DNA of 51,909 nucleotides, counting the filler, from Barthelona sp. PAP020 (taxonomy: Eukaryota): assembly GCA_040182905.1 (NCBI GenBank). It is 2 parts of 2 records of this genome, joined end to end, with 100 filler letters (N's around TTAATTAATTAA, not from the genome) between each part and the next. Parts side by side here need not be neighbours in the genome. Positions count along the whole stretch, not along the records: positions 1 to 25,934 come from JARQWU010000141.1; 1 more part is not named here. The stretch is one strand, 5' to 3'. Positions within the stretch are counted from its first letter, which is position 1; each line of letters begins with the position of its first letter. Below, piece after piece: positions 1 through 51,909 of this stretch. The notes under the pieces were generated by a model. It worked only from the letters and a program-made list of their open reading frames with translations, ran no database searches and was not told the DNA's origin. Both the position numbers and the translations under genes were made by a program.

Positions 1-130
1 CCCTCCCAAATCACAAATTCAAGATGTCCTTGACAACATGGACAACATACAAAAGGTTCCCCGCATGAGAGAAACCACATACGAAAGAGTAAAAGATGAA
101 AGTGATGAGGTCCAAAAGATGGAGCAGTAG
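1..130 (+). CDS. 3' end of a gene entering from the left edge (partial, product unknown)
   Basis: Frame 2 is open from the edge (PPKSQIQDVLDNMDNIQKVPRMRETTYERVKDESDEVQKMEQ) to TAG at 128-130, followed by an A-rich intergenic tract. Confidence 0.5.
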   Translation, partial: PPKSQIQDVLDNMDNIQKVPRMRETTYERVKDESDEVQKMEQ

Positions 131-281
131 TTGGAAGTCATTCAAAACATACATTCGGAAACTATATAATTCTTACTCTCTTTAAATCATCAGAACAGAA
201 AATTCTTTTAAAAAAAAGAAAATAAAAATAAAGAAACAAATAATAAATAAATACATCAATTTTTTACAACACTTTCAAATT

Positions 282-1154
282 TCAATCATCACCGGCAATT
301 TCTCTTTCAGCTTGGGCCTTTAGATCTCTCAAAGTACGTTTTCTTTCAATTGCAACTTCTTTGGCCTCTTCATAATCCTCTTCAGTGAAATCCTCTCCAT
401 CAACCGCCTTCAAATGAGGCAAGTAGGATAAAACCTTGATTCTCTGTTGTTCTGTCAAAGGTGAGGCTTCTTCTTCATCTTCCTCTTTAAACAAAGGATT
501 ACCAGTCAAAAAGATGCGTCTCAATTTCTTTAAACCCCTCAGTCGCTCAATTTCCTCCCAATTAGAAATAAAATTGTATCTCAGATCCAGGACCGATATG
601 TTAGACCAAATAGACACATCTTGTGGAATGGCAATACCAGTATTAACACAAAAAAAATGAGTTAAACCTCTTGGTAACCCTTCCAAAGATTTTAACTTGT
701 TGTGAGAAACATCAAAAACAGTTAACTCTGGTAAATCTAATCCTAACAAACTCTCTATATCGTTTTTACAAACAAAAAGTTTTTGAATTTTTGTAAACTT
801 GTTTAAAAGAGTAACATCATTGATATTACAATACTGAGCTCTTAATAATACTAATGAAGGAGCCTCAATACCCAAAAAACTTTCAAAAGTAGTAGTTTTA
901 CTGATATCTAATGATTCCAAATGATATAAATTACATTTGGGCAACTTAGTTATTTTACTATCTTTAATATTCAAAGAAACTAACAATTCTAAATTAGCTA
1001 ATTGATCAAATTCTTCTGCAACAGAAGAAGAAATATCAATTTGTAAAATTGAATCGTGAAATGTTGGTAATTTTGGGTTATTCGTATCCCTTATCTTTGC
1101 ATTTTGATAACTAACGGTATTGGTTGGCGTTAAACTAATCAAACTATAACGCAT
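282..1154 (-). CDS. Leucine-rich repeat protein (SDS22-like LRRs plus LRRcap), LRRC23-like, possibly axonemal
   Basis: LxxLxLxxNxI repeats; C-terminal LDLRYNFISNWEEIERLRGLKKLRRIFLTGNP...RIKVLSYLPHLKAVDG cap and acidic helix resemble LRRC23. Confidence 0.7.
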   Translation of the reverse strand: MRYSLISLTPTNTVSYQNAKIRDTNNPKLPTFHDSILQIDISSSVAEEFDQLANLELLVSLNIKDSKITKLPKCNLYHLESLDISKTTTFESFLGIEAPSLVLLRAQYCNINDVTLLNKFTKIQKLFVCKNDIESLLGLDLPELTVFDVSHNKLKSLEGLPRGLTHFFCVNTGIAIPQDVSIWSNISVLDLRYNFISNWEEIERLRGLKKLRRIFLTGNPLFKEEDEEEASPLTEQQRIKVLSYLPHLKAVDGEDFTEEDYEEAKEVAIERKRTLRDLKAQAEREIAGDD

Positions 1155-1308
1155 TTCAAAAAAAATATTTTTTGAAAATATAAATTCAACAATATTTATT
1201 TATTCAATAAATTTTACATATTTACTTTGTAATAATCCAAAAATGAACAAAAAAATATGAAATATGAGGAATTTGTTTTTTAAACAATTTGTCCAATTTT
1301 TTTTTATT

Positions 1309-2259
1309 ATGCAATCCATCAAAAATTTCTTTACATCTATTACAGATCCTGCAAAAATAGTAATTAATTTGGATAATGAAGAAGAAAAGCCAAAAGCACC
1401 ATTAAATCCTGATAATCCAGATATATTAGCTCCTATTTATTATGAAAAAGATATAATTTCTGGAAATATTACGATATTACCTTCTATTGATCTTGAACAT
1501 GAGGGTGTTAAAGTTGAATTAATAAGTGAGATTATTTATGATGAAGAAAAGAGCAAACCAAACCGTGTTTTACAAGCTCAAAAAGATTTATTAACAGCTG
1601 GAACTATGACAGAAGCTCAAACTTTTGAATTTGTTTTTCCAAAAGTTGATAAGCCCTATGAAACCTATCATGGACTACATGTTCAATTACGGTACTTCAT
1701 TAGAGTGACGATAACCAGAGCTTATAAACCAAAAATTGTTGAAGAAAAGGATTTTCTTGTTCATTTATTCAATAAAACAGAATTACCCCCTTCCGTACCT
1801 GTTAGAATGCAAGTTGGTATTGAAGACTTGGTACACATAGAATTTGTTTATGATAAGAGCCAATATTCTTTAAATGATGTGGTTTTGGGAGAAATTACAT
1901 TTGTATCTGTCAAGGTGGATATCGAGAATATGGAGATTTGGTTGATGAAGAGAGAGAAAATTACCGATTCCAATCAAGTTGATCGAACATATGGTGAGAC
2001 TATCTCCAAATTTGAGGTTATGGCTGGAACACCTGTATTTGGTGAAGTGGTTCCCATTAGAATGTATTTAACTCCACATGAGAAAAAATTGACTCCAACT
2101 ATGACCAATGTTAACGGTGTTTTTGATGTAAAGTACTTCTTAAACTTGCTAATTTTTGATAAAACTGCTGATGACAGATATTTCAGATCTCAGGAGATCG
2201 AGTTGTTTAGATTACCATCAAAAGACGAAACAGTAAAATCAACTTCCGATGAAAAATGA
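1309..2259 (+). CDS. VPS26: Retromer subunit VPS26
   Basis: LEHEGVKVEL, KPYETYHG..VQLRYF, PVRMQVGIEDLVHIEFVYDK, FEVMAGTPVFGEVVPIRMYL, RYFRSQEIELFR. Start set at the in-frame ATG 1309 after a T-tract. Confidence 0.95.
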   Translation: MQSIKNFFTSITDPAKIVINLDNEEEKPKAPLNPDNPDILAPIYYEKDIISGNITILPSIDLEHEGVKVELISEIIYDEEKSKPNRVLQAQKDLLTAGTMTEAQTFEFVFPKVDKPYETYHGLHVQLRYFIRVTITRAYKPKIVEEKDFLVHLFNKTELPPSVPVRMQVGIEDLVHIEFVYDKSQYSLNDVVLGEITFVSVKVDIENMEIWLMKREKITDSNQVDRTYGETISKFEVMAGTPVFGEVVPIRMYLTPHEKKLTPTMTNVNGVFDVKYFLNLLIFDKTADDRYFRSQEIELFRLPSKDETVKSTSDEK

Positions 2260-2787
2260 TTGCCAAGTGATTGATTGTTTTGTTTCCCAAATGAAAATAA
2301 AGTGTTGATACTCTTTTTATTTTTTGCTTTTTTTTTCTTGTTGTAAAATGTCCACCTTTTGAAGGAAGGAAGAAAACAAAGTGGAAGAAAGAGAAATCGA
2401 CAAATTTGGGGATTTTTTGAAAAATAACAAATAAACTATTTACAAAATCATGAATCCCAAAAAAATGTATTTGGATTTGTGATCAAAGCAGAAAAAAGTA
2501 AAATTTTTTTTCCCAATCGGTCACATATCGACATTTAAAATACACTTCTTAATGAAAATATCAATGAATTGGTATCACGATAAATAAAAGTCGAGAGGTC
2601 ATGTTAAAAGATTTAGAGAAGAAAATTCAAAAAATTGCTTCAATGAAGCACTCAATAAAAAAAATCTGCAAATGAGAATAAATGAAGAAAAGACAAAGTG
2701 ACAATGAGTAAATCTACAAGTTAAAAAAGAAACTATATGAAAAAAATGGTTGTGAACATTGTATGTTAATGTTCATTGACAAATAAA

Positions 2788-4012
2788 TTAATCAAAAAGA
2801 TCACTGTCACTATTTTCATAAACATCGCATACATCACTTTGTTCATCCATAAACGAATACATATTACCACCATTGGCCTCATTAACATCCACTAAATCCC
2901 AACATGTATCGATAATCCAATTATACTCCTCTTCATGAATAAATATACCTGCAGCCACTAATTTTCTAATGATTTGGGGATCAATATTCATAGATATGAG
3001 ATTCGATAACACAAAACATCCATTCTTTGATAATTCGACAAGGTTTGATTGATGGACAGGGTCATAAGAAAAAACTATTGGACATATCCTAATAGCGTCA
3101 TTGGAACTTTTTCCCCATGCCATTTGGGTCCTGTCTGGTGAAACAGCTAAAGAAAAAAACGCATGTTCACAACCAGAAAAGACCTTTTGAATCTCTTGAA
3201 AGGTTTCAATATTGAATGACGTAAGATAACCATCTCCAGACATAACAAGTAAGATAGTTGATGTGGGAAAATTAAGGGAATACACTTGACCTCCCATGTT
3301 GTATGTATGCATGAGTGACCCATCGTCCCAATTCCAAAGTTTAACTTTGTTTGATTCATCACCAACGGCAATAATTCTTTTGGTTGGATGGAAGTTTAAG
3401 GCTGAAATACTGGCATCATGATCAAATGTGTGAACAACAGTGAAAATATCAGTGTTAACTAACTTAGCAGTTCTATCACCACTGCCAGATAACAAATATT
3501 TACCATCTGACGACAGCTTTACACGCCAAATCCAGCTGGAATGAACTCTCTCTTCCAAAACAACATCACCACCATTTATATCCCTTTTCAACAAAGTTAT
3601 CTTCACCCCCAGAATATATATAATTGGAGCATGATGAAAAATAAATGTCATAAACAACATAATGATCGCTCAAAGTACGCAAAATTGAAAAATCTGGAAG
3701 GCTGTATATGATAATATTACAATCAGCAGAACAAGTTGCCAACTTTTGTCCATCTGCTGAAATAGCAAGCCCATAAACACCATCTGTATGATCATTCAAA
3801 GTGCGAATCAGTTTTTGGGTTTTCACATCAATTATATATACTTCTTTATAAGTGCTTATCACCAAATATCTACCATCTGAGAAATATTCACAATCGAACA
3901 TGTTCGCAGAAAGTATATTTTCAATTTCCTTAACACTGCTTTCATCAATCATTAAAATGAGCTCGTCGTAAATACTTTTCCGCATCAAATCACTATTTGA
4001 CCCAACAGACAT
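2788..4012 (-). pseudogene. WD40-repeat family member with one frameshift (~3585); pseudogene or sequence error
   Basis: ORFs 3566..4216 (from MSVGSN, ATG 4012) and 2788..3660 are the two halves of a protein colinear with the intact paralog at 40382-41596; the frame switches at YSGGEDNFVE/KRDING. Confidence 0.8.
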
Positions 4013-4224
4013 AAAAACTCTCAGTAATAATTTAAAACTATTCCTGATCCAATTAAAACATTCTGACAAAAAAGAAAATGAAAGAAATTTTATCCTTCCA
4101 ATTTCTTTAATTAATCTTGGGAAAACAATGAATAAAACTTTAAATTTTTCCAAAAGATGAACGAAAAAATAATGAACTAATTTACTAACTACAAAAAAAA
4201 GCAACCAAAAAAACAACTATAAAA

Positions 4225-5652
4225 TCACCAATGGAAGCGTATAAAATCCTCATTTTCAATTTTGTGCTCCATTATAAATTTCACAACCTTTTCTTTTTCA
4301 TTTTGAACAAAAGTCATTTGGTTTGATGTAAGCCACAAATCAAGATTCAAATCTCGCATCAATGTTCCAACCTTAACCAATTGGTTAAATTTCAACAAAC
4401 AACTACTCCCAAATACCTTTTCTTGATGCAAATGTTGAAACAATTGAACAAAATCTGGAGGAATGATTAAATCATCGTTATCGTTATGCAGATCATCAAC
4501 ATAATCGCCTTCAAATGTTCCTATTGGTGTGACACCACTTGGGTTATTAGGGGCATCAACATCTGCTCCTGGATCAGACAAAGCACTTGAAGGAATCACC
4601 TGTTCAGCAGTGGGGTCAAATGGTTCAGCATCCAACATCCAAGCAAAATTCCCAAAACGATTTTGAGGTGTTTGTGATGTCTGAGGTGAACCACTTGCTG
4701 ATGACTTTGATATTTCTTCATAAACACATTCTTTCGACGGCGTTGCCAACCTTTCCAAAATAACATCATTATTGGAATCAATGGGTGCCTTTGCGGGTGT
4801 ATTTGTTCCGGGCTCAATCAATTCATAATGCAAAGGTATTGCAGGATCATGCATTTCTGGGCCTGGTGATTGCCTCGGTAATTCTCCCAAAGAAATGACG
4901 TCCAAACTTTGTCGCATTAATGCTTTAGGGACGTAATTGACAAGACTATCGAGTAAATCATCAGAGAATAGATTATCTCGTTCAGAAACAGTGTTACAAG
5001 TACAAACACGTGATCGAGCGAATTCAAACCTATGAAATGTTAAAATATGACCCGCAGGTGTGATTTGCAAAAGTTTACTGGTGTATATGGGCTGCCACAA
5101 GACAGAGAACCAACTCTTTTCTAAATCTAAGGACGAACTATATCCTTCCATTAAAAAAGGACAATACTTAGCCTGTTGTTTGATTGTGTCAATGAAAGGC
5201 AGCCTCTGAAAAAAAGGTTTAATTGCATTGTAAGAAGAAATACAAACTGATTCTTTTGAAGATGCATCAAATTCAAAATCATCCGGCAAAAGATCTTTGA
5301 TGAAAATCAATTCATCACTTTTAACAAAAATTTCAAAACCTGAAAGAAGTGGTAAAAATGCAAAATGTCTTTGAGCATCTAAAAAATTAAAAGGTATTGG
5401 TACACCCATTGGTTGATCAAAAAAATCCCATAAAGATCTTAATGAAAACTCAGCTTGTTCACGTGAAGTAGAACAATGACACAAACAACAATTCGAAAGA
5501 GATGTTGATCTAGGTCTTTCAGAAGGTGATTTTGTTACATTAGGAACAGATCCTCGTCGTTGTTGTGTAATATTTCTGCTATCTTTCATAATTCCCGGAA
5601 CAACCGGAGCTGTTTGTGATATAAACGTAGAAAAGTTCGAAACTTCTTGCAT
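4225..5652 (-). CDS. DUF789-like protein
   Basis: FSLRSLWDFF..MGVPI..FLPLLSGFEIF, PFFQRLPFIDTI, SWFSVLWQPIY, ILTFH and C-terminal EDFIRF parallel the plant DUF789 motifs as recalled (LxDLWE..GVPL..YVPYLSAIQ, SWxSVAWYPIY, FLTYH, HPDF). Confidence 0.7.
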   Translation of the reverse strand: MQEVSNFSTFISQTAPVVPGIMKDSRNITQQRRGSVPNVTKSPSERPRSTSLSNCCLCHCSTSREQAEFSLRSLWDFFDQPMGVPIPFNFLDAQRHFAFLPLLSGFEIFVKSDELIFIKDLLPDDFEFDASSKESVCISSYNAIKPFFQRLPFIDTIKQQAKYCPFLMEGYSSSLDLEKSWFSVLWQPIYTSKLLQITPAGHILTFHRFEFARSRVCTCNTVSERDNLFSDDLLDSLVNYVPKALMRQSLDVISLGELPRQSPGPEMHDPAIPLHYELIEPGTNTPAKAPIDSNNDVILERLATPSKECVYEEISKSSASGSPQTSQTPQNRFGNFAWMLDAEPFDPTAEQVIPSSALSDPGADVDAPNNPSGVTPIGTFEGDYVDDLHNDNDDLIIPPDFVQLFQHLHQEKVFGSSCLLKFNQLVKVGTLMRDLNLDLWLTSNQMTFVQNEKEKVVKFIMEHKIENEDFIRFHW

Positions 5653-5826
5653 ATATCAATATTATCCACTATAAATAAGATTATACAAATATATGTGTCA
5701 AAAAGAGTAATTGAAATTTTTTTTTTTACATCAAAAGATATTTTTCAATGAAATATTCTGTGACAAAGATAAATCAATTAAATCATTAATAACAAAAGAA
5801 TTTCTATTTATTTATTTGCTACCGAA

Positions 5827-6524
5827 TTAAAAATCATCATCCATATCAGGAAGTTCAGCTTCATCAGCTTCATTGTAACCTTTTTGAAGATTAGCAACTT
5901 GTTCATCAGTGAGTTCAACTCCAGAAGGCAATAAAGCGTGTTCATCCAAAATTTCAAGATCATCCTTTCCAGTCAACTTGGTTAACAAGTATTTGAAAGG
6001 CTTTTCAAAGTTATAATTAGTCTTTGCAGAGACTTCAAAATATTGAATCATCTTTCTTAAATGGAAGGTAACTTGTCTCATTTGAACTTTTCTGTCAGTA
6101 ATATCGAATTTGTTTCCAACTAAAACCATAGGAATAGATTCAGTGGTAATACGAGTAAGATTATCCCACCAAGTGTGAATGTTATTATAAGATTCCTTTG
6201 AAGTAAGATCAAACATAAGAATGGCGCAATCAGCGTTGACATAATAAGCAGTACGAATACCGCCAAAGTATTCTTGACCAGCAGTGTCCCAAACTTGGAA
6301 GGCAATTTTACCATAATTTGTCTGGAAATACAATGTACGAATGTTAACACCAGAAGTGGCTAAATATTAGTTATTATAATTTTAAAAATATATATACCAT
6401 AATATTGCTTTTCAAAATAACCAGTACGATGACGTTTAACAAAGGTTGTCTTTCCAACACCACCATCACCAACAAGGACTAATTTAAATGTTTTGACAAC
6501 GTCTGAATGAACTTCTTCTGTCAT
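5827..6524 (-). CDS. RAN: Ran GTPase, two exons (6524-6398 and 6359-5827), 219 aa
   Basis: Exon 1 [32 protein letters not shown]; exon 2 [23 protein letters not shown] and acidic tail LPDMDDDF. Removing GT..AG intron 6360-6397 restores a 660-nt frame. Confidence 0.95.
6360..6397 (-). other. 38-nt spliceosomal intron in Ran
   Basis: GTATATATATTTTTAAAATTATAATAACTAATATTTAG; phase 1, splits codon G|CC (Ala). Confidence 0.9.
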
Positions 6525-6974
6525 GATACCAAAAAAAACACGAAAAAAAAAAAGAAAAAATCAAAGTTTACTTCAAATCAAAATTCTTCTGTTTTTTTTT
6601 TTCTTCTCTTATTAAAGCGTATTAATGAAAAGAATAAATAATAAAGAGTTTTTAAACAAAAAAATTTTGTAAGTTTTTTGAAATCACTTTCAAATAAAGA
6701 ATTAAATTTGTAAAAATAAATGAAAACACTCTCATTAATGAAATTATTAACAAATACAAATGAAAAGTCTGAAATTACCTACAACAGTTTTTTCTTTCTT
6801 TATTTTAATGACATAATTAAGAAGAGCAATAAAAATAAAGTAATATAAAACAATAAAACAAACAAAACAACAGAATATTTAAAATAAAAGGGATATTTTC
6901 ACAAGAAAATGAATGTGTTGAAATAATTTTTTTTTCTCAATATTTTATTCTATGAAAAATATTTCATTGATCAT

Positions 6975-9578
6975 ATGACTGATGGAGAAACGTTTTGGTT
7001 CAAACAATTTATCGATGATTGTCAAATTTTGAAGGAGAAAGATACTCAAATTAACATTGAATTACCATTTTTTAAGTTTAATGACAAGAATAAAAAGATC
7101 AAAAATACATATAATGCATTTAAAAAGCTAATTTTACACAAATATTCCTTATTTTTTAGTGTTATTTTTTTCTTTCTCAGTTTCTTTTCAATATTTTCAA
7201 ATTTTGACCATATATTTTTATTAATAATCACTCTTACTGTATTAATCACATGTATTATTACACGTAAATACTTTGTATCTCCAATATATTCTTATATCTT
7301 ATTTGGCTCAATGATTTCATTTTTGTTGTTTATTTATTTTAATTTTTCCAATATGAAAATGTTTTATTTGAGTTTATTTAGTTTTAATATGCTTATGTTC
7401 TACATACCTCTTTCAACACCATTTACATTGATTCCTTTTGTGTTGCTTATAGTTATTTCAGCTTTTATGGCTAATTTTGAAATTGATTTGATAATTATAT
7501 TTGTTTTCAACTTTCTTTCTTTCTTTTATTATGGAGCATTTCATTTTCGTTCATTATACGTATTTGCAAATGAAGTAGCTTTACGTAGAAACATCGTGGA
7601 CACTACATATCAATCGTTGAATGTTTTGAAGCAAAGAGTTTCTTCAGATGATTTCGGTGTTGATGTGGAGTATCATTCAAATGTCATACTCTTGTTATTT
7701 TACGTTAAGCCTACGGTTGCTCACCCTTTTTATTACTCAAAATTGGTCAATCTTATTTTAAACCTCGCAACTGAGACTTTTGTTCATCCAATTCATTTTG
7801 GGAATTTGAAATTTGCTTGCTATGTAAGCGCAGATTTACTTGATGCCGAAAAGAGAGCTATTTATTCATTATTTATGATATTCAGAGATGTCTTCAAGTT
7901 AGATCTAGAAATCACGGCCACAGTAGTTTCTGGGGAATTGACAACAATACATTATGGTGGTGGAAACATACACATCTTTGGAAATTCGGTTGAAGATGCA
8001 TTAGCAAATGTGTATCTGCTCAATAACCTACCCGATGTAAACATTGCCATTCCCACAGAAATGTTAAAAGCCGCTGATTTGGACATGTTGTTGACCTTTC
8101 AATCGGCTTCATCACCACCCAATCTTTGCTTATTGCCGAAAACCCCATCAATTTTCACGTTAGTGTTGATGAGTCGGAGTCAATTCACACAACTTGAACC
8201 TTCTCCGTTGATTATGGGGTATTTGGAGCGTTTGGTATTTGAATCTCCTTTAACTAAAGCTCATCATAATAAACCTAGCGTTGAATCAAGTGTTAAAACT
8301 TGGTTATTGCCAATAAACACCGCTGAATACAATTTTCCGAATGTTTTTAAAAAGTTTGAAAGTGTTGGCAAGCTCAATGTGTTTTTGGGAATTGGAGTTC
8401 TTGGAAGTATATTTTATTTATCAATGCTGATTGAAACTTCACTTGTTTTTTCCAGTATTGACAATATTGATGCAGTTATTTTTTTCAATTTGTTTGCTTT
8501 TTTCCTCAACTTTATATTTTTAGTTGTTTTGCTTATTGTTTACAATAAATTAATATATATTCAACCCTATTTGGTTATGATTAACAGAATTCTAATGTTC
8601 ATGTTATCCATTTTAAATATTTTTTGGTTAAAAACACCAAATTTCTCTTTTATTCCCATCATATACTATCTTCAATTTGTTTTGAAGTGTAATATGGATA
8701 TTTTTTTGACTTTTTTTTATTTTATTTTTTGCCTGCTTTTTTTGCCTGCTTCAAAAAAATTATTTTTTACAGATTTCTTTTTAGAAACAATTGTAACCAT
8801 ATTATTCATACTTTTAAAATATTTTATGGATGAACAGCTTGAAAACACAAAAAAACATATCACTGCCACAAACAGTGAAATTTATGACAATAAAATTGCT
8901 GCAAAGAATATTCTCATGCAACACTTTTCAGAATGTACTGCTCAAGCAATGTTTGAATTGGAAAGTTTCTCTCAAAATCAAGATTGTATCTCCAGAATGG
9001 TCGGAATTGTCATCAATGTGAGTTTGTATTCTAAGAGTCAATTGACTTCATTTGACCTTGAATCAATGCCATACATATTGAGTAGCTTAAATGAGCTACT
9101 ACAGCAAACATGTGAAGTCAAGCCCACACCCACGATGAATGGCTTTTTGCTGACCATTCAAACTTATTCTTGGGAGACTTTTGTTCCTGGACAAAGTGAT
9201 CAAGATCAAGTCACGTTTTTGGAGAATATGTATACGGTTCACAGTGTTTGTGGTGAAACTATCAATCGTTTAATGCCTGCTCTAAGAAGATGGCAATCTC
9301 AACATCCATATTTCTTTGTTTGTGCTGCTTTTGACCGTGATTGGATAACTTCTTGTATATATCATAATGGGTTGGGAGGATTGATGAGTTCTTTATGTGG
9401 TGAAGCCGTTGACAATGTGATGCAATTGTCCATGGGTGTCAGTACCATAACTGAAGACCCTGTGACCGTTGTGATTAGTGAAAATTTACACGAAAGTATG
9501 GTCAGTTATGCATCTTCTATTCCTCCTTTTGAATTGATACATCTTCCCTTTGAAACAAATGCATATATAACGGTGTAA
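6975..9578 (+). CDS. Multi-pass membrane protein with TM-cluster/cytosolic/TM-cluster/cytosolic layout; degenerate class III nucleotidyl-cyclase-like
   Basis: Two hydrophobic blocks of about six helices, each followed by a soluble domain; ATVVSGELTTIHYGGGNIHIFGNSVEDA and SLCGEAVDNV echo the cyclase GIHSGxVxxGxxG..YDVWGxTVNxA motif. Confidence 0.5.
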   Translation: MTDGETFWFKQFIDDCQILKEKDTQINIELPFFKFNDKNKKIKNTYNAFKKLILHKYSLFFSVIFFFLSFFSIFSNFDHIFLLIITLTVLITCIITRKYFVSPIYSYILFGSMISFLLFIYFNFSNMKMFYLSLFSFNMLMFYIPLSTPFTLIPFVLLIVISAFMANFEIDLIIIFVFNFLSFFYYGAFHFRSLYVFANEVALRRNIVDTTYQSLNVLKQRVSSDDFGVDVEYHSNVILLLFYVKPTVAHPFYYSKLVNLILNLATETFVHPIHFGNLKFACYVSADLLDAEKRAIYSLFMIFRDVFKLDLEITATVVSGELTTIHYGGGNIHIFGNSVEDALANVYLLNNLPDVNIAIPTEMLKAADLDMLLTFQSASSPPNLCLLPKTPSIFTLVLMSRSQFTQLEPSPLIMGYLERLVFESPLTKAHHNKPSVESSVKTWLLPINTAEYNFPNVFKKFESVGKLNVFLGIGVLGSIFYLSMLIETSLVFSSIDNIDAVIFFNLFAFFLNFIFLVVLLIVYNKLIYIQPYLVMINRILMFMLSILNIFWLKTPNFSFIPIIYYLQFVLKCNMDIFLTFFYFIFCLLFLPASKKLFFTDFFLETIVTILFILLKYFMDEQLENTKKHITATNSEIYDNKIAAKNILMQHFSECTAQAMFELESFSQNQDCISRMVGIVINVSLYSKSQLTSFDLESMPYILSSLNELLQQTCEVKPTPTMNGFLLTIQTYSWETFVPGQSDQDQVTFLENMYTVHSVCGETINRLMPALRRWQSQHPYFFVCAAFDRDWITSCIYHNGLGGLMSSLCGEAVDNVMQLSMGVSTITEDPVTVVISENLHESMVSYASSIPPFELIHLPFETNAYITV

Positions 9579-9930
9579 TATGATAAGGATATTCATTTGT
9601 AAATTAATCCCTTTTTTTTAAAAAAACGTGAAGAAAATGTCAAGTTCAATGTTTGAGTTTCCATAATAATTTTTTTTCATCTCTCTGTCTGTCTCTTTTC
9701 TTATCCCTCTTCAAAATCTCATTGAATTGGTATAAAATTAAATTAAATAAATATTGAAAAAATCACACATTGCAAAAGAGAAACTTTACTACTGGTTAAA
9801 TAGCTCATCAAAGTGAAAAAAAAAAAACATGTTTCTTTATAAAAATAACTTCACAATCAAATTTTAGTTCAAAAAAAATACAGTTAATTTACCCTTCTAT
9901 TGACAAATCCATAAATGTTACAAGCTACAT

Positions 9931-10584
9931 CTACATCATAGCAAGTAAATCATTTGCTTTAGACTTTGTAGAAACATTTTTGGTAGGTTGAGTTTCAATT
10001 GGCTCCAAATCAATACCAGTTGTAGGAACATCAAAGGTTTCATTGTTTAACAACAATGTAGCTTCTTGAGCTTCTAATTGATCCAATTCATCCAACAATT
10101 CGTCTTCATCCATTACTCCCATACCAGACAAATCTTCATTCAAAACTTCTTCCATTTCTTCTTGTTGATCTAACATCTCTTGCATCTCTTCTTGAACTCT
10201 AATAACTTCGTCCACATTAACTTGAGCTGCAGTTTGTTTTTGGAAGGCATTAAACTGCTTCATAACTCCAATATAGTCATTGTTGATGTTAGCATCTTGT
10301 AGTTTAGCCTTCATGAAGGTCAGATTTTGTAACTTTGAATTTAAACCAGTCATTGTTTTTTGTTTCAATTTCATCATGTGTAAATGGGTTTTGGCTCCAA
10401 CCATATCGCCTCTCTTTTTGCATGCCAAAGCTTGTCTACGTTCATTTTCAATTGCAGCTTGAGTAATTTCAATATGTTCAGACATTTTTCCAACTTGTTC
10501 TGCAACAGAAGAATGAACTTCTTCTGCAGAAATAGTTTGTACTTTCTGTCTAACAGGTTTGCTTTTTCCAAATCCAAAAACCAT
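9931..10584 (-). CDS. ESCRT-III Snf7/Vps32 (CHMP4)-family protein
   Basis: Basic N-terminal helical half (AKTHLHMMKLKQK), acidic C-half (VNVDEV..EEMQEMLD..DEDELLDELDQLE, VPT). Start set at MVFGFGK (10584). Confidence 0.85.
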   Translation of the reverse strand: MVFGFGKSKPVRQKVQTISAEEVHSSVAEQVGKMSEHIEITQAAIENERRQALACKKRGDMVGAKTHLHMMKLKQKTMTGLNSKLQNLTFMKAKLQDANINNDYIGVMKQFNAFQKQTAAQVNVDEVIRVQEEMQEMLDQQEEMEEVLNEDLSGMGVMDEDELLDELDQLEAQEATLLLNNETFDVPTTGIDLEPIETQPTKNVSTKSKANDLLAMM

Positions 10585-10870
10585 TCTAAAAAAAAAGGTT
10601 GTTAATTTTATCCTCTCCTTTTTTTTTTGTGTTTCCCAGCGATTCATTAATTCCTTCTTTTATTCATATTTTTTATCAATGTAAACCTTCTTTTTACCAT
10701 TGTTCTTTAATTTTTAGCTCCCATTCTATTTTTTTAAAAAAACCTTAATTGGTTTTTTATCTATTTATAACGGAAATAAAACTTTTTTGAAATGATTTTT
10801 AATGATATACCAAAAAAATGTTGAGATTAAATTGAGGGAATCAAAAAAATATTTTGTTTGTTTTGTTATC

Positions 10871-13800
10871 ATGAGTATATTCAGTTGCAAAAGTCAATAT
10901 GTTACTCAAATAACACCATTTATTATTGGGGATATGCCTCAGGCGATTTTAGTTGGATTGTCCAGTTTTGAGTTGGTTAATTTTTCCAACAATTCTGTGA
11001 GATCTTTGGCCAGATATGAGTTAAATTCTGTAATATTGTCTGTTGTTTCAATACCTTTGCCCCAAAGATTTTCTGATGCAATTATTATTTTATGCGAGTC
11101 ATTAGAGTTATTTGTCTTTATTTATGAAAATAAACAATTTATAAAATTACATTCGATTGTGTTAAGTGCACCAAATGAAGAATATTATTTGGCTGGATCT
11201 ATAATGCCTTTAGGCTTTAATTTAAGTTCTGGCTTTAGTTTTGCAACTGTTATTGTACAAAGTACTGTATTTTGGATTGAATTCAATGAATCTGTTTTTC
11301 GTTCTGTTGAAATTGGTGATATTTCTAGTGTTGTCTCAGGATATGATGCACGAAGAGTAAGAAGATACATATTGCCAAGTTCACCATTGCTTTTATCTGG
11401 AAGTGATTATATGATACCAGTACAATGTGTTTTTGACAAATATGTTTCGTTAATATCTTTTGTTGTCAGTCGTCCTTTTAATTTTAACATTAGTACCTGT
11501 GTGTTACGTCCTGGTTTGTTCTCTATGGGACCTTTTGATTCAAGAATTTACGTGATGTCTCTTGAAAATCATTTTCTAATTATTTCCCATCAAGGATGCG
11601 TCACAATACTCAATTCTACCAGTACATCGCCTTGTGAACTACATAATTTGCCAATTCAAGCTGGATGTACACTTTTGAGCAGTAATCATCTGTATTTTAA
11701 TGTGGTTGTAAGTCTCAACGATGTTCGAGATGTTTTGGCGTTGATTAAAATACAAAAATCTAATGGGAAACTGACATCTATCACAAAATTTGAAAAAGTT
11801 CCAGTTTTCAATGATATAGTCCCTGTTTCTACCAATCTATGTGTAGGATTAAGCAAAGCTGGAACAGCACTTTTAATCGCTGTGGAAGGAAACAATTGTA
11901 AGGTAGTTAATTGGCACGCTTTCACTTCAAGTCATCTTTTAAAGTCGGTATGCATTGTACATTGGCCAAATAGTCGTCAATTACCTCCAATTGTGGTTGG
12001 AAGTTTGAAACATGGTCGAGGCGCTCATTTTGGTCCGCCTAGCATTGGTGTCACTCATATGTTACATTATAAGAGCAATGGTATGGTTCCTCTTAATGTT
12101 TTCAATTGCAAGGACTCCAATTCGATATACCTTGTTACTCCTGAGCGTTCGGTAAAGATTGAACTGAATCCTAAAAATTTGAAGGAAATGGAAGTCATAG
12201 CTTTGCTTCAAGAGCAATTATTCGTGAACGACGAGTCTTTTTTTATCACATCTAAACGTATAGAAATCAATGGAGAAAGACTACCAGAGATTGACTCAAT
12301 TCGCACAGCTTCAATGCACAAGGATATTGCCGCGATAGTTGTTGACAATACAATTAAAGTATTTCAAAGCAACAAACTGCTTTTTTGTGAGATCACACTG
12401 GATTTCAAACCAGATATTGTTTTCTGGATCGAAATGGGTTGGCAAAGATGCCTTGTTGTTCAATCACATCTAGACAGACAAACTAGAATATTTGGATTGC
12501 AGCAAGGCTTCTATCGTGCATTGGATGATGAAGAGATGGGGGATTTAAAAAATCTGTTTCAAGTTTACACTTCATGTACTCGTGTTACTGACAATAGAGT
12601 TGCTTACACTGCGGTTGGAGGATTAAATGGGGAATTCGCTGTTTTTGTCAATACAACTAAGATTTTTGAAACACAAATGGGCATAACTGAGGGTATTGTT
12701 ACCGTTCGTCCTTGTTTATGGATCAGGGAATCTAATGAATCAATCCCTTTATTCATCATTTGTTGTGCTTCAGGCATTTTTCTCGCTTCTGCTCATATCA
12801 ACAATTTCATTTTTGTTTCCTTTCTTTCTACCGGATATTATGATTGGTTTGATGCTTTACCGTTGAAAGACTGCAAATTATTGTTGTGTAGGGAAGATGG
12901 TATTTACGATGCTCTTGTTCATCTTGATCAAGGAAGTATTTTGGATCTTTCATCAACACAGACTATTGTTGATTCTCCTCCTGATCTAATCAGTTCCATG
13001 CCACATTTGGATACTGTTGTTACCGTTTCACAAAATCCTGGACAAAAATCTGTTCATTTATCTATGCTTCGTTTCAGAGGAGCGGCTTTGACTATCGAAG
13101 ACTCAATTAGTGTAGCAGTTGAAGGACCTGTGCATGATATGTTTTCAGTTGAAGCTGATCCTACCCCTCAAATTAGTGGACCCAGTCCTGTTTGTTTTAT
13201 TGGACTTGTTTCTTCTATTTTGAACTTCAATCGGATTGACCTTCAAACATTCATGCATGATGTGTCGTTAAGACCCTTAACACAACAATCAGTCTTAACA
13301 ATATTCCAAGTATATGTTGATGAGGATAGTCATTTCCGTTTTGCTGGTGTTACCCCACATATGTTACCTGCTGCTGTCACAGTAACAGGTGTTCATGGAT
13401 TAGGCTTTGTTGTTACTGATTCAGATGCTCTATGCATAAAATTATTAATCCCAAAAGGATTACCAGCTAAAGTTTTTTGTGCAGGACTTGTTCGTTTACC
13501 TGCAACCGCGAGAGTTGAATATCTGTTCGCTACACCTTTATTAGATGATACTGGGAAAGGAAGGTATTTTTATGTTTTATCTGTGTCAAGAGGTTTTATT
13601 ACTCTTTGTAGATTTAGAGAAATGGTTACACATACTGGTAGTGTATTTGTCGGGAAAATTTTGGCTCACGACAAATGGAAGCACAAAAAAATAACATCAC
13701 ATTATTCACTTTCTAGTGGTAAATTTTTGTTGGCTCTAAACAATGGAAAAATGCTACTTGTTGATGCTTCAAAGGAGAAACATCAGATTCAGCTACCTTC

Positions 13801-14062
13801 ACAGGGAATGGACGCTGTTGATGTTACTCCCATCTCACATAGAAGACAAACACCTCCACCTTTTCTTGATACACCGATGGAAACTACTTTAGAGGTTTCA
13901 AAATTAACGTACAAGGTTGTGGCTAAATACACCTCACCTGTTATTGCGTTAAGATCGATACAAATGGGGAAAGACAAGGTATTATTGTGTTTGTTTGAGG
14001 ACAGTTCCACAGAAATATTAGCTCATAGATTTAAGGAAATAAACAATCATGGGTTATATTGA
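10871..14062 (+). CDS. Large beta-propeller protein, possibly DDB1/CPSF160/SF3B3 family
   Basis: About 1060 aa and beta-rich; N-terminal RYELNSVILSVVSIPLPQRFSDAIIILCESLELFVFIYE resembles the family's first propeller; very divergent. Confidence 0.45.
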   Translation: MSIFSCKSQYVTQITPFIIGDMPQAILVGLSSFELVNFSNNSVRSLARYELNSVILSVVSIPLPQRFSDAIIILCESLELFVFIYENKQFIKLHSIVLSAPNEEYYLAGSIMPLGFNLSSGFSFATVIVQSTVFWIEFNESVFRSVEIGDISSVVSGYDARRVRRYILPSSPLLLSGSDYMIPVQCVFDKYVSLISFVVSRPFNFNISTCVLRPGLFSMGPFDSRIYVMSLENHFLIISHQGCVTILNSTSTSPCELHNLPIQAGCTLLSSNHLYFNVVVSLNDVRDVLALIKIQKSNGKLTSITKFEKVPVFNDIVPVSTNLCVGLSKAGTALLIAVEGNNCKVVNWHAFTSSHLLKSVCIVHWPNSRQLPPIVVGSLKHGRGAHFGPPSIGVTHMLHYKSNGMVPLNVFNCKDSNSIYLVTPERSVKIELNPKNLKEMEVIALLQEQLFVNDESFFITSKRIEINGERLPEIDSIRTASMHKDIAAIVVDNTIKVFQSNKLLFCEITLDFKPDIVFWIEMGWQRCLVVQSHLDRQTRIFGLQQGFYRALDDEEMGDLKNLFQVYTSCTRVTDNRVAYTAVGGLNGEFAVFVNTTKIFETQMGITEGIVTVRPCLWIRESNESIPLFIICCASGIFLASAHINNFIFVSFLSTGYYDWFDALPLKDCKLLLCREDGIYDALVHLDQGSILDLSSTQTIVDSPPDLISSMPHLDTVVTVSQNPGQKSVHLSMLRFRGAALTIEDSISVAVEGPVHDMFSVEADPTPQISGPSPVCFIGLVSSILNFNRIDLQTFMHDVSLRPLTQQSVLTIFQVYVDEDSHFRFAGVTPHMLPAAVTVTGVHGLGFVVTDSDALCIKLLIPKGLPAKVFCAGLVRLPATARVEYLFATPLLDDTGKGRYFYVLSVSRGFITLCRFREMVTHTGSVFVGKILAHDKWKHKKITSHYSLSSGKFLLALNNGKMLLVDASKEKHQIQLPSQGMDAVDVTPISHRRQTPPPFLDTPMETTLEVSKLTYKVVAKYTSPVIALRSIQMGKDKVLLCLFEDSSTEILAHRFKEINNHGLY

Positions 14063-14355
14063 GTTTAACTTCTTATTACACTACATATGAGGTTTGCTCT
14101 GTAAATTTACATAATTTGTGTTTATTTTTCATTAATGTCGTACTTTCCAAACATATGCTAAAGACAAAAGTTTCTGTTTTTAATTCTCTTTTTTATTAAT
14201 TGAAAATATTGCTTAAAGATAGATAGATTTTTGTGTTATTTATAATATTAAGTGCCTTGAGAGTCAGTTTTGTTCTTAAAATAATGTCTGAATCTAATAA
14301 ATTTCTTCCTTCAATTATTTTTTCTTTTCTGACTTTTTTTTCAACGAAACCAATT

Positions 14356-15126
14356 ATGAATTCAATCGAAGATAATATTTTGTTATTTCAAAGACTAAAA
14401 ACTCTAAAACGAACTGGTTGGATAAATAATCAAATCGATAATGCTGAAAGTGTGGCTGATCATTCATTTAATGTGGCTATGCTGGCGTTCACAATGCCTT
14501 TTAGCAAAAATATTAATAGAAACAAGGCTGTTTTAATGGGATTGATACATGATGTTGCTGAAAGTGTTGTTGGAGACATTACTCCTGATGATACCCGTTA
14601 TACTATCAGCGATAAATATAAAATGGAAAGTTTTGCAGTTAATTCTATCAATATTCACGATATTTCTTCACTTTGGTTTGAGTTTGAAGAGGGAAAGACT
14701 AATGAAGCTCAATTTATCAAACAATTGGACAAAATGGATATGTTACAACAATGTCTAATTTATAAACAAGCGGATCCAAATAAAAATCTCGACTCATTTT
14801 GGTCAAGTAGAAATGTTGTTGTTGATCCTTGTTTAAAACCATTTGTCGATAGATGGTTTGAAGAATATCAACTTTTATGTGATGATTACACCTTAGTTAA
14901 TGTGGAAAATTGCGATTTTTTTCTGCAAAAATTGAAATATATGGGAGACGTTTGGTTGACTCAACTGTTAAAACATGTAACCAGTAGTGAAAATGAAGAA
15001 ACAATCAATTGGGTTAAAAAGAAAATAGTTGAAAATGGAAATTTTTCCCCTGCTTTTTTGGAAACATATAATTTGACTAAATTGGAAAAAAATCAGACAA
15101 ATAACCACAACGATCAGCTGCGATAA
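14356..15126 (+). CDS. HDDC2: HD-domain 5'-deoxynucleotidase (HDDC2/YfbR-like)
   Basis: LKTLKRTGW, ESVADHS, LIHDVAESVVGDITP, LWFEFEEGKTNEAQFIKQLDKMDM. Confidence 0.9.
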   Translation: MNSIEDNILLFQRLKTLKRTGWINNQIDNAESVADHSFNVAMLAFTMPFSKNINRNKAVLMGLIHDVAESVVGDITPDDTRYTISDKYKMESFAVNSINIHDISSLWFEFEEGKTNEAQFIKQLDKMDMLQQCLIYKQADPNKNLDSFWSSRNVVVDPCLKPFVDRWFEEYQLLCDDYTLVNVENCDFFLQKLKYMGDVWLTQLLKHVTSSENEETINWVKKKIVENGNFSPAFLETYNLTKLEKNQTNNHNDQLR

Positions 15127-16014
15127 AGAAAAGCCTTATGCAAATCATACTTCTTTGGTTCAAAAAGTCATCAATGAAGAAAAAACAATAGAATATTGAA
15201 TAAAAATTTGATTATCTATTGAACAAATCCTTGTGCTCTGTGCCTATTTTAAAATAAAATTCTTTCATTTACAAATTTTTGAATGGCATCTTAGTATTTT
15301 GGGACAACATATCTGCAATTGTTATAGACAATCTTTGGAAAAAAATGATAATGAGACAGTTGGTAAAAAGACAAAAATACAAACACCAAAAGTCGAATTC
15401 AACTGAATCAACAATGTCAATTTACTTTGTCTTTTTACTTCGGTATCTTTTCAACATTCTTAAGAATTAACATTCAACTAAAACTGATAAAATTCTGTTG
15501 TTCATTCATTTTGTTTTTCCAAGGAACTACAAATACAGAAATCTAACTCTTTTGAAATTTGATGGCTTAGACTGTGTATTGGCTCAAATTTGGCATTAAT
15601 TGAAAATGCTATTGATACTTTATCATGGATTATCGATGAACAACTGACTGACAAAACTAATGAATTATTTTCTGCTTCATACGCATCATTTTTGTATGAT
15701 TCTAAATATTCATTAAATTTTAAGTGTTTAGCTATTTTTAGAAGCAATAACGATGTGCAAATTATTTAGATAATTGCTCACTTTTTTGTAATCTAAAAAA
15801 TCATGCAAACAGTGTTATTGGGATTGCTTTTGCACAGAATGAGCAAATATTTGCTACTTGTTCTGATGATTGTTGTGTTAATATCTGTGACCTTGAAAAT
15901 AATTTGTTTTTCCACTTGTTCTAATTCTATATATTCTGGTGATTCTACTGGCATTATTAAGAAGTTGAGGTTCGAATGATTGTACGTTAATTTTGGAGGC
16001 CAATGTTCATTCAA

Positions 16015-16730
16015 ACATTATTTGGAGTATTAACTTTGAGCTGATGGCAAAAATTTCCTAACTGTCATGATAATATTTTTAAATTGATTGATGCTGAAAA
16101 CTTCCATGTTATTCGTACATTCGATAAAAAAGAATATGTATATGAAGTGTGTTTCCATCCAACTGAAAGGATCGTTGCCGTTGGTTTTTTATCAAATAAA
16201 GTCAGTTTGATGAGTATCGATGATGGGTCACTTCTTCAATCATTTCATTTGGATGGTTGCCCAATTTCCCTTCACTTTTTCACCTCCAGCGTCCTGTTTA
16301 TCGTGTGTACTGACACCAAAATTACTTCATATAGTATGGAAAGCTTGCAACAAATTCAAAAGATCAATATTGATTGTAAAGATGATGGAGACGAGAGTTT
16401 TTCATTAGCAATATGCCCCAAAAGAAAAAAAGCAGCGATTTGTTTTGAATCTACAATTAGATTATATCCAATTGTAACTTTGTTCAATATTTCATATGAA
16501 TCTAAACTCATTGAGTTGTTAAGACACAATGGAGGTGTTATAGCTTCGGTGGTTTACCTAAAAATTGAAAATTGTAATTTTCGCAAGTTAATAAGTGCTG
16601 GTATTTGCTCAAACCAAGATGAATACAATATGATTATTGACACATATTGGGATCTTATTGATATGAACCAAAAAAATGGGAGAAACATTCATGAGTTTGG
16701 TATTGGACAAATGGGATAGTGATGATGATT
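16015..16730 (+). pseudogene. 5'-truncated WD40 family pseudogene
   Basis: ORF 16084..16719 has only the C-terminal half (FHPTERIVAVG ... SKLIELLRHNGG..RKLISAGI..IIDTYWDLIDMN). Frameshifted homology extends to about 16015; TAG precedes the acidic tail codons. Confidence 0.75.
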
Positions 16731-16761
16731 CGAACATTTATCCACCTCAATTTTGGAAGAA

Positions 16762-17149
16762 GTGTTCGTGTCAAAGCGGACGGATTTTACGCAAAAGAGA
16801 ATATAAATGTGTTTAAGGTTTCTCTTGCAATTTCTGATATTAATGGGTATCAAAATTGAAAAGCTCAAGTAATAATAAACGTAATCGTAAGAATTCAAAG
16901 ATTAAGGATATAAGCAAATAAATTAGGTCAACAAAGAATATCAAAATCCTACAAAGAGAACATAAGTGGAAACATTTAAAGTGAATCAAGGGGCTAAACA
17001 AAAGTGTTACACTTTTCTTTAAATACCCGCCCCATCTAAACCGGAAGCATTTTTTTTCTTTTTAAGAGTGTTCTGAACCATCCACGCAAAACGACTCAGT
17101 TGCAAGTACCCCCAAACTTTAATCGAGACAATAAAGGTCTTTATAAGCA
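16762..17149. repeat. Diverged direct repeat unit 1 (~390 bp)
   Basis: Shares ordered blocks with unit 2: GTGTTCGTnnCAAAGCGGACGGAT, TCTTGCA..TTCTGAT, CGCCCC, T-tract, GTTCTGAACCA(A)TCCAC, CAAGTA..CCCAAACT. Confidence 0.8.
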
Positions 17150-17160
17150 TTTATTATTAT

Positions 17161-17515
17161 TGTGTTCGTAGCAAAGCGGACGGATAAAGACAAAATAAAC
17201 ATTGTTCTAGGTTCTATTCTTGCACTTCTGATTGTCAAATATGATCCAATACATATACAATAATATATAATTAGAATAAGAACGTTAAACAAGCTGTAAG
17301 TAAAGTAAAAATTAGTTTCCAATCAGAATTATCTTAATTTGGAACACAATGAAAGAACTTGAATTTATCTGATTGATAAATGTTAAGTTTCGCCCCGGGA
17401 AAGAACCTTCCTTTTTTTTTTATAGGAGAGTTCTGAACCAATCCACACACAACAGACCAGTGACAAGTAACCCAAACTCTAACCTTGAACAGTGAAAGCT
17501 TTTATCAAATGTTCA
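17161..17515. repeat. Diverged direct repeat unit 2 (~355 bp), TG...CA ends
   Basis: Same blocks as unit 1, offset 400 bp at the start and 360 bp at TTCTGAACCA; flanked by TTAT on both sides. Confidence 0.8.
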
Positions 17516-17603
17516 TTATTTTGTCGAGTGAAGTCGTGTGAAGCCTTTAATTTTGCCCTTTCGTCTAATGTGAATTCTCTTTTGAAATTGTAAAATTTTG
17601 AAA

Positions 17604-17614
17604 ACTCGATCCTT
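17604..17614 (-). promoter_or_regulatory. B-box-like 11-mer AAGGATCGAGT downstream of tRNA-Met
   Basis: Identical 11-mer at equivalent distance downstream of tRNA-Leu (26191-26201). Confidence 0.6.
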
Positions 17615-17639
17615 GCATCAAAGAAATTTTGAGCAAAAA

Positions 17640-17711
17640 TGCCTCGCCCGAGAATCGAACTCGGCTTTCCACATTATGAGTGTAGCGTCCTAACCGCTAG
17701 ACTAGCAAGGC
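17640..17711 (-). tRNA. tRNA-Met (CAT), elongator type
   Basis: GCCTTGC TA GTCTAGCGGTTAGGAC G CTACA CTCATAA TGTGG AAAG CCGAG TTCGATT CTCGG GCGAGGC A, then TTTTT terminator; G1-C72 and TTC T-loop argue against initiator. Confidence 0.9.
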
Positions 17712-17877
17712 TTCGATATAAACAGTAAATAAATTATGAATGAATGAGGAGTTATCGAATAAACTAGCAAAAGAATTAATTTGCAAATTTAAAAATATTG
17801 TTATTACAAAGAAATAAATGGAGTTAAAAGCATTAAGTATATACTGAACTAAAGAAAAGAAAAAAGAAAATGAAGTT

Positions 17878-17924
17878 TTATTTCCAAGCCAAGAAGCACT
17901 GTGCGTATGAGTGAATAAAAAAGA
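17878..17924 (+). repeat. 3' inverted terminal repeat of the DIRS-like element
   Basis: TTATTTCCAAGCCAAGAAGCACTGTGCGTATGAGTGAATAAAAAAGA, exact reverse complement of 21741-21787. Confidence 0.95.
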
Positions 17925-17966
17925 ATAGTGTTTATTTGGTTAAAGGCTTTCGAGGCCCATTGTTCC

Positions 17967-18006
17967 TAACCAAATAAACTTCACTCAGCACAGGTTCCTA
18001 TTCTTT
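17967..18006. other. Internal complementary region (ICR-like) of the DIRS-like element
   Basis: 17967-17979 pairs with 17930-17942; 17980-17993 with 17899-17915 (3-nt bulge); 17998-18006 with 17920-17928. Confidence 0.75.
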
Positions 18007-20861
18007 CAAAAGTTCCCATAGCTTAGAATAGCATCATGGGATGAGTGTCCCAATTCTTCACGAATAACGGACAATGCTTTGTCCCTGGACATACCCTCTG
18101 TTATCAGTTCACGGAATCGCTTCTGTGCAAATGAACGACGAAAGTCGTGGGGTTTAATTCCCAGCCCTCTCAGCTTTGTTCGAACCCTTCTAATTAACTT
18201 AGTGAATTCCTTTTCGGTAGGTATATGATTAAAGCATAGGTATGGAGCACAGTCGTGCCTTGTCATAATCATTTGTTGGATGAGTTCCCCTTGTGGGGAT
18301 GATATGCCCAGGAGAGGGATCTTTTTGCAAACCCTTCTTGATTTTAAGCCCTTTGCGTCATCATCTGTTGCGCAAATGATGGAGAGCGATAGATCGGTGT
18401 TGATCTCTATTTTGTCTTTGCCAAACATGGGATTGCGAGTTCTTACTGCCTCGCCAATTCTTGCCCCTGTGAGTAGCATTACAGCAATTACTGTCATAGC
18501 TTGGTCGTCCCAAGTTCTTCTCTTTGAGCCCCAATTTAAGATGAATTGAGCATTAAGCTCACCAAAGGCTCCTTCTTTGATTATTTTAGGCGCTGCTCTG
18601 CTCGACGCCAGGCTTCCAATTGTTCTTCTCGTTGCTGTTAGTAGTGGATCTCCTATGATTCTTCTAAACGCGTCTGGCGCTTCTGTTTTGGCTGTTGCTA
18701 AGATCCCTGATAAATAATTCCTCATGGTCTGAGGTTGTATGTCTTCCTCCCGCAGATGCTGCAGGAACTGGAGAATGTGATCAATATTGATCTCTTTGAA
18801 TTTAAAGGCGTGCTTACGTTCCTTCATGAAGGTAATGAACCTTCGAGTTACTGAGGTATAATTGTCTCTCGTGGTCTTCTTTGTCGAAGCCATCAGGAAC
18901 TCCTTTGCCTCCTTGGAAAGGCCGGATATTTGTCCAGTGTTTGTCCTCTTTGTCTGTAGCCAAAAGGACAATGGGCTGTTTTCGATTCCGACCTTATGTC
19001 GAATTGTTGCTTCGGGTCGGTTTGACCTGAACGATTCCTTTAGCCAATCTTCTACGATATGTATTTGGCTTCCTTCTAAGTAAAGATTTCCCTCGTCGTC
19101 CGTAATTGTCGGGAGAGGGACAATGAAGTTACCTTTTCTCTTCCTAAAAGAGCCGTGTCCAATGGATAGCCTAGCTTGCTCTTGCATCTCTGGTGGTAAC
19201 TTTTCTACATTTGTGATTCTTGGGGCAGGATGAATCCTCCTCATGAGGTTTCTGCTCCCTTCCTTCTGTTGGTTATTTCGACCATCAATGACTGCCTGCC
19301 TTCTTGCTGGGCCTCCTGTCTTTGGTCTTCTCGTTGCTCCTCCTGGTATCACTTCCGGCCACATTCCGGGGTTGGCCAGGGGGTCATAAAATGATTTTGG
19401 TGTCTGTGGAGGAATTGTAATCATTGCGGGTAACTTTTGCTTGCCGCTATTTTCTCCATCATAATTCTTTTCTCTTGATAAGGCGTCTGCTATTATGTTT
19501 TCCCTTGTGCTGATGTAACGCACTTCTAAAAAGACACCTTCTTCACGGGCGAACTTTCTTATTTCTTGCCCTTCTTCGCTTAATGCCTGGCTCTTTGCCC
19601 GGCCTTCTAATGCTGCGATTGCGTTTTTGTTGTCGCAGTAAATTAAAATATTCGAACCCATGGGTAAATTTGGGGTTACGGCCTTGACTGCTGATCCCAC
19701 GGTTCTTAATTCTTTTAGGGCGATTGTTTTGCCCTCTTGTTCTCCGAATTTTAACGTTTGACCGGAGTCAAACACAATACATCCTGCTCCATCCATTGAC
19801 GCGTCTGTTGCGATGACGATGGATCTCGGTTCTACCGACAGTGGGATTGGTTTTATTCTTGCCAACTCAGTCGGGATATTTCTAACGATCTGCTCTGTCT
19901 CTGTCGTCAAGCGGATTCTCTTGGATTTTTCCTTGCTCTTATTTCCTGCCAGTAATCTGGCTACTCTTGTTTTAGTAATGTATAAGTCCTTATGAAAAGT
20001 GAAGGCGAATTCTAAATATCCGCTTAACTTTTGAATGTCTCCTATGGTTGTAGGATTTTTGAAATCCTGACAAAACTGTGCTAACTTGGCTCTCTTTGTT
20101 TGCTGTAGGATTACCAATGCCTCGTTTTCACCAAAGAGGAATGTCCATCCTCTGAAGTCAATTATCTTAGTAGGAGAGAGCCTTGATTTCTCAATATTTA
20201 TTTTCAAGTTTGCATTCTTAAACAGGGCGATAGTGCTTTCCACTGCCCTTCTTACTTCTTGTTGTGATTTGCCGACGATTAAAATATCGTCCAAATAGTA
20301 CGTTATCTTGATTTGCTGTCTCCTTAAGTGTCTTACCAATACACTCATCATTGAGGAGAAATAACTTGGTGCCACGGCTAGTCCGAATGGCAATTTCTTA
20401 GCTTCAAAAGGTTCCTCATCGAACCTGACACCCATCAATCTATAGTATTGTGGGTCCATTTGCATGTGATGATAGCCATCACTTAAATCTAAAGACGCTG
20501 CATAACGTGCGCCTTTGAAGAAAAAGGGGTCAATTGGTTCATACTTAAATGGGTATATGGGAGCCAATTGGTTTGATTCTCTAAAATCTGTGATGGTTCT
20601 TAATGACCCATCCGCTTTTGGGACGAAGAACACATCTGCCTCAACGCTTGGCTCTTCGTTATGATTCCATTTCTTTACTGCGCCCGAGTGGACTAGCTTC
20701 TCGAAAGCAAGTCTCTTGTCCTCGGTTAACTCATTGTGAGTGTGATTACGTCTAATACGTAATCCTTTCTTTGATTGTTCTACTGGCACTCCCCTTACAA
20801 TAGCACTGAGGAGTTCTCTTTTTGCCCCTAGTTCTTCAAAGAGTAGGGGGTTGAGCCCCAT
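18006..20861 (-). CDS. Fused reverse transcriptase - RNase H - tyrosine recombinase polyprotein (951 aa)
   Basis: RT: FFVPKADGSLRTITDFR, LDLSDGYHH, LPFGLAVAP, YYLDDILI. DIRS-type RNase H: IATDAS, KELRTV, YCDN, NIIADALSR. YR: core-binding helices (TRDNY..RF, TMRNYLSGI), GARIGE, PHDFRR, LGHSS, terminal Y. Confidence 0.95.
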   Translation of the reverse strand: MGLNPLLFEELGAKRELLSAIVRGVPVEQSKKGLRIRRNHTHNELTEDKRLAFEKLVHSGAVKKWNHNEEPSVEADVFFVPKADGSLRTITDFRESNQLAPIYPFKYEPIDPFFFKGARYAASLDLSDGYHHMQMDPQYYRLMGVRFDEEPFEAKKLPFGLAVAPSYFSSMMSVLVRHLRRQQIKITYYLDDILIVGKSQQEVRRAVESTIALFKNANLKINIEKSRLSPTKIIDFRGWTFLFGENEALVILQQTKRAKLAQFCQDFKNPTTIGDIQKLSGYLEFAFTFHKDLYITKTRVARLLAGNKSKEKSKRIRLTTETEQIVRNIPTELARIKPIPLSVEPRSIVIATDASMDGAGCIVFDSGQTLKFGEQEGKTIALKELRTVGSAVKAVTPNLPMGSNILIYCDNKNAIAALEGRAKSQALSEEGQEIRKFAREEGVFLEVRYISTRENIIADALSREKNYDGENSGKQKLPAMITIPPQTPKSFYDPLANPGMWPEVIPGGATRRPKTGGPARRQAVIDGRNNQQKEGSRNLMRRIHPAPRITNVEKLPPEMQEQARLSIGHGSFRKRKGNFIVPLPTITDDEGNLYLEGSQIHIVEDWLKESFRSNRPEATIRHKVGIENSPLSFWLQTKRTNTGQISGLSKEAKEFLMASTKKTTRDNYTSVTRRFITFMKERKHAFKFKEINIDHILQFLQHLREEDIQPQTMRNYLSGILATAKTEAPDAFRRIIGDPLLTATRRTIGSLASSRAAPKIIKEGAFGELNAQFILNWGSKRRTWDDQAMTVIAVMLLTGARIGEAVRTRNPMFGKDKIEINTDLSLSIICATDDDAKGLKSRRVCKKIPLLGISSPQGELIQQMIMTRHDCAPYLCFNHIPTEKEFTKLIRRVRTKLRGLGIKPHDFRRSFAQKRFRELITEGMSRDKALSVIREELGHSSHDAILSYGNF

Positions 20862-20889
20862 TCGGCTCTCATCTTTCTGTATAATAACA

Positions 20890-21570
20890 TTACTTCTTCT
20901 CCTTTCCGCTCTCGCCGTGCCGCGGAGCTGACTGCTCCCTATTTTTATTCTTTTCTTTCGAATTTGAGGGTGTTTTCTTTATAGCAGGGAGTTTCCTAAA
21001 TAGAGTCGCTTCTACCCCAACAGCGTCTGCAAAAACGCTTTGAAACTCATATACATATCCAAATAACTTGGTTTGTCTTCCCTGTCCTAGTTGTAGGTGA
21101 ATTGACATCATGAACTCCTGGAATTCATCTTCAGAAAGATTCTGACCACACCAAAACACAAGTTCTATCAGATCTTGTAAATGGCGCATGGCCGCATTGG
21201 CATAACTCAAGCGTAGTCTGGGGTAAAATGTTTCCCCCTTCTTTTCGTCTAACTCTAAGCTTTGTTCCATAATTTTTCCTCTAATCTTGGAGGTCACACT
21301 CATGTTTCCTCCTCTATTCTTATCCATCAGAAGCTGCATCAACATATTTTGATTTCTTCTGAGTTCTTCCAAGGTTTCGAATGGAACCTGAACAAAATGT
21401 TTTCGCCCTTGGGCATCTCCCTTTGCATTACTAGCCAATTCTTCCTCCTCGACTTCTTCTTCCTCGTCATCCTTATTATCCTCAATGGATCCTTGATCGA
21501 CGGTCTGCAAATCTTGCACAAAGTCCGCATATTCGGCCATGTTATCCTTGTTACGTTTCGCTGTAGACAT
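20890..21570 (-). CDS. ORF1 (gag-position) of the DIRS-like element
   Basis: 226-aa ORF between the 5' ITR and pol; acidic N-terminus, basic C-terminus; assigned by position only. Confidence 0.75.
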   Translation of the reverse strand: MSTAKRNKDNMAEYADFVQDLQTVDQGSIEDNKDDEEEEVEEEELASNAKGDAQGRKHFVQVPFETLEELRRNQNMLMQLLMDKNRGGNMSVTSKIRGKIMEQSLELDEKKGETFYPRLRLSYANAAMRHLQDLIELVFWCGQNLSEDEFQEFMMSIHLQLGQGRQTKLFGYVYEFQSVFADAVGVEATLFRKLPAIKKTPSNSKEKNKNREQSAPRHGESGKEKK

Positions 21571-21740
21571 CTTAATATTCTAAATCTTTAAAATTTTGCT
21601 TTTACAAAAATACAAAAAAAGTGGGAAAGGATAATTTTTCCAAAATTTTCATACTTGTTGAGAAAAATTCATTTGCAGCATCACATTTTCTGAGTTTACT
21701 TTCTTTGTAAATAAATATTGTTGTTTCACAACTTGATCAA

Positions 21741-21787
21741 TCTTTTTTATTCACTCATACGCACAGTGCTTCTTGGCTTGGAAATAA
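21741..21787 (-). repeat. 5' inverted terminal repeat of the DIRS-like element
   Basis: Exact reverse complement of 17878-17924. Confidence 0.95.
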
Positions 21788-21981
21788 TTGCTTTTCTTCG
21801 TGTTGAAATAAAAATTATTGATAATTGTTTATTGAAAATTGAAATAGTTACAATGTTGAAAAAAAAAACACAGTAACACGTTTAGAAACGAAAAGAAAAA
21901 GAAAGAAAGAGGGGTACAACAGTGCCAACATGTTGTTCTTTTTTTTTTTTTAACTTTTTTTATTTTTTTTTAATTTTTTTT

Positions 21982-23202
21982 TTATTCTGTTAAACAAGCT
22001 AAATTATCTTCAAAACATTGAATTTGATCTTGATTAAACAGTTTGCCATCGATTGAAAGTAACTTTTCCAGGATTGCATTTTTTGTTTGGTTTGTTGCAA
22101 CCCATCGATCAACAAAAACATTAAAAGTGTTGTTGTTATTTAAATAGTACTTAAAAACTGATAAATCATTGTAACAATCAAAAATTTTAAGACAACAAGT
22201 TTGGAAATTAGAATTTATCCTCTCTTCAGCTTCATGAGGTAAAGGAGAAGACACGATAACTTTAGGGCTCTCAAGACTTTGTGAAGCAGCAACAATTAAA
22301 CATTCTGCTGGCCTTGTATAAATTTTTTGAATTGGATTTGTTGGAATATTCAACGAAGAGGTCAAAATCATACCATCCAATGAAACAGAAACAATTTTTT
22401 CTTTATTTTCAAATAAAGTGAATGATGTAACTTGTTCTTCATGTTTAACGAATAATATCGGTAATTTAGATGTAAATTCCCAAATGTAAATTTCACCAGA
22501 TTCCAGAGAAAATATTATTTTGTCTTTCTTTAAAAAGTTACATTGCGTTACTGGATATTCTTCTTGTAAATACTCATACAATGGCAATAATTTCACAGAA
22601 TTCAATAAGTTTATTGAAAACACCTTCAAATTACCATCATAACCACCAGTGACTAAAAATTTTCCAAAAAGATCAAGAGACACAATCATTCCATCATGTA
22701 TCTTGATTAGAAACTCAGTGTTGTCATTACACATGTCAATACAAACTATATTCCCATTACTATCACTGAACATTATCTTATCATTATCTAAAAAATCAAC
22801 ACATGTTATTGAACTGAAATGTTTGTAAGAATAGAGAAGACTAAAGTCTTTCAATGAATATACATACAAATTACCATCTAAACAAGAAATAATAATTGTT
22901 GTTGTATCATTTGAAAAACTTATATCACTTACCCAAGAACTTAAAGCTTCAAAACAATGTAGAGGTTTCAAATTTCCTTCAAAATTTCCATCAAAGAGCC
23001 AACAACAACAATCTTCAGATCCAAAACAAAAATATTCATCATGTTTTGAAAATTTCATGACTGTTATGTTTTTTGAACCGAATTTTTCTTTGTTGTAAAG
23101 TGAAGAATTGATTAATTTTTCATTTAAAATTTCATTATTATTATTTAAAACATCAAATAACTCATCAATCTCATTGTATAATAAATATTTGAAAGCAAAC
23201 AT
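21982..23202 (-). CDS. WD40-repeat protein
   Basis: FCFGSEDCCCWLF, IISCLDGNLYVY, LVTGGYDGNLKVF, IVSVSLDG; start set at in-frame ATG 23202. Confidence 0.85.
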   Translation of the reverse strand: MFAFKYLLYNEIDELFDVLNNNNEILNEKLINSSLYNKEKFGSKNITVMKFSKHDEYFCFGSEDCCCWLFDGNFEGNLKPLHCFEALSSWVSDISFSNDTTTIIISCLDGNLYVYSLKDFSLLYSYKHFSSITCVDFLDNDKIMFSDSNGNIVCIDMCNDNTEFLIKIHDGMIVSLDLFGKFLVTGGYDGNLKVFSINLLNSVKLLPLYEYLQEEYPVTQCNFLKKDKIIFSLESGEIYIWEFTSKLPILFVKHEEQVTSFTLFENKEKIVSVSLDGMILTSSLNIPTNPIQKIYTRPAECLIVAASQSLESPKVIVSSPLPHEAEERINSNFQTCCLKIFDCYNDLSVFKYYLNNNNTFNVFVDRWVATNQTKNAILEKLLSIDGKLFNQDQIQCFEDNLACLTE

Positions 23203-23599
23203 TATATATAAAGACAAAGGAAAAAGAAAAAATTCTGTCACCGTTGCAAATCAAAAGATATGTTTTTATTCTTACTAAACATTGAAACACACCTTTACAC
23301 TAAATTTGCTTTACATTTCTTTTTTGTTATATTTTTCTTTAATTTGTTTTTCCATTGAATTTTTCTTCGATTTTCATAAATTGCCATTACTTTAACTTTA
23401 TTTTTCTTTTAATTTTTACAAAAAACAGATTATTTTGAAAAAACAATTCTTTTCCCCTCAAAAATCCAACAAAAACAAAAAAAAAAGAGAAATTTCACAA
23501 TTTTTATACAATCATTTAAACATAAAATATAAACATGTATTGTGTTAAATTTGATAAAATCTGAATTAAAGAAAAAAAATACTGAAGCGTTTGCAAATT

Positions 23600-25720
23600 T
23601 CACAAAATATCACTCAAAATTTCAATTGCGTTTAGACAACACTTTTCTTCAAATTCATTTGATGGATCAATAGCTTCAATAAGCTTCCATAATTCCTCAT
23701 ATTGTTCTGAAGAAAGTTCAAATTGTCTTTGATTCAATAAAAAACAAATTAAACACAAGATAACTCCATCAAAACAACCAGTTTCAATATTTTTTGAATA
23801 AATTTCAATGATGAAGAGAAATAACTCATTCAAAATTTCATTTTCAACTTTTAATATTGGAAAATCACTAATCTTTTTCAATTGTAAAAGTTTCCCAAAC
23901 ATTTTGAATTTTTTATTCACCAATAATTTCTTTAATCGATTGCAATTATCGTCTAAACTGGAAATTATTGAATTTATTGATTCAGCAGTGATTGTCAATT
24001 TGCTATAAAATAATTTGAACATTTCGATGTCATCATTGCTAGAATGCAATGTAGCCACTTTCAACAATTCATTTAACCAAATCTCAATATCATCCCAAAT
24101 ACTGGCATCAACGTTTGGCATAACATCTGTGGAAGGGTATACCATTGAAATTTGAGGCATAATAGGTTCAGTTTCAATATGAATGGATGATGGTACCATT
24201 TCATAATTTTCAAAGTTTTCAAAGTTTTCAAAGTTTTCATAATTTTCATAATTATCAAAAGGTTCAAAAGGAGCAAATGTTTCAGGAACCATAAAATTAT
24301 CAATTGTTGAAGAATTTTGAAAAGGTTGGAAATTTTCAAACAATTTATTTTCCAATTTTGATTTCAATTTTGAACAATCAAAAAAAAAGATATCTTTTGA
24401 TATTGAATGAACAGCATAAATGTAATGATCGACCACAATCCAATTATATAAAGAAGAAACATCAAGTTTATACAAAGGAATAATATTTAGATGATTAGAA
24501 AAAGCAGGTAAAGGAGAAATTTTATCATCCATTTCAAATAATAATAAAACGTTTTCAAAAATGATGGTTAATAATATTCTTTCTTCTTTTTGAAATGGAA
24601 CAATGAAAGAATGTATAATTTTTGATTTAAAATAATTTTTCCATTTTGGAGCATAGGTATCGATAGGTAATTTTGTATAATTATGTGGATATAAAGAAAA
24701 GAAGATTAAAGTACCTTCAGAATTAATAATTAAATAATGGTTATCCAATTCTTTTGAATACATGTTAGCAATTCTCCTAGAATTTGCTAGATTATAGAGA
24801 TAAACAGAATTCTTAATAATCATCTCTTTATCATCATTTATTACTTGATAATCATTTAAAACATCTAAAAATTCATATTTTAACATATTTTCTTCATATA
24901 AATGACAATAGATGAAAATTAAATCTTCTCCATTCATTGTAAACTTAGATAAATATTTTTTAAACTTATGAACTTTTAAACCATTCTTTCCAGAAAAAAT
25001 AATTTGTCTCCCATTTTCATTTTCACAAAATTTTTGGGACTTTTGAAACTTTTGAAACTTTTGACCAATTCTTACTAAATTTAAAAATCTAAAATTTTCA
25101 AATGAATAATAAATCAATAATGTTTGACTTTTCACATATAAATAATTGAAAATTAAATCTTTTGATGGAGACTTTATCATAAAAACAAGATCTACACCAG
25201 TCAAATCAAATTCATATACACATATCAGATAAGAAGTTACCAAAAATATTTGATTATCAACTAATTCTAGTTGTTTAATTGAATTCTTTATTGAAATCTT
25301 TTTCCCATTGGAAAAATAATATAAATCAACAATATTATTGATACGTTTCTTTTTTGTATCAATAATTACTAATTGAGGACTCATATTTTGTTCAGTATTG
25401 ATACAAAATACTAAATATTGGCCAAAATTAAAACTGAATCGAATTATATTATGTTGTTTAAATATTTCTAAATCGTTCATCACAAGTTCAAAAGAATATT
25501 CATTTTCATCTTCTTTGACATTTGTATCAAAATCATGCGTGGAATTATCAAAATCTAAAGTTAAATCACATGCATCAGTAAAATGGTTTTCAAAATATTC
25601 TTTTAAAGCATTCAAATCATATGGATCCTTATTTTTCATACAATTCTTTTCATCAATAACATCTAAAAAAAAGAAAATTTCTAATTTGTGTCTTTTTATC
25701 AATATGAATATGGAATTCAA
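23600..25720 (-). CDS. Hypothetical protein (beta-rich N-terminal region, ENF/ENY repeat linker, helical C-terminus); start uncertain
   Basis: 706-aa ORF; about six 9-nt repeats near 24200-24255; no confident family assignment. Confidence 0.65.
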   Translation of the reverse strand: MNSIFILIKRHKLEIFFFLDVIDEKNCMKNKDPYDLNALKEYFENHFTDACDLTLDFDNSTHDFDTNVKEDENEYSFELVMNDLEIFKQHNIIRFSFNFGQYLVFCINTEQNMSPQLVIIDTKKKRINNIVDLYYFSNGKKISIKNSIKQLELVDNQIFLVTSYLICVYEFDLTGVDLVFMIKSPSKDLIFNYLYVKSQTLLIYYSFENFRFLNLVRIGQKFQKFQKSQKFCENENGRQIIFSGKNGLKVHKFKKYLSKFTMNGEDLIFIYCHLYEENMLKYEFLDVLNDYQVINDDKEMIIKNSVYLYNLANSRRIANMYSKELDNHYLIINSEGTLIFFSLYPHNYTKLPIDTYAPKWKNYFKSKIIHSFIVPFQKEERILLTIIFENVLLLFEMDDKISPLPAFSNHLNIIPLYKLDVSSLYNWIVVDHYIYAVHSISKDIFFFDCSKLKSKLENKLFENFQPFQNSSTIDNFMVPETFAPFEPFDNYENYENFENFENFENYEMVPSSIHIETEPIMPQISMVYPSTDVMPNVDASIWDDIEIWLNELLKVATLHSSNDDIEMFKLFYSKLTITAESINSIISSLDDNCNRLKKLLVNKKFKMFGKLLQLKKISDFPILKVENEILNELFLFIIEIYSKNIETGCFDGVILCLICFLLNQRQFELSSEQYEELWKLIEAIDPSNEFEEKCCLNAIEILSDIL

Positions 25721-25734
25721 AAAGTATTATACAT

Positions 25735-25934
25735 TTATTTATAAATTAAATCTTTCAGTTTTTGTTCAAATAACTCTGATTTAATGGGCATATCTTGTCT
25801 TTGAAAAGGATTCTTTAAGGCATAATTACAATATAAAAAATAAATTTCATCCAATAAATCTTCAATACCTTGGGTTATAACATCTGTAATGGCACATATT
25901 GTTAATTTAGTAGGTGTTGTTAAACATACCATTT
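25735..25934 (-). CDS. TRAPPC4: TRAPP complex subunit TRAPPC4/Trs23 (sybindin family), 3' part; truncated by the gap
   Basis: LLDEIYFLYCNYALKNPFQRQDMPIKSELFEQKL matches the YxLYxDYxLKNPFY..EMPIRCELFD motif. Confidence 0.8.
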
Positions 25935-26034
25935 NNNNNNNNNNNNNNNNNNNNNNNNNNNNNNNNNNNNNNNNNNNNTTAATTAATTAANNNNNNNNNN
26001 NNNNNNNNNNNNNNNNNNNNNNNNNNNNNNNNNN
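25935..26034. other. Artificial 100-nt contig-join spacer
   Basis: 44 N + TTAATTAATTAA (stops in all six frames) + 44 N. Confidence 0.95.
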
Positions 26035-26190
26035 CCAGGATTCAAATTCAAGGCTTTCCCAACTACTCATTTCAATAACACACCGTATATAAAAGCTTTC
26101 GTATACCTTTTCTTGTACCTAACGTGAAAATGAATGTATACTCCTCGGAAGCTTTTGCTTGAAAGTCACATTCAATCCTCAGGGTGAGAG

Positions 26191-26201
26191 ACTCGATCCT
26201 T
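26191..26201 (-). promoter_or_regulatory. B-box-like 11-mer AAGGATCGAGT downstream of tRNA-Leu
   Basis: Identical to 17604-17614; 26 nt after the tRNA 3' end. Confidence 0.6.
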
Positions 26202-26227
26202 CCCCTAAATCTTCCTTATTCAAAACT

Positions 26228-26310
26228 TGTATGAGACGGGATTCGAACCCGCGCATCCGGAGATACCAGAGCCTTAATCTGGCGCCTTAGACCAACTTGG
26301 CTACCCATAC
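26228..26310 (-). tRNA. tRNA-Leu (AAG)
   Basis: GTATGGG TA GCCAAGTTGGTCTAAGGC G CCAGA TTAAGGC TCTGG, long variable arm, GCGGG TTCGAAT CCCGT CTCATAC A, then TTTT. Confidence 0.93.
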
Positions 26311-26682
26311 CTGAAGGATTCAAGAAATTAAATTGCACCGTTAAAAAACATGCGAAATCAAATACAGCTGAAAAAGAACATTTGATAATTTAAAAATTAA
26401 AGCCTTTTCAACTCCACAAGCACAAATTTAAAATGGATTAATTAGAATTAAATAGTTTATACAAAATGAATCCAAGGTTTTCTTTAATAACTGAAGTAAA
26501 TGGTAATGTTTTCAAACATCGGTAGCTTTAATTGTTAAACTGGTAAATTGATTAAAATTCTTTATCACATGAATTTTAGACAGGTATCCAATAATAGAAC
26601 AACTTCTTACACACAAACCAAACCAAAAAATATTGAAAAGAGTCATTTTTTTGATGAAGAATTAAACTTTTCTCATATATTG

Positions 26683-26922
26683 ATGGAAAGGTTGGCCAAT
26701 TTGCAAAAATATAGAATTCAATTAGAGGAAGAAAATTCTCGTTTGGCAAAAGAAATAAATGATCGCGATTTGATCATTACAAAATTAACAAATGATTTAT
26801 CTGCTGAAAGACAAAGATTTATTGAAAATATTAACCGTTGTGACATGTTGGAAGAAGAAATCAGAGATTTAAAACAAAATCCTGAAGCGTTAGAACCTTC
26901 ACTTGATGCAGGAATAAAATAA
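26683..26922 (+). CDS. Small coiled-coil protein (start uncertain)
   Basis: Heptad-rich MERLANLQKYRIQLEEENSRLAKEI...; convergent with the next gene. Confidence 0.55.
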   Translation: MERLANLQKYRIQLEEENSRLAKEINDRDLIITKLTNDLSAERQRFIENINRCDMLEEEIRDLKQNPEALEPSLDAGIK

Positions 26923-26949
26923 AAAAGAAGCAAAATATGTTTATAGAAA

Positions 26950-27426
26950 TTAAAGATCATCTGATTGTTGTTTTACTGATTTATTGATAAGATCTCTTTG
27001 TTCACTATTATATAGAAATTCATCCTTCTTTTGTTCTAAAAATTTTCCAACTTTAACAGATTCTAAATTGTCATTGTTTATTAAATCTAACCATTCTTTT
27101 TCAGATTTTTCAATTTTTGTTTTAAATTCATATAAATTAATATCATTATTTTCATTTAAATAATCTAATTCTTCTTCAAAAATAGATTGAATAGCTTTAA
27201 TTCTAGCTTCCAAAACTTTTTCAATACCATGATATTCAATAAGAACTGTAACAATTTCAGAATATTCTTTTTGAGCTTTTTCTATATTCAAACTATTAGT
27301 CTCATCAAGCATTTCCCATTCTGTTGCAATTTTATCAAAAACTAATTCAATATTTTTAATTTCCAATCGAATTCTTGTTAAAGTTTCATTATATTTTTTG
27401 ATTTTTTCATCATATTTCAATATCAT
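26950..27426 (-). CDS. Hypothetical coiled-coil protein (158 aa)
   Basis: E/K/I/L-rich helical ORF, divergent from the NEK gene. Confidence 0.6.
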   Translation of the reverse strand: MILKYDEKIKKYNETLTRIRLEIKNIELVFDKIATEWEMLDETNSLNIEKAQKEYSEIVTVLIEYHGIEKVLEARIKAIQSIFEEELDYLNENNDINLYEFKTKIEKSEKEWLDLINNDNLESVKVGKFLEQKKDEFLYNSEQRDLINKSVKQQSDDL

Positions 27427-27539
27427 TTCATTTAATAGAATGAATTAAAAGAAAAAAATATCTTTTAATTCATTTTTGAAAACCATTTTTTCATTGTAAT
27501 TGAAGAGTATTTCTTAAAAATGGCAGAAATTAAGATTAA

Positions 27540-29234
27540 ATGAACATTCCAAATATTCATATTAATGATTTTGATATTCTTCGAGAATTACAAAGAACCA
27601 AGGGTGGTTCAGTTCAAAAAGCTTATTGGAAAACATACGGTATAGTAGTTATTTTGAAAGAACGAAGAACTAGTGAACTTGGTTCTGGTAGAGATACTTT
27701 AAATGAATACAAATTGTTAATGTCTGTTAATCATCCAAATATTGTCAAATGTTTAGCTACATTTAAACATTCAAGAGCTAATTCACAGCAAATTGTGCTT
27801 GAATTTTGTAATCAGGGAGATCTGAGTGACCTAATTCAGCAACATAAAGATGTTGGTCAACCAATTTCTGAAATATTAATTTTAAAATATTTCAAACAAT
27901 TAATTTCCGCTTTAGCTTATTTACATAAACAAAAAATAATACACAGAGATGTTAAGCCATTGAATTGTTTCATTCATAATGGTTGCTTGAAGCTTGGAGA
28001 TTTTGGAGTTTCCACTCAATTATATAATACTATTCATGCCAGAACTTTTTTGGGGACACCTAGTTATTTATCACCTGAGGTTGTTGCTGGCAGGCCGTAC
28101 AGCTTTTCGTCTGATATCTGGGCCTCAGGTGTTTTATTGTTTGAATTGTTGACATTAAGAACACCATTCACTGGTTCTATTAATGAAATATTTGAAAAGA
28201 TACGTTGCGTCAATATTGGATATCATAACGACATTTCTGAATATTGGACAGTGCTTTTGAATAAAATGCTATGTGATTCAAGTCAACGATGGTCGGGTGA
28301 TCAAATCTTGAAATATTTGGAGGACTGTTGGAGTGATGAATATCATAATGACAATGAAGACTTAGCGTTTGTTGTAAATGAAGACATTCATTTGTCACCT
28401 CCAAAATTGATATTAAACGAATTTCAAAGTCCAAACCGTTCTCGAACTATATCTCGAGAGGTAAAGACATTTCAAAATGGTGATAGTTTTTCCACAGAAA
28501 AACGTATGCTTCAAGACAAGGGAAAAACTTTTATTACATCTACACAAGGTTTACAGAATCAAGAACATGATCCTTTTGGACGTAAGATTGTAACTGTACG
28601 ACACAAACATAAAAAGGATAATGTACTGAATCAAAAACAAAAAGTACCTGTTTTACACACAGTAAGTAGTAAAAATGAAGTGTTTACTGGTGACAAGAGA
28701 ATTCAGAATATTTTTGAAGATTTTAAACCTGTTGAACAAATGTTCCATGTTCCCCGAGACAATATTGTGCTTCCTGTGTCAACTGAAAACGAACTGAAAC
28801 AAGATTCATTCATTCCAAAACAAGTTTCATTGAGAAATGCTATTCAACCAGAAGCAAAAAGTCAAATTCAAAAACAAAAATCGAATGAAATACAAGTACC
28901 TTTACCAAAGCAGGGTATTGTTGCAAAACCCATTGATGTTTCATTATTTGTTAATGATATTTCTGCACCGAATAGTAAGCCAGTTGGAACTGAAAATTTA
29001 CATCAATTCTATCAACATCAGAAAGTTGACGTTGTAAAAGATATTAACAATTTTCAAAATATAGTCTCCACAAATTTTTTGCCTAAACCTAAACTTCCCG
29101 TAAAATCACCCGTCAATCTCAATCATTTAGAAGATATTGAAGCAATTGAAAATGCAGAGATTCCTTTCTTTATGAATTTTGGTGCAAGAGCTCAATTATT
29201 ACGACTTAAACAGTTTAATCCTTCTGACCATTAG
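27540..29234 (+). CDS. NIMA-related (NEK) Ser/Thr kinase
   Basis: HPNIV, IVLEFCNQGDL, LAYLHKQKIIHRDVKPLN, KLGDFG, ARTFLGTPSYLSPE..GRPYSFSSDIWASG; long disordered tail. Confidence 0.9.
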   Translation: MNIPNIHINDFDILRELQRTKGGSVQKAYWKTYGIVVILKERRTSELGSGRDTLNEYKLLMSVNHPNIVKCLATFKHSRANSQQIVLEFCNQGDLSDLIQQHKDVGQPISEILILKYFKQLISALAYLHKQKIIHRDVKPLNCFIHNGCLKLGDFGVSTQLYNTIHARTFLGTPSYLSPEVVAGRPYSFSSDIWASGVLLFELLTLRTPFTGSINEIFEKIRCVNIGYHNDISEYWTVLLNKMLCDSSQRWSGDQILKYLEDCWSDEYHNDNEDLAFVVNEDIHLSPPKLILNEFQSPNRSRTISREVKTFQNGDSFSTEKRMLQDKGKTFITSTQGLQNQEHDPFGRKIVTVRHKHKKDNVLNQKQKVPVLHTVSSKNEVFTGDKRIQNIFEDFKPVEQMFHVPRDNIVLPVSTENELKQDSFIPKQVSLRNAIQPEAKSQIQKQKSNEIQVPLPKQGIVAKPIDVSLFVNDISAPNSKPVGTENLHQFYQHQKVDVVKDINNFQNIVSTNFLPKPKLPVKSPVNLNHLEDIEAIENAEIPFFMNFGARAQLLRLKQFNPSDH

Positions 29235-29474
29235 ATTGTGAATAAATATTATTTTTGTATTGTTGTAACAATTTTTTTTTTTTTTGATTTTTGAATTATG
29301 TCGTTATGATTAGCAATAAGTAATAATTGAATATGAATAAATTGCAATTTTGATATTAAAAATATTTCAAATGTTCTTTGATTGAGTATTTTACAGGAAA
29401 TGAATAGTTAGTACAATGAAATTACAATTGTTAAAATCATTTAATAATTACACATTTTGTTTATTTAATGAATA

Positions 29475-32438
29475 ATGAAAATAGGAATTATTGAATTATT
29501 ATTCACTTTCATATTTTTTTCAATTTTGAGTCAATGTGCAATACTATGTTCACCTGAATATTCGATTGAAACTCAAACAATTACAGTTGGTGATGAATCT
29601 TTTAATTGGTATCTTCATTTACAACTGGGTGAATATCGTTCCTTTGTTGAAACTGTTACTTTTAAGAATTCATATTTGGAGTTACCAGAAGTATCTTATT
29701 CAATTACAAATGTGGATTGTGAAAGTAGTGCACCAACAGTAAAGTTGACAATTATTCATTTATCGAGAGAAGATGTAACGTTTCAAATATCAACTTGGGG
29801 CAATGCTACTGTTAGAATGGTGACTTTTTCATTCATTGCTATTCGAACAGAATGTGCAAATGAAAATCAAGCTACCACTTTCAACACACGATGGTTATCA
29901 AAGCAAGGACCTGATAGTCCTTATTGGCAAATGGATGCTGTTAATTCTTGGCAAAATGAATACATATTGTCAAATCCTCTTGAAAATGGGAATGATGGAT
30001 TGTTTTCTTTGCATGGAATCACAGGATTTGATTTCACGAATGCAAAAAGATATGCAATAGATTCCAAAGTCATTGACTCTTCGACAGGATCATTGAAACT
30101 GGGTATTACAACCTATCAGAACAATCCAATCGAAGGGGCAAGCATTTCTGCTGTTGTGCTGAATCCTACGGGTTTGGACCGATTTCATTTCGATTATGAC
30201 GTTATAAAAATCAATTCATCTTTGCCTGCTTACAATCTGCACGCCACTGATGCAGGCATTCGAAGGTATACTTTTACAATTCCGTTTCGCAGTTCCTTTT
30301 TACATATTCCACATCTTCAGTTCAGTACGATCAGTTTTGATACTGCCAATACTCCTTTGAGGTATAGGATTGATATTGTTGACACAACTTTTGATGACGT
30401 AACTTTAACTGTTTCTGCTTATGATGGGTGTCAGTTACTATCATTAGCGCTCGACTTTTTTGCTTTTGACACCATACATTCAGGATGGAGCGATGAAGAT
30501 TGGTATATTTTGATTGGTTTTTTTGTGATGTTATTATTTGCTATTATGTGGGAAATTGCTTCTTGTTGTTCTCGGTCTGATGTTGGGAATGAAAAACCAA
30601 TCATTGTGCCAAATGTCGCACCTGTTGAGGATGAATTTGAGAGTATCTGTCAATCAGAACAGGACAAAATAAATTTTGAGACTCAGGGACAGATTGCATG
30701 TATTCCTCTGAGTAAAATTGTTCCAACTAGTGAATCAGAAGTTGTTAATGCAAAGCAACAAGTAGAAGAACTTCAAGAGTTGTTGAGAAAGCGTAATGAG
30801 CAAGAATTATTGAGAAAAGGTATTAGTCGAACTAAATTTGAGGAATATTCTTTGACTATTCTTAGCATCCTTTTTACTCTTGCTATCTTTATTGTTTTTA
30901 TGAGGTTTGTGATGGAATATAAGTTATTGCATCGTTTGGATGGCATTTTTCTTTCATTGATGATTATTGGTCTGGAATACGTTTTATTGATTGTTGCGGT
31001 TATATTTCAAGACATTCCAACAAACACTGTGTTGCCAAGAAGACACGATGATGTGGCTATATTGATTGCCTCCCATAATTCTGCCAATGCACCTCCAAGA
31101 AAAGATAACGTTGGGTTTTTCAATAAGGGTATTACTGACCAAGAACTGAAGAATATTGCAGATGAAAAAGAATCTGGATTTCTTTTTACCTTGAAGAATT
31201 GTGCTTTACAAGTTCCTGACGGTCATGTTTATGTGTGTCATAATGGTCCTTGGAAATCACCACCGGAAGGAGATAGAACATTGAGTTCCTGTGAAAAAGT
31301 GAAGAAATGGGGGCGAAAAGTACAATATGTTTATGTACCTGTTGGTTCCAAGACTCTAGCATTGCTTTGGACTGCTAAATATTTTTTACCCAAGAAAATT
31401 AAATATGTAGTCATAATGGATGATGATATCATCTTGCCTTCAGATATATCTTTTCAAACTGATGTTTTAGCGCAATCTATGTATGCTGGTGCAGCTATGA
31501 CGATTCGTACTGCACCAAATAAAACCACTTTAGGTCCTTCTGGTCGTTCACCACTTGTTTGGTATCAAGATTTAGAATACTCTCTTGCTGGGTTTGCAAA
31601 AGCTTTCCAAAGAACGACTGGTACTGCTGCTTGTCCTCATGGAGCAATTTCAATTTGGAAAAAGAACTATCTCGCCGATGTGTTAGAACGGCATAATTCT
31701 GTGTTTAATGGGGAAGATATGCAAATGGGTTTCATCCTACGTGAAATGTATCCTCAACTTGGATGGCAGCCAGTATTACATTGTCTTTCTGCTACTCCAG
31801 TTTTAACACAGGTTCCAGAAGATCTTTTTATAGCTAAACAAGATTTATTGTTTCAACCAGCATATGGAGAGAAATCATTGTTTGCACAGCGTGTTAAGTC
31901 TTGGGATGTCACTGCTCATCGATTCTTCTTCAAGTTGGCGAAGCATTTCCTATTGTTTTGGAATTCAAAGACCATTGTATTGAGACTTTATTATCTCCAT
32001 GAGATGCTCACGATCATTCAAGACTTTTTGAGAATTCTTATCGTTGTCTACTACATCTCGTTGAATGAAGCATCTACATTGTGTATTTTGGGATTTAGGA
32101 TTATTGAATTTCAGATTATTCTGTTTATTGTGTTCAATTACATTAAGTTGAGAAATCGAAAAGATTTGAGAACTCCTTTATGGGTTATTCTCACGTTTCC
32201 CATCTACCGATTGCTCTTGTTGGTTTTTAGAAATTTTGCGATGATTTATAACTTGTTCTACTATTTGCCAAAGAAAGCAAATTTTGATGTTTTGCTGAAT
32301 GATCCGGATCGTTTACCTGTTTTCCACCCAATTATGACCAAGATTGCACAGAATCCAAAGAATTGGAATATTATGTGGAAGTCTGAGGTAATTACTGATT
32401 GTTTGGATGAAAATGGCCAGCTTAAATCAATCAAATAA
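29475..32438 (+). CDS. Membrane GT2 processive glycosyltransferase (chitin/hyaluronan-synthase-like) with signal peptide and three N-terminal H-type-lectin-like domains
   Basis: Signal peptide; three ~100-aa repeats (VTF..Y..PEV..SIT..D...TFQISTWGN..V.FSFIA; IPF..SF..IP..D..LRY.I..VTLTVSAY..L.FFA); TM helices; GSKTLAL, MDDD, HGAISIW, GED, QRVKSWD; C-terminal TMs. Confidence 0.8.
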   Translation: MKIGIIELLFTFIFFSILSQCAILCSPEYSIETQTITVGDESFNWYLHLQLGEYRSFVETVTFKNSYLELPEVSYSITNVDCESSAPTVKLTIIHLSREDVTFQISTWGNATVRMVTFSFIAIRTECANENQATTFNTRWLSKQGPDSPYWQMDAVNSWQNEYILSNPLENGNDGLFSLHGITGFDFTNAKRYAIDSKVIDSSTGSLKLGITTYQNNPIEGASISAVVLNPTGLDRFHFDYDVIKINSSLPAYNLHATDAGIRRYTFTIPFRSSFLHIPHLQFSTISFDTANTPLRYRIDIVDTTFDDVTLTVSAYDGCQLLSLALDFFAFDTIHSGWSDEDWYILIGFFVMLLFAIMWEIASCCSRSDVGNEKPIIVPNVAPVEDEFESICQSEQDKINFETQGQIACIPLSKIVPTSESEVVNAKQQVEELQELLRKRNEQELLRKGISRTKFEEYSLTILSILFTLAIFIVFMRFVMEYKLLHRLDGIFLSLMIIGLEYVLLIVAVIFQDIPTNTVLPRRHDDVAILIASHNSANAPPRKDNVGFFNKGITDQELKNIADEKESGFLFTLKNCALQVPDGHVYVCHNGPWKSPPEGDRTLSSCEKVKKWGRKVQYVYVPVGSKTLALLWTAKYFLPKKIKYVVIMDDDIILPSDISFQTDVLAQSMYAGAAMTIRTAPNKTTLGPSGRSPLVWYQDLEYSLAGFAKAFQRTTGTAACPHGAISIWKKNYLADVLERHNSVFNGEDMQMGFILREMYPQLGWQPVLHCLSATPVLTQVPEDLFIAKQDLLFQPAYGEKSLFAQRVKSWDVTAHRFFFKLAKHFLLFWNSKTIVLRLYYLHEMLTIIQDFLRILIVVYYISLNEASTLCILGFRIIEFQIILFIVFNYIKLRNRKDLRTPLWVILTFPIYRLLLLVFRNFAMIYNLFYYLPKKANFDVLLNDPDRLPVFHPIMTKIAQNPKNWNIMWKSEVITDCLDENGQLKSIK

Positions 32439-33649
32439 CTATCAGTAAGCATAAATGTTGACAATTGCTTGTATGTATTGAACAATTCAATTTGTATACA
32501 GTTTTTACATACATTTTTAGTTGTCATTTGTTTCAATAAATATGATTTGTTAGTTTTTATTTTTTTGTTTTTCCTGTGCCAAGTTAAAAAAAAAAGGCAA
32601 TGCTACATATTGATTTAAACACAACAAAAAAATTAATTCGGTTCTTTTGCACTGAGAGTGTGTTCCTTTCATTTTCAAAATTCCCACATTTTATTGCTTT
32701 TAAGGTTGCTTATCTGGAGCATTCTTTCCTACTTTCACATATTTGATGTTATGAAAGAACCGAAAATAGCAGATACTCTTTGTGATGGAATGAAACAAAG
32801 AAGGCTCAATTCATAAAAATAAACAGCATGCTGAATTTACATTTCTTTGTTTCAAATATGGAAACCCTCTTTTTATTAATCAGAGGCTCTGAAACAAAAA
32901 GATTGACTTTGTACTTCAGACCAAAAAGGGTGTTATAGTCAAAACTCTGAGCATTTGATTACGAAAAAATATAACACTAAAAACCATCAAAGAACAAACC
33001 TTCGTTGATCAAAAATGAATCATCTAAATCGCTTAGGTAATGATGAAAAGAATTACCTTCAAAAAAACCTGTAACTACGATCATATGATTTCTAGACTAC
33101 AAAGTGAGTTTCTGAACTTCACCATTCATGCATTTATTTCTCAATTTTAACATAAAATTAAGCTAACAGCGTTTATGATGAAAAATAAAGTTGAAATATC
33201 TTCTTCAAACAGAGAACTACAAACATATTGCTAATATACAATGAAACGGCTACCAAATCCTACTTTCGCATGTCTATATTGTTGTCGGAATTTCTAAATA
33301 TAGGTAAATAAAGCATATTATCGTTAATCATGCATTTCCACAACTTGAATAAGCTAATTCACACAATCAGCAAATTGGAAAACCCAATTGAACCAACAAT
33401 CACAAAACATTCTTCAATTTGAACATAGAATTTCAATTATTGTGGAACTTCGTTTATTCACAATACAAAAAACTGATAAAAAAGGGAATATTCCATTAAA
33501 TCAATTGACATATAAACATTTTATGAACCTTCTCTCTTGTAAATTGGTTTGTAGATGAATATTTGTGTTTTTTAAGAGAAAAATTTCTGCAAATTTGTTC
33601 TTCGATGTGATACCAGTAGTTTTTATTCTTTCTTTTATAATAGTTAATA

Positions 33650-34844
33650 ATGTCTGCTGATTTAATAGATGAATTGATGGGGAAAATGATTCATGACATC
33701 CTTCCTCACAAAATTGATAAAACCAGTCTAAGAATAATTGAGGGCGTGCTTTCTGGTAGTTTTTGGATTGTAAATATTCACCAGATGGTAAAAGTTTGGT
33801 TGTTGTTGGCGAAACACAGGCTCATGTAATTGATGCAGAAACTGGAAGGCTAAACCGTACTTTGGAAGATCGTTTACTTCGTGTATCTGCTGTTGCTTTT
33901 TCACCTGATGGTCAAAAGTTGGCAACATGTTCTTTTGATTATTCTGTTATCATTTATAATCTTCAAGATTTCTCCATTTTGAGAAGAATGAATTACAATA
34001 CCTTTGTTTTTGGCATTTGCTTTTCACAGCGTTCGAATTACATATATTATGGGGATGGAGATGGAGTTCTTAAGAAGTGGGATGTAAATAATGGCAATAT
34101 TGTATTTGATGAACATATTAATTCTCGACATATATGGAGAGTCAAACTTTCAATAGATGGTAAGTGTCTTTTCACTTGTAGTTTGGATAAAACTGTCAAA
34201 TTGCTTGACCCTTCTAATTTTGTTGTTGCTTAAACATTCATTCATGACAGCATTGTCAGGTCTATTTATTTTCATCCAACAAAAAGAATTGTCATGTGGA
34301 GATGAATCAAAGAAGGCTAAGCTCTGGGACATAGACGACGGAACATGTATTTACACCTTTAACATGAGCGAGCAAGTGGGCTCTTCATTCCTTTACATCC
34401 CGATTCCTGTTTATTATGTCTGGAGATAGGTATATTACCTCATGCAATGTGGATAGTTTTGAGAAGATTCAAAAGGTACATTGCGGTTGTACTGTCAAGC
34501 ACTTCTCATTTTGTGTATCTCCTGATGAGACAAAGTGAGTTTGTGGAGGTATGAGGATAAACTTAGACTGTATTCAATCATTCGGTTTTGTAATTCTACA
34601 CATCAGTCCAAACTCATTAAATTATCGAAGAACGGTGGCTACGTGTTGTCGAATCTTATTTCTATGAATATGAGCACTTTAATCATTAGAAAATTAATAG
34701 TTTCTGGTATTTGTATAAATACAGGGGAGTATGAGATGATTGTGAACACTTTGGGATTTAGCCAATGTTAACCAGACTCATGGCAATAATATGCACACAT
34801 TTATCAGTGGAACTAGTGATGAAAGTGATGAGGATGACGAGTGA
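33650..34844 (+). pseudogene. WD40 family pseudogene with several lesions
   Basis: ATG 33650, frameshift near 33760, in-frame TAA 34231-34233, further frameshifts; retains FSPDGQKLATCSFD, HIWRVKLS.DGK, HQSKLIKLSKNGGYVLSNLISMN and the acidic tail. Confidence 0.85.
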
Positions 34845-35146
34845 ATTGGCAATTTTAAAGAATTATTTTTACGACAGGCTGTAATCTCTGAAATGACAAA
34901 TGATGCATTTTTGGACTTTCTGTTTTTGCAACTCAATTTTCTATGAATATTTAATATCAAACGGTTCTTTTTAAAGTGGTGTAAATTGCTATTTGTTTAT
35001 TTTTGTTTCACCATAAAAAGATCTTTCTTATGAAAACGAATTGTTTTCAATATAAAAAATTCTCACAAATCATTGTGATAAACCGATTTTAGATATTTTT
35101 AGAAGTCCAAGGTAAAATGTGAATGATTTATTTATTTTTTTAATTT

Positions 35147-38100
35147 ATGAGTTCAACAGACAATAGTGGAAAAAAATCATCTAAAAGGTTGCAGATTACG
35201 TACCCTGTAGTTGAGTATACAGAAGAAATCACTCCTGGTGAAAAAAAATCGATAGATGTTGAAGCACCATCTACTTTTTCACCGAAATTCGTTGAAGCTG
35301 GTTGGTATCAATGGTGGGAATCTCAAGGGTTCTTTAAACCAAGACCAGCAGATGAGAAATTCGTGATGATGTTACCACCACCCAATGTTACTGGTTCTTT
35401 ACATTTAGGACATGCTTTAACCGTTTCTGTTCAGGATATATTTGCTCGTTATTATCGTATGAGAGGATTTGAAACTTTGTATTTGCCTGGTTGTGATCAT
35501 GCTGGTATTGCAACACAAAATGTGGTTGAAAAACGTTTAGCCAATGATCCAGTTAATCCTACAACTCGTCGTGAGTTAGGACGTGAAGAATTTACAAAAA
35601 AAGTTTTTGAATGGAAAGATGAATATGAAGCTAAAATTTGTAATCAACTTAGACGCATGGGAGGATCTTTAGATTGGAGTCGTCAAGTTTTTACAATGGA
35701 TGAAGAAAGGTCAAATGCTGTTGTTGAGGCTTTTTATCAATTTAGTGAGGCTGGATTAATGAAAAGAGATGTTCGATTGGTGAATTGGGATTGTACTTTG
35801 AGAACTGCAATTTCAAATGTTGAAGTTGAAAAAGTTGAAGTGAAGAAAAAAACTTTCTTCAATGTTCCAAATCATCCCAAGACTGAAAAGTATATATTTG
35901 GTGTGTTAGAATATTTTTATTACCCAATCAAAGATTCTGATGAAAAGTTGTTGATAGCTACCACACGTTTAGAAACAATGATGGCTGATACAGCAGTTGC
36001 TGTCAATCCTAAGGATCCAAGATATACTCATTTACATAAGGATGAAAAAGGAAACAATATTCAATCTTATGTTATTCACCCTTTCCATAAAACTGAAATT
36101 CCTATCATCACTGATGCTGATGCTGTTGATATTGAATTTGGTACTGGTGCAGTTAAAATTACTCCAGGTCATGACGAAAATGATTTCAGAACTGGTGTTA
36201 AGCATAAATTAGAATTTATCAACATGTTTAACGATGATGGTACTTTGAATAATGTAGGTGCTGAATACGAAGGCATGCCTAGATATGTTGCAAGAAATAG
36301 AATCAGAGAAAAATTACAAGAAATGGATTTATATGATCGTATGGAAGATAATGAGATGGTTATTGGATTTTGTGACCGTTCAAAAGATATTATGGAACCA
36401 ATTATGAAACCTCAGTGGTTTGTTGATATGAAAACACTGGCCAAAAGATCAGTTGAGGCAGTTGAGCAAGGAGAAATCGAAATTTCTCCTGCCAATTTTA
36501 CCAACAGATGGTACCAATGGTTGACTGACATTCAAGACTGGTGTGTTTCTCGTCAATTATGGTGGGGGCATCAAATTCCTGCTTGGTATGTCTATTTTGT
36601 TGATGAAGATGGAAATTGCGTGTCTGAAGATGTTTTGGGTGATGTTGATCGTGAAGATAAAGAAAAATGGATTGTTGCTCATAACGAAGAAGAAGCTTTA
36701 GAATTAGCCAAATTGAAATATCCAAATAAGTTGATTAAATTAGAGAGAGATGAAGATGTTCTTGATACATGGTGGTCTTCGGGTTTATTCCCTTTCGCTA
36801 CATTAGGATGGCCAAATAAAACTGAGGATATGGATCTGTACTTCCCAAATACTATTCTTGAAACTGGTACTGATATTTTGTTTTTCTGGGTTGCTCGTAT
36901 GGTTATGATGTCATTACAATTAACTGGAAAAGTTCCTTTCAAGAAAATATGGTTGCATACTTTAGTTAGAGATGCTCATGGTCGTAAAATGTCCAAATCC
37001 CTCGGTAATGTCATTGATCCTTTGGATGTTATCAATGGTATTTCTTTGGAAGCTTTACAACAAAGTTTAGTCGGTGGTAATCTTGATGAAAGAGAAATTA
37101 AGAAAGCTCAAAACGGTCAAGCGAAAGATTTTCCTGTTGGTATTCCTGAATGTGGTACAGATGGTTTGCGTATGGGTTTGGTCTTCTATACTGGACGTGA
37201 AACTGATGTTAATTTGGATGTGAACAAGGTGGTTTGTTATCGTAATTTTTGTAACAAGTTATGGAATGCTTCCATTAACTTTGCTTTCCCATATTTCACA
37301 CCTGAATTATTTGAAGAGCCAATGATTCCTATTGAAGAAATGCCCAGTGTTCATCAATGGATTTTCTCAAGATTAAGACATTGTTTGCAAATTGTTGATG
37401 AGAGTATCAACAATTTCCAATTGAGTTTAGCAACCGAATCCATTGTGAAATTCTTTGAAAATGAATTCTGCAATACCTATTTAGAAATTTCCAAAATTTT
37501 CTTAAGATCGGAGGATAAACTCTTGGCAAAACTTACTGCCAGAGTTCTTTACGAAATTATAGAAATTTCTTTGCGAATGATGCATCCTATTGTTCCTTTC
37601 GTTTCCGAAGAAATATGGCAACGTATGAGACGTGTTGCTGGTACTGTTGATGATATTCCTTCTATTATGTTAGCCAGTTATCCAAGAGTTGAAGATTATC
37701 AAATGGATGAAGAATTAGAAAAAAGATTATTAGATGATATGAATTTGACATTGGATATTATTGGTGGTTTTAGATCAATTAGAGGTCAATATTCTGTTGC
37801 TCCTCAAAAGAAGTTAAGAAGTTGGTTAACTGGGAAAACTTCCATTGTTGAACTTGATCAATACATGATTGATCTAATTGCCACTCAATGCTCATTATCT
37901 GATATTCACTTTGTGTTAAGTAGTGATCAATCCATTCCTAAAATTTGTGGTATGCAAACAATCACTGGTGAAATTACTGTTTGCATTGATTTGTCAGACT
38001 CTATGGATGTTGGCAAAGAAATAGTAAAGATAGAGAAAGATATGATGAAGATAACTGTAAAGAGAGATAAAATCCTTGCAAAAATGGCCAAACCTCAGTA

Positions 38101-38215
38101 TGATGCCAAAGTGCCAGAAATTGTCAAAGCAAAAAATGTTCAGGAATTGGAAGATTTTGAATCTCAAATTGCAACAATGATTCAAAAGTTGGAGGAATTA
38201 AAGATCTTCGTTTAA
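35147..38215 (+). CDS. VARS: Valyl-tRNA synthetase
   Basis: PPPNVTGSLHLGH, GCDHAGIATQ, DWCVSRQLWWGH, KMSKS, C-terminal coiled coil. Confidence 0.98.
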   Translation: MSSTDNSGKKSSKRLQITYPVVEYTEEITPGEKKSIDVEAPSTFSPKFVEAGWYQWWESQGFFKPRPADEKFVMMLPPPNVTGSLHLGHALTVSVQDIFARYYRMRGFETLYLPGCDHAGIATQNVVEKRLANDPVNPTTRRELGREEFTKKVFEWKDEYEAKICNQLRRMGGSLDWSRQVFTMDEERSNAVVEAFYQFSEAGLMKRDVRLVNWDCTLRTAISNVEVEKVEVKKKTFFNVPNHPKTEKYIFGVLEYFYYPIKDSDEKLLIATTRLETMMADTAVAVNPKDPRYTHLHKDEKGNNIQSYVIHPFHKTEIPIITDADAVDIEFGTGAVKITPGHDENDFRTGVKHKLEFINMFNDDGTLNNVGAEYEGMPRYVARNRIREKLQEMDLYDRMEDNEMVIGFCDRSKDIMEPIMKPQWFVDMKTLAKRSVEAVEQGEIEISPANFTNRWYQWLTDIQDWCVSRQLWWGHQIPAWYVYFVDEDGNCVSEDVLGDVDREDKEKWIVAHNEEEALELAKLKYPNKLIKLERDEDVLDTWWSSGLFPFATLGWPNKTEDMDLYFPNTILETGTDILFFWVARMVMMSLQLTGKVPFKKIWLHTLVRDAHGRKMSKSLGNVIDPLDVINGISLEALQQSLVGGNLDEREIKKAQNGQAKDFPVGIPECGTDGLRMGLVFYTGRETDVNLDVNKVVCYRNFCNKLWNASINFAFPYFTPELFEEPMIPIEEMPSVHQWIFSRLRHCLQIVDESINNFQLSLATESIVKFFENEFCNTYLEISKIFLRSEDKLLAKLTARVLYEIIEISLRMMHPIVPFVSEEIWQRMRRVAGTVDDIPSIMLASYPRVEDYQMDEELEKRLLDDMNLTLDIIGGFRSIRGQYSVAPQKKLRSWLTGKTSIVELDQYMIDLIATQCSLSDIHFVLSSDQSIPKICGMQTITGEITVCIDLSDSMDVGKEIVKIEKDMMKITVKRDKILAKMAKPQYDAKVPEIVKAKNVQELEDFESQIATMIQKLEELKIFV

Positions 38216-38546
38216 TTGTGAGTATTTAGCGTTGAAACTTGAAAGATTCTTCTTTTTTGAATGAGTAGAGGTTATTAATCAAGTGATAAACATTCTTTTT
38301 TTTTTTTATACTGTGCATGTTGAATGCCGATCAATAAGTTTCTCGATGATAAAAAAACATTTGAATTTTTTCGTTTGCTGTAAATTTGGAAAACTCAATG
38401 GTTAAAAAATGTGGTTCAAACAAGTAAAGTGAAAGCAAACGACAAAAAAAATGTCTCCAGGAATCTTTTCTCTTGCGGAGAATGTGGGGATTCCATTTAT
38501 AATTTCCCATTTTTTTTTACTTTCCCAGTTATAATTTTTATCAAAA

Positions 38547-39404
38547 ATGCATGGAAACCTTGGTTTTTTAACCGGTAGTTGGTCAAAAAAATTCGTTCAA
38601 CGTGAAGTGTTTGTCGGAAATGGAATGATTTCTATTAGTGCCGAAAATCCAAATGAACCACCAGAAGTGAACGCTTCTATTAACGGTTGCAAAGTTGATT
38701 ATCCAGATTCAAATGATAATACCATTTTTAGAATTATTAACAGTGAGTTAAGAGAAGTGTGTCGTTTGAAAGCCAGTTGTGTGGAAGAAAAAAATATGTG
38801 GGTCCAAGATGTTGAATCACAATCCAGGGGACAACATATGCAGCAAATGAATCAAGCTCCTATGGCTACAAGTAAAGATGTTGAAGATCATACTTCATCT
38901 ATGGCTTATACAAATGTTCAAATTGAACCTGAATATCAGGAACAACAATACCAATATCAAGAACAACCTCAATATCAACAATCTCAATATCAACAACCTC
39001 AATATCAACAACAACAATATCAACAACAACAATATCAACAACAACCACAATATCAGCAACAACAACAGCAATATCAAGAATATCAACCATCATACTTAAC
39101 TTCCAATGGAAGTTCACAACCAAAATTTTCTGATATGAGACCTTTGGGAATGGGTATGAATGCACCTCAAACAGCAATGAATATGGGTGGAATGAACACA
39201 AATATGGCACCAATTCCCACAATGGGAATGGCTCCAAGTATGGGAATGGGAATGTCTGCTCCTGGTATGCAAATGGGTATGAATATGAATATGCAACCCC
39301 AAATGCAAATGCAAATGGGTTATAACAATCCATCTAATCAAAATATGGGGTTTCCTAATCAATATAATCAATACAATCAATATGGTAATCCCAATTATTA
39401 TTAA
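38547..39404 (+). CDS. PH-domain protein with Q/Y-rich and M/G-rich low-complexity tail
   Basis: MHGNLGFLTGSWSKKFVQRE...LKASCVEEKNMWV PH signature, then QYQQ repeats and MGM repeats. Confidence 0.8.
   Translation: MHGNLGFLTGSWSKKFVQREVFVGNGMISISAENPNEPPEVNASINGCKVDYPDSNDNTIFRIINSELREVCRLKASCVEEKNMWVQDVESQSRGQHMQQMNQAPMATSKDVEDHTSSMAYTNVQIEPEYQEQQYQYQEQPQYQQSQYQQPQYQQQQYQQQQYQQQPQYQQQQQQYQEYQPSYLTSNGSSQPKFSDMRPLGMGMNAPQTAMNMGGMNTNMAPIPTMGMAPSMGMGMSAPGMQMGMNMNMQPQMQMQMGYNNPSNQNMGFPNQYNQYNQYGNPNYY
38930..39090 (+). repeat. Coding CAATATCAACAA-type low-complexity repeat (QYQQ)
   Basis: Repeated CAATATCAA(CAA)n units. Confidence 0.85.
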
Positions 39405-40381
39405 TTTATCAAACGATGGGATAATAAACGGGCTTGAAATAAAACAAAACAATGTAAATACCTGATCTTTTTATATTTTTTCAAACATTTTATCCAAAGT
39501 GAAAATAAATTTTCTTTTCTGAAAGAAACAATGTCCAATCATAAAACTGATATGGAAAGTGCCGATCAGTTAGATTCTCCACATCATGATAAGTTTGCAT
39601 ATCTTTTGCCCTTCGCTGTCACTGAAACTTCATTTAAAATGATTTCAAAGACTTCAAATAGCTTTAGAATTGATCGATTTAATTCTGGTAATATGAAATC
39701 ATCTTGATAATATGTTTTTTTTTTTGGTTTATGCTTGTTGTATCAATTGGATTTTTTTTCCCTTTTTTTTTTTTTTAAATGAAATTTCCCTGTTTTTCAT
39801 GATATGAAAAAAAAAATATATTCATCTTATATTCATTGGATTTTTTTCAAAAACATGAAAGAATATGGTGCTATGTGGAGTATATTTGTCACCTTTATTC
39901 TTTTACTGCAAATATATTTGAACACAATTTTGCGCAAACATTTATTCAATTTGTATCAATTCCCTTTGAAATGTAAATTTTTTTTTCTTTTTTTGAAATA
40001 ATGATTGTGAAATAGATTGATTGGTTGAATTGTTACCATGATCTATAAAAGATAAAGTGTTTTCGAACTTTTGAAACGAAAAATTCACAAAAAGAAAATG
40101 ACAAAAAATGTGCCAAAAAACAACCTGCAAACTTCGGAAATTTACAATATATTCACCTCAAACCAATATTTTGGTCAATATATTTGTTGATATTTATTAA
40201 AAAATGATTTTGCATTCTCATCAGTTTTTTTGTTAAATATATGTGTATGGCAAGACATTTTTGGAATAAAGAAAAGTTTTTTTAAAAGAGTGCTTGAATG
40301 GAAAAAAAAATCTCCTAAGGCTGTATTGAGAAAGATTTGTTTTTGCATTTTTTTGTAGATTTTTTTTTTTTGACGATTTTC

Positions 40382-41596
40382 ATGCCAAATCAGACACAGC
40401 AAGAACTAATTAGAAAGCTGTTTGAAGAATGGTTTCTTTTTACAATTGATGAAACGAAAAAAGAATCAATTGACGATATACTTCAGTCCTGGAAGTTTGG
40501 TTACATGTTTGGCTGTGACTATTCTCCAGATAATGAAAAATTTGCCATTTGCGCCTCTCAAAAGGTATTTATTTTTGATTCAAAAACGAGAATTTTGATT
40601 CATACTTTGAGAGATCATTCTCTTTATGTTTATGGAGTTTCTTTTTCCAGAGATGGAAGATTTTTGGCTTCATTTTCACGGGACAAATCAGTTAACATAT
40701 ATGACACGGAAGATTTCTCCCTGATACAGAAGATCGAAAATGAAACATATGTGTTTGGAATTTGTTTTTCTCATTGCTCTAAATATTTATATTTTGGTGA
40801 CAATAATGGTTTTATGAGGCAGTGGGATTTGGAAAGCAAAATTTTTGTTAAAGAGGTAAAAGTTACATCTCGAGGCATTATTTCTTTAGAAATTTCCTCA
40901 AACGATCAGTTCATTGTTTTTGGTTGTGATAATAACTCTTCAATAATGATTCATGCTTCAGATTTTTCTATTGTCCATACCTTTTCAATCAAAGGGTTCA
41001 CTAAATGTATTGCATTTCATCCTGACAATGAAATTTTTGCCACAGGTGGTCTTGAAAACAAATTGCACGTGTGGAATATTGAAGATGGTTCATCTCTTCA
41101 CACCATAGAAATGGAAGCCGCTATATATGGCCTTCATTTCTTAACCTCAACGGAACTGCTTGTTATGACTGGTGATGGGTACATTACAATATTTAATTAT
41201 GTTAATTTTGAACATATTCAAAAGGTATATTGCGGTTGTGAGAAAAATTGCTTTTCTTGTGCTATAGCACCTAACAAATCACAATTAGTGTGTGGAAGAT
41301 GTGATAAAACTAAAATCAAAACTTATTCAATCTCTTGTTCATATGACTCTTCATATCTGGAAAAGCTTGTTGAGCTGTCAAAAGATAATGGTTTTGTTAT
41401 CACTTACGGTTCCTCTTTGGGTTGGAACACTTCGATAATTAGAGAATTGGTGAGTGCTGGAATACATTTAAATGAACAAGATTTTGCATTGGTGTTTAAT
41501 ACATGCAAGGATTTAGTCAACACAAACAGGAACAATGGAGGCAATTTTCATGAATTTATCAGTGCAACTGTTGAAAACAACAAAGACTTGATTTGA
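40382..41596 (+). CDS. WD40-repeat protein, intact member of the expanded family
   Basis: Uninterrupted ORF with about seven WD repeats plus the family C-terminal domain (LVELSKDNG..IIRELVSAGI..TCKDLV..NGGNF). Confidence 0.9.
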   Translation: MPNQTQQELIRKLFEEWFLFTIDETKKESIDDILQSWKFGYMFGCDYSPDNEKFAICASQKVFIFDSKTRILIHTLRDHSLYVYGVSFSRDGRFLASFSRDKSVNIYDTEDFSLIQKIENETYVFGICFSHCSKYLYFGDNNGFMRQWDLESKIFVKEVKVTSRGIISLEISSNDQFIVFGCDNNSSIMIHASDFSIVHTFSIKGFTKCIAFHPDNEIFATGGLENKLHVWNIEDGSSLHTIEMEAAIYGLHFLTSTELLVMTGDGYITIFNYVNFEHIQKVYCGCEKNCFSCAIAPNKSQLVCGRCDKTKIKTYSISCSYDSSYLEKLVELSKDNGFVITYGSSLGWNTSIIRELVSAGIHLNEQDFALVFNTCKDLVNTNRNNGGNFHEFISATVENNKDLI

Positions 41597-41989
41597 GAGT
41601 GCAGATTCTTCTTTGCCCATTTTTGGTTTCTTAATATTTCAAAATAGTTATCTGAGATAATTTGCTGTTTATTATTGTTTCTGGTATTTTAAATGGTTGT
41701 TTCAAATGGATTGTAAATAGTTGCATTGTTATTTTTCTATTTTGCCACTCTTCTTTTAAAATCTCCAAAATTTTGACACATCACATAATCAGTGTAAAAT
41801 CTCAAATGAGTACAATATACCTCTTTAATTGTTTGGAAAAATGATTAACATTGATTTTTCGAAAGTTTCCTTTTGAAAAAGTATCCCCAAACCATTCATG
41901 CCATCTTTCTATCATCCGATCATTCTTTATAAAAGCTTTAGTGATCAAAACAAAAAAAAAAATTTATAAAATGATACATAAAGTCTCTG

Positions 41990-44900
41990 TTATTTGTTGT
42001 TTGAAGTTATTGCAGATGTGGCTGAAGGGTTGATGATTTGATCAATGAAATTCCTATCAAACTTCAACTTTTCTTTGATTCTCTTTTCTGAATTAATTTT
42101 TAAAGAATCACAACATAAATGCAAGGGAGTATTCTTTGGAATGAACAAAATAAAGTCTTCAACACTCATTTTCCTTGCATAATAAGTCAAAATATGCGAT
42201 AAAATATCTGTATTTTCAAAGAAAGTTTTTGTTAAAAATGTGGCAACATCTAATTCCAAAGGCGCATTATCAATGAAAAAATATAAATCTTTAAGTGTAA
42301 AATCAAGTAAATGTGGGTTCAAAATTTGATCTTTGAGCCAATTAATTGTGCTTTCAAAATAAGACTCATGTTTCAATCCAATCAAGGCAATAAAACAAAA
42401 CAAATGCTTTTTTCTTAAGATATCAACATTTTCATCGTCCAATAATGAATAAGCTAATCCCTGATTCACATTCAAAATAGTATCGAGAGTCTTTTTGCTG
42501 AAAAACAAACCAAAAATTTCAATAATCTTGTTCAGTTTCATTTTATCGATGTTGAGCCCAGTAAAGTAATGTAAAGTTACTAAAAACATCTTTTTAAGGA
42601 TTCTATCAATAATATCATCCACAAAAAAAGATTTTTTCTCATCTTTGAAAAAATCAAACTCGTTTTCATCATTTGCTAATAAACGATGCTTATCTTTAGT
42701 TTCTATTGGATAAGCCAAACAAGATAAGTATAAATGTATCAAATTAACAACGAAAAAATGACGATTTGTCATTAGAAATTTTTCAATGCATATACGATCA
42801 GAAATGGTTAAATGAGTCAAAGGAATTTTCCATCCCAACAGATGCAACCCTTGTTTAATTGTAATTATTTTCTCATTCAACAATCTATCAACGATATTTA
42901 CAACCAAGGAAGGACTTTCATTTCTTAAGAAGGTTAGCAAAGTAATAGGGGTTTTTTCCGAATCTACCTCATCATTCATATGATTCATGTTAGTGTTTAC
43001 ACAAGCCAAATCCATTTGCAATAAATTTACATGGTTTTCCAGAATATATTCCAATAGAAAAGCCTTATCTAATTGTTCAAAAAAATACATTGTCGTCTTT
43101 AAGGAACTGTTCGTCTCAATGCTTAATAAAAGGCCTGCCAAACGATCAACCTGTTCTAATTCAACAATTTCACCAAAGCATTGCTCGTTTTTATTAGTAT
43201 TGTTAATGGACATCAAGCTAAAATGAAAACCATCTTTGTTATTGTAAATAATTCTTTGTTTTATGCTTTGTTTCAGCCATAAAATCATCTCTGATGGTTT
43301 ATATTGTTGAAATTGACTATATAGTATAAATTTACCCAATAAAAAAAGGTATTTAGATTTTAACAATGTGATTATAGCATTAGAAGTGGATTGTAACTCA
43401 AAATATATTGAATCGATAGTTGAGGGATTAAAACTAGCCGAATAATAATATCTCAAACGAACATTTTGAAATATGGGATTATTTGTATATTCAAACACTT
43501 CTTCAGCAGTTAAATCACTTAAAGCTAAACAATTAGCAGTGATCTCAGTCAAATATAATTCTCTTTCTTGATTAAGATTTGAAGGCGTTAAATGTCCAGT
43601 ATTTGTCATAAAATCACTCAACTTCTTCAATAAAATTACACCTAACAAACCAAATACAAATTTAATCAACCTTTCTAAAGCAGTAATACATATCTGTTGA
43701 CTAACCTGATATAATTTAATCGTATGTGTATGGATATGAGAGTTTTTAGTGTTTGATGAACATAATAAATCTGCTTCTTTTTTTAACTGTTGCCCAGAAA
43801 ATCGAGGCTTCCCAGCAACAGGTTTTGGGTAGTATAATGAACCATCTTCATTAACATTATCGATCCTACCCAAAGACTTGATCAAAAAATGTACTAATTC
43901 GATCAAACGAAATAGATGTGCTGGATTGGAAAACATTTCAAACAATGCAACACTTGAATCAGTGGCATTATGTCCATTATTAATCACATCTCTTGTGCTG
44001 ACTCTTTCTCTTCTGTTTTTGTTTTTTGAAGTTTTTTCAAATGCAAATGAAGGTTGTAAACTCTCTAACCATTCATCTGCTAAGACTAAATCCTCATATA
44101 GTAAGCCTAAATGAACATCTTTATGTCCTTCAACACAAGAGAACAACAAACATAAGCCTTCCAAAAAAACTATCTCCTTCACTGACATAATGAAATATCG
44201 TGAAAGAAGGTAATGAGACAACACAGATTTATTATCATTAAAAAATGATTTTTCAATTGTCTGTAACTCCTCAGGTTTCAATAAATCATTCACAAATGAA
44301 CTAAAAATAAAATATACTTCAATAAACTGTTCAAATGCCAAAACGCATAAAGTAGATGAACATTTCATTTCTACAATGGGAAATGATGTTACTTTTCTTT
44401 GCAACAATTGAGGTTTATTCTTCATTTTGATAAAATAACTCTCTTGCTGTCTATCAAATGCAATAATTATCAAACATCGAGCTTTTTTAACATCTACACT
44501 GATGTTAGGTGGTTCTACTAAAGTAACAACTACATTTTTTGGAGGTGTATCGATGGTAATGTCAAAAAAATGATCTTTTCCTGAACAAACATGTTTAAAG
44601 ACCAAGTATAATTCATACTTGACACTTTTATCAATTTCCTCTTCAAACAACACAGAATTACACGGATGAGCATAATATTTTTCTGTTACTTCAGGATAAA
44701 AAAGGGAAACCAAATTTAAATCAATCGCAAAAGAATTCTGATTCTCTATCTCTATCTTGTCAAATAAAGAGCTTTCAACATTTGTTATAATTGTCTGATG
44801 GAGTTGGAATGCCATTAAACAATGGGTAAATGACAAAGCTATGAAACGATTCATGTATTTAACTTCAATTAGATCTTCAATAGGCATACCAAATAGACTA

Positions 44901-45508
44901 AATTTCGTAATCAATTTGAATGCACTCCCAAAATCGTTCCCAAACTCATACAAAGAAAAGGTGTCTTCACTAACAACTAATAATTCTTGTGAAAACTCAC
45001 AAAAACATGATTTGATTACATAAGGAAATAATTTCAGCAAAACAAACTTTGGTGAAACAATTGATTTGTCTCTTATCTCAAAAACACTTGTTTTCACTTC
45101 TATATCTTCTTCATCCCCTTTAATATAGTAATCTTCGTCATCTGAATAAATTTGGAAATCATTGATGACATCAGAATCATCATTCGAAAATTTTATCCGC
45201 CAATCGTAATAAGCAATCAAATGATAATCTCCATTTTTATCAATTTCTAAAGTAATAATGGAATCCAGGTTCTTGGAAAAAAATAAAGATTTTATTTTGA
45301 GAAATTGACTTTGAAACCAAAAAACAGGTACTTTTAAATCATTATGGTCAAAAATATGTATCATTCCATTATCAAACCCACATATTACACAATTTGGTCC
45401 ATTACACGCATGAATTAAATTGTCAGTGTGATTTAATGGCAAGCAGCTTTGAAAAATTGTTAAATTTTGTGATGACTGAAATGAATCAAACTGATTATTA
45501 ACAAACAT
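41990..45508 (-). CDS. HPS3: HPS3-like (BLOC-2 subunit)
   Basis: N-terminal FQS..KIKSLFFSKNLDSIITLE..LIAYYDWR and C-terminal LTYYARKMSVEDFILFIP parallel HPS3 motifs as recalled (YSEAGDYLVAIEE..LRAYVNWR; L..LA..LSPEEFL.LLP); propeller plus solenoid size. Confidence 0.7.
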   Translation of the reverse strand: MFVNNQFDSFQSSQNLTIFQSCLPLNHTDNLIHACNGPNCVICGFDNGMIHIFDHNDLKVPVFWFQSQFLKIKSLFFSKNLDSIITLEIDKNGDYHLIAYYDWRIKFSNDDSDVINDFQIYSDDEDYYIKGDEEDIEVKTSVFEIRDKSIVSPKFVLLKLFPYVIKSCFCEFSQELLVVSEDTFSLYEFGNDFGSAFKLITKFSLFGMPIEDLIEVKYMNRFIALSFTHCLMAFQLHQTIITNVESSLFDKIEIENQNSFAIDLNLVSLFYPEVTEKYYAHPCNSVLFEEEIDKSVKYELYLVFKHVCSGKDHFFDITIDTPPKNVVVTLVEPPNISVDVKKARCLIIIAFDRQQESYFIKMKNKPQLLQRKVTSFPIVEMKCSSTLCVLAFEQFIEVYFIFSSFVNDLLKPEELQTIEKSFFNDNKSVLSHYLLSRYFIMSVKEIVFLEGLCLLFSCVEGHKDVHLGLLYEDLVLADEWLESLQPSFAFEKTSKNKNRRERVSTRDVINNGHNATDSSVALFEMFSNPAHLFRLIELVHFLIKSLGRIDNVNEDGSLYYPKPVAGKPRFSGQQLKKEADLLCSSNTKNSHIHTHTIKLYQVSQQICITALERLIKFVFGLLGVILLKKLSDFMTNTGHLTPSNLNQERELYLTEITANCLALSDLTAEEVFEYTNNPIFQNVRLRYYYSASFNPSTIDSIYFELQSTSNAIITLLKSKYLFLLGKFILYSQFQQYKPSEMILWLKQSIKQRIIYNNKDGFHFSLMSINNTNKNEQCFGEIVELEQVDRLAGLLLSIETNSSLKTTMYFFEQLDKAFLLEYILENHVNLLQMDLACVNTNMNHMNDEVDSEKTPITLLTFLRNESPSLVVNIVDRLLNEKIITIKQGLHLLGWKIPLTHLTISDRICIEKFLMTNRHFFVVNLIHLYLSCLAYPIETKDKHRLLANDENEFDFFKDEKKSFFVDDIIDRILKKMFLVTLHYFTGLNIDKMKLNKIIEIFGLFFSKKTLDTILNVNQGLAYSLLDDENVDILRKKHLFCFIALIGLKHESYFESTINWLKDQILNPHLLDFTLKDLYFFIDNAPLELDVATFLTKTFFENTDILSHILTYYARKMSVEDFILFIPKNTPLHLCCDSLKINSEKRIKEKLKFDRNFIDQIINPSATSAITSNNK

Positions 45509-45791
45509 AACATTCGACAGCACCAAAAATAATAAAAATTATGATAAAAATTTGTTTACCACTTAATTAATATATAAAGACCATTTTTATGGTTACATAG
45601 CAAAATTAATTTGCATATTATCATTCCTTTTGAAAATATCTTTCACAAATGCAAAAATCATCTTTTAGACATTTATTGTTCATTTTTCCACTTTCTATTG
45701 AAATAATTAAATGAAAAAAATTGACTTATACATTTGAAAGAGTACATAACTCCAAAAAAGAAAAAAAAAACTAAATTCTTTAAATTCTATT

Positions 45792-46337
45792 TTATTGAGA
45801 CACTTTGAGTTTTGATAAAATTCTAAAATCAGGGTTAGAAGAATCTTTAATCAATAAAAATAATAAGGATTGGAAAGAAACTACGTTAATATTGCGATGC
45901 AACATCAATTGAACAGCTTGATTCTTGTCAAATTCATTGATAGAATCAATCCCTTCTAAAGGAATCCAAATTTTTTTGGAGTCATTGTAAAACAAACATG
46001 TTTGTAAAATACAAATATGTGCTTCCAAACCAATCAAAATAATATCAGTTATCTTATTGGTTAAACACCATTCTTTCGAACAATTACCCAAAGAAAATTC
46101 GGTTTTGGAAACAATTGTGGTTTTATCATACCCTTCAACTGCCTCCATGATTTCAGTTATGGTTGAACCAAATTTTGAGGGAACCTGTTCACTAATTAAA
46201 ATAGGTAAATTGAAGATTTTGGCAATTTGAATCAAATTTAATGCGGTTTGTTTCATTTGATTAAAACCTGAAAAATGTTTTTCAAATCGTTCTTGCAAAT
46301 CGCAAATAATAATACCTGTTGATTCGTACTCTAACAT
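45792..46337 (-). CDS. Isochorismatase-domain protein (ISOC1/2, YcaC-like)
   Basis: ICDLQERF, SEQVPSKFGSTI, KTEFS, GLEAHICILQT, FLLIKDS. Confidence 0.92.
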   Translation of the reverse strand: MLEYESTGIIICDLQERFEKHFSGFNQMKQTALNLIQIAKIFNLPILISEQVPSKFGSTITEIMEAVEGYDKTTIVSKTEFSLGNCSKEWCLTNKITDIILIGLEAHICILQTCLFYNDSKKIWIPLEGIDSINEFDKNQAVQLMLHRNINVVSFQSLLFLLIKDSSNPDFRILSKLKVSQ

Positions 46338-46406
46338 ATTTCAAAAAAAAACTCTTAACAACAATAATAAAACTTGGAAGAAAATTACTTCAGTTTTTTC
46401 TTCAAT

Positions 46407-48503
46407 ATGACGCATGAAAAATGCTGTCGTTGTGCCAAATTCCGATTACCTGCACCTGTTTATGCAATTAATGAAGGGTTACTATGTAATGAATGTGTTA
46501 GAGAGGACAATAATGTAATGTACACCTCAAAGATAGGTACAAGACATAATGAAATATTATATAGTAAAGAACTCAATGAATTTATATGTTTAAAAAGTAA
46601 GAAGACAATTAATATGTATTGTAAGAATTGTAATCAATTCATTTGTTTTGATTGTGCAAAAGAGTTTCATGTAAATCATCAAATTATTGGTATACATGAA
46701 CTTTCTGAGCAAATAAATACTGCTTTCCAATCTTCTTTTTCAGGGAAAGATGGTTATTTTGCTGATAGTCTAAAAAACATTGATACGTATAAGACAATGA
46801 TGAATGATTCCTTTGATAAATTTCAAAAAGCAATGGATAATGTGGCAAATGCATTTTTAGCAAAGAAGACCACAAATACCATGCATTTAACAGCAATAAG
46901 GTCACAATTTGCTGAAATGCACAGCAACATAAGAAATTTTAAAGATGATTTTGATAAGAATATTTCTAACAATTCTTTGATTGGTCTATTGAAAAGTAAC
47001 GACATTCAAGACAAGTATTTTAATTCTATAGATGATTTTTCTGTTAATTTTGAACCAGTTCACATTGAACAAAGCCTTCCTAAACTTGAAATTGAACAAA
47101 TTAAGCTTGATTTGACATTTGATAAAAGAAATACTCAACCTGTCTTACCTATTCAAAAAATTAAACCATCAGACAGATTAAAGGTTCAAGAGACTCAAGA
47201 GAGTCAAAAATATACAATTGATAAGCCTTTGACAGTTTCAGATGTGAATAATAGTAGAACTAATGAGTTTTCTGGGAGTCTTTCAGACATTGTTGAGGTT
47301 TTTAATGCCCAATCTTATCTCAAAGATAGTGAAACTCTTAAGAACGCCAGTCTTTCAAATACCATCTTCAATGACACACTTTCCATTATTGATGCTGATG
47401 TTAAGAAGTTGAGATCATTCATACGAGAAAAAAACAGTTCGGAAGTGTACAAATTGATCTTTGGCTTTACCGACATGCTTGGACAAGGTGGTGAAAAAGC
47501 ATTTAATTGTAAAAATGAGTTGGTAATGAACAACACCATTCCGTTGCTGCTAATTATTTTGGAACAATTTGAGCAAAGTAGTGTTGTTTTGATTACATTG
47601 AGATTGTGTCAATATTTAGCACAAGAGAGTGTCGAAGTTGTGGAAATTTTTTGCAAAATTGAGTCAATTCATATTATTTTGAGAATTTTGAACTTCTTCA
47701 AGGGTACAAACGATCATCCATTGATAACTGTGAATATATGTTCGCTGATCGCGCATATCAGTTCAAAAAAACCTGATTGCAGAGATACATTAATGAAATG
47801 TAAAGTTTTTGAGAATCTTATGGACTATGTGGAGATGTATGATCATGGTCCCTTGCCCGTTTTGGAAAGTTTGTTGGCATCCATTTGGAATAGTCTTGGA
47901 AAATTGGATTATCTCGAGGAAAGACACATTTTGGTTTTGTTGAATTTGTTAGAAAAATATTCGATTGAAGGGAACAGCAATATTATGAGACGTTTATTGG
48001 GCATTTTTATTGAATTGATTGGATATCGCAAGACGAGGTATGTTATTCTTCAAGTTCATGGATTTGTACAATTTTTAAACATCTTTGATCATTTTAGTGA
48101 TGATGAACATATCAAAATTCAAACGTTGGAATTAATTTACAAAGTTTTACAGGCAAATCAAAGAAGCATTGAACAATTCTTTATTGATAATGGACTTTTG
48201 ATTGTTCTGAATAATTTATTGAATGAACAAGAAAGATATACAAGTAAACAACTATTTTTGAACATTTTGAACATTTTGATTGTTTTGAAGGTTGAAAGAG
48301 AGATTCAACATTTGATACAATATAATGGAGACAATCTTATCTGTATTGCTTGTCGTTTGTATGATAGTAATTATAAAGATTTCAAACTATTGTTTGGGCA
48401 ATTGTGGTACATTATTCCTGAAGAAAACAAAAAAGTCTTTGAAGAATTCCTAAATTTAAAAAAAAGTCAAAAAAAACAGAGTCAAAAAAAATCCAGAATT
48501 TGA
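46407..48503 (+). CDS. B-box zinc finger + coiled coil + armadillo/HEAT-like repeat protein
   Basis: CCRC..LCNEC, MYCKNCNQFICFDCAKEFHVNH; helical repeats in the C-half (IPLLLIILEQF, LLASIWN). Confidence 0.75.
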   Translation: MTHEKCCRCAKFRLPAPVYAINEGLLCNECVREDNNVMYTSKIGTRHNEILYSKELNEFICLKSKKTINMYCKNCNQFICFDCAKEFHVNHQIIGIHELSEQINTAFQSSFSGKDGYFADSLKNIDTYKTMMNDSFDKFQKAMDNVANAFLAKKTTNTMHLTAIRSQFAEMHSNIRNFKDDFDKNISNNSLIGLLKSNDIQDKYFNSIDDFSVNFEPVHIEQSLPKLEIEQIKLDLTFDKRNTQPVLPIQKIKPSDRLKVQETQESQKYTIDKPLTVSDVNNSRTNEFSGSLSDIVEVFNAQSYLKDSETLKNASLSNTIFNDTLSIIDADVKKLRSFIREKNSSEVYKLIFGFTDMLGQGGEKAFNCKNELVMNNTIPLLLIILEQFEQSSVVLITLRLCQYLAQESVEVVEIFCKIESIHIILRILNFFKGTNDHPLITVNICSLIAHISSKKPDCRDTLMKCKVFENLMDYVEMYDHGPLPVLESLLASIWNSLGKLDYLEERHILVLLNLLEKYSIEGNSNIMRRLLGIFIELIGYRKTRYVILQVHGFVQFLNIFDHFSDDEHIKIQTLELIYKVLQANQRSIEQFFIDNGLLIVLNNLLNEQERYTSKQLFLNILNILIVLKVEREIQHLIQYNGDNLICIACRLYDSNYKDFKLLFGQLWYIIPEENKKVFEEFLNLKKSQKKQSQKKSRI

Positions 48504-48599
48504 TCACAATTGTAAAGTAATATTTTTTCATTTTTATTTGTCACAAAACATTGTGAAGGGAAGTTTTTGAGCTGCTTTTGCAGTAGTAGACAAACTCAA

Positions 48600-48730
48600 T
48601 TATTTCCAAGACAAGAAGCACCATGTGTATACGTAAATAAGAAAGAACTATGTTAATTTGGCTAAATCTTTTGAAGGTTTGATTGATCTGTTAAAACTTT
48701 CAATTTTTCAGAAGTGAAAGTTAAAACTTT
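48600..48730 (+). mobile_element. Degenerate orphan ITR of the DIRS-like family
   Basis: TTATTTCCAAGACAAGAAGCAC...AAAGAACTATGTTAATTTGG...GATTGATC aligns with 17878-17957 and 50113-50230. Confidence 0.75.
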
Positions 48731-50112
48731 TTTGTTTTTGCATTTGCATAATACAAAAAAAAAGGAATGAGCAATTTTGTCTCAAATTTTAACACTTAAT
48801 CGTCGGGACTGAATTTCAGCAACTCATTTGTTTTGCTGAAACATATTTGAATAAGTTCACTGAATTTTCTTTCTCTTTAAATAAGCACAGACAAAATATC
48901 CATTTTTGCTCATCAAGATTTAACTTCTGTCACACATTCATTTTGATCGAAATAACAAAAATGAGTGTTCTTAAGTCTTTATTACACATAAACAAGTCTT
49001 TTCACAGCCATAACAATTTCAAGCCACTTTAAACTTTTGATATTGTTGCAATTCAGACAAAAGCATTATTGTAAAATGGTGTTGCCTTCATTTATTTCAA
49101 CAGGAGATTGGCAAACATTTTCAACTTTGGAGAATGATTTAAAAGCAAACAAAATTACAAACAATTATCATCTTCCAACATCAACAAAGTGTTACTTCAA
49201 ACAATTTCCAACACAATTGAGCGAACAAATTCGAATGAGTTTTTCTTGTAATAATAAAACACGAACTTTACAACTCTATGGTTTGGGAGAAAAGAATCAA
49301 CCCATGAAAGAAAACAACTAGATGTAAGGGAACCTCCACAGCTCCAAAACATTTCACTTACATCGAGTCCTAACCGATAACCAAGAGTTGTGCGTAAAGT
49401 TGGAGGAAAAGCTTGCATATATTATTCCCATCCTAAGGTACTAAGGCTACCAACCGACTTTCCACGAAGATTCAATTCTTTCTACCCTTCAGCTAACCCT
49501 CCTTTGGCTATAGCTTCTCTCTAAAGGGGAAGTTGGTTGTTACTGAGACTTATTGATGTGCTGACTTTGGTCAATTCCTTTGTCCTTATCATCGATCAAT
49601 ATCATTTGGAGAGGTAATTCACAAAAGCATCATTAGTTGGTTATGTGGTCCCCAGGATCGGTCATTTCATTTACAGATCTTCAATAATCCAATATCAGTG
49701 GGACTGCTCTGATCAACCGTAGATTCAGAAGCAAGATCAAAGAATGCGATACATCTGCGCCGAAACTCAACAAGGTAAGCATCCAATCGCGTTGTATTTA
49801 ACGCATACACCAAAATAATTGGATGTGAAGCCTTATTTTAAAAGAGAACGGCAGTTACCCAGAAATTTGACTGTCTAGCTTCTTATTCAGCGAACGACGG
49901 GGAGCACCGATGTCTCAGCACCACTTTCTTAGGGTACTGCAAGAGTATGGCTGCGTGGCTTCAGAATAAAGAAGTTCAGATTTAAAATTTTTCCCTAAAT
50001 TAGACTTGACCACCAATCGGAATCAACCAACGGTTAATTCCTCTAGGAGTCGAAAAGTTGGTTTTCTGCAAGAAAAAACCTCCTCGCTTCATAAGTTGTA
50101 TTTTTTCTGAGT

Positions 50113-50230
50113 TTATTTCCAAGCCAAGAAGCACTGTGCGTATGGTGAATAGAAAAGAATAGTGTTTATTTGGTCAAAAGCTTTCGAAGCCTGATTGAAC
50201 ATTCAATTCTCCAAAAGATAAAATTAAAAC
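50113..50230 (+). mobile_element. Orphan ITR of the DIRS-like family (close copy)
   Basis: First 32 nt identical to 17878-17909; one deletion and four substitutions over the 80 nt matching 17878-17957. Confidence 0.9.
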
Positions 50231-51007
50231 TGGATAAATTTTACTTTTGTCAAATCTAAAAAGGAAACAAGGACAAGAAGCTCTTTCTTAATGAAGCAAC
50301 CTAGACGATACAACAGAATTTCAGTTTGGATCTCACACCATGAATTTTGACGGAAATTCACTAAAATGACTTTTTGGTTTGCTTTCTCTGTATTAGTTTG
50401 TATCACCACTACGTTAAAGTTTCATGCCACTTTTATCTTTTCCTAATATTACGATACCGATCATTGGAGTCCAACCCAACAAGAACAAAAAACAATTACA
50501 AATGATTTTGCCTTAATTTATTTAAATTGAAGGTTATCACACTACCAACATAAGAGGCTCATTGAAGAAGTGAAAAATGTTTCTTCAATGGAAGAGAGAA
50601 AATTGGTGAATACATATCGCACAGTTACAAGTTTAATTTGTGAATTTTGTGGGTACAAATATGTCAATACCATCATTACATCAATAAATCTGTAAAAATA
50701 AATTGGAACAATGTCTTTTGAAAAAGATATTCGAACAAACATAATTATGACAATCTTTCATAATTGTGCGACATTTTCACAATGTTTAAATCAATATTTT
50801 AAGTTCAATTGGCTGCATCAATTCGAAAAAGGAAATCTCAAGAAACAATTAAATTATATTGTGAAGAGTTCTACACAAAACAGACAATTAATCATCGAAT
50901 TTCATTTTGCCAACAACTAAATTAAAATAATGCCTGATTTGAGGGATAAATGTTGAATATCCAAAGAGAAATGATAAATTTGAGGTTCTTAATTTCTTTT
51001 GTCGACA

Positions 51008-51909
51008 ATGATTGTTAACACTGCAGTTGAAGAAACTGACCCTTATGTTAAGTATAACATGGACCAAGTTGTTGTTCCAGATGGGTTCGATGTGGATGGA
51101 TTTGAAGATAATGGTCGACCAAAGAAGATTTATAATGCATCCTGTGATGGTAATCTTGAGGTTGTTAAGCAGTGTATCAAAGCTGGCGTTGATGTGAACA
51201 AACAAGGCAAGGAAGGAAGGACAACGTTGTATGGAGCTGCTTTTAATGGGCATACAGAAGTTGTTGAGTTTTTGTTGGAATTTGGCGCTGATGTTAATTT
51301 GAGTATGAATGATAGTATTTCTCCATTGTACATCAGTTGTCAAAAAGGTCATCTTGATGTTGCCAAAATGCTCTTGGATCATGGTGCTGATGTAAATTTG
51401 TGTATGAATGACGGTGCTTCTCCATTATTCATCAGTTGTTATCATGGTTATCTTGCTGTTGCCAAAATGCTTTTGGATCATGGCGCTGATGTTAATTTGT
51501 GTACGGACGGTGGATATTCTCCATTGTTCATCAGTTGTCAAAAAGGCCATCTTGATGTTGCCAAGATGCTCTTGGATCATGGCGCTGATGTTAATTTGAG
51601 TACGAATGAGGGTGCTTCTCCATTGCACATCAGTTGTCAAAAGGGCTATCTTGATGTTGCCAGAATGCTCTTGGATCATGGAGCTGATGTTAATTTGTGT
51701 AGGGACGGTGGATATTCTCCATTGTATGTCAGTTGTTATTATGGTTATCTTGATATTGCCAAGATGCTTCTAGATTGTCCCGAAATAAACATATATGGTG
51801 AAGATATGCTGTTATTTTTCAACAGATTGTATACAAGTGATGAACAATGGGAAAAAAACCAATACAGCATTTTGAGCTGTCCCAATTTAAAACATCAATT
51901 GGAGAGTGT
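51008..51909 (+). CDS. Ankyrin-repeat protein, partial (runs off the right edge; absent from the ORF track)
   Basis: Open frame from ATG 51008: NASCDGNLEVVKQCIKAGVDVN, GRTTLYGAAFNGHTEVVEFLLEFGADVN, then five SPLxISCxxGxLxVAxMLLD units. Confidence 0.92.
   Translation, partial: MIVNTAVEETDPYVKYNMDQVVVPDGFDVDGFEDNGRPKKIYNASCDGNLEVVKQCIKAGVDVNKQGKEGRTTLYGAAFNGHTEVVEFLLEFGADVNLSMNDSISPLYISCQKGHLDVAKMLLDHGADVNLCMNDGASPLFISCYHGYLAVAKMLLDHGADVNLCTDGGYSPLFISCQKGHLDVAKMLLDHGADVNLSTNEGASPLHISCQKGYLDVARMLLDHGADVNLCRDGGYSPLYVSCYYGYLDIAKMLLDCPEINIYGEDMLLFFNRLYTSDEQWEKNQYSILSCPNLKHQLES
51283..51776 (+). repeat. 99-bp tandem ankyrin-coding repeats (about five units)
   Basis: GATCATGG.GCTGATGT.AATTTG recurs at 51377, 51476, 51575 and 51674. 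Confidence 0.92.

What the first reader, a model, noticed from the sequence alone, without database searches (positions are those of the whole stretch)
17871..18006. Pseudoknot-like internal complementary region at the element's 3' end
Seen: three blocks beside the pol stop pair with the ITR region in crossing order: 17899-17915 with 17980-17993, 17920-17928 with 17998-18006, and nested 17930-17942 with 17967-17979. They enclose a small GGCTT-TCG-AGGCC hairpin that keeps its pairing in the 50113 copy (GCTT-TCG-AAGC). AAATAAACTTCA (17972-17983) is also complementary, with one bulge, to TGAAGTTTTATTT spanning the outer ITR edge (17871-17883). Known: the DIRS1 ICR pairs with both termini to template circularisation. 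Inference: this is a more elaborate, multi-register ICR or structured RNA/ssDNA used for priming or circularisation.
Basis: partly seen in the sequence, partly recalled or inferred. Interest (0 to 1): 0.7.

Follow-up and report, generated by a model that had tools for sequence, protein, structure and literature searches.

The report
Non-standard end-fold in protist DIRS retrotransposon
In an intact-looking jumping gene of a single-celled anaerobe, the spot where such elements normally carry a copy of their two joined ends holds short blocks that match the inner part of the element's own end repeat, predicted to form a bulged, possibly knotted hairpin that likely helps rebuild the element's ends in a non-standard way.

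Summary
The blocks are real and far beyond chance (13-bp stem: 0 of 3000 shuffles). They fill 36 of the 49 nt between the recombinase stop and the right end of a 3.9-kb DIRS-type retrotransposon (gag; one RT-RNase H-recombinase ORF, no methyltransferase; 47-bp perfect ITRs), near-identical to a transcript protein labelled Barthelona. The core is a 27-bp stem-bulge-stem; the 9-bp crossing helix is energetically plausible but unproven. It is not a canonical ICR: nothing matches the left terminus, the right-terminus match is 12 bp with a bulge (P about 0.02-0.04) and is buried in the main stem, and 3- and 14-nt gaps rule out templating. Best guess (0.35): a cDNA-level clamp whose bulge exposes the inner nine ITR bases as a toehold for recopying the left ITR. 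Rivals: a recent fold-back by-product (0.27), an RNA 3'-end switch (0.2). Covariation could not be tested: two solo end fragments lack the partner blocks and no other copy was found. The small hairpin's survival at 50113 is uninformative. No ribozyme match.

The parts
17869..21788 (-). DIRS-type tyrosine-recombinase retrotransposon, about 3.92 kb; limits assume an ATT trinucleotide at each end (a shared CA dinucleotide fits too)
   Evidence: ITRs; ORFs; ATT read; ATT is the commonest DIRS1 terminus in PMC3266345. Exact limits inferred from one insertion.
21741..21787 (-). left ITR, 47 bp
   Evidence: 100% complementary to 17878-17924
20890..21570 (-). gag-like ORF from first ATG, 226 aa
   Evidence: named by position only, no significant Pfam family
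18006..20861 (-). single ORF RT - RNase H - linker - tyrosine recombinase, 951 aa from first ATG; no methyltransferase detected
   Evidence: Pfam RVT_1 and phage-integrase SAM domains; YYLDD, RNase H acidic residues, R / HxxR / H / Y visible and shared with P0004 and P0013
17998..18006 (.). block B', begins in the stop codon; pairs with B (crossing helix) or, partly, with 17886-17895
17980..17993 (.). block C' (8 + 6 nt); on the sense strand holds AGTGAA, the only GTRAA in 17800-18010
17967..17979 (.). block A', 13 nt
17972..17983 (.). register R', complementary with one bulge to the extreme right terminus; rICR-like
17945..17957 (.). small 5-bp hairpin in the loop of A
   Evidence: (probability 0.47-0.75)
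17930..17942 (.). block A, just inside the perfect ITR
17916..17929 (.). 14-nt bulge between A and C; holds block B (17920-17928) and the inner nine bases of the perfect ITR (17916-17924): candidate toehold
   Evidence: unpaired in all four nested folds; toehold role inferred
17899..17915 (.). block C (6 nt, 3-nt bulge, 8 nt), inside the ITR
17878..17924 (-). right ITR, 47 bp
17869..17877 (-). candidate right extension (7 nt beyond the ITR, ending in ATT)
   Evidence: continues the R register; in-register 6-mer occurs at 56 of 103604 positions; element versus flank not separable from one insertion
48600..48889 (-). decayed, internally deleted relative: right end (about 80% identical), a 55-nt segment of its own, then 5'-UTR and part of the left ITR; no A'/B'/C' partner
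   Evidence: 0 of 2230; 2 of 2204 with a longer query
50113..50231 (-). solo right-end-like fragment (94% identical over 81 nt) sharing the inner segment with 48600; no A'/B'/C' partner
   Evidence: (1 of 4074)

Best explanation
The 49 bases between the recombinase stop codon and the right end repeat carry three perfect complementary blocks that are predicted to fold the single-stranded cDNA into a stem-bulge-stem, which likely acts as a clamp for rebuilding the left end repeat in place of a canonical ICR. Steps: (1, shown) the blocks pair with the inner right ITR and the bases just inside it, and the 14-nt bulge contains the inner nine bases of the perfect ITR. (2, established for D. discoideum DIRS-1, assumed here) the transcript lacks the outer left ITR and is copied to linear single-stranded cDNA. 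(3, inferred) the cDNA 3' end lands on the bulge, RT extends it outward, displaces C' and copies the ITR to its edge; stem A stays shut and sets the inner limit of ITR identity, which ends 5 nt short of A. (4, inferred, weak) B' is a latch on the toehold, and register R may catch the cDNA 5' tip so that copying stops at the ITR edge, where R's bulge falls. (5, inferred) the ends join as ITR end, 7-8-nt spacer, ITR start, a recombinase-type site, without a left-ICR splint.
For: Position: DIRS1 ICRs lie here and the ICR is essential after first-strand synthesis (PMC7192593, passages). The element looks recently active: open ORFs, 47 of 47 ITR identity, catalytic motifs intact, 99.8% identical to a transcript-derived protein. 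36 of 49 nt are in blocks, in permuted order, which one fold-back accident does not give. All 36 pairs are Watson-Crick, so the fold holds on both strands and as DNA (A and C probability 0.96-1.0 in RNA and DNA, both strands); no G-U in 36 pairs has P 0.003-0.02 if 10-15% were expected (assumed rate). The ITRs are identical to the outer edge, with no 'divergent ITR' part such as ICR-constrained elements have (9-36 bp), as expected if the left ITR is copied whole from the right one. R sits at the predicted place (151 of 4074).
Against: No covariation at all. Both solo right-end fragments lack the partner blocks (no complement of 7 nt or more inside them; fold z 0.17-0.79) and share another inner segment (1 of 4074), so the fold may be younger than they are; whether that segment is an older 3' UTR or a deletion joint is unresolved. 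Absence of G-U pairs fits recent copying equally well. The ITR edge falling in the bulge has roughly a 1 in 5 chance (14 of about 60 nt; my estimate). R is about -2 to -5 kcal/mol against -17 to -33 for A plus C and never forms in the nested ensembles. In the pseudoknot only four toehold bases stay free. The transcription start and 3' end are unknown.
Confidence: 0.35

Rival explanations
1. By-product: the blocks are a recent, unselected patchwork copy of the neighbouring ITR made by RT template switching at short microhomologies, in one lineage or one copy.
For: Blocks match the present ITR alleles at 36 of 36 positions with no G-U; A', R' and C' join through shared short words; both solo fragments lack them; A'+C' reads as a colinear copy with two deletions.
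Against: At least three jumps are needed, B' is out of order and lands in the one large bulge (332 of 94008); the result fills the 3' UTR of an intact, transcribed element that otherwise has no ICR.
Confidence: 0.27
2. RNA 3'-end switch: C' holds the element's poly(A) signal; pairing of A' and C' hides the signal and cleavage site, so that some transcripts read through to the terminus (genomic RNA) and others stop early (mRNA).
For: AGTGAA at 17985-17980 is the only GTRAA on the sense 3' end; GTRAA follows 8 of 19 host ORF stops (47 of 5000 shuffles) and GTRAAT 6 of 19 (13 of 5000), AATAAA 4 of 19 (919 of 5000). WGURAA is the Giardia signal (PMC11529991, passages). Sense RNA folds better than plus; B pairs transiently in nascent RNA.
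Against: Motif chosen after looking at the flanks; 19 of 26 ORFs used, stops unverified; AGTRAA itself follows 1 of 19; that paper calls WGURAA derived in Giardia and does not mention Barthelona (0 occurrences). C is transcribed about 65 nt after C'. No G-U in the core.
Confidence: 0.2
3. One reading: a multi-register ICR that splints both termini for circularisation or self-primes reverse transcription.
For: R pairs the extreme right terminus; 2 of 3 junction bases fit an AAT junction; DIRS priming is unknown.
Against: No left-terminus complement (1398 of 4074) and no junction match beyond R (290 of 4074); R buried; in DIRS-1 the ICR is not needed to start reverse transcription.
Confidence: 0.12
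4. Self-cleaving ribozyme that makes the RNA 3' end.
For: Sense strand has CTGAGTGA and a later GAAA, like a hammerhead core with one extra base; the B/C/A topology resembles HDV P1/P2/P3 (recalled).
Against: No stem II (0 bp); no Rfam match to E 10 in the region, only the tRNA and three off-target hits in 701 nt; no P1.1, P4 or J4/2 by eye.
Confidence: 0.03

Closest known systems
ICR of DIRS1-like retrotransposons (D. discoideum DIRS-1, PMC7192593; 28 elements in PMC3266345)
   Same: Complementary region between the recombinase stop and the right ITR; ITRs; a right extension with a matching register; ATT at both ends; a stretch shared by both ITRs and the ICR.
   Different: No left ICR; right match 12 bp and bulged instead of 36-89 nt near-perfect; extension 7 nt (+2) against 9-75; main pairing is with the inner ITR and has gaps, so it cannot template; ITR 47 bp (66-316 known) with no divergent part.
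DIRS1/PAT-type pol (RT-RNase H-Dam-like MT)
   Same: Nearest outside RT-RH relatives are of this type: Dam hit in 15 of 31 scanned, out of 147 non-Barthelona hits listed.
   Different: No MT hit here; recombinase in frame with pol in three Barthelona-labelled families. One outside hit, P0048, also has RT-RH and a recombinase-like tail in one frame, and single-ORF TATE copies exist (PMC6681497), so the fusion is not unique.
Ngaro, PAT, VIPER/TATE (split direct repeats)
   Same: Tyrosine recombinase; Ngaro and VIPER lack MT; C' and A' are direct partial copies of end sequence near the 3' end; short end-derived relatives (SIRE) exist.
   Different: Termini here are inverted, not A1-B1-A2-B2 direct repeats.
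Poly(A)-signal-occluding hairpins of retroviruses (recalled, HIV-1)
   Same: A candidate signal lies inside a 3' stem.
   Different: Signal use here untested; partner arm far downstream.

Membership tests
DIRS order (YR retrotransposons) | gag-like ORF, RT, RNase H and tyrosine recombinase; no DDE integrase or protease | tested here: met
   gag by position only
DIRS1-like superfamily | inverted terminal repeats | tested here: met
   47 bp, 100%
DIRS1-like superfamily | RT/RH related to DIRS pol | tested here: met
   nearest outside hits are RT-RH, 15 of 31 scanned with a Dam-like domain; no tree built, so DIRS1 versus PAT not resolved
DIRS1-like superfamily | methyltransferase domain after RNase H | tested here: not met
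   no Dam hit at E 0.1, nor in P0003, P0004, P0013; a 190-aa conserved linker of unknown kind lies there
DIRS1-like superfamily | NTT termini and no target-site duplication | tested here: inconclusive
   ATT at both ends fits, a shared CA fits too; one insertion only
canonical ICR | left ICR complementary to the left terminus | tested here: not met
   1398 of 4074 background windows match as well
canonical ICR | right ICR complementary (near 100%, 36-89 nt) to the right terminus and extension | tested here: inconclusive
   12 bp with a bulge, 151 of 4074; right place, far too short
canonical ICR | 3-bp circular junction where the two ICRs overlap | tested here: not met
   AGT where AAT is expected and no left half follows; junction match 290 of 4074
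canonical ICR | required for retrotransposition | not testable with these tools
   needs a mobility assay
H-type pseudoknot | crossing helices that form together | tested here: inconclusive
   crossing in sequence; rough energy favours it by 1-5 kcal/mol with recalled penalties; two 4-nt linkers face spans of about 27 and 41 angstrom; no pseudoknot folder, no probing
conserved RNA/ssDNA structure | covariation across copies | not testable with these tools
   no second copy with partner arms
hammerhead or HDV-like ribozyme | catalytic core in the right helical frame | tested here: not met

The most novel reading that the evidence does not exclude
A metamonad lineage of compact DIRS elements has dropped the two-part ICR and the methyltransferase and rebuilds its ends with a pseudoknot-latched toehold clamp on the single-stranded cDNA; the joined ends then form a recombinase site of inverted arms around a 7-8-nt spacer that inserts into weakly palindromic targets.
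Probability: 0.25. Interest if true: 0.7.

Novelty: new variant of a known kind. Interest (0 to 1): 0.45.

Why it matters
How DIRS elements prime, restore and join their ends rests on a 1985 model tested in one species; the primer is unknown and the circle junction was not amplified (PMC7192593). A 3.9-kb element with one enzyme ORF, 47-bp ITRs and only 49 nt of ICR space is about as small a test system as the order offers. If its fold is conserved, end restoration works without a left ICR and pairing can matter without templating. If not, it shows how fast RT template switching builds ICR-like sequence. I found no report of DIRS elements in metamonads or of this fold in the searches (open-access library only).

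Tried and rejected
More copies: no genome held; no sequencing run listed (none listed, no evidence either way), so no reads were laid; protein scans of metagenome and viral contigs gave 429 and 44 pattern matches, none confirmed; the ITR pattern had 0 matches in metagenome, viral and prokaryote collections; the window holds 4 ITR copies. An outer stem between the last recombinase codons and the outer ITR appeared in a truncated fold but vanished with more context; 221 of 1000 synonymous recodings and 506 of 691 swapped upstream stretches fold as well: rejected. A permuted, degenerate left ICR at 17959-17973 seen by eye: not significant. ICR as remnant of a longer ancestral ITR: 18 of 25 identity to the left UTR, 144 of 4074, one of about a dozen tests: not accepted. 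Inner segment of the solo copies as gag-start homologue (317 of 4028, 427 of 4032) or followed by a recombinase tail: not significant. Stop readthrough or +1 shift stimulated by the fold would add only 6-8 residues (by eye): rejected. ViennaRNA's zero probability for B is a limit of nested folding and was not counted against the pseudoknot. PDB sequence search of the recombinase gave only spurious hits. No structure or complex was predicted. Look-ups of earlier findings by place and sequence were empty. No supplementary files were read; Additional File 3 of PMC3266345 may bear on ICR sizes.

Full report
1. The observation. The finding lies at the 3' end of a minus-strand element. Every block is present as written: A 13 bp, B 9 bp, C 6 + 8 bp around a 3-nt bulge, R 12 bp with one bulge. 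No shuffle of 3000 gives a 13-bp stem, and the region folds at z -4.90 as sense RNA and -3.47 as plus strand. In nested ensembles A and C have probability 0.96-1.0 in RNA and DNA on both strands; R has about 0; B has 0 only because it crosses C. A rough pseudoknot estimate (recalled penalties of 7-9.6 kcal/mol) gives -44.2 to -46.8 against -41.7 for sense RNA and -23.9 to -26.5 against -22.7 for plus-strand DNA; two 4-nt linkers must bridge spans of about 27 and 41 angstrom in idealised A-form, tight but not excluded with a flexible junction. B is unlikely chance (332 of 94008 windows); R is marginal (151 of 4074). The small hairpin at 50113 says nothing (12152 of 20000 random mutants keep 4 bp); the 7-bp one at 48600 is mildly suggestive (200 of 17258).

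2. The element. ITRs of 47 bp, identical to the outer edge, at 17878-17924 and 21741-21787 enclose a gag-like ORF and a single RT-RNase H-recombinase ORF ending at 18006. Catalytic motifs are intact and shared with two paralogues of 69% and 32% identity. The protein is 99.8% identical to transcript-derived P0003, labelled Barthelona sp. in EukProt, as are the paralogues. Of the best 150 among 23999 hits in 1.84 billion proteins, only these two paralogues match over the full length; outside hits cover RT-RH, and 15 of 31 scanned (of 147) carry a Dam-like domain. So this is DIRS-type, without MT. Both ends can be read as ATT, the commonest DIRS1 terminus (PMC3266345, section 10 read whole). Joining the ends would put a 7- or 8-nt spacer between inverted ITR arms, as in recombinase sites (recalled); the empty site would hold a 7-bp inverted repeat (258 of 20000 random AT-rich joins).

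3. Is it an ICR? Canonical ICRs have a left half complementary to the left terminus and a right half complementary to the right terminus and extension, near 100%, 85-130 nt or more in all. Here the left half is missing (1398 of 4074), the junction is not matched beyond R (290 of 4074), and R is 12 bp. The dominant pairing is with the inner ITR and the 18 nt inside it, with gaps of 3 and 14 nt, so neither arm can be copied from the other in a normal cycle. It stands in the ICR's place but fails the membership test.

4. Other copies. Two fragments at 48600 and 50113 carry the ITR, B, A and the small hairpin. 48600 continues into antisense 5'-UTR and part of the left ITR (0 of 2230; 2 of 2204 with a longer query), so it is the right end of an internally deleted relative. 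Both share a 34-50-nt inner segment (1 of 4074) unrelated to the blocks (2934 and 1536 of 4074), have no partner arm of 7 nt or more and fold no better than shuffles. They either lost the region or predate it; I could not tell which. No further copy was found. Covariation is therefore untested, and this caps every claim below.

5. How it likely works. DIRS-1 makes mostly linear single-stranded cDNA from a transcript short at its ends, first restores the left ITR from the right one, and needs the ICR after first-strand synthesis (PMC7192593, passages). Three features here fit a clamp for that first step: the core is all Watson-Crick and so holds as DNA; the bulge exposes the inner nine bases of the perfect ITR; ITR identity stops 5 nt before stem A and runs to the outer edge with no divergent part. 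I infer that the cDNA 3' end lands on the bulge, RT copies outward and displaces C', A stays shut, B' is a latch, and R may stop copying at the ITR edge (0.35). A recent template-switch patchwork explains the perfect match and the bare solo copies about as well (0.27). An RNA switch over a WGURAA-type poly(A) signal in C' has modest, post hoc support from host 3' flanks (8 of 19 ORFs, 47 of 5000 shuffles; 19 of 26 ORFs used) (0.2). Splint or self-priming ICR 0.12; ribozyme 0.03.

6. Literature seen. PMC7192593, PMC6681497, PMC3783388, PMC11529991, PMC11316075, PMC3537659: passages only. PMC3266345: passages and section 10. Others: search listings only. No supplements. HDV and hammerhead layouts, HIV poly(A) hairpin, recombinase-site layout, pseudoknot penalties and helix parameters are recalled.

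7. Verdict. Observation confirmed; interpretation partly supported. A real, unusual fold in the ICR position of a compact DIRS variant from a lineage where I found none reported, with an untested function and a live chance of being an accident. New variant of a known kind; interest 0.45.

Noticed in passing
window 17640-17711 (-): tRNA-Met gene whose 5' end lies about 160 bp from the element's right end, a possible tRNA-upstream insertion; the solo fragments are not beside tRNA genes.
   Followed up: no
window 50103-50115: The 13 bases outside the 50113 fragment equal the antisense of the element's 5'-UTR (21686-21698); 95 of 51525 25-nt windows share a 13-mer with that UTR. Could be a relic of a left-end to right-end joint with deletion; by local alignment only 90 of 4064.
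   Followed up: partly
window 48592-48598 and 50108-50114: The 7 bases outside 48600 are the exact reverse complement of the outer edge of 50113 (word occurs at 27 of 103818 positions) and resemble the candidate right extension.
   Followed up: partly
window 48692-48709: Inner segment of 48600 resembles the predicted end junction (27 of 4074), as a canonical ICR would, and has its own 8-bp hairpin; the 50113 version does not (700 of 4074).
   Followed up: partly
window 17963-17969 and 17994-18000: A 7-nt direct repeat flanks the A'+C' segment.
   Followed up: no
window, 3' flanks of long ORFs: GTRAA(T) is enriched after host stop codons, hinting at a Giardia-like WGURAA poly(A) signal outside Giardia, where PMC11529991 calls it derived.
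   Followed up: partly
window 18950-19480 (-), P0001 residues about 500-680: About 190-aa linker between RNase H and recombinase, conserved in three families, with no Pfam hit; stands where MT would.
   Followed up: no
window 20861-20893: gag stop overlaps an out-of-frame ATG (TAATG) of a 20-codon ORF; pol frame is open from 20978 with first ATG at 20861. How pol is expressed is unclear.
   Followed up: no
window 49300-50100: GC-richer stretch (0.38) between the two solo fragments with no long ORF and no match to the element's proteins.
   Followed up: partly
window 25935-26034: Two runs of 44 N around a 12-nt palindrome: scaffold gap.
   Followed up: no
window 2788-3669, 15900-16719, 34000-34950, 40319-41596; 51146-51775: Dispersed WD40-type paralogues and a 99-nt tandem array, 33 codons per unit, ankyrin-like by period (recalled, untested).
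   Followed up: no

Follow-up and report, generated by a model that had tools for sequence, protein, structure and literature searches.

A probable tyrosine recombinase retrotransposon with reverse transcriptase, RNase H and recombinase in a single reading frame in Barthelona sp. PAP020

Introduction

The genome of the metamonad Barthelona sp. PAP020 very probably carries an intact and transcribed tyrosine recombinase (YR) retrotransposon of the order DIRS, composed of inverted terminal repeats (ITRs), a first open reading frame (ORF1) and a second one (ORF2) in which reverse transcriptase (RT), RNase H (RH) and recombinase are fused, and which would move via RNA and a cDNA inserted by its recombinase. 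YR retrotransposons are the least understood order of retroelements, and they are classified largely by the arrangement of their repeats and by whether they encode a methyltransferase (MT). In the element described here these diagnostic features are mixed: the ITRs recall DIRS1 and the lack of MT recalls Ngaro; an internal complementary region (ICR) and split direct repeats are both absent. We refer below to the whole stretch of DNA that was analysed, 51,909 nucleotides including filler, as the window.

Results

Extent, termini and composition of the element

The whole element, as delimited by self-BLAST of the window, spans positions 17878..21787 on the minus strand and is bounded by perfect 47-bp inverted repeats. 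From ITR to ITR it measures 3,910 bp, in agreement with the compact 3.9 kb proposed in a first-pass annotation of this DNA. The 5′ (left) ITR (21741..21787, minus strand), whose outer tip reads TTATTTCCAAGCC, is 100% complementary to 17878-17924, that is, to the 3′ (right) ITR (17878..17924, minus strand), which ends in GGCTTGGAAATAA. Sequence inspection indicates that the pairing of the repeats breaks off at the inner edge and at the outer edge alike. The identity of both ITRs may stem from the replication mechanism and not from youth. Direct repeats of at least 20 nt are absent from 17878-21787, and a comparison of the terminal 100 or 150 nt with the whole element gave a longest direct match of 12 nt, so that there are no split direct repeats of the A1 ... 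B1-A2-B2 type. The search for an ICR was equally negative: internal matches to the ITR-ITR junction never exceeded 8 nt, and pairing of the 3′ UTR is confined to the inner part of the right ITR.

This last pairing forms part of a predicted 3′ terminal stem-loop (17878..18010, minus strand), where the 3′ UTR folds back on two thirds of the 3′ ITR, on its inner side, and most of the outer ~13-20 nt of the repeat are left unpaired. The structure encloses a perfect 13-bp hairpin (17930-17942 / 17967-17979), and its stability amounts to -22.2 kcal/mol as DNA (z -4.51) and to -40 kcal/mol as RNA (z -4.63), values equalled by 0 of 200 shuffles in each case.

The window holds one full-length DNA copy, located between host genes, from which it differs in base composition: its GC content is 0.42 vs 0.29 in 10 kb of flanks, and GC3 is 0.43 for ORF1 and ORF2 alike vs 0.21-0.25 in two host genes. 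There are also two isolated 3′-terminal fragments. One of them (50113..50191, minus strand), from the same or a sister element, is 94% identical to element positions 3831-3910 and ends exactly in GGAAATAA. The other (48600..48666, minus strand) is older, 81% identical to positions 3844-3910, and has the same ending; it shares ~130 bp at 72% with the surroundings of the former. The sequence GGAAATAA is thus the terminus at three independent sites of the window. A tRNA-Met gene is found at a distance of 166 bp from the 3′ end of the element, but neither terminal fragment has a tRNA nearby, and the idea of tRNA targeting was discarded. Two metagenome scans gave 0 matches for a 26-nt query from the ITR, and 183 pattern matches for the family alignment, 0 of which were confirmed by tblastn.

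Two reading frames on the minus strand

On the minus strand, a gag-like ORF1 is followed by ORF2, which encodes RT, RNase H, a spacer and YR, in this order. ORF1 (20890..21570, minus strand) encodes 226 aa with an acidic N-terminus, a basic C-terminus and no zinc finger. It hits no Pfam family at E<=0.01 and does not resemble the N-terminus of P0197, a fused relative described below; the label gag-like refers solely to its position. ORF2 (18006..20861, minus strand) encodes 951 aa in the +1 frame relative to ORF1, and stays open for 38 codons upstream of its ATG. A single 951-codon frame with RT, RNase H and YR, as claimed at first pass, is indeed present, on the minus strand of the window, and the claim that no long ORF overlaps it on the other strand also stands, the largest one there having 89 aa (18280-18549).

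The RT occupies residues ~70-300 (19962..20654, minus strand), with D125 in motif A and Y189-L-D-D192, the YLDD already noticed, in motif C; Pfam RVT_1 matches residues 116-240 (E 3.7e-21). When 131 RT/RH sequences are aligned, D125, D191 and D192 are each conserved in 130/131 and Y189 in 121/131. The RNase H (residues ~340-469; 19455..19844, minus strand) is a weak Pfam match (E 0.14), and its assignment comes from the same alignment, where the four residues of the proposed D-E-D-D set occur almost invariably: D353 in 131/131, E384 in 130/131, D410 in 131/131 and D459 in 127/131. Many of the aligned relatives bear PF17917/PF17919 at this region. Neither rve nor any protease family was detected by Pfam in ORF2.

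The YR extends over residues 651-951 (18009..18911, minus strand) and comprises a SAM-like N-domain (PF13495 at residues 657-721, E 2.5e-8) and a catalytic domain. The complete catalytic set previously reported is all there, with R801, K840 (or K837), H905-x-x-R908, H939 and Y948; R801, K840, H905, R908, H939 and Y948 are unchanged in two paralogues of 69% and 32% identity. NCBIfam models matched the last 309 residues (XerA 3e-10; XerC 6.1e-7, over 19-300 of 309; XerD 1.2e-5) with scores of 29-40 bits vs equivalog cut-offs of 220-335, which, being so far below the cut-offs, indicate a member of the superfamily and not a Xer. With Xer/Cre-type recombinases it shares the two-domain layout, SAM-like plus catalytic, and the R..K..HxxR..H..Y signature, but here the YR sits behind RT/RNase H and a unique region of 180 residues. 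PF00589 does not match ORF2 of the window copy even at E<=10, and the 32% paralogue (P0123) matches it at 3e-5, under Pfam's cut-off. Feature matches of the YR in the Atlas were integrase clusters throughout (score 0.98). An AlphaFold2 model of residues 470-951 from a 3-sequence alignment was poor (pLDDT 48.6), and the top Foldseek matches of this poor model were all YRs, at weak values (E 9e-3 and worse, TM ~0.2). Neither the YR region nor the alignment retrieved a recombinase in sequence searches of the PDB.

Between RNase H and YR lies a conserved spacer of ~180 residues (470-650; 18912..19454, minus strand), which matches no known family. The first-pass annotation had described it as a P/R-rich linker, a description borne out for the composition of its N-terminal half (16% P and 11% R in residues 479-560) but not for its role as mere spacer: its identity to the 69% paralogue is 67%, vs 65-72% for the enzyme domains, and to the 32% paralogue 31%, vs 26-42%. 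Because its conservation equals that of the enzyme domains, the region should be regarded as more than a linker. One more transcript fragment (P0158) covers residues 570-652 at 65% identity. The spacer found no match in Pfam, and its top score in an Atlas look-up, 0.77, is not meaningful. The lack of a methyltransferase noted at first pass was likewise upheld, since the Pfam Dam match is absent and hhalign assigned a probability of 0.1% to the comparison of the spacer with Dam tails from 29 DIRS-type pols.

Expression and conservation of the fusion

A Trinity assembly filed as Barthelona sp. PAP020, independent of the genome, provided evidence of transcription. It contains a 951-aa ‘complete’ ORF (P0003), from isoform i2 of Trinity gene DN3295_c3_g4, which is 100% identical to ORF2. 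From isoform i3 of this gene comes, as ORF.p2, a 226-aa protein (P0293) that is 97% identical to ORF1 (219/226 residues), so expression involves at least two copies that differ slightly. Intact ORFs, perfect ITRs, an identical transcriptome protein and an expressed 97% variant of ORF1 together strengthen the initial remark that the element is possibly still active; as judged from these sequences, it is probably active.

The fused frame, whose conservation had been proposed as a check of the first-pass annotation, is kept uninterrupted in two diverged families. The 69% paralogue (P0004) is colinear with ORF2 residues 133-951, and P0123 with residues 17-950, both unbroken. The same transcriptome encodes two proteins of ~1,200 aa (P0197 and P0265) that contain RVT_1 plus PF00589 (2e-15 and 1.2e-6); hhalign aligns them colinearly with the family (66-931 vs 273-1158, probability 99.9). 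The YR part alone gave no significant hhalign match to the YRs of P0197, P0265 and P0153 (E 0.033, probability 1.5%), and in a word-indexed search with the spacer+YR alignment, the 69% paralogue was the sole match.

Placement within the YR retrotransposons

For a survey of the class, the 150 best matches in the full library were considered, 131 of which were scanned with Pfam. Among these 131 relatives, 29 carry a Dam MT after RT/RH and three a LAP2alpha gag domain, two look Ty3-like and none contains rve. Trees were built with FastTree (131 rows) and with IQ-TREE PMSF (38 rows), where the references are unnamed database proteins classed by domain content. A branch with support of 100 divides the YR-type RT group from the Ty3 outgroup. 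By sequence, the RT/RH of the element belongs with the DIRS/PAT-type pols and not with Ty3/gypsy.

The five fused proteins group together (FastTree support 98; IQ-TREE PMSF SH-aLRT 94), with P0197/P0265 as sisters of ORF2 and the 69% and 32% families in the RT/RH trees. Under the better model, the SH-aLRT of 94 for this clade falls short of 95, its branches are long, and the tool flags long-branch joins. The five proteins diverge at the base of the DIRS/PAT-type group and not with any MT-less set, and they are nested, with support, in no Dam-bearing subclade. The element is thus likely to represent a separate branch of a known retrotransposon class, as measured against references classed by domain content.

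In its domains, the element combines a retroviral-like RT/RNase H with a tyrosine recombinase, without DDE integrase or protease, as corresponds to the order DIRS. The initial term DIRS-like is therefore true for the order in its broad sense, but less apt in a narrow one, given the presence of ITRs with neither ICR nor MT. The element matches no known superfamily, as it has ITRs but no ICR, MT or split direct repeats. We infer that the element and its four fused relatives make up a lineage of their own within the order, seen to date only in Barthelona sp. PAP020. The literature search found no description of this lineage, in line with its earlier designation as undescribed, and none of YR retroelements in Metamonada.

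Discussion

Precedents for the fused frame

In described DIRS1, PAT and Ngaro elements the YR usually resides in a separate, often overlapping ORF, as the first-pass annotation pointed out. The layout found here is rare, but fused frames are already known in the class (Muszewska et al.). According to the account in PMC3783388, fungal Ngaro YRs can share a frame with RT-RH, and Ribeiro et al. 2019 describe copies of TATE from Bodo saltans with one ORF that joins gag-like, YR and RT/RH regions (PMC6681497). The fused RT/RH-YR arrangement is consequently rare, not unprecedented. The VIPER/TATE elements of kinetoplastids are also YR retroelements of protists outside the well-sampled animal and fungal hosts, and TATE of B. 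saltans resembles our element in having its coding regions joined, all in one ORF (PMC6681497). VIPER/TATE differ in that their YR is upstream of RT/RH and their repeats are split and direct, whereas here the YR is C-terminal, the gag separate and the repeats inverted.

Alternative origins

Two readings would place the element within a known superfamily, and we regard each of them as unlikely. It could be a divergent Ngaro-like member, whose split direct repeats were remodelled to short inverted ones and whose frame corresponds to the in-frame state of fungi. The succession of a gag-like ORF, RT/RH and YR, and the lack of MT, agree with the Ngaros as outlined in PMC9210276 and PMC8547959, as does the lack of protease and DDE integrase; YRs in frame are reported in PMC3783388 for every fungal Ngaro group, and repeat types are homoplasious among YR elements in the analysis of PMC4157794. 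The repeats themselves, however, are split and direct in Ngaros (A1-[ORFs]-B1-A2-B2, following the descriptions in PMC8547959 and PMC9210276), while the present element carries inverted ones of 47 bp and lacks direct ones. Its size of 3.9 kb and its YR, too diverged for PF00589, also set it apart, the Ngaros of Cafeteria burkhardae being presented as elements of ~6 kb with the YR on a separate ORF3. Moreover, 29/131 of the best RT/RH matches are Dam-MT-bearing DIRS/PAT-type pols, and the five proteins diverge at the base of this group instead of joining an MT-less set. The same likeness to Dam-bearing pols would rather suit a reduced DIRS1-like element, which kept its ITRs, lost MT and ICR, and merged an overlapping YR ORF into the pol frame, a scenario that we consider just as improbable. 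ITRs are a hallmark of DIRS1-like elements in the classifications of PMC3783388 and PMC6681497, integration by a YR, as proposed here, is shared with Dictyostelium DIRS-1 and Xenopus DIRS-37_XT, the near RT/RH relatives include, besides Dam-bearing pols, others with LAP2alpha gag like the Xenopus DIRS-like elements, and the part of the 3′ UTR engaged in pairing with the inner right ITR could be an ICR-type remnant. Yet the ITR tips have no internal complement (longest match 8 nt), the spacer bears no trace of MT, and no Dam-bearing subclade encloses the clade with support. As portrayed in PMC9210276 and PMC6681497, DIRS1-like elements possess an ICR that can pair with both ends, a Dam-like MT that follows RNase H, and a YR in an ORF of its own, which usually overlaps; their ITRs measure ~120 bp or more, in contrast to the 47 bp and the fused YR observed here.

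It is highly improbable that a host-domesticated gene, or an artefact of assembly or annotation, accounts for the fused frame in place of a mobile element. The window does contain one full copy only, between host genes, but perfect ITRs, a gag-like ORF upstream, a foreign base composition and two more terminal fragments all speak against this interpretation, together with several diverged expressed families, the 97% variant of ORF1 and an identical 951-aa protein from an independent transcriptome.

A possible mechanism

Mobility would proceed by reverse transcription of the element RNA into a double-stranded, probably circular, cDNA, likely inserted through site-specific recombination mediated by the recombinase. 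Since there is a single frame and no protease domain, the 951-aa product would work unprocessed, as one RT-YR polypeptide. The ITRs are identical to the very tips and there is no ICR, a combination that suggests that a cDNA missing one tip may be repaired through panhandle pairing of its own inverted ends; such repair would also maintain the identity of the ITRs. A circle joining both ITR tips would create the palindrome ...CTTGGCTTGGAAATAA|TTATTTCCAAGCCAAG..., a candidate lox/FRT-like site for the YR, and the RT would recognise the 3′ stem-loop or use it for priming.

Taken together, these features allow the tentative, and on balance doubtful, proposal that the element and its four fused relatives constitute a fifth, superfamily-level lineage of YR retrotransposons in a deep-branching metamonad, where a single polypeptide would synthesize and integrate the cDNA, and short perfect ITRs would replace ICR and split repeats through panhandle self-templating and a palindromic tip junction. 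The mixture of diagnostic features therefore lends support to the homoplasy of these structural characters, as put forward in the analysis of PMC4157794. With 3.9 kb and apparently active copies, the element offers a very small system for the study of end regeneration without ICR, and one in which to ask if recombination takes place at a circle junction and if the two enzymes can function within one polypeptide. Builders of DNA-writing tools may in turn take an interest in a natural RT that is physically coupled to a site-specific recombinase.

Coding capacity and expression

The minus strand of Barthelona sp. PAP020 carries, at positions 17878-21787 of the window, a real, intact and expressed tyrosine recombinase (YR) retrotransposon. 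A scan of the window for ORFs finds 951 open codons at 18006..20861 (ORF2, minus strand), in a block with a G+C content of 0.42 between flanks of 0.29; GC3 is 0.43 in the element versus 0.21-0.25 for two host genes. Pfam places a reverse transcriptase (RT) domain, RVT_1, at residues 116-240 of ORF2 (E 3.7e-21), and the RT aspartates D125, D191 and D192 each fall in a column that 130 of the 131 aligned RT/RNase H sequences conserve. The Pfam match to RNase_H is weak (E 0.14), and its residues D353, E384, D410 and D459 occupy columns conserved in 127-131 of 131 sequences in the same alignment.

Towards the C-terminus, Pfam finds SAM-like integrase N-domains at residues 657-721 (PF13495, E 2.5e-8; PF13102, 2.1e-6) and no match to PF00589 in this copy. 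The last 309 residues match the NCBIfam models XerA (E 3e-10), XerC (E 6.1e-7, aligned over 19-300) and XerD (E 1.2e-5), with scores so far under the equivalog cut-offs that this region can be called a member of the YR superfamily, and nothing narrower. R801, K840, H905-x-x-R908, H939 and Y948 are all present and invariant in the paralogues of ORF2, and a language-model feature search with residues 640-951 returned integrase/YR clusters exclusively (score 0.98). The structure model of the C-terminal region is poor (pLDDT 48.6); its Foldseek matches are nearly all YRs, but weak. The open frame, the RVT_1 match, the conserved catalytic columns and the Xer models together confirm the fusion of RT, RNase H and YR proposed in the first-pass annotation, which was also right that no long ORF overlaps on the opposite strand, where the longest reaches 89 aa.

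A protein identical at 951/951 residues is a complete ORF of a Trinity transcript in the EukProt record of this organism. The second ORF in a different isoform from this Trinity gene encodes a protein 97% identical (219/226) to ORF1, the frame upstream of ORF2, which indicates that the gag-like and pol ORFs are co-transcribed and that expression involves two or more copies with slight differences.

Among the 21,083 matches (E<=1e-3) of a HMMER search with ORF2 against 1.84 billion representatives, only two cover it in full length, both from the transcriptome that yielded the identical protein: P0004 (69% identical, incomplete at its N-terminus) and P0123 (32%, 967 aa, aligned over 17-950). These paralogous families align with ORF2 without a break, so the fusion frame is kept beyond the copy in the window. 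The 180 residues between RNase H and YR, a stretch taken at first for a linker, do separate the two enzymes; in the two paralogue comparisons they are as conserved as the enzyme domains (67% versus 65-72%, and 31% versus 26-42%), and P0158, a fourth transcript fragment, is 65% identical inside them. Such conservation argues for a functional region, of unassigned fold, rather than a mere linker. This spacer bears no relation to the Dam-like methyltransferase of DIRS pols, in agreement with the initial reading that the element has no such domain.

Architecture and possible mechanism

Two perfect inverted terminal repeats (ITRs) of 47 bp, at 17878-17924 and 21741-21787, bound a unit of 3,910 bp, the compact size of about 3.9 kb expected beforehand. 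ORF1 (20890..21570, minus strand; 226 aa), gag-like by position and without any Pfam family match, lies upstream of ORF2 in another frame, across a gap of 28 nt. Since 38 codons are open 5′ of the ORF2 ATG (20862-20975, minus strand) and run, in the +1 frame, over the last part of ORF1, +1 frameshifting could conceivably yield a gag-pol product. The tip-to-tip ITR junction has no copy longer than 8 nt inside the element, and no direct repeats of 20 nt or more occur within it, which leaves it without an internal complementary region (ICR) and without split direct repeats. The final 133 nt form a long stem-loop: bases of the 3′ UTR pair with those of the right ITR's inner part, and the stem encloses a perfect 13-bp hairpin (z = -4.5 for DNA, -4.6 for RNA; none of 200 shuffles equally stable).

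If it works like its homologues in the order, the element would be transcribed, its RNA copied into cDNA by its own RT/RNase H, and the product inserted by its own YR. No protease is encoded, and the ORF2 product likely acts as one polypeptide. ITRs identical to the tips, together with the absence of an ICR, suggest that a cDNA lacking one tip could regain it through a panhandle formed between its own inverted ends. A circle joining the ITR tips would contain a perfectly palindromic sequence similar to YR core sites, and the 3′ stem-loop could be a structure for RT recognition or priming.

Relatives and phylogeny

Of the best 150 HMMER matches, 131 entered a Pfam scan; the other 19 were P0004, five of a first batch and thirteen of a second, mostly very long proteins. 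A Dam methyltransferase follows RT/RNase H in 29 of the 131, a LAP2alpha gag domain appears in three, two are Ty3-like (protease/gag) and none has an rve integrase. RT plus YR was found in four: P0123; P0153, a gene model from another eukaryote; and P0197 and P0265, each a fusion of roughly 1,200 aa from the same transcriptome as the ORF2 protein. Single-ORF YR retroelements seem to have radiated on a small scale in this organism. P0197 and P0265 also show a canonical PF00589 match and an additional N-terminus of about 270 residues, possibly a gag fused in frame.

To enter the trees, a row had to cover 330 or more of the 426 query positions, which admitted 123 of 148 other listed matches, the three family members and five of ten Ty3 outgroup candidates. 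FastTree groups ORF2, P0004 and P0123 (support 99) and joins them to P0197 and P0265 (98); with 38 chosen rows, the IQ-TREE PMSF mixture model recovers the trio at 100 and the join at SH-aLRT 94. The branch separating the YR-type RTs from Ty3 has a support of 100 in both trees. The five-protein clade branches at the base of a radiation of YR-type RTs through which Dam-bearing pols are scattered. From these trees, whose branches are long and whose rows include no reference sequence named as DIRS1, PAT, Ngaro or VIPER, the element probably belongs to a lineage of its own within a known order.

Comparison with known groups

As described in the parts of four papers that deal with these groups (PMC6681497, PMC9210276, PMC3783388, PMC4157794), DIRS-like elements combine ITRs and an ICR with a methyltransferase and a separate or overlapping YR ORF, whereas the element in the window shares their ITRs and lacks the rest, its YR being fused after RT/RNase H. 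Hence, of the DIRS-like label given initially, membership of the order stands and assignment to the group does not. PAT-like elements have split direct repeats, a methyltransferase and a separate YR ORF, all absent here. Ngaro-like elements likewise carry YR after RT/RNase H and no methyltransferase, but differ in their split direct repeats, which also mark VIPER-like elements, where YR is upstream of RT and for which these descriptions mention no methyltransferase. The element therefore falls within the order's definition, yet departs from each of the four groups, compared by their descriptions, in at least one defining feature tested.

The fused ORF is conserved, not unprecedented: fungal Ngaro elements can have YR and RT-RNase H in one frame (PMC3783388), and two Bodo saltans TATE copies are reported as a single ORF (PMC6681497). 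DIRS1-like elements in Excavata were held uncertain by Piednoel et al. in 2011 (PMC3266345), no paper listed by a literature search dealt, by title or abstract, with YR retrotransposons of Metamonada, and the main text of a barthelonid genome paper (PMC11316075) does not contain “retrotranspos”, “reverse transcriptase” or “recombinase”. The element is a new structural variant of a known order, of which older literature may describe fused forms.

Terminal fragments and neighbourhood

The terminal 67-80 nt of the element recur on the minus strand at 50113-50191 (94% match) and 48600-48666 (81%). Both fragments terminate at the element's own GGAAATAA, which fixes its 3′ boundary independently, and could be the tail ends of a relative, either older or non-autonomous. 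They lie in the same orientation about 1.45 kb apart, and their homology to the full element begins within the loop of its 13-bp hairpin. Their similarity to each other spans about 130 bp at 72%, reaching further upstream than either's match to the element, and two short colinear patches are also common to both regions.

A tRNA-Met (anticodon CAT; 17640-17711, minus strand), on the same strand as the element, lies 166 bp past its 3′ end, next to the one full copy; no tRNA occurs in the window near either fragment. Between a WD40-like ORF and this tRNA, the intergenic DNA holds a 73-bp segment at 17052-17122 and 17412-17482 (81% identical) and a 24-bp segment at 16762-16785 and 17162-17185 (92%), for which Rfam gave no family at gathering score. 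The copies are spaced 360-400 bp apart, and the arrangement looks like a tandem duplication.

What the first reader, a model, noticed from the sequence alone, without database searches (positions are those of the whole stretch)
29475..32438. Processive GT2 synthase fused to three H-type-lectin-like domains: candidate Gal/GalNAc wall-polymer synthase
Seen: signal peptide, three ~100-aa repeats (about 29562-30468) with an H-type lectin pattern, TM helices, then a GT2 core (DDD, GED, QRVKSW in place of QxxRW) and more TMs. Known: H-type lectins (Helix agglutinin, discoidin C-domain) bind GalNAc/Gal and act as trimers; the Giardia cyst wall is a beta-1,3-GalNAc polymer whose synthase gene has, to my knowledge, not been firmly identified. 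Inference: an extracytoplasmic single-chain lectin pseudo-trimer could hold the extruded chain. I do not recognise this architecture from described proteins.
Basis: partly seen in the sequence, partly recalled or inferred. Interest (0 to 1): 0.85.

Follow-up and report, generated by a model that had tools for sequence, protein, structure and literature searches.

The report
Sugar-polymer synthase with triple lectin cap
This protist gene encodes a membrane enzyme predicted to fold like the synthases that make hyaluronan, cellulose and chitin, joined to three snail-lectin-type domains on the outer side of the membrane that likely hold the sugar chain it would extrude; the design was found only in one small group of anaerobic flagellates, and its product is unknown.

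Summary
ORF 29475-32438 (+) is intact and encodes 987 aa with this layout:
- a signal peptide;
- three homologous H-type-lectin domains. Pfam PF09458 scores E 1.2e-15. An ectodomain model (pLDDT 85, pTM 0.86) matches Helix pomatia agglutinin and discoidin;
- a TM helix, an ~90-aa cytosolic linker and two more TM helices;
- a divergent GT2 core with DDD, QDLEY, GED and QRVKSW;
- C-terminal membrane helices.

The C-terminal half of the full-length model matches hyaluronan synthase best (Z 23), then cellulose and chitin synthases. The archaeal mannosyltransferase PcManGT ties with hyaluronan synthase.

The lectin+GT2 fusion is not common. In a search of 1.84 billion representatives and in the word searches, it appeared only in unnamed "hypothetical proteins" of barthelonid and skoliomonad metamonads. 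The window protein is sister to the Barthelona sp. PCE copy. The GT2 core belongs to a larger uncharacterised eukaryotic subfamily whose signature is QRV[R/K]SW, not QxxRW.

Gal/GalNAc specificity is not supported, because the lectin pocket aromatics are only partly kept. No Giardia relative was retrieved. Wall or cyst function, processivity and substrate are all inferred.

Verdict: a real, lineage-restricted new variant of a membrane polysaccharide synthase. It is moderately interesting, more so because some paralogues carry kinesin motors.

The parts
29475..29549 (+). Predicted signal peptide (residues 1-25); the cleavage site was not computed
   Evidence: Hydrophobic segment 1-27 with peak hydropathy 2.11. 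In the kinesin- and Hsp70-fused paralogues it aligns with a hydrophobic stretch that I read as a membrane anchor (by eye).
29556..29852 (+). H-type lectin domain 1 (residues 28-126)
   Evidence: Pfam PF09458 43.9 bits. The A1 profile hits discoidin-2 2vm9 at E 6e-4 and HPA 2ce6 at E 1.8e-3. In the ectodomain model this domain matches discoidin I at Z 7.7, rmsd 1.8, 95 aa, and HPA at Z 6.5. Foldseek gives HPA 2ccv TM 0.80.
29853..30182 (+). Divergent H-lectin-like domain 2 (residues 127-236), with a low-confidence loop at about residues 150-165
   Evidence: No Pfam hit when scanned alone. hhalign to D1 gives 89.5% (E 2e-6) and to D3 86.4%. The third Pfam stretch in P0002/P0004 presumably lies here, but its position was not printed. 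The ectodomain model has beta-strands 135-204.
30183..30482 (+). H-type lectin domain 3 (residues 237-336)
   Evidence: Pfam PF09458 28.0 bits. hhalign to D1 gives 98.4%, E 1e-14. pLDDT is 90-97.
30501..30569 (+). TM helix 1 (residues 343-365), running from outside to cytosol
   Evidence: Hydropathy peak 2.31. Helix 340-370 in the model.
30570..30836 (+). Cytosolic linker (residues 366-454), acidic then Lys/Arg-rich and helical, variable in length among relatives
   Evidence: pLDDT below 50, with a long helix at 420-449. Poorly conserved in A1.
30837..31001 (+). TM helices 2 and 3 (residues 455-509), which bring the chain back to the cytosol
   Evidence: Hydropathy peaks 2.56 and 2.64. The GLEY motif is conserved. 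Residues from 485 on fall within the aligned range 485-930 against CvHAS 38-452.
31017..31874 (+). GT2 (GT-A fold) catalytic domain, residues 515-800, with H589-N590, G624-S-K626, D649-D650-D651, Q698-D-L-E701-Y702, H722-G-A724, G746-E-D748 and T778..P781
   Evidence: Pfam PF13641 31.3 bits. Column counts over 109 family members. Structure matches.
31887..31904 (+). QRVKSW motif (residues 805-810), the family's variant of Q(Q/R)xRW
   Evidence: Over 109 sequences: Q 107, R 107, V 77, R+K 78, S 95, W 106. It aligns to QRFGRW in P0007.
31965..32261 (+). C-terminal membrane helices (residues 831-929)
   Evidence: Helices 831-862, 866-892 and 902-929. Hydropathy. They lie within the aligned range up to residue 930 against CvHAS, XlHAS1 and BcsA.
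32262..32438 (+). C-terminal tail (residues 930-987) and stop codon
   Evidence: pLDDT below 50. A conserved DP..LP..HP stretch is shared with the close relatives.

Best explanation
The ORF encodes a 987-residue membrane protein with three tandem H-type-lectin domains outside the membrane and a cytosolic GT2 domain that, with its flanking helices, is predicted to fold like hyaluronan, cellulose and chitin synthases. It likely polymerises a nucleotide-sugar into a chain that it would thread through its own membrane pore towards the lectin cap.

Shown here:
- the domain order;
- the lectin and GT2 family matches;
- conservation of the catalytic-type motifs;
- the synthase-like fold;
- restriction of the fusion to barthelonid/skoliomonad-type metamonads.

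Inferred topology. After signal-peptide cleavage the three lectin domains lie outside. TM1 enters the cytosol, and TM2/TM3 form a hairpin, so the GT2 domain is cytosolic next to the C-terminal helices.

Inferred mechanism. DDD (649-651) would hold the nucleotide-sugar and metal. D748 of GED would be the catalytic base. W810 of QRVKSW would stack on the acceptor end at the pore entrance. The three lectin domains, predicted to pack as a single-chain pseudo-trimer, would receive, hold or organise the emerging polymer. Alternatively they would tether the enzyme to glycan already laid down. This would work much as BcsB's carbohydrate-binding domains do for bacterial BcsA (recalled from the BcsA-BcsB structure papers).

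Most likely biological role (inferred): making a surface or cyst-wall polysaccharide. The sugar is unknown.
For: Lectin module:
- Pfam H_lectin E 1.2e-15.
- Three homologous repeats.
- The ectodomain model has pLDDT 85.2 and pTM 0.86.
- It matches HPA (Foldseek prob 1.0, TM 0.80, 26% id), discoidin I (Z 7.7, rmsd 1.8, 95 aa), HPA (Z 6.5) and SLL-2 (Z 5.7).
- The matches that span the whole ectodomain are single-chain three-fold proteins: PCSK9 C-terminal domain (Z 8.6, 201 aa), single-chain C1q head (Z 7.5, 237 aa), single-chain adiponectin trimer (Z 6.6, 241 aa) and the TgPLP1 beta-prism (Z 5.8, 237 aa).

Synthase half:
- Pfam GT2 hit above the cut-off.
- Foldseek's top hits are XlHAS1 (E 2.4e-10), CvHAS, BcsA, Chs1 and PsChs1; 140 hits reach E<=1e-3.
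- VIA-align gives CvHAS Z 23.2 (371 aa, rmsd 3.4, model 485-930), XlHAS1 21.3, BcsA 17.3, CesA1 16.0, Chs1 14.5 and CslF6 14.4.
- Motifs are conserved in 109 family members: DDD 108/100/108, E701 109, Y702 108, D748 108, Q805 107, R806 107, W810 106.

Topology: hydropathy and charge pattern.

Context:
- The H-lectin-bearing synthases form one clade (100/99), with the window sister to Barthelona sp. PCE (100/96).
- Skoliomonas TZLM3-RCL forms double-walled cysts (PMC11603281, passages).
- Paralogues with N-terminal kinesin motors in three Skoliomonas genomes recall the motor-fused chitin synthases of fungi (recalled). They fit a polymer synthase that is delivered to specific sites.
Against: - The full-length model is weak (pLDDT 56.6, pTM 0.45, 6 sequences).
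- PcManGT, a membrane GT2 mannosyltransferase not known to me as a polymer-translocating synthase (recalled), matches as well as HAS (Z 23.0 against 23.2). The fold alone therefore does not prove processivity.
- The canonical QxxRW spacing is not kept: the motif is QRVKSW, and QRV[RK]SW family-wide.
- By eye I saw no WGTR-type motif after it.
- No solved GT2 is detectable by sequence. No chitin-synthase Pfam model hits P0001 at E<=1.
- The lectin pocket is only partly conserved, so sugar binding itself is unproven.
- The CofB H-lectin domain binds a peptide and not GalNAc (PMC6048534 passages).
- TEM of three barthelonid strains, including PCE, showed no extracellular structures, and that paper never mentions cysts (PMC13087550; 0 occurrences of 'cyst').
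- The neighbouring genes are housekeeping, with no sugar-nucleotide or wall genes.
Confidence: 0.55

Rival explanations
1. The GT2 half is a non-processive membrane glycosyltransferase. It would add single sugars to a lipid carrier, glycolipid or protein, as PcManGT or dolichyl-phosphate sugar synthases do. The lectin module would then be a separate surface function on the same chain.
For: PcManGT (6yv7) ties with hyaluronan synthase: Z 23.0, 325 of 346 residues aligned, model 480-931. The motif is not canonical QxxRW. There are only about three C-terminal membrane helices, and the match to CvHAS stops at its residue 452. No extracellular material was seen on barthelonid trophozoites (PMC13087550 passage).
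Against: Q, R and W of the QRV[RK]SW motif are kept in 106-107 of 109 members, together with GED and QxxEY-type motifs typical of polymerising GT2s (the motif meaning is recalled). The top Foldseek hits are all polymer synthases. Fusing an extracellular glycan-binding-type module to the same chain makes most sense if the product emerges outside.
Confidence: 0.15
2. The enzyme is a polymer synthase, but the triple H-lectin module does not bind its product. It would be a repurposed scaffold that binds a protein partner or an unrelated ligand (for example prey-bacterial glycans, in a bacterivore), or it would only oligomerise and position the enzyme.
For: The pocket Trp is kept only in domain 1 of the short subgroup (and in domain 2 of P0002, P0004 and P0011), and it is lost in the kinesin and Hsp70 subgroups. 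The pocket Tyr position is Arg/Lys. CofB's H-lectin trimer binds a peptide in the expected sugar site and shows no GalNAc binding (PMC6048534 passages). Discoidins recognise bacterial methyl-rhamnose glycolipids (bioRxiv 10.64898/2026.06.18.733164 passages). Sister GT2s carry quite different ectodomains, Cys-rich or CotH, so the outer module is exchangeable.
Against: The module has been kept in every member of a well-supported clade across four or five genomes, in the same position next to the membrane. This argues for a role coupled to the synthase. H-type lectins are mostly glycan binders (PMC8431231 passage).
Confidence: 0.22
3. It is specifically a beta-1,3-GalNAc (Giardia-type) cyst-wall synthase.
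For: H-type lectins are mainly GalNAc-specific (PMC8431231 passage). The Giardia synthase gene was still called unidentified in the papers seen (PMC2924369 passage of 2010; PMC13315228 passage of 2026 speaks of an activity 'tentatively called' CWS). Barthelonids and skoliomonads are sister to Fornicata (PMC13087550 abstract). Skoliomonads encyst (PMC11603281 passages).
Against: No Giardia or other fornicate protein appeared among the 6, 20 and 30 hits. The GalNAc pocket is not conserved. Nothing in the GT2 core identifies the donor sugar.
Confidence: 0.08

Closest known systems
Class I hyaluronan synthases (Chlorella virus HAS, Xenopus HAS1)
   Same: They give the best structural match to residues about 470-930: TM hairpin, GT-A domain, interface helices and C-terminal TM helices. 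Z is 23.2 and 21.3, and Foldseek E is 2.4e-10. A DxD-type acidic cluster and a (G)ED-type motif are present.
   Different: There is no detectable sequence similarity. The motif is QRVKSW rather than QxxRW. There are fewer C-terminal helices. HAS has no extracellular domain, no signal peptide and no extra N-terminal TM.
Bacterial cellulose synthase BcsA with its partner BcsB
   Same: BcsA matches at Z 17.3. Functionally, BcsB places carbohydrate-binding domains on the exit side of the pore (recalled). This is the closest precedent for what the lectin cap would do.
   Different: Here the outer module is fused in one chain, lies N-terminal to the synthase, and is of the H-lectin fold. There is no PilZ or c-di-GMP control. 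This is a resemblance in how it would work, not family membership.
H-type lectins: Helix pomatia agglutinin, discoidin I/II, SLL-2
   Same: Pfam family PF09458. The same beta-sandwich fold. The known lectins act as trimers with sites at the interfaces (PMC8431231 and PMC6048534 passages). Here three domains sit in one chain with a confident mutual arrangement (pTM 0.86).
   Different: The known ones are soluble homotrimers of one domain. Here a single chain carries three diverged copies anchored to a synthase. The pocket Tyr is replaced and the pocket Trp is kept in one domain only.
Uncharacterised eukaryotic GT2 subfamily with the QRV[R/K]SW signature (hypothetical proteins from metagenomes, Phalansterium, Anaeromyces and BaSk genomes)
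   Same: The window protein is a true member by sequence. The search gave 1203 representatives at E<=1e-3 and 141 at E<=1e-30 (the weakest of these may be other GT2 families). The motifs are shared, and so is the ectodomain-TM-linker-2TM-GT2-TM layout.
   Different: The members checked outside the barthelonid/skoliomonad genomes lack H_lectin. They carry Cys-rich, CotH or unknown N-terminal parts. No member with a known product was found.
Motor-domain chitin synthases of fungi (class V/VII, myosin motor; recalled)
   Same: Paralogues of this family in three Skoliomonas genomes carry an N-terminal kinesin motor. The logic is the same: a cytoskeletal motor fused to a membrane polymer synthase.
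   Different: The motor is a kinesin rather than a myosin. The window protein itself has no motor. Chitin-synthase Pfam models do not hit the window protein.
PcManGT, archaeal membrane GT2 mannosyltransferase (6yv7)
   Same: It ties for the best structural match: Z 23.0 with nearly full coverage of the 346-residue chain.
   Different: It uses GDP-mannose (PMC12595478 passage) and has no ectodomain. There is no sequence-level match here.

Membership tests
H-type lectin domain (Pfam PF09458) | Sequence match to the family model above the curated cut-off | tested here: met
   57.8 bits against a cut-off of 24, E 1.2e-15. Domain 1 scores 43.9 bits and domain 3 scores 28.0 bits alone. Domain 2 is linked only through profile-profile comparison.
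H-type lectin domain (Pfam PF09458) | Beta-sandwich fold superposable on HPA or discoidin | tested here: met
   Foldseek HPA 2ccv prob 1.00, TM 0.80, 26% id, though E is only 1.8e-3. VIA-align gives discoidin I Z 7.7, rmsd 1.8, 95 aa, and HPA Z 6.5, rmsd 2.3, 90 aa. The model has pLDDT 85.
H-type lectin domain (Pfam PF09458) | Three-fold assembly with binding sites at domain interfaces | tested here: inconclusive
   pTM 0.86 for the three-domain chain. The whole-length matches are single-chain three-fold proteins at Z 5.8-8.6. By the tool's own note, this range can reflect only a common arrangement. Model coordinates could not be inspected.
H-type lectin domain (Pfam PF09458) | Conserved Gal/GalNAc pocket aromatics (discoidin W235/Y241; HPA W83/Y89, the HPA numbers recalled) | tested here: not met
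   The Trp equivalent (W108) is kept in domain 1 only. The Tyr equivalent is R114. Domains 2 and 3 have Tyr at the Trp position. The pocket is lost in the kinesin and Hsp70 subgroups.
H-type lectin domain (Pfam PF09458) | Measured glycan binding | not testable with these tools
   Needs glycan arrays or ITC with the recombinant ectodomain.
Membrane-integrated processive GT2 synthases (HAS / chitin synthase / BcsA-CesA) | GT-A GT2 domain with an acidic DxD-type cluster and a (T/G)ED catalytic base | tested here: met
   PF13641 31.3 bits. D649/D650/D651 are present in 108/100/108 of 109 sequences. G746/E747/D748 are present in 88/89/108 of 109.
Membrane-integrated processive GT2 synthases (HAS / chitin synthase / BcsA-CesA) | Q(Q/R)xRW motif with canonical spacing | tested here: not met
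   QRVKSW at 805-810. Family-wide the motif is QRV[RK]SW, with Ser between the basic residue and Trp in 95 of 109 sequences.
Membrane-integrated processive GT2 synthases (HAS / chitin synthase / BcsA-CesA) | Catalytic domain packed on interface helices and a TM bundle, as in solved synthases | tested here: met
   CvHAS Z 23.2 over 371 residues, model 485-930; XlHAS1 21.3; BcsA 17.3. Caveats: the model has pLDDT 56.6, and PcManGT scores 23.0.
Membrane-integrated processive GT2 synthases (HAS / chitin synthase / BcsA-CesA) | Processive polymerisation coupled to translocation | not testable with these tools
   Needs an in-vitro synthesis assay or a structure with bound polymer.
Chitin synthase (Pfam PF03142 / PF01644) | Match to the chitin synthase family models | tested here: not met
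   No hit for P0001 at E<=1. Only weak sub-threshold hits appear in two distant family members: P0017 16.5 bits and P0049 22.7 bits, against a cut-off of 27.
Giardia cyst wall synthase (beta-1,3-GalNAc polymer synthase) | UDP-GalNAc-specific, encystation-induced polymerising activity; the gene was not identified in the papers seen | not testable with these tools
   There is no reference sequence. No Giardia-named protein was among the hits. No RNA runs were listed.

The most novel reading that the evidence does not exclude
The three lectin domains form a built-in, single-chain version of a trimeric lectin that sits over the exit of the synthase pore and hands the nascent chain to the wall. This would be a one-polypeptide eukaryotic counterpart of BcsA-BcsB. 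Together with its kinesin-driven and Hsp70-like-fused paralogues, the family would be the cyst-wall or surface-polymer machinery of barthelonid and skoliomonad flagellates. It would make a hexosamine polymer akin to the Giardia GalNAc fibrils.
Probability: 0.2. Interest if true: 0.8.

Novelty: new variant of a known kind. Interest (0 to 1): 0.6.

Why it matters
Membrane polysaccharide synthases normally end at the membrane surface. What receives the chain outside is known for bacterial cellulose (BcsB) but hardly at all for eukaryotes.

A synthase that carries its own extracellular lectin pseudo-trimer would be a compact, testable model of how a nascent polymer is captured and organised. The motor-fused paralogues would show an independent invention of "motorised" wall synthases outside fungi.

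The family also gives a concrete entry point to the unknown surface and cyst-wall chemistry of a deep-branching metamonad lineage that is sister to Giardia's group. In addition it defines a large uncharacterised eukaryotic GT2 subfamily (QRV[R/K]SW) with interchangeable ectodomains.

Tried and rejected
- Whole genome of the window: none is held.
- Sequence search of the GT2 half against solved structures: only chance hits at E about 1. The A1 profile found only H-lectins.
- NCBIfam: no family for P0001 or P0003.
- The exact protein is not in the 15-billion collection.
- Sequencing runs: none was listed and no RNA holder was listed, so nothing can be said on expression.
- Earlier notes of this scan: none for this genome or by sequence.
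- Fungal Tft1 mixed-linkage glucan synthase as closest relative: the preprint passages describe it as CslF6-like (29.5% identity to HvCSLF6), while CslF6 is only a mid-rank structural match here (Z 14.4). Not pursued.
- ZtGT2/CPS1 as relatives of the fungal-looking hit P0007: could not be tested, because no reference sequence was at hand (one search read only).
- Chitin synthase identity: rejected (see the membership test).
- RbmA-like FnIII hit on domain 2: 12-15 bits, below the cut-off of 27. Treated as noise.
- Foldseek on the ectodomain gave no hit at E<=1e-3. The H-lectin hits stand on probability, TM-score and the Pfam result.
- Literature: 'H-type lectin' + 'glycosyltransferase' + 'synthase' gave 1 paper, which was irrelevant. 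'H-type lectin' + 'domain architecture' gave 14 papers, 12 listed, none with this fusion in its title or abstract. The BaSk genome paper's main text has 0 mentions of lectin, glycosyltransferase, chitin or polysaccharide. Its supplements were not read.


Full report
**What is there.** The window is AT-rich (about 23-45% GC in 2-kb windows, mostly near 30%) and tightly packed with long uninterrupted ORFs. These encode eukaryotic housekeeping proteins: Vps26, Snf7, valyl-tRNA synthetase, a protein kinase, WD40 and ankyrin proteins. ORF 29475-32438 on the + strand is intact and gives 987 residues. It starts 240 bases after the stop of the upstream kinase gene, and AT-rich spacer follows it.

**Checking the observation.**
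- A hydrophobic N-terminus lies at residues 1-27. Six further hydrophobic segments lie at 343-365, 455-478, 487-509, 843-863, 866-890 and 900-922.
- Pfam finds H_lectin (PF09458) at E 1.2e-15, 57.8 bits against a cut-off of 24. It finds Glyco_tranf_2_3 (PF13641) at 31.3 bits against a cut-off of 27.
- Scanned separately, repeat 1 scores 43.9 bits and repeat 3 scores 28.0 bits. The middle repeat has no Pfam hit of its own.
- I cut the three repeats out of a six-protein family alignment and compared them profile against profile. This gave D1-D3 at 98.4% (E 1e-14), D1-D2 at 89.5% (E 2e-6) and D3-D2 at 86.4% (E 4.6e-6).
- Two homologues show three Pfam stretches. The three-repeat reading is therefore right.

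**The lectin module.** The ectodomain (residues 26-341) was folded with a 15-row alignment of family members. The model has mean pLDDT 85.2 and pTM 0.86.
- Foldseek's best real matches are Helix pomatia agglutinin (prob 1.00, TM 0.80 on the target, 26% identity), Helix aspersa agglutinin, SLL-2 and discoidins. None reaches E 1e-3.
- VIA-align gives discoidin I at Z 7.7 (rmsd 1.8, 95 residues), HPA at Z 6.5 and SLL-2 at Z 5.7 for the first domain.
- The matches that span the whole ectodomain are all single chains built from three beta-sandwiches around a three-fold axis. They are the PCSK9 C-terminal domain (Z 8.6), a single-chain C1q head (Z 7.5), a single-chain adiponectin trimer (Z 6.6), the TgPLP1 beta-prism (Z 5.8) and a single-chain APRIL-BAFF trimer (Z 4.2).
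- The tool warns that Z below 8 can reflect only a common arrangement, and I could not inspect coordinates. The pseudo-trimer is therefore well motivated but not shown.

**The sugar pocket is not conserved.** In the alignments to HPA and discoidin-2, the pocket Trp is kept in domain 1 (W108). Its partner Tyr is R114. In discoidins these two residues are W235/Y241 in DscA and W238/Y244 in DscE; they were mutated to kill binding (passages of bioRxiv 10.64898/2026.06.18.733164). Domains 2 and 3 have Tyr at the Trp position, and the motor-fused subgroups lose it altogether. H-lectin folds can also bind a peptide instead of GalNAc (CofB, PMC6048534 passages), and discoidins bind methyl-rhamnose glycolipids (the same preprint). 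So "Gal/GalNAc" cannot be read off the sequence.

**The synthase half.** The full-length model (6-row alignment) is weak overall, with pLDDT 56.6 and pTM 0.45. The GT2 core reaches 60-83.
- Foldseek's top matches are Xenopus HAS1 (E 2.4e-10), Chlorella virus HAS, E. coli and Rhodobacter BcsA, yeast Chs1 and Phytophthora Chs1.
- VIA-align gives CvHAS Z 23.2 (371 residues, rmsd 3.4, model 485-930), XlHAS1 21.3, BcsA 17.3, soybean CesA1 16.0, Chs1 14.5 and CslF6 14.4.
- The archaeal membrane mannosyltransferase PcManGT scores 23.0. The fold is thus that of membrane-integrated GT2 enzymes, but it does not by itself prove processivity.
- At the sequence level no solved GT2 is detectable, and no chitin-synthase model hits.

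**Family and distribution.**
- A word-indexed search of 5.8 billion clusters found 6 proteins. A search restricted to residues 505-930 found 20. A profile of 109 members found 30.
- An exhaustive HMMER profile search of 1.84 billion representatives found 1203 proteins at E<=1e-3, 483 at E<=1e-10 and 141 at E<=1e-30.
- Proteins that match across both the lectin and GT2 parts, or that carry Pfam H_lectin, are P0002-P0006, P0008-P0013, P0023, P0026, P0034 and P0171. All are "hypothetical proteins" of Skoliomonas strains TZLM1-RC, TZLM3-RCL and GEM-RC1 and of Barthelona sp. PCE.
- Of the 35 top representatives scanned with Pfam, 3 carry H_lectin, and all 3 come from these genomes. Of the 15 scanned, 6 do, again all from these genomes. 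The 9 from elsewhere do not.
- The other hits share only the GT2 core (profile positions about 583-960).
- In a maximum-likelihood tree of 21 GT2 cores (21 of the 109 rows of A3, chosen to cover the subgroups), the lectin-bearing proteins form one clade (100/99). The window protein is sister to the Barthelona sp. PCE protein (100/96). The window therefore most likely comes from a barthelonid-type metamonad whose protein is not in the collection.

**A distinct GT2 subfamily.** Over the 109 aligned members these positions are nearly invariant: N590, K626, D649-D650-D651, Q698/E701/Y702, H722-G723-A724, W728, H740, F744, D748, G752, T778, P781, Q805, R806 and W810.
- The last motif reads QRV[R/K]SW. 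Ser stands between the basic residue and Trp in 95 of 109 sequences. The canonical Q(Q/R)xRW is thus replaced family-wide by a one-residue-longer version.
- Close non-BaSk members (P0014-P0019, 839-888 aa, from metagenomes) have the same layout of ectodomain, TM, linker, two TMs, GT2 and TMs, and the same QRVKSW. Their ectodomain is Cys-rich and has no Pfam match.
- An Anaeromyces member carries a CotH domain. Phalansterium and Barthelona PAP020 transcriptome proteins also belong to the family.
- The outer module is therefore exchangeable on a conserved synthase chassis.

**Mechanism.**
- Shown: the domain order, the family matches, the conserved motifs and the fold.
- Inferred from hydropathy and charge: the lectin module lies outside, the linker 366-454 is cytosolic, a TM2/TM3 hairpin follows, and the GT2 domain is cytosolic.
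- Inferred by analogy with solved synthases (recalled roles): the DDD cluster binds the nucleotide-sugar and metal, D748 is the base, and W810 stacks on the acceptor at the entrance of a pore formed by the TM helices.
- Inferred: the lectin pseudo-trimer receives or organises the emerging chain, or tethers the enzyme to deposited glycan, as BcsB's carbohydrate-binding domains do for BcsA (recalled).
- I put this at about 0.55.
- The rivals are a non-processive membrane GT2 (0.15), a repurposed non-product-binding lectin scaffold on a true synthase (0.22) and the specific Giardia-type GalNAc synthase reading (0.08).

**Biological role.** Skoliomonas TZLM3-RCL makes double-walled, plugged cysts (PMC11603281 passages), so a cyst-wall polymer synthase is plausible in this lineage. 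Against a constitutive coat, TEM of three barthelonid strains, including PCE, showed a bare plasma membrane, and that paper does not mention cysts (PMC13087550 passage; 0 occurrences of 'cyst'). No expression data could be had.

**The Giardia link.** The Giardia synthase was "not yet molecularly identified" in 2010 (PMC2924369 passage). A 2026 review passage still treats it as an activity "tentatively called" CWS (PMC13315228). No Giardia or other fornicate protein appeared. These searches depend on shared 5-residue words, and the top-150 list carries no names, so absence is not proven. An earlier, unchecked note of this scan (e1-9947204) proposes a lectin-less, HAS-like diplomonad GT2 with an encystation-induced Giardia counterpart. 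I could not test whether it belongs to the QRV[RK]SW subfamily.

**Novelty.** The proteins are in public databases but unnamed. I found no paper describing an H-lectin-GT2 fusion (searches; the BaSk genome paper's main text has no mention; its supplements were not read). It is a new variant of a known kind, a membrane polysaccharide-synthase-type GT2 with a fused extracellular lectin pseudo-trimer, within a previously uncharacterised GT2 subfamily.

**Seen in passing.** Paralogues in three Skoliomonas genomes carry an N-terminal kinesin motor followed by a hydrophobic stretch read as a membrane anchor (P0005, P0008, P0012, P0171). Two carry an Hsp70/actin-like ATPase domain (P0006, P0034). Recurrence across species argues against gene-model artefacts, though transcripts were not checked. 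The kinesin fusion parallels the myosin-motor chitin synthases of fungi (recalled).

Noticed in passing
related proteins P0005, P0008, P0012, P0171 (not in the window): Paralogues of this synthase in three Skoliomonas genomes have an N-terminal kinesin motor domain (Pfam Kinesin E 2e-52 to 2e-61 for the three scanned here; precomputed PF00225 for P0171). A hydrophobic stretch read as a membrane anchor follows, then the lectin domains and the GT2. This would be a kinesin-fused counterpart of the myosin-motor chitin synthases of fungi (recalled). Gene models were not checked against transcripts.
   Followed up: partly
related proteins P0006 and P0034 (not in the window): Two further paralogues (TZLM1-RC and GEM-RC1) carry an N-terminal Hsp70/actin-like ATPase domain (Pfam HSP70 E 2.7e-48 and 5.2e-40) ahead of the lectin module. 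P0034 ends before the GT2 part.
   Followed up: partly
related proteins P0014-P0022, P0028-P0031, P0035: The GT2 core defines a large uncharacterised eukaryotic subfamily with the signature QRV[R/K]SW. Its N-terminal parts are interchangeable: Cys-rich ectodomains in metagenome proteins, a CotH domain in Anaeromyces robustus, and giant 2100-3200-aa proteins in Barthelona and Skoliomonas with no Pfam match outside the GT2.
   Followed up: partly
window 18006-21570, - strand: Two adjacent ORFs (951 and 226 aa). The larger has reverse transcriptase plus phage-integrase SAM-like (tyrosine-recombinase-type) domains, as in DIRS-like retroelements. They sit in a GC-rich island (38-45% GC against about 30% around it).
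   Followed up: no
window 33763-34233, + strand: A WD40-repeat ORF that starts only at a TTG and stands alone in a 2.7-kb stretch without other long ORFs. It may be one exon of an intron-containing or longer gene.
   Followed up: no
window 6975-9578, 10802-14062, 23600-25639, 41990-45508: Four long ORFs (867, 1086, 679 and 1172 aa) have no Pfam family at E<=1e-3.
   Followed up: no
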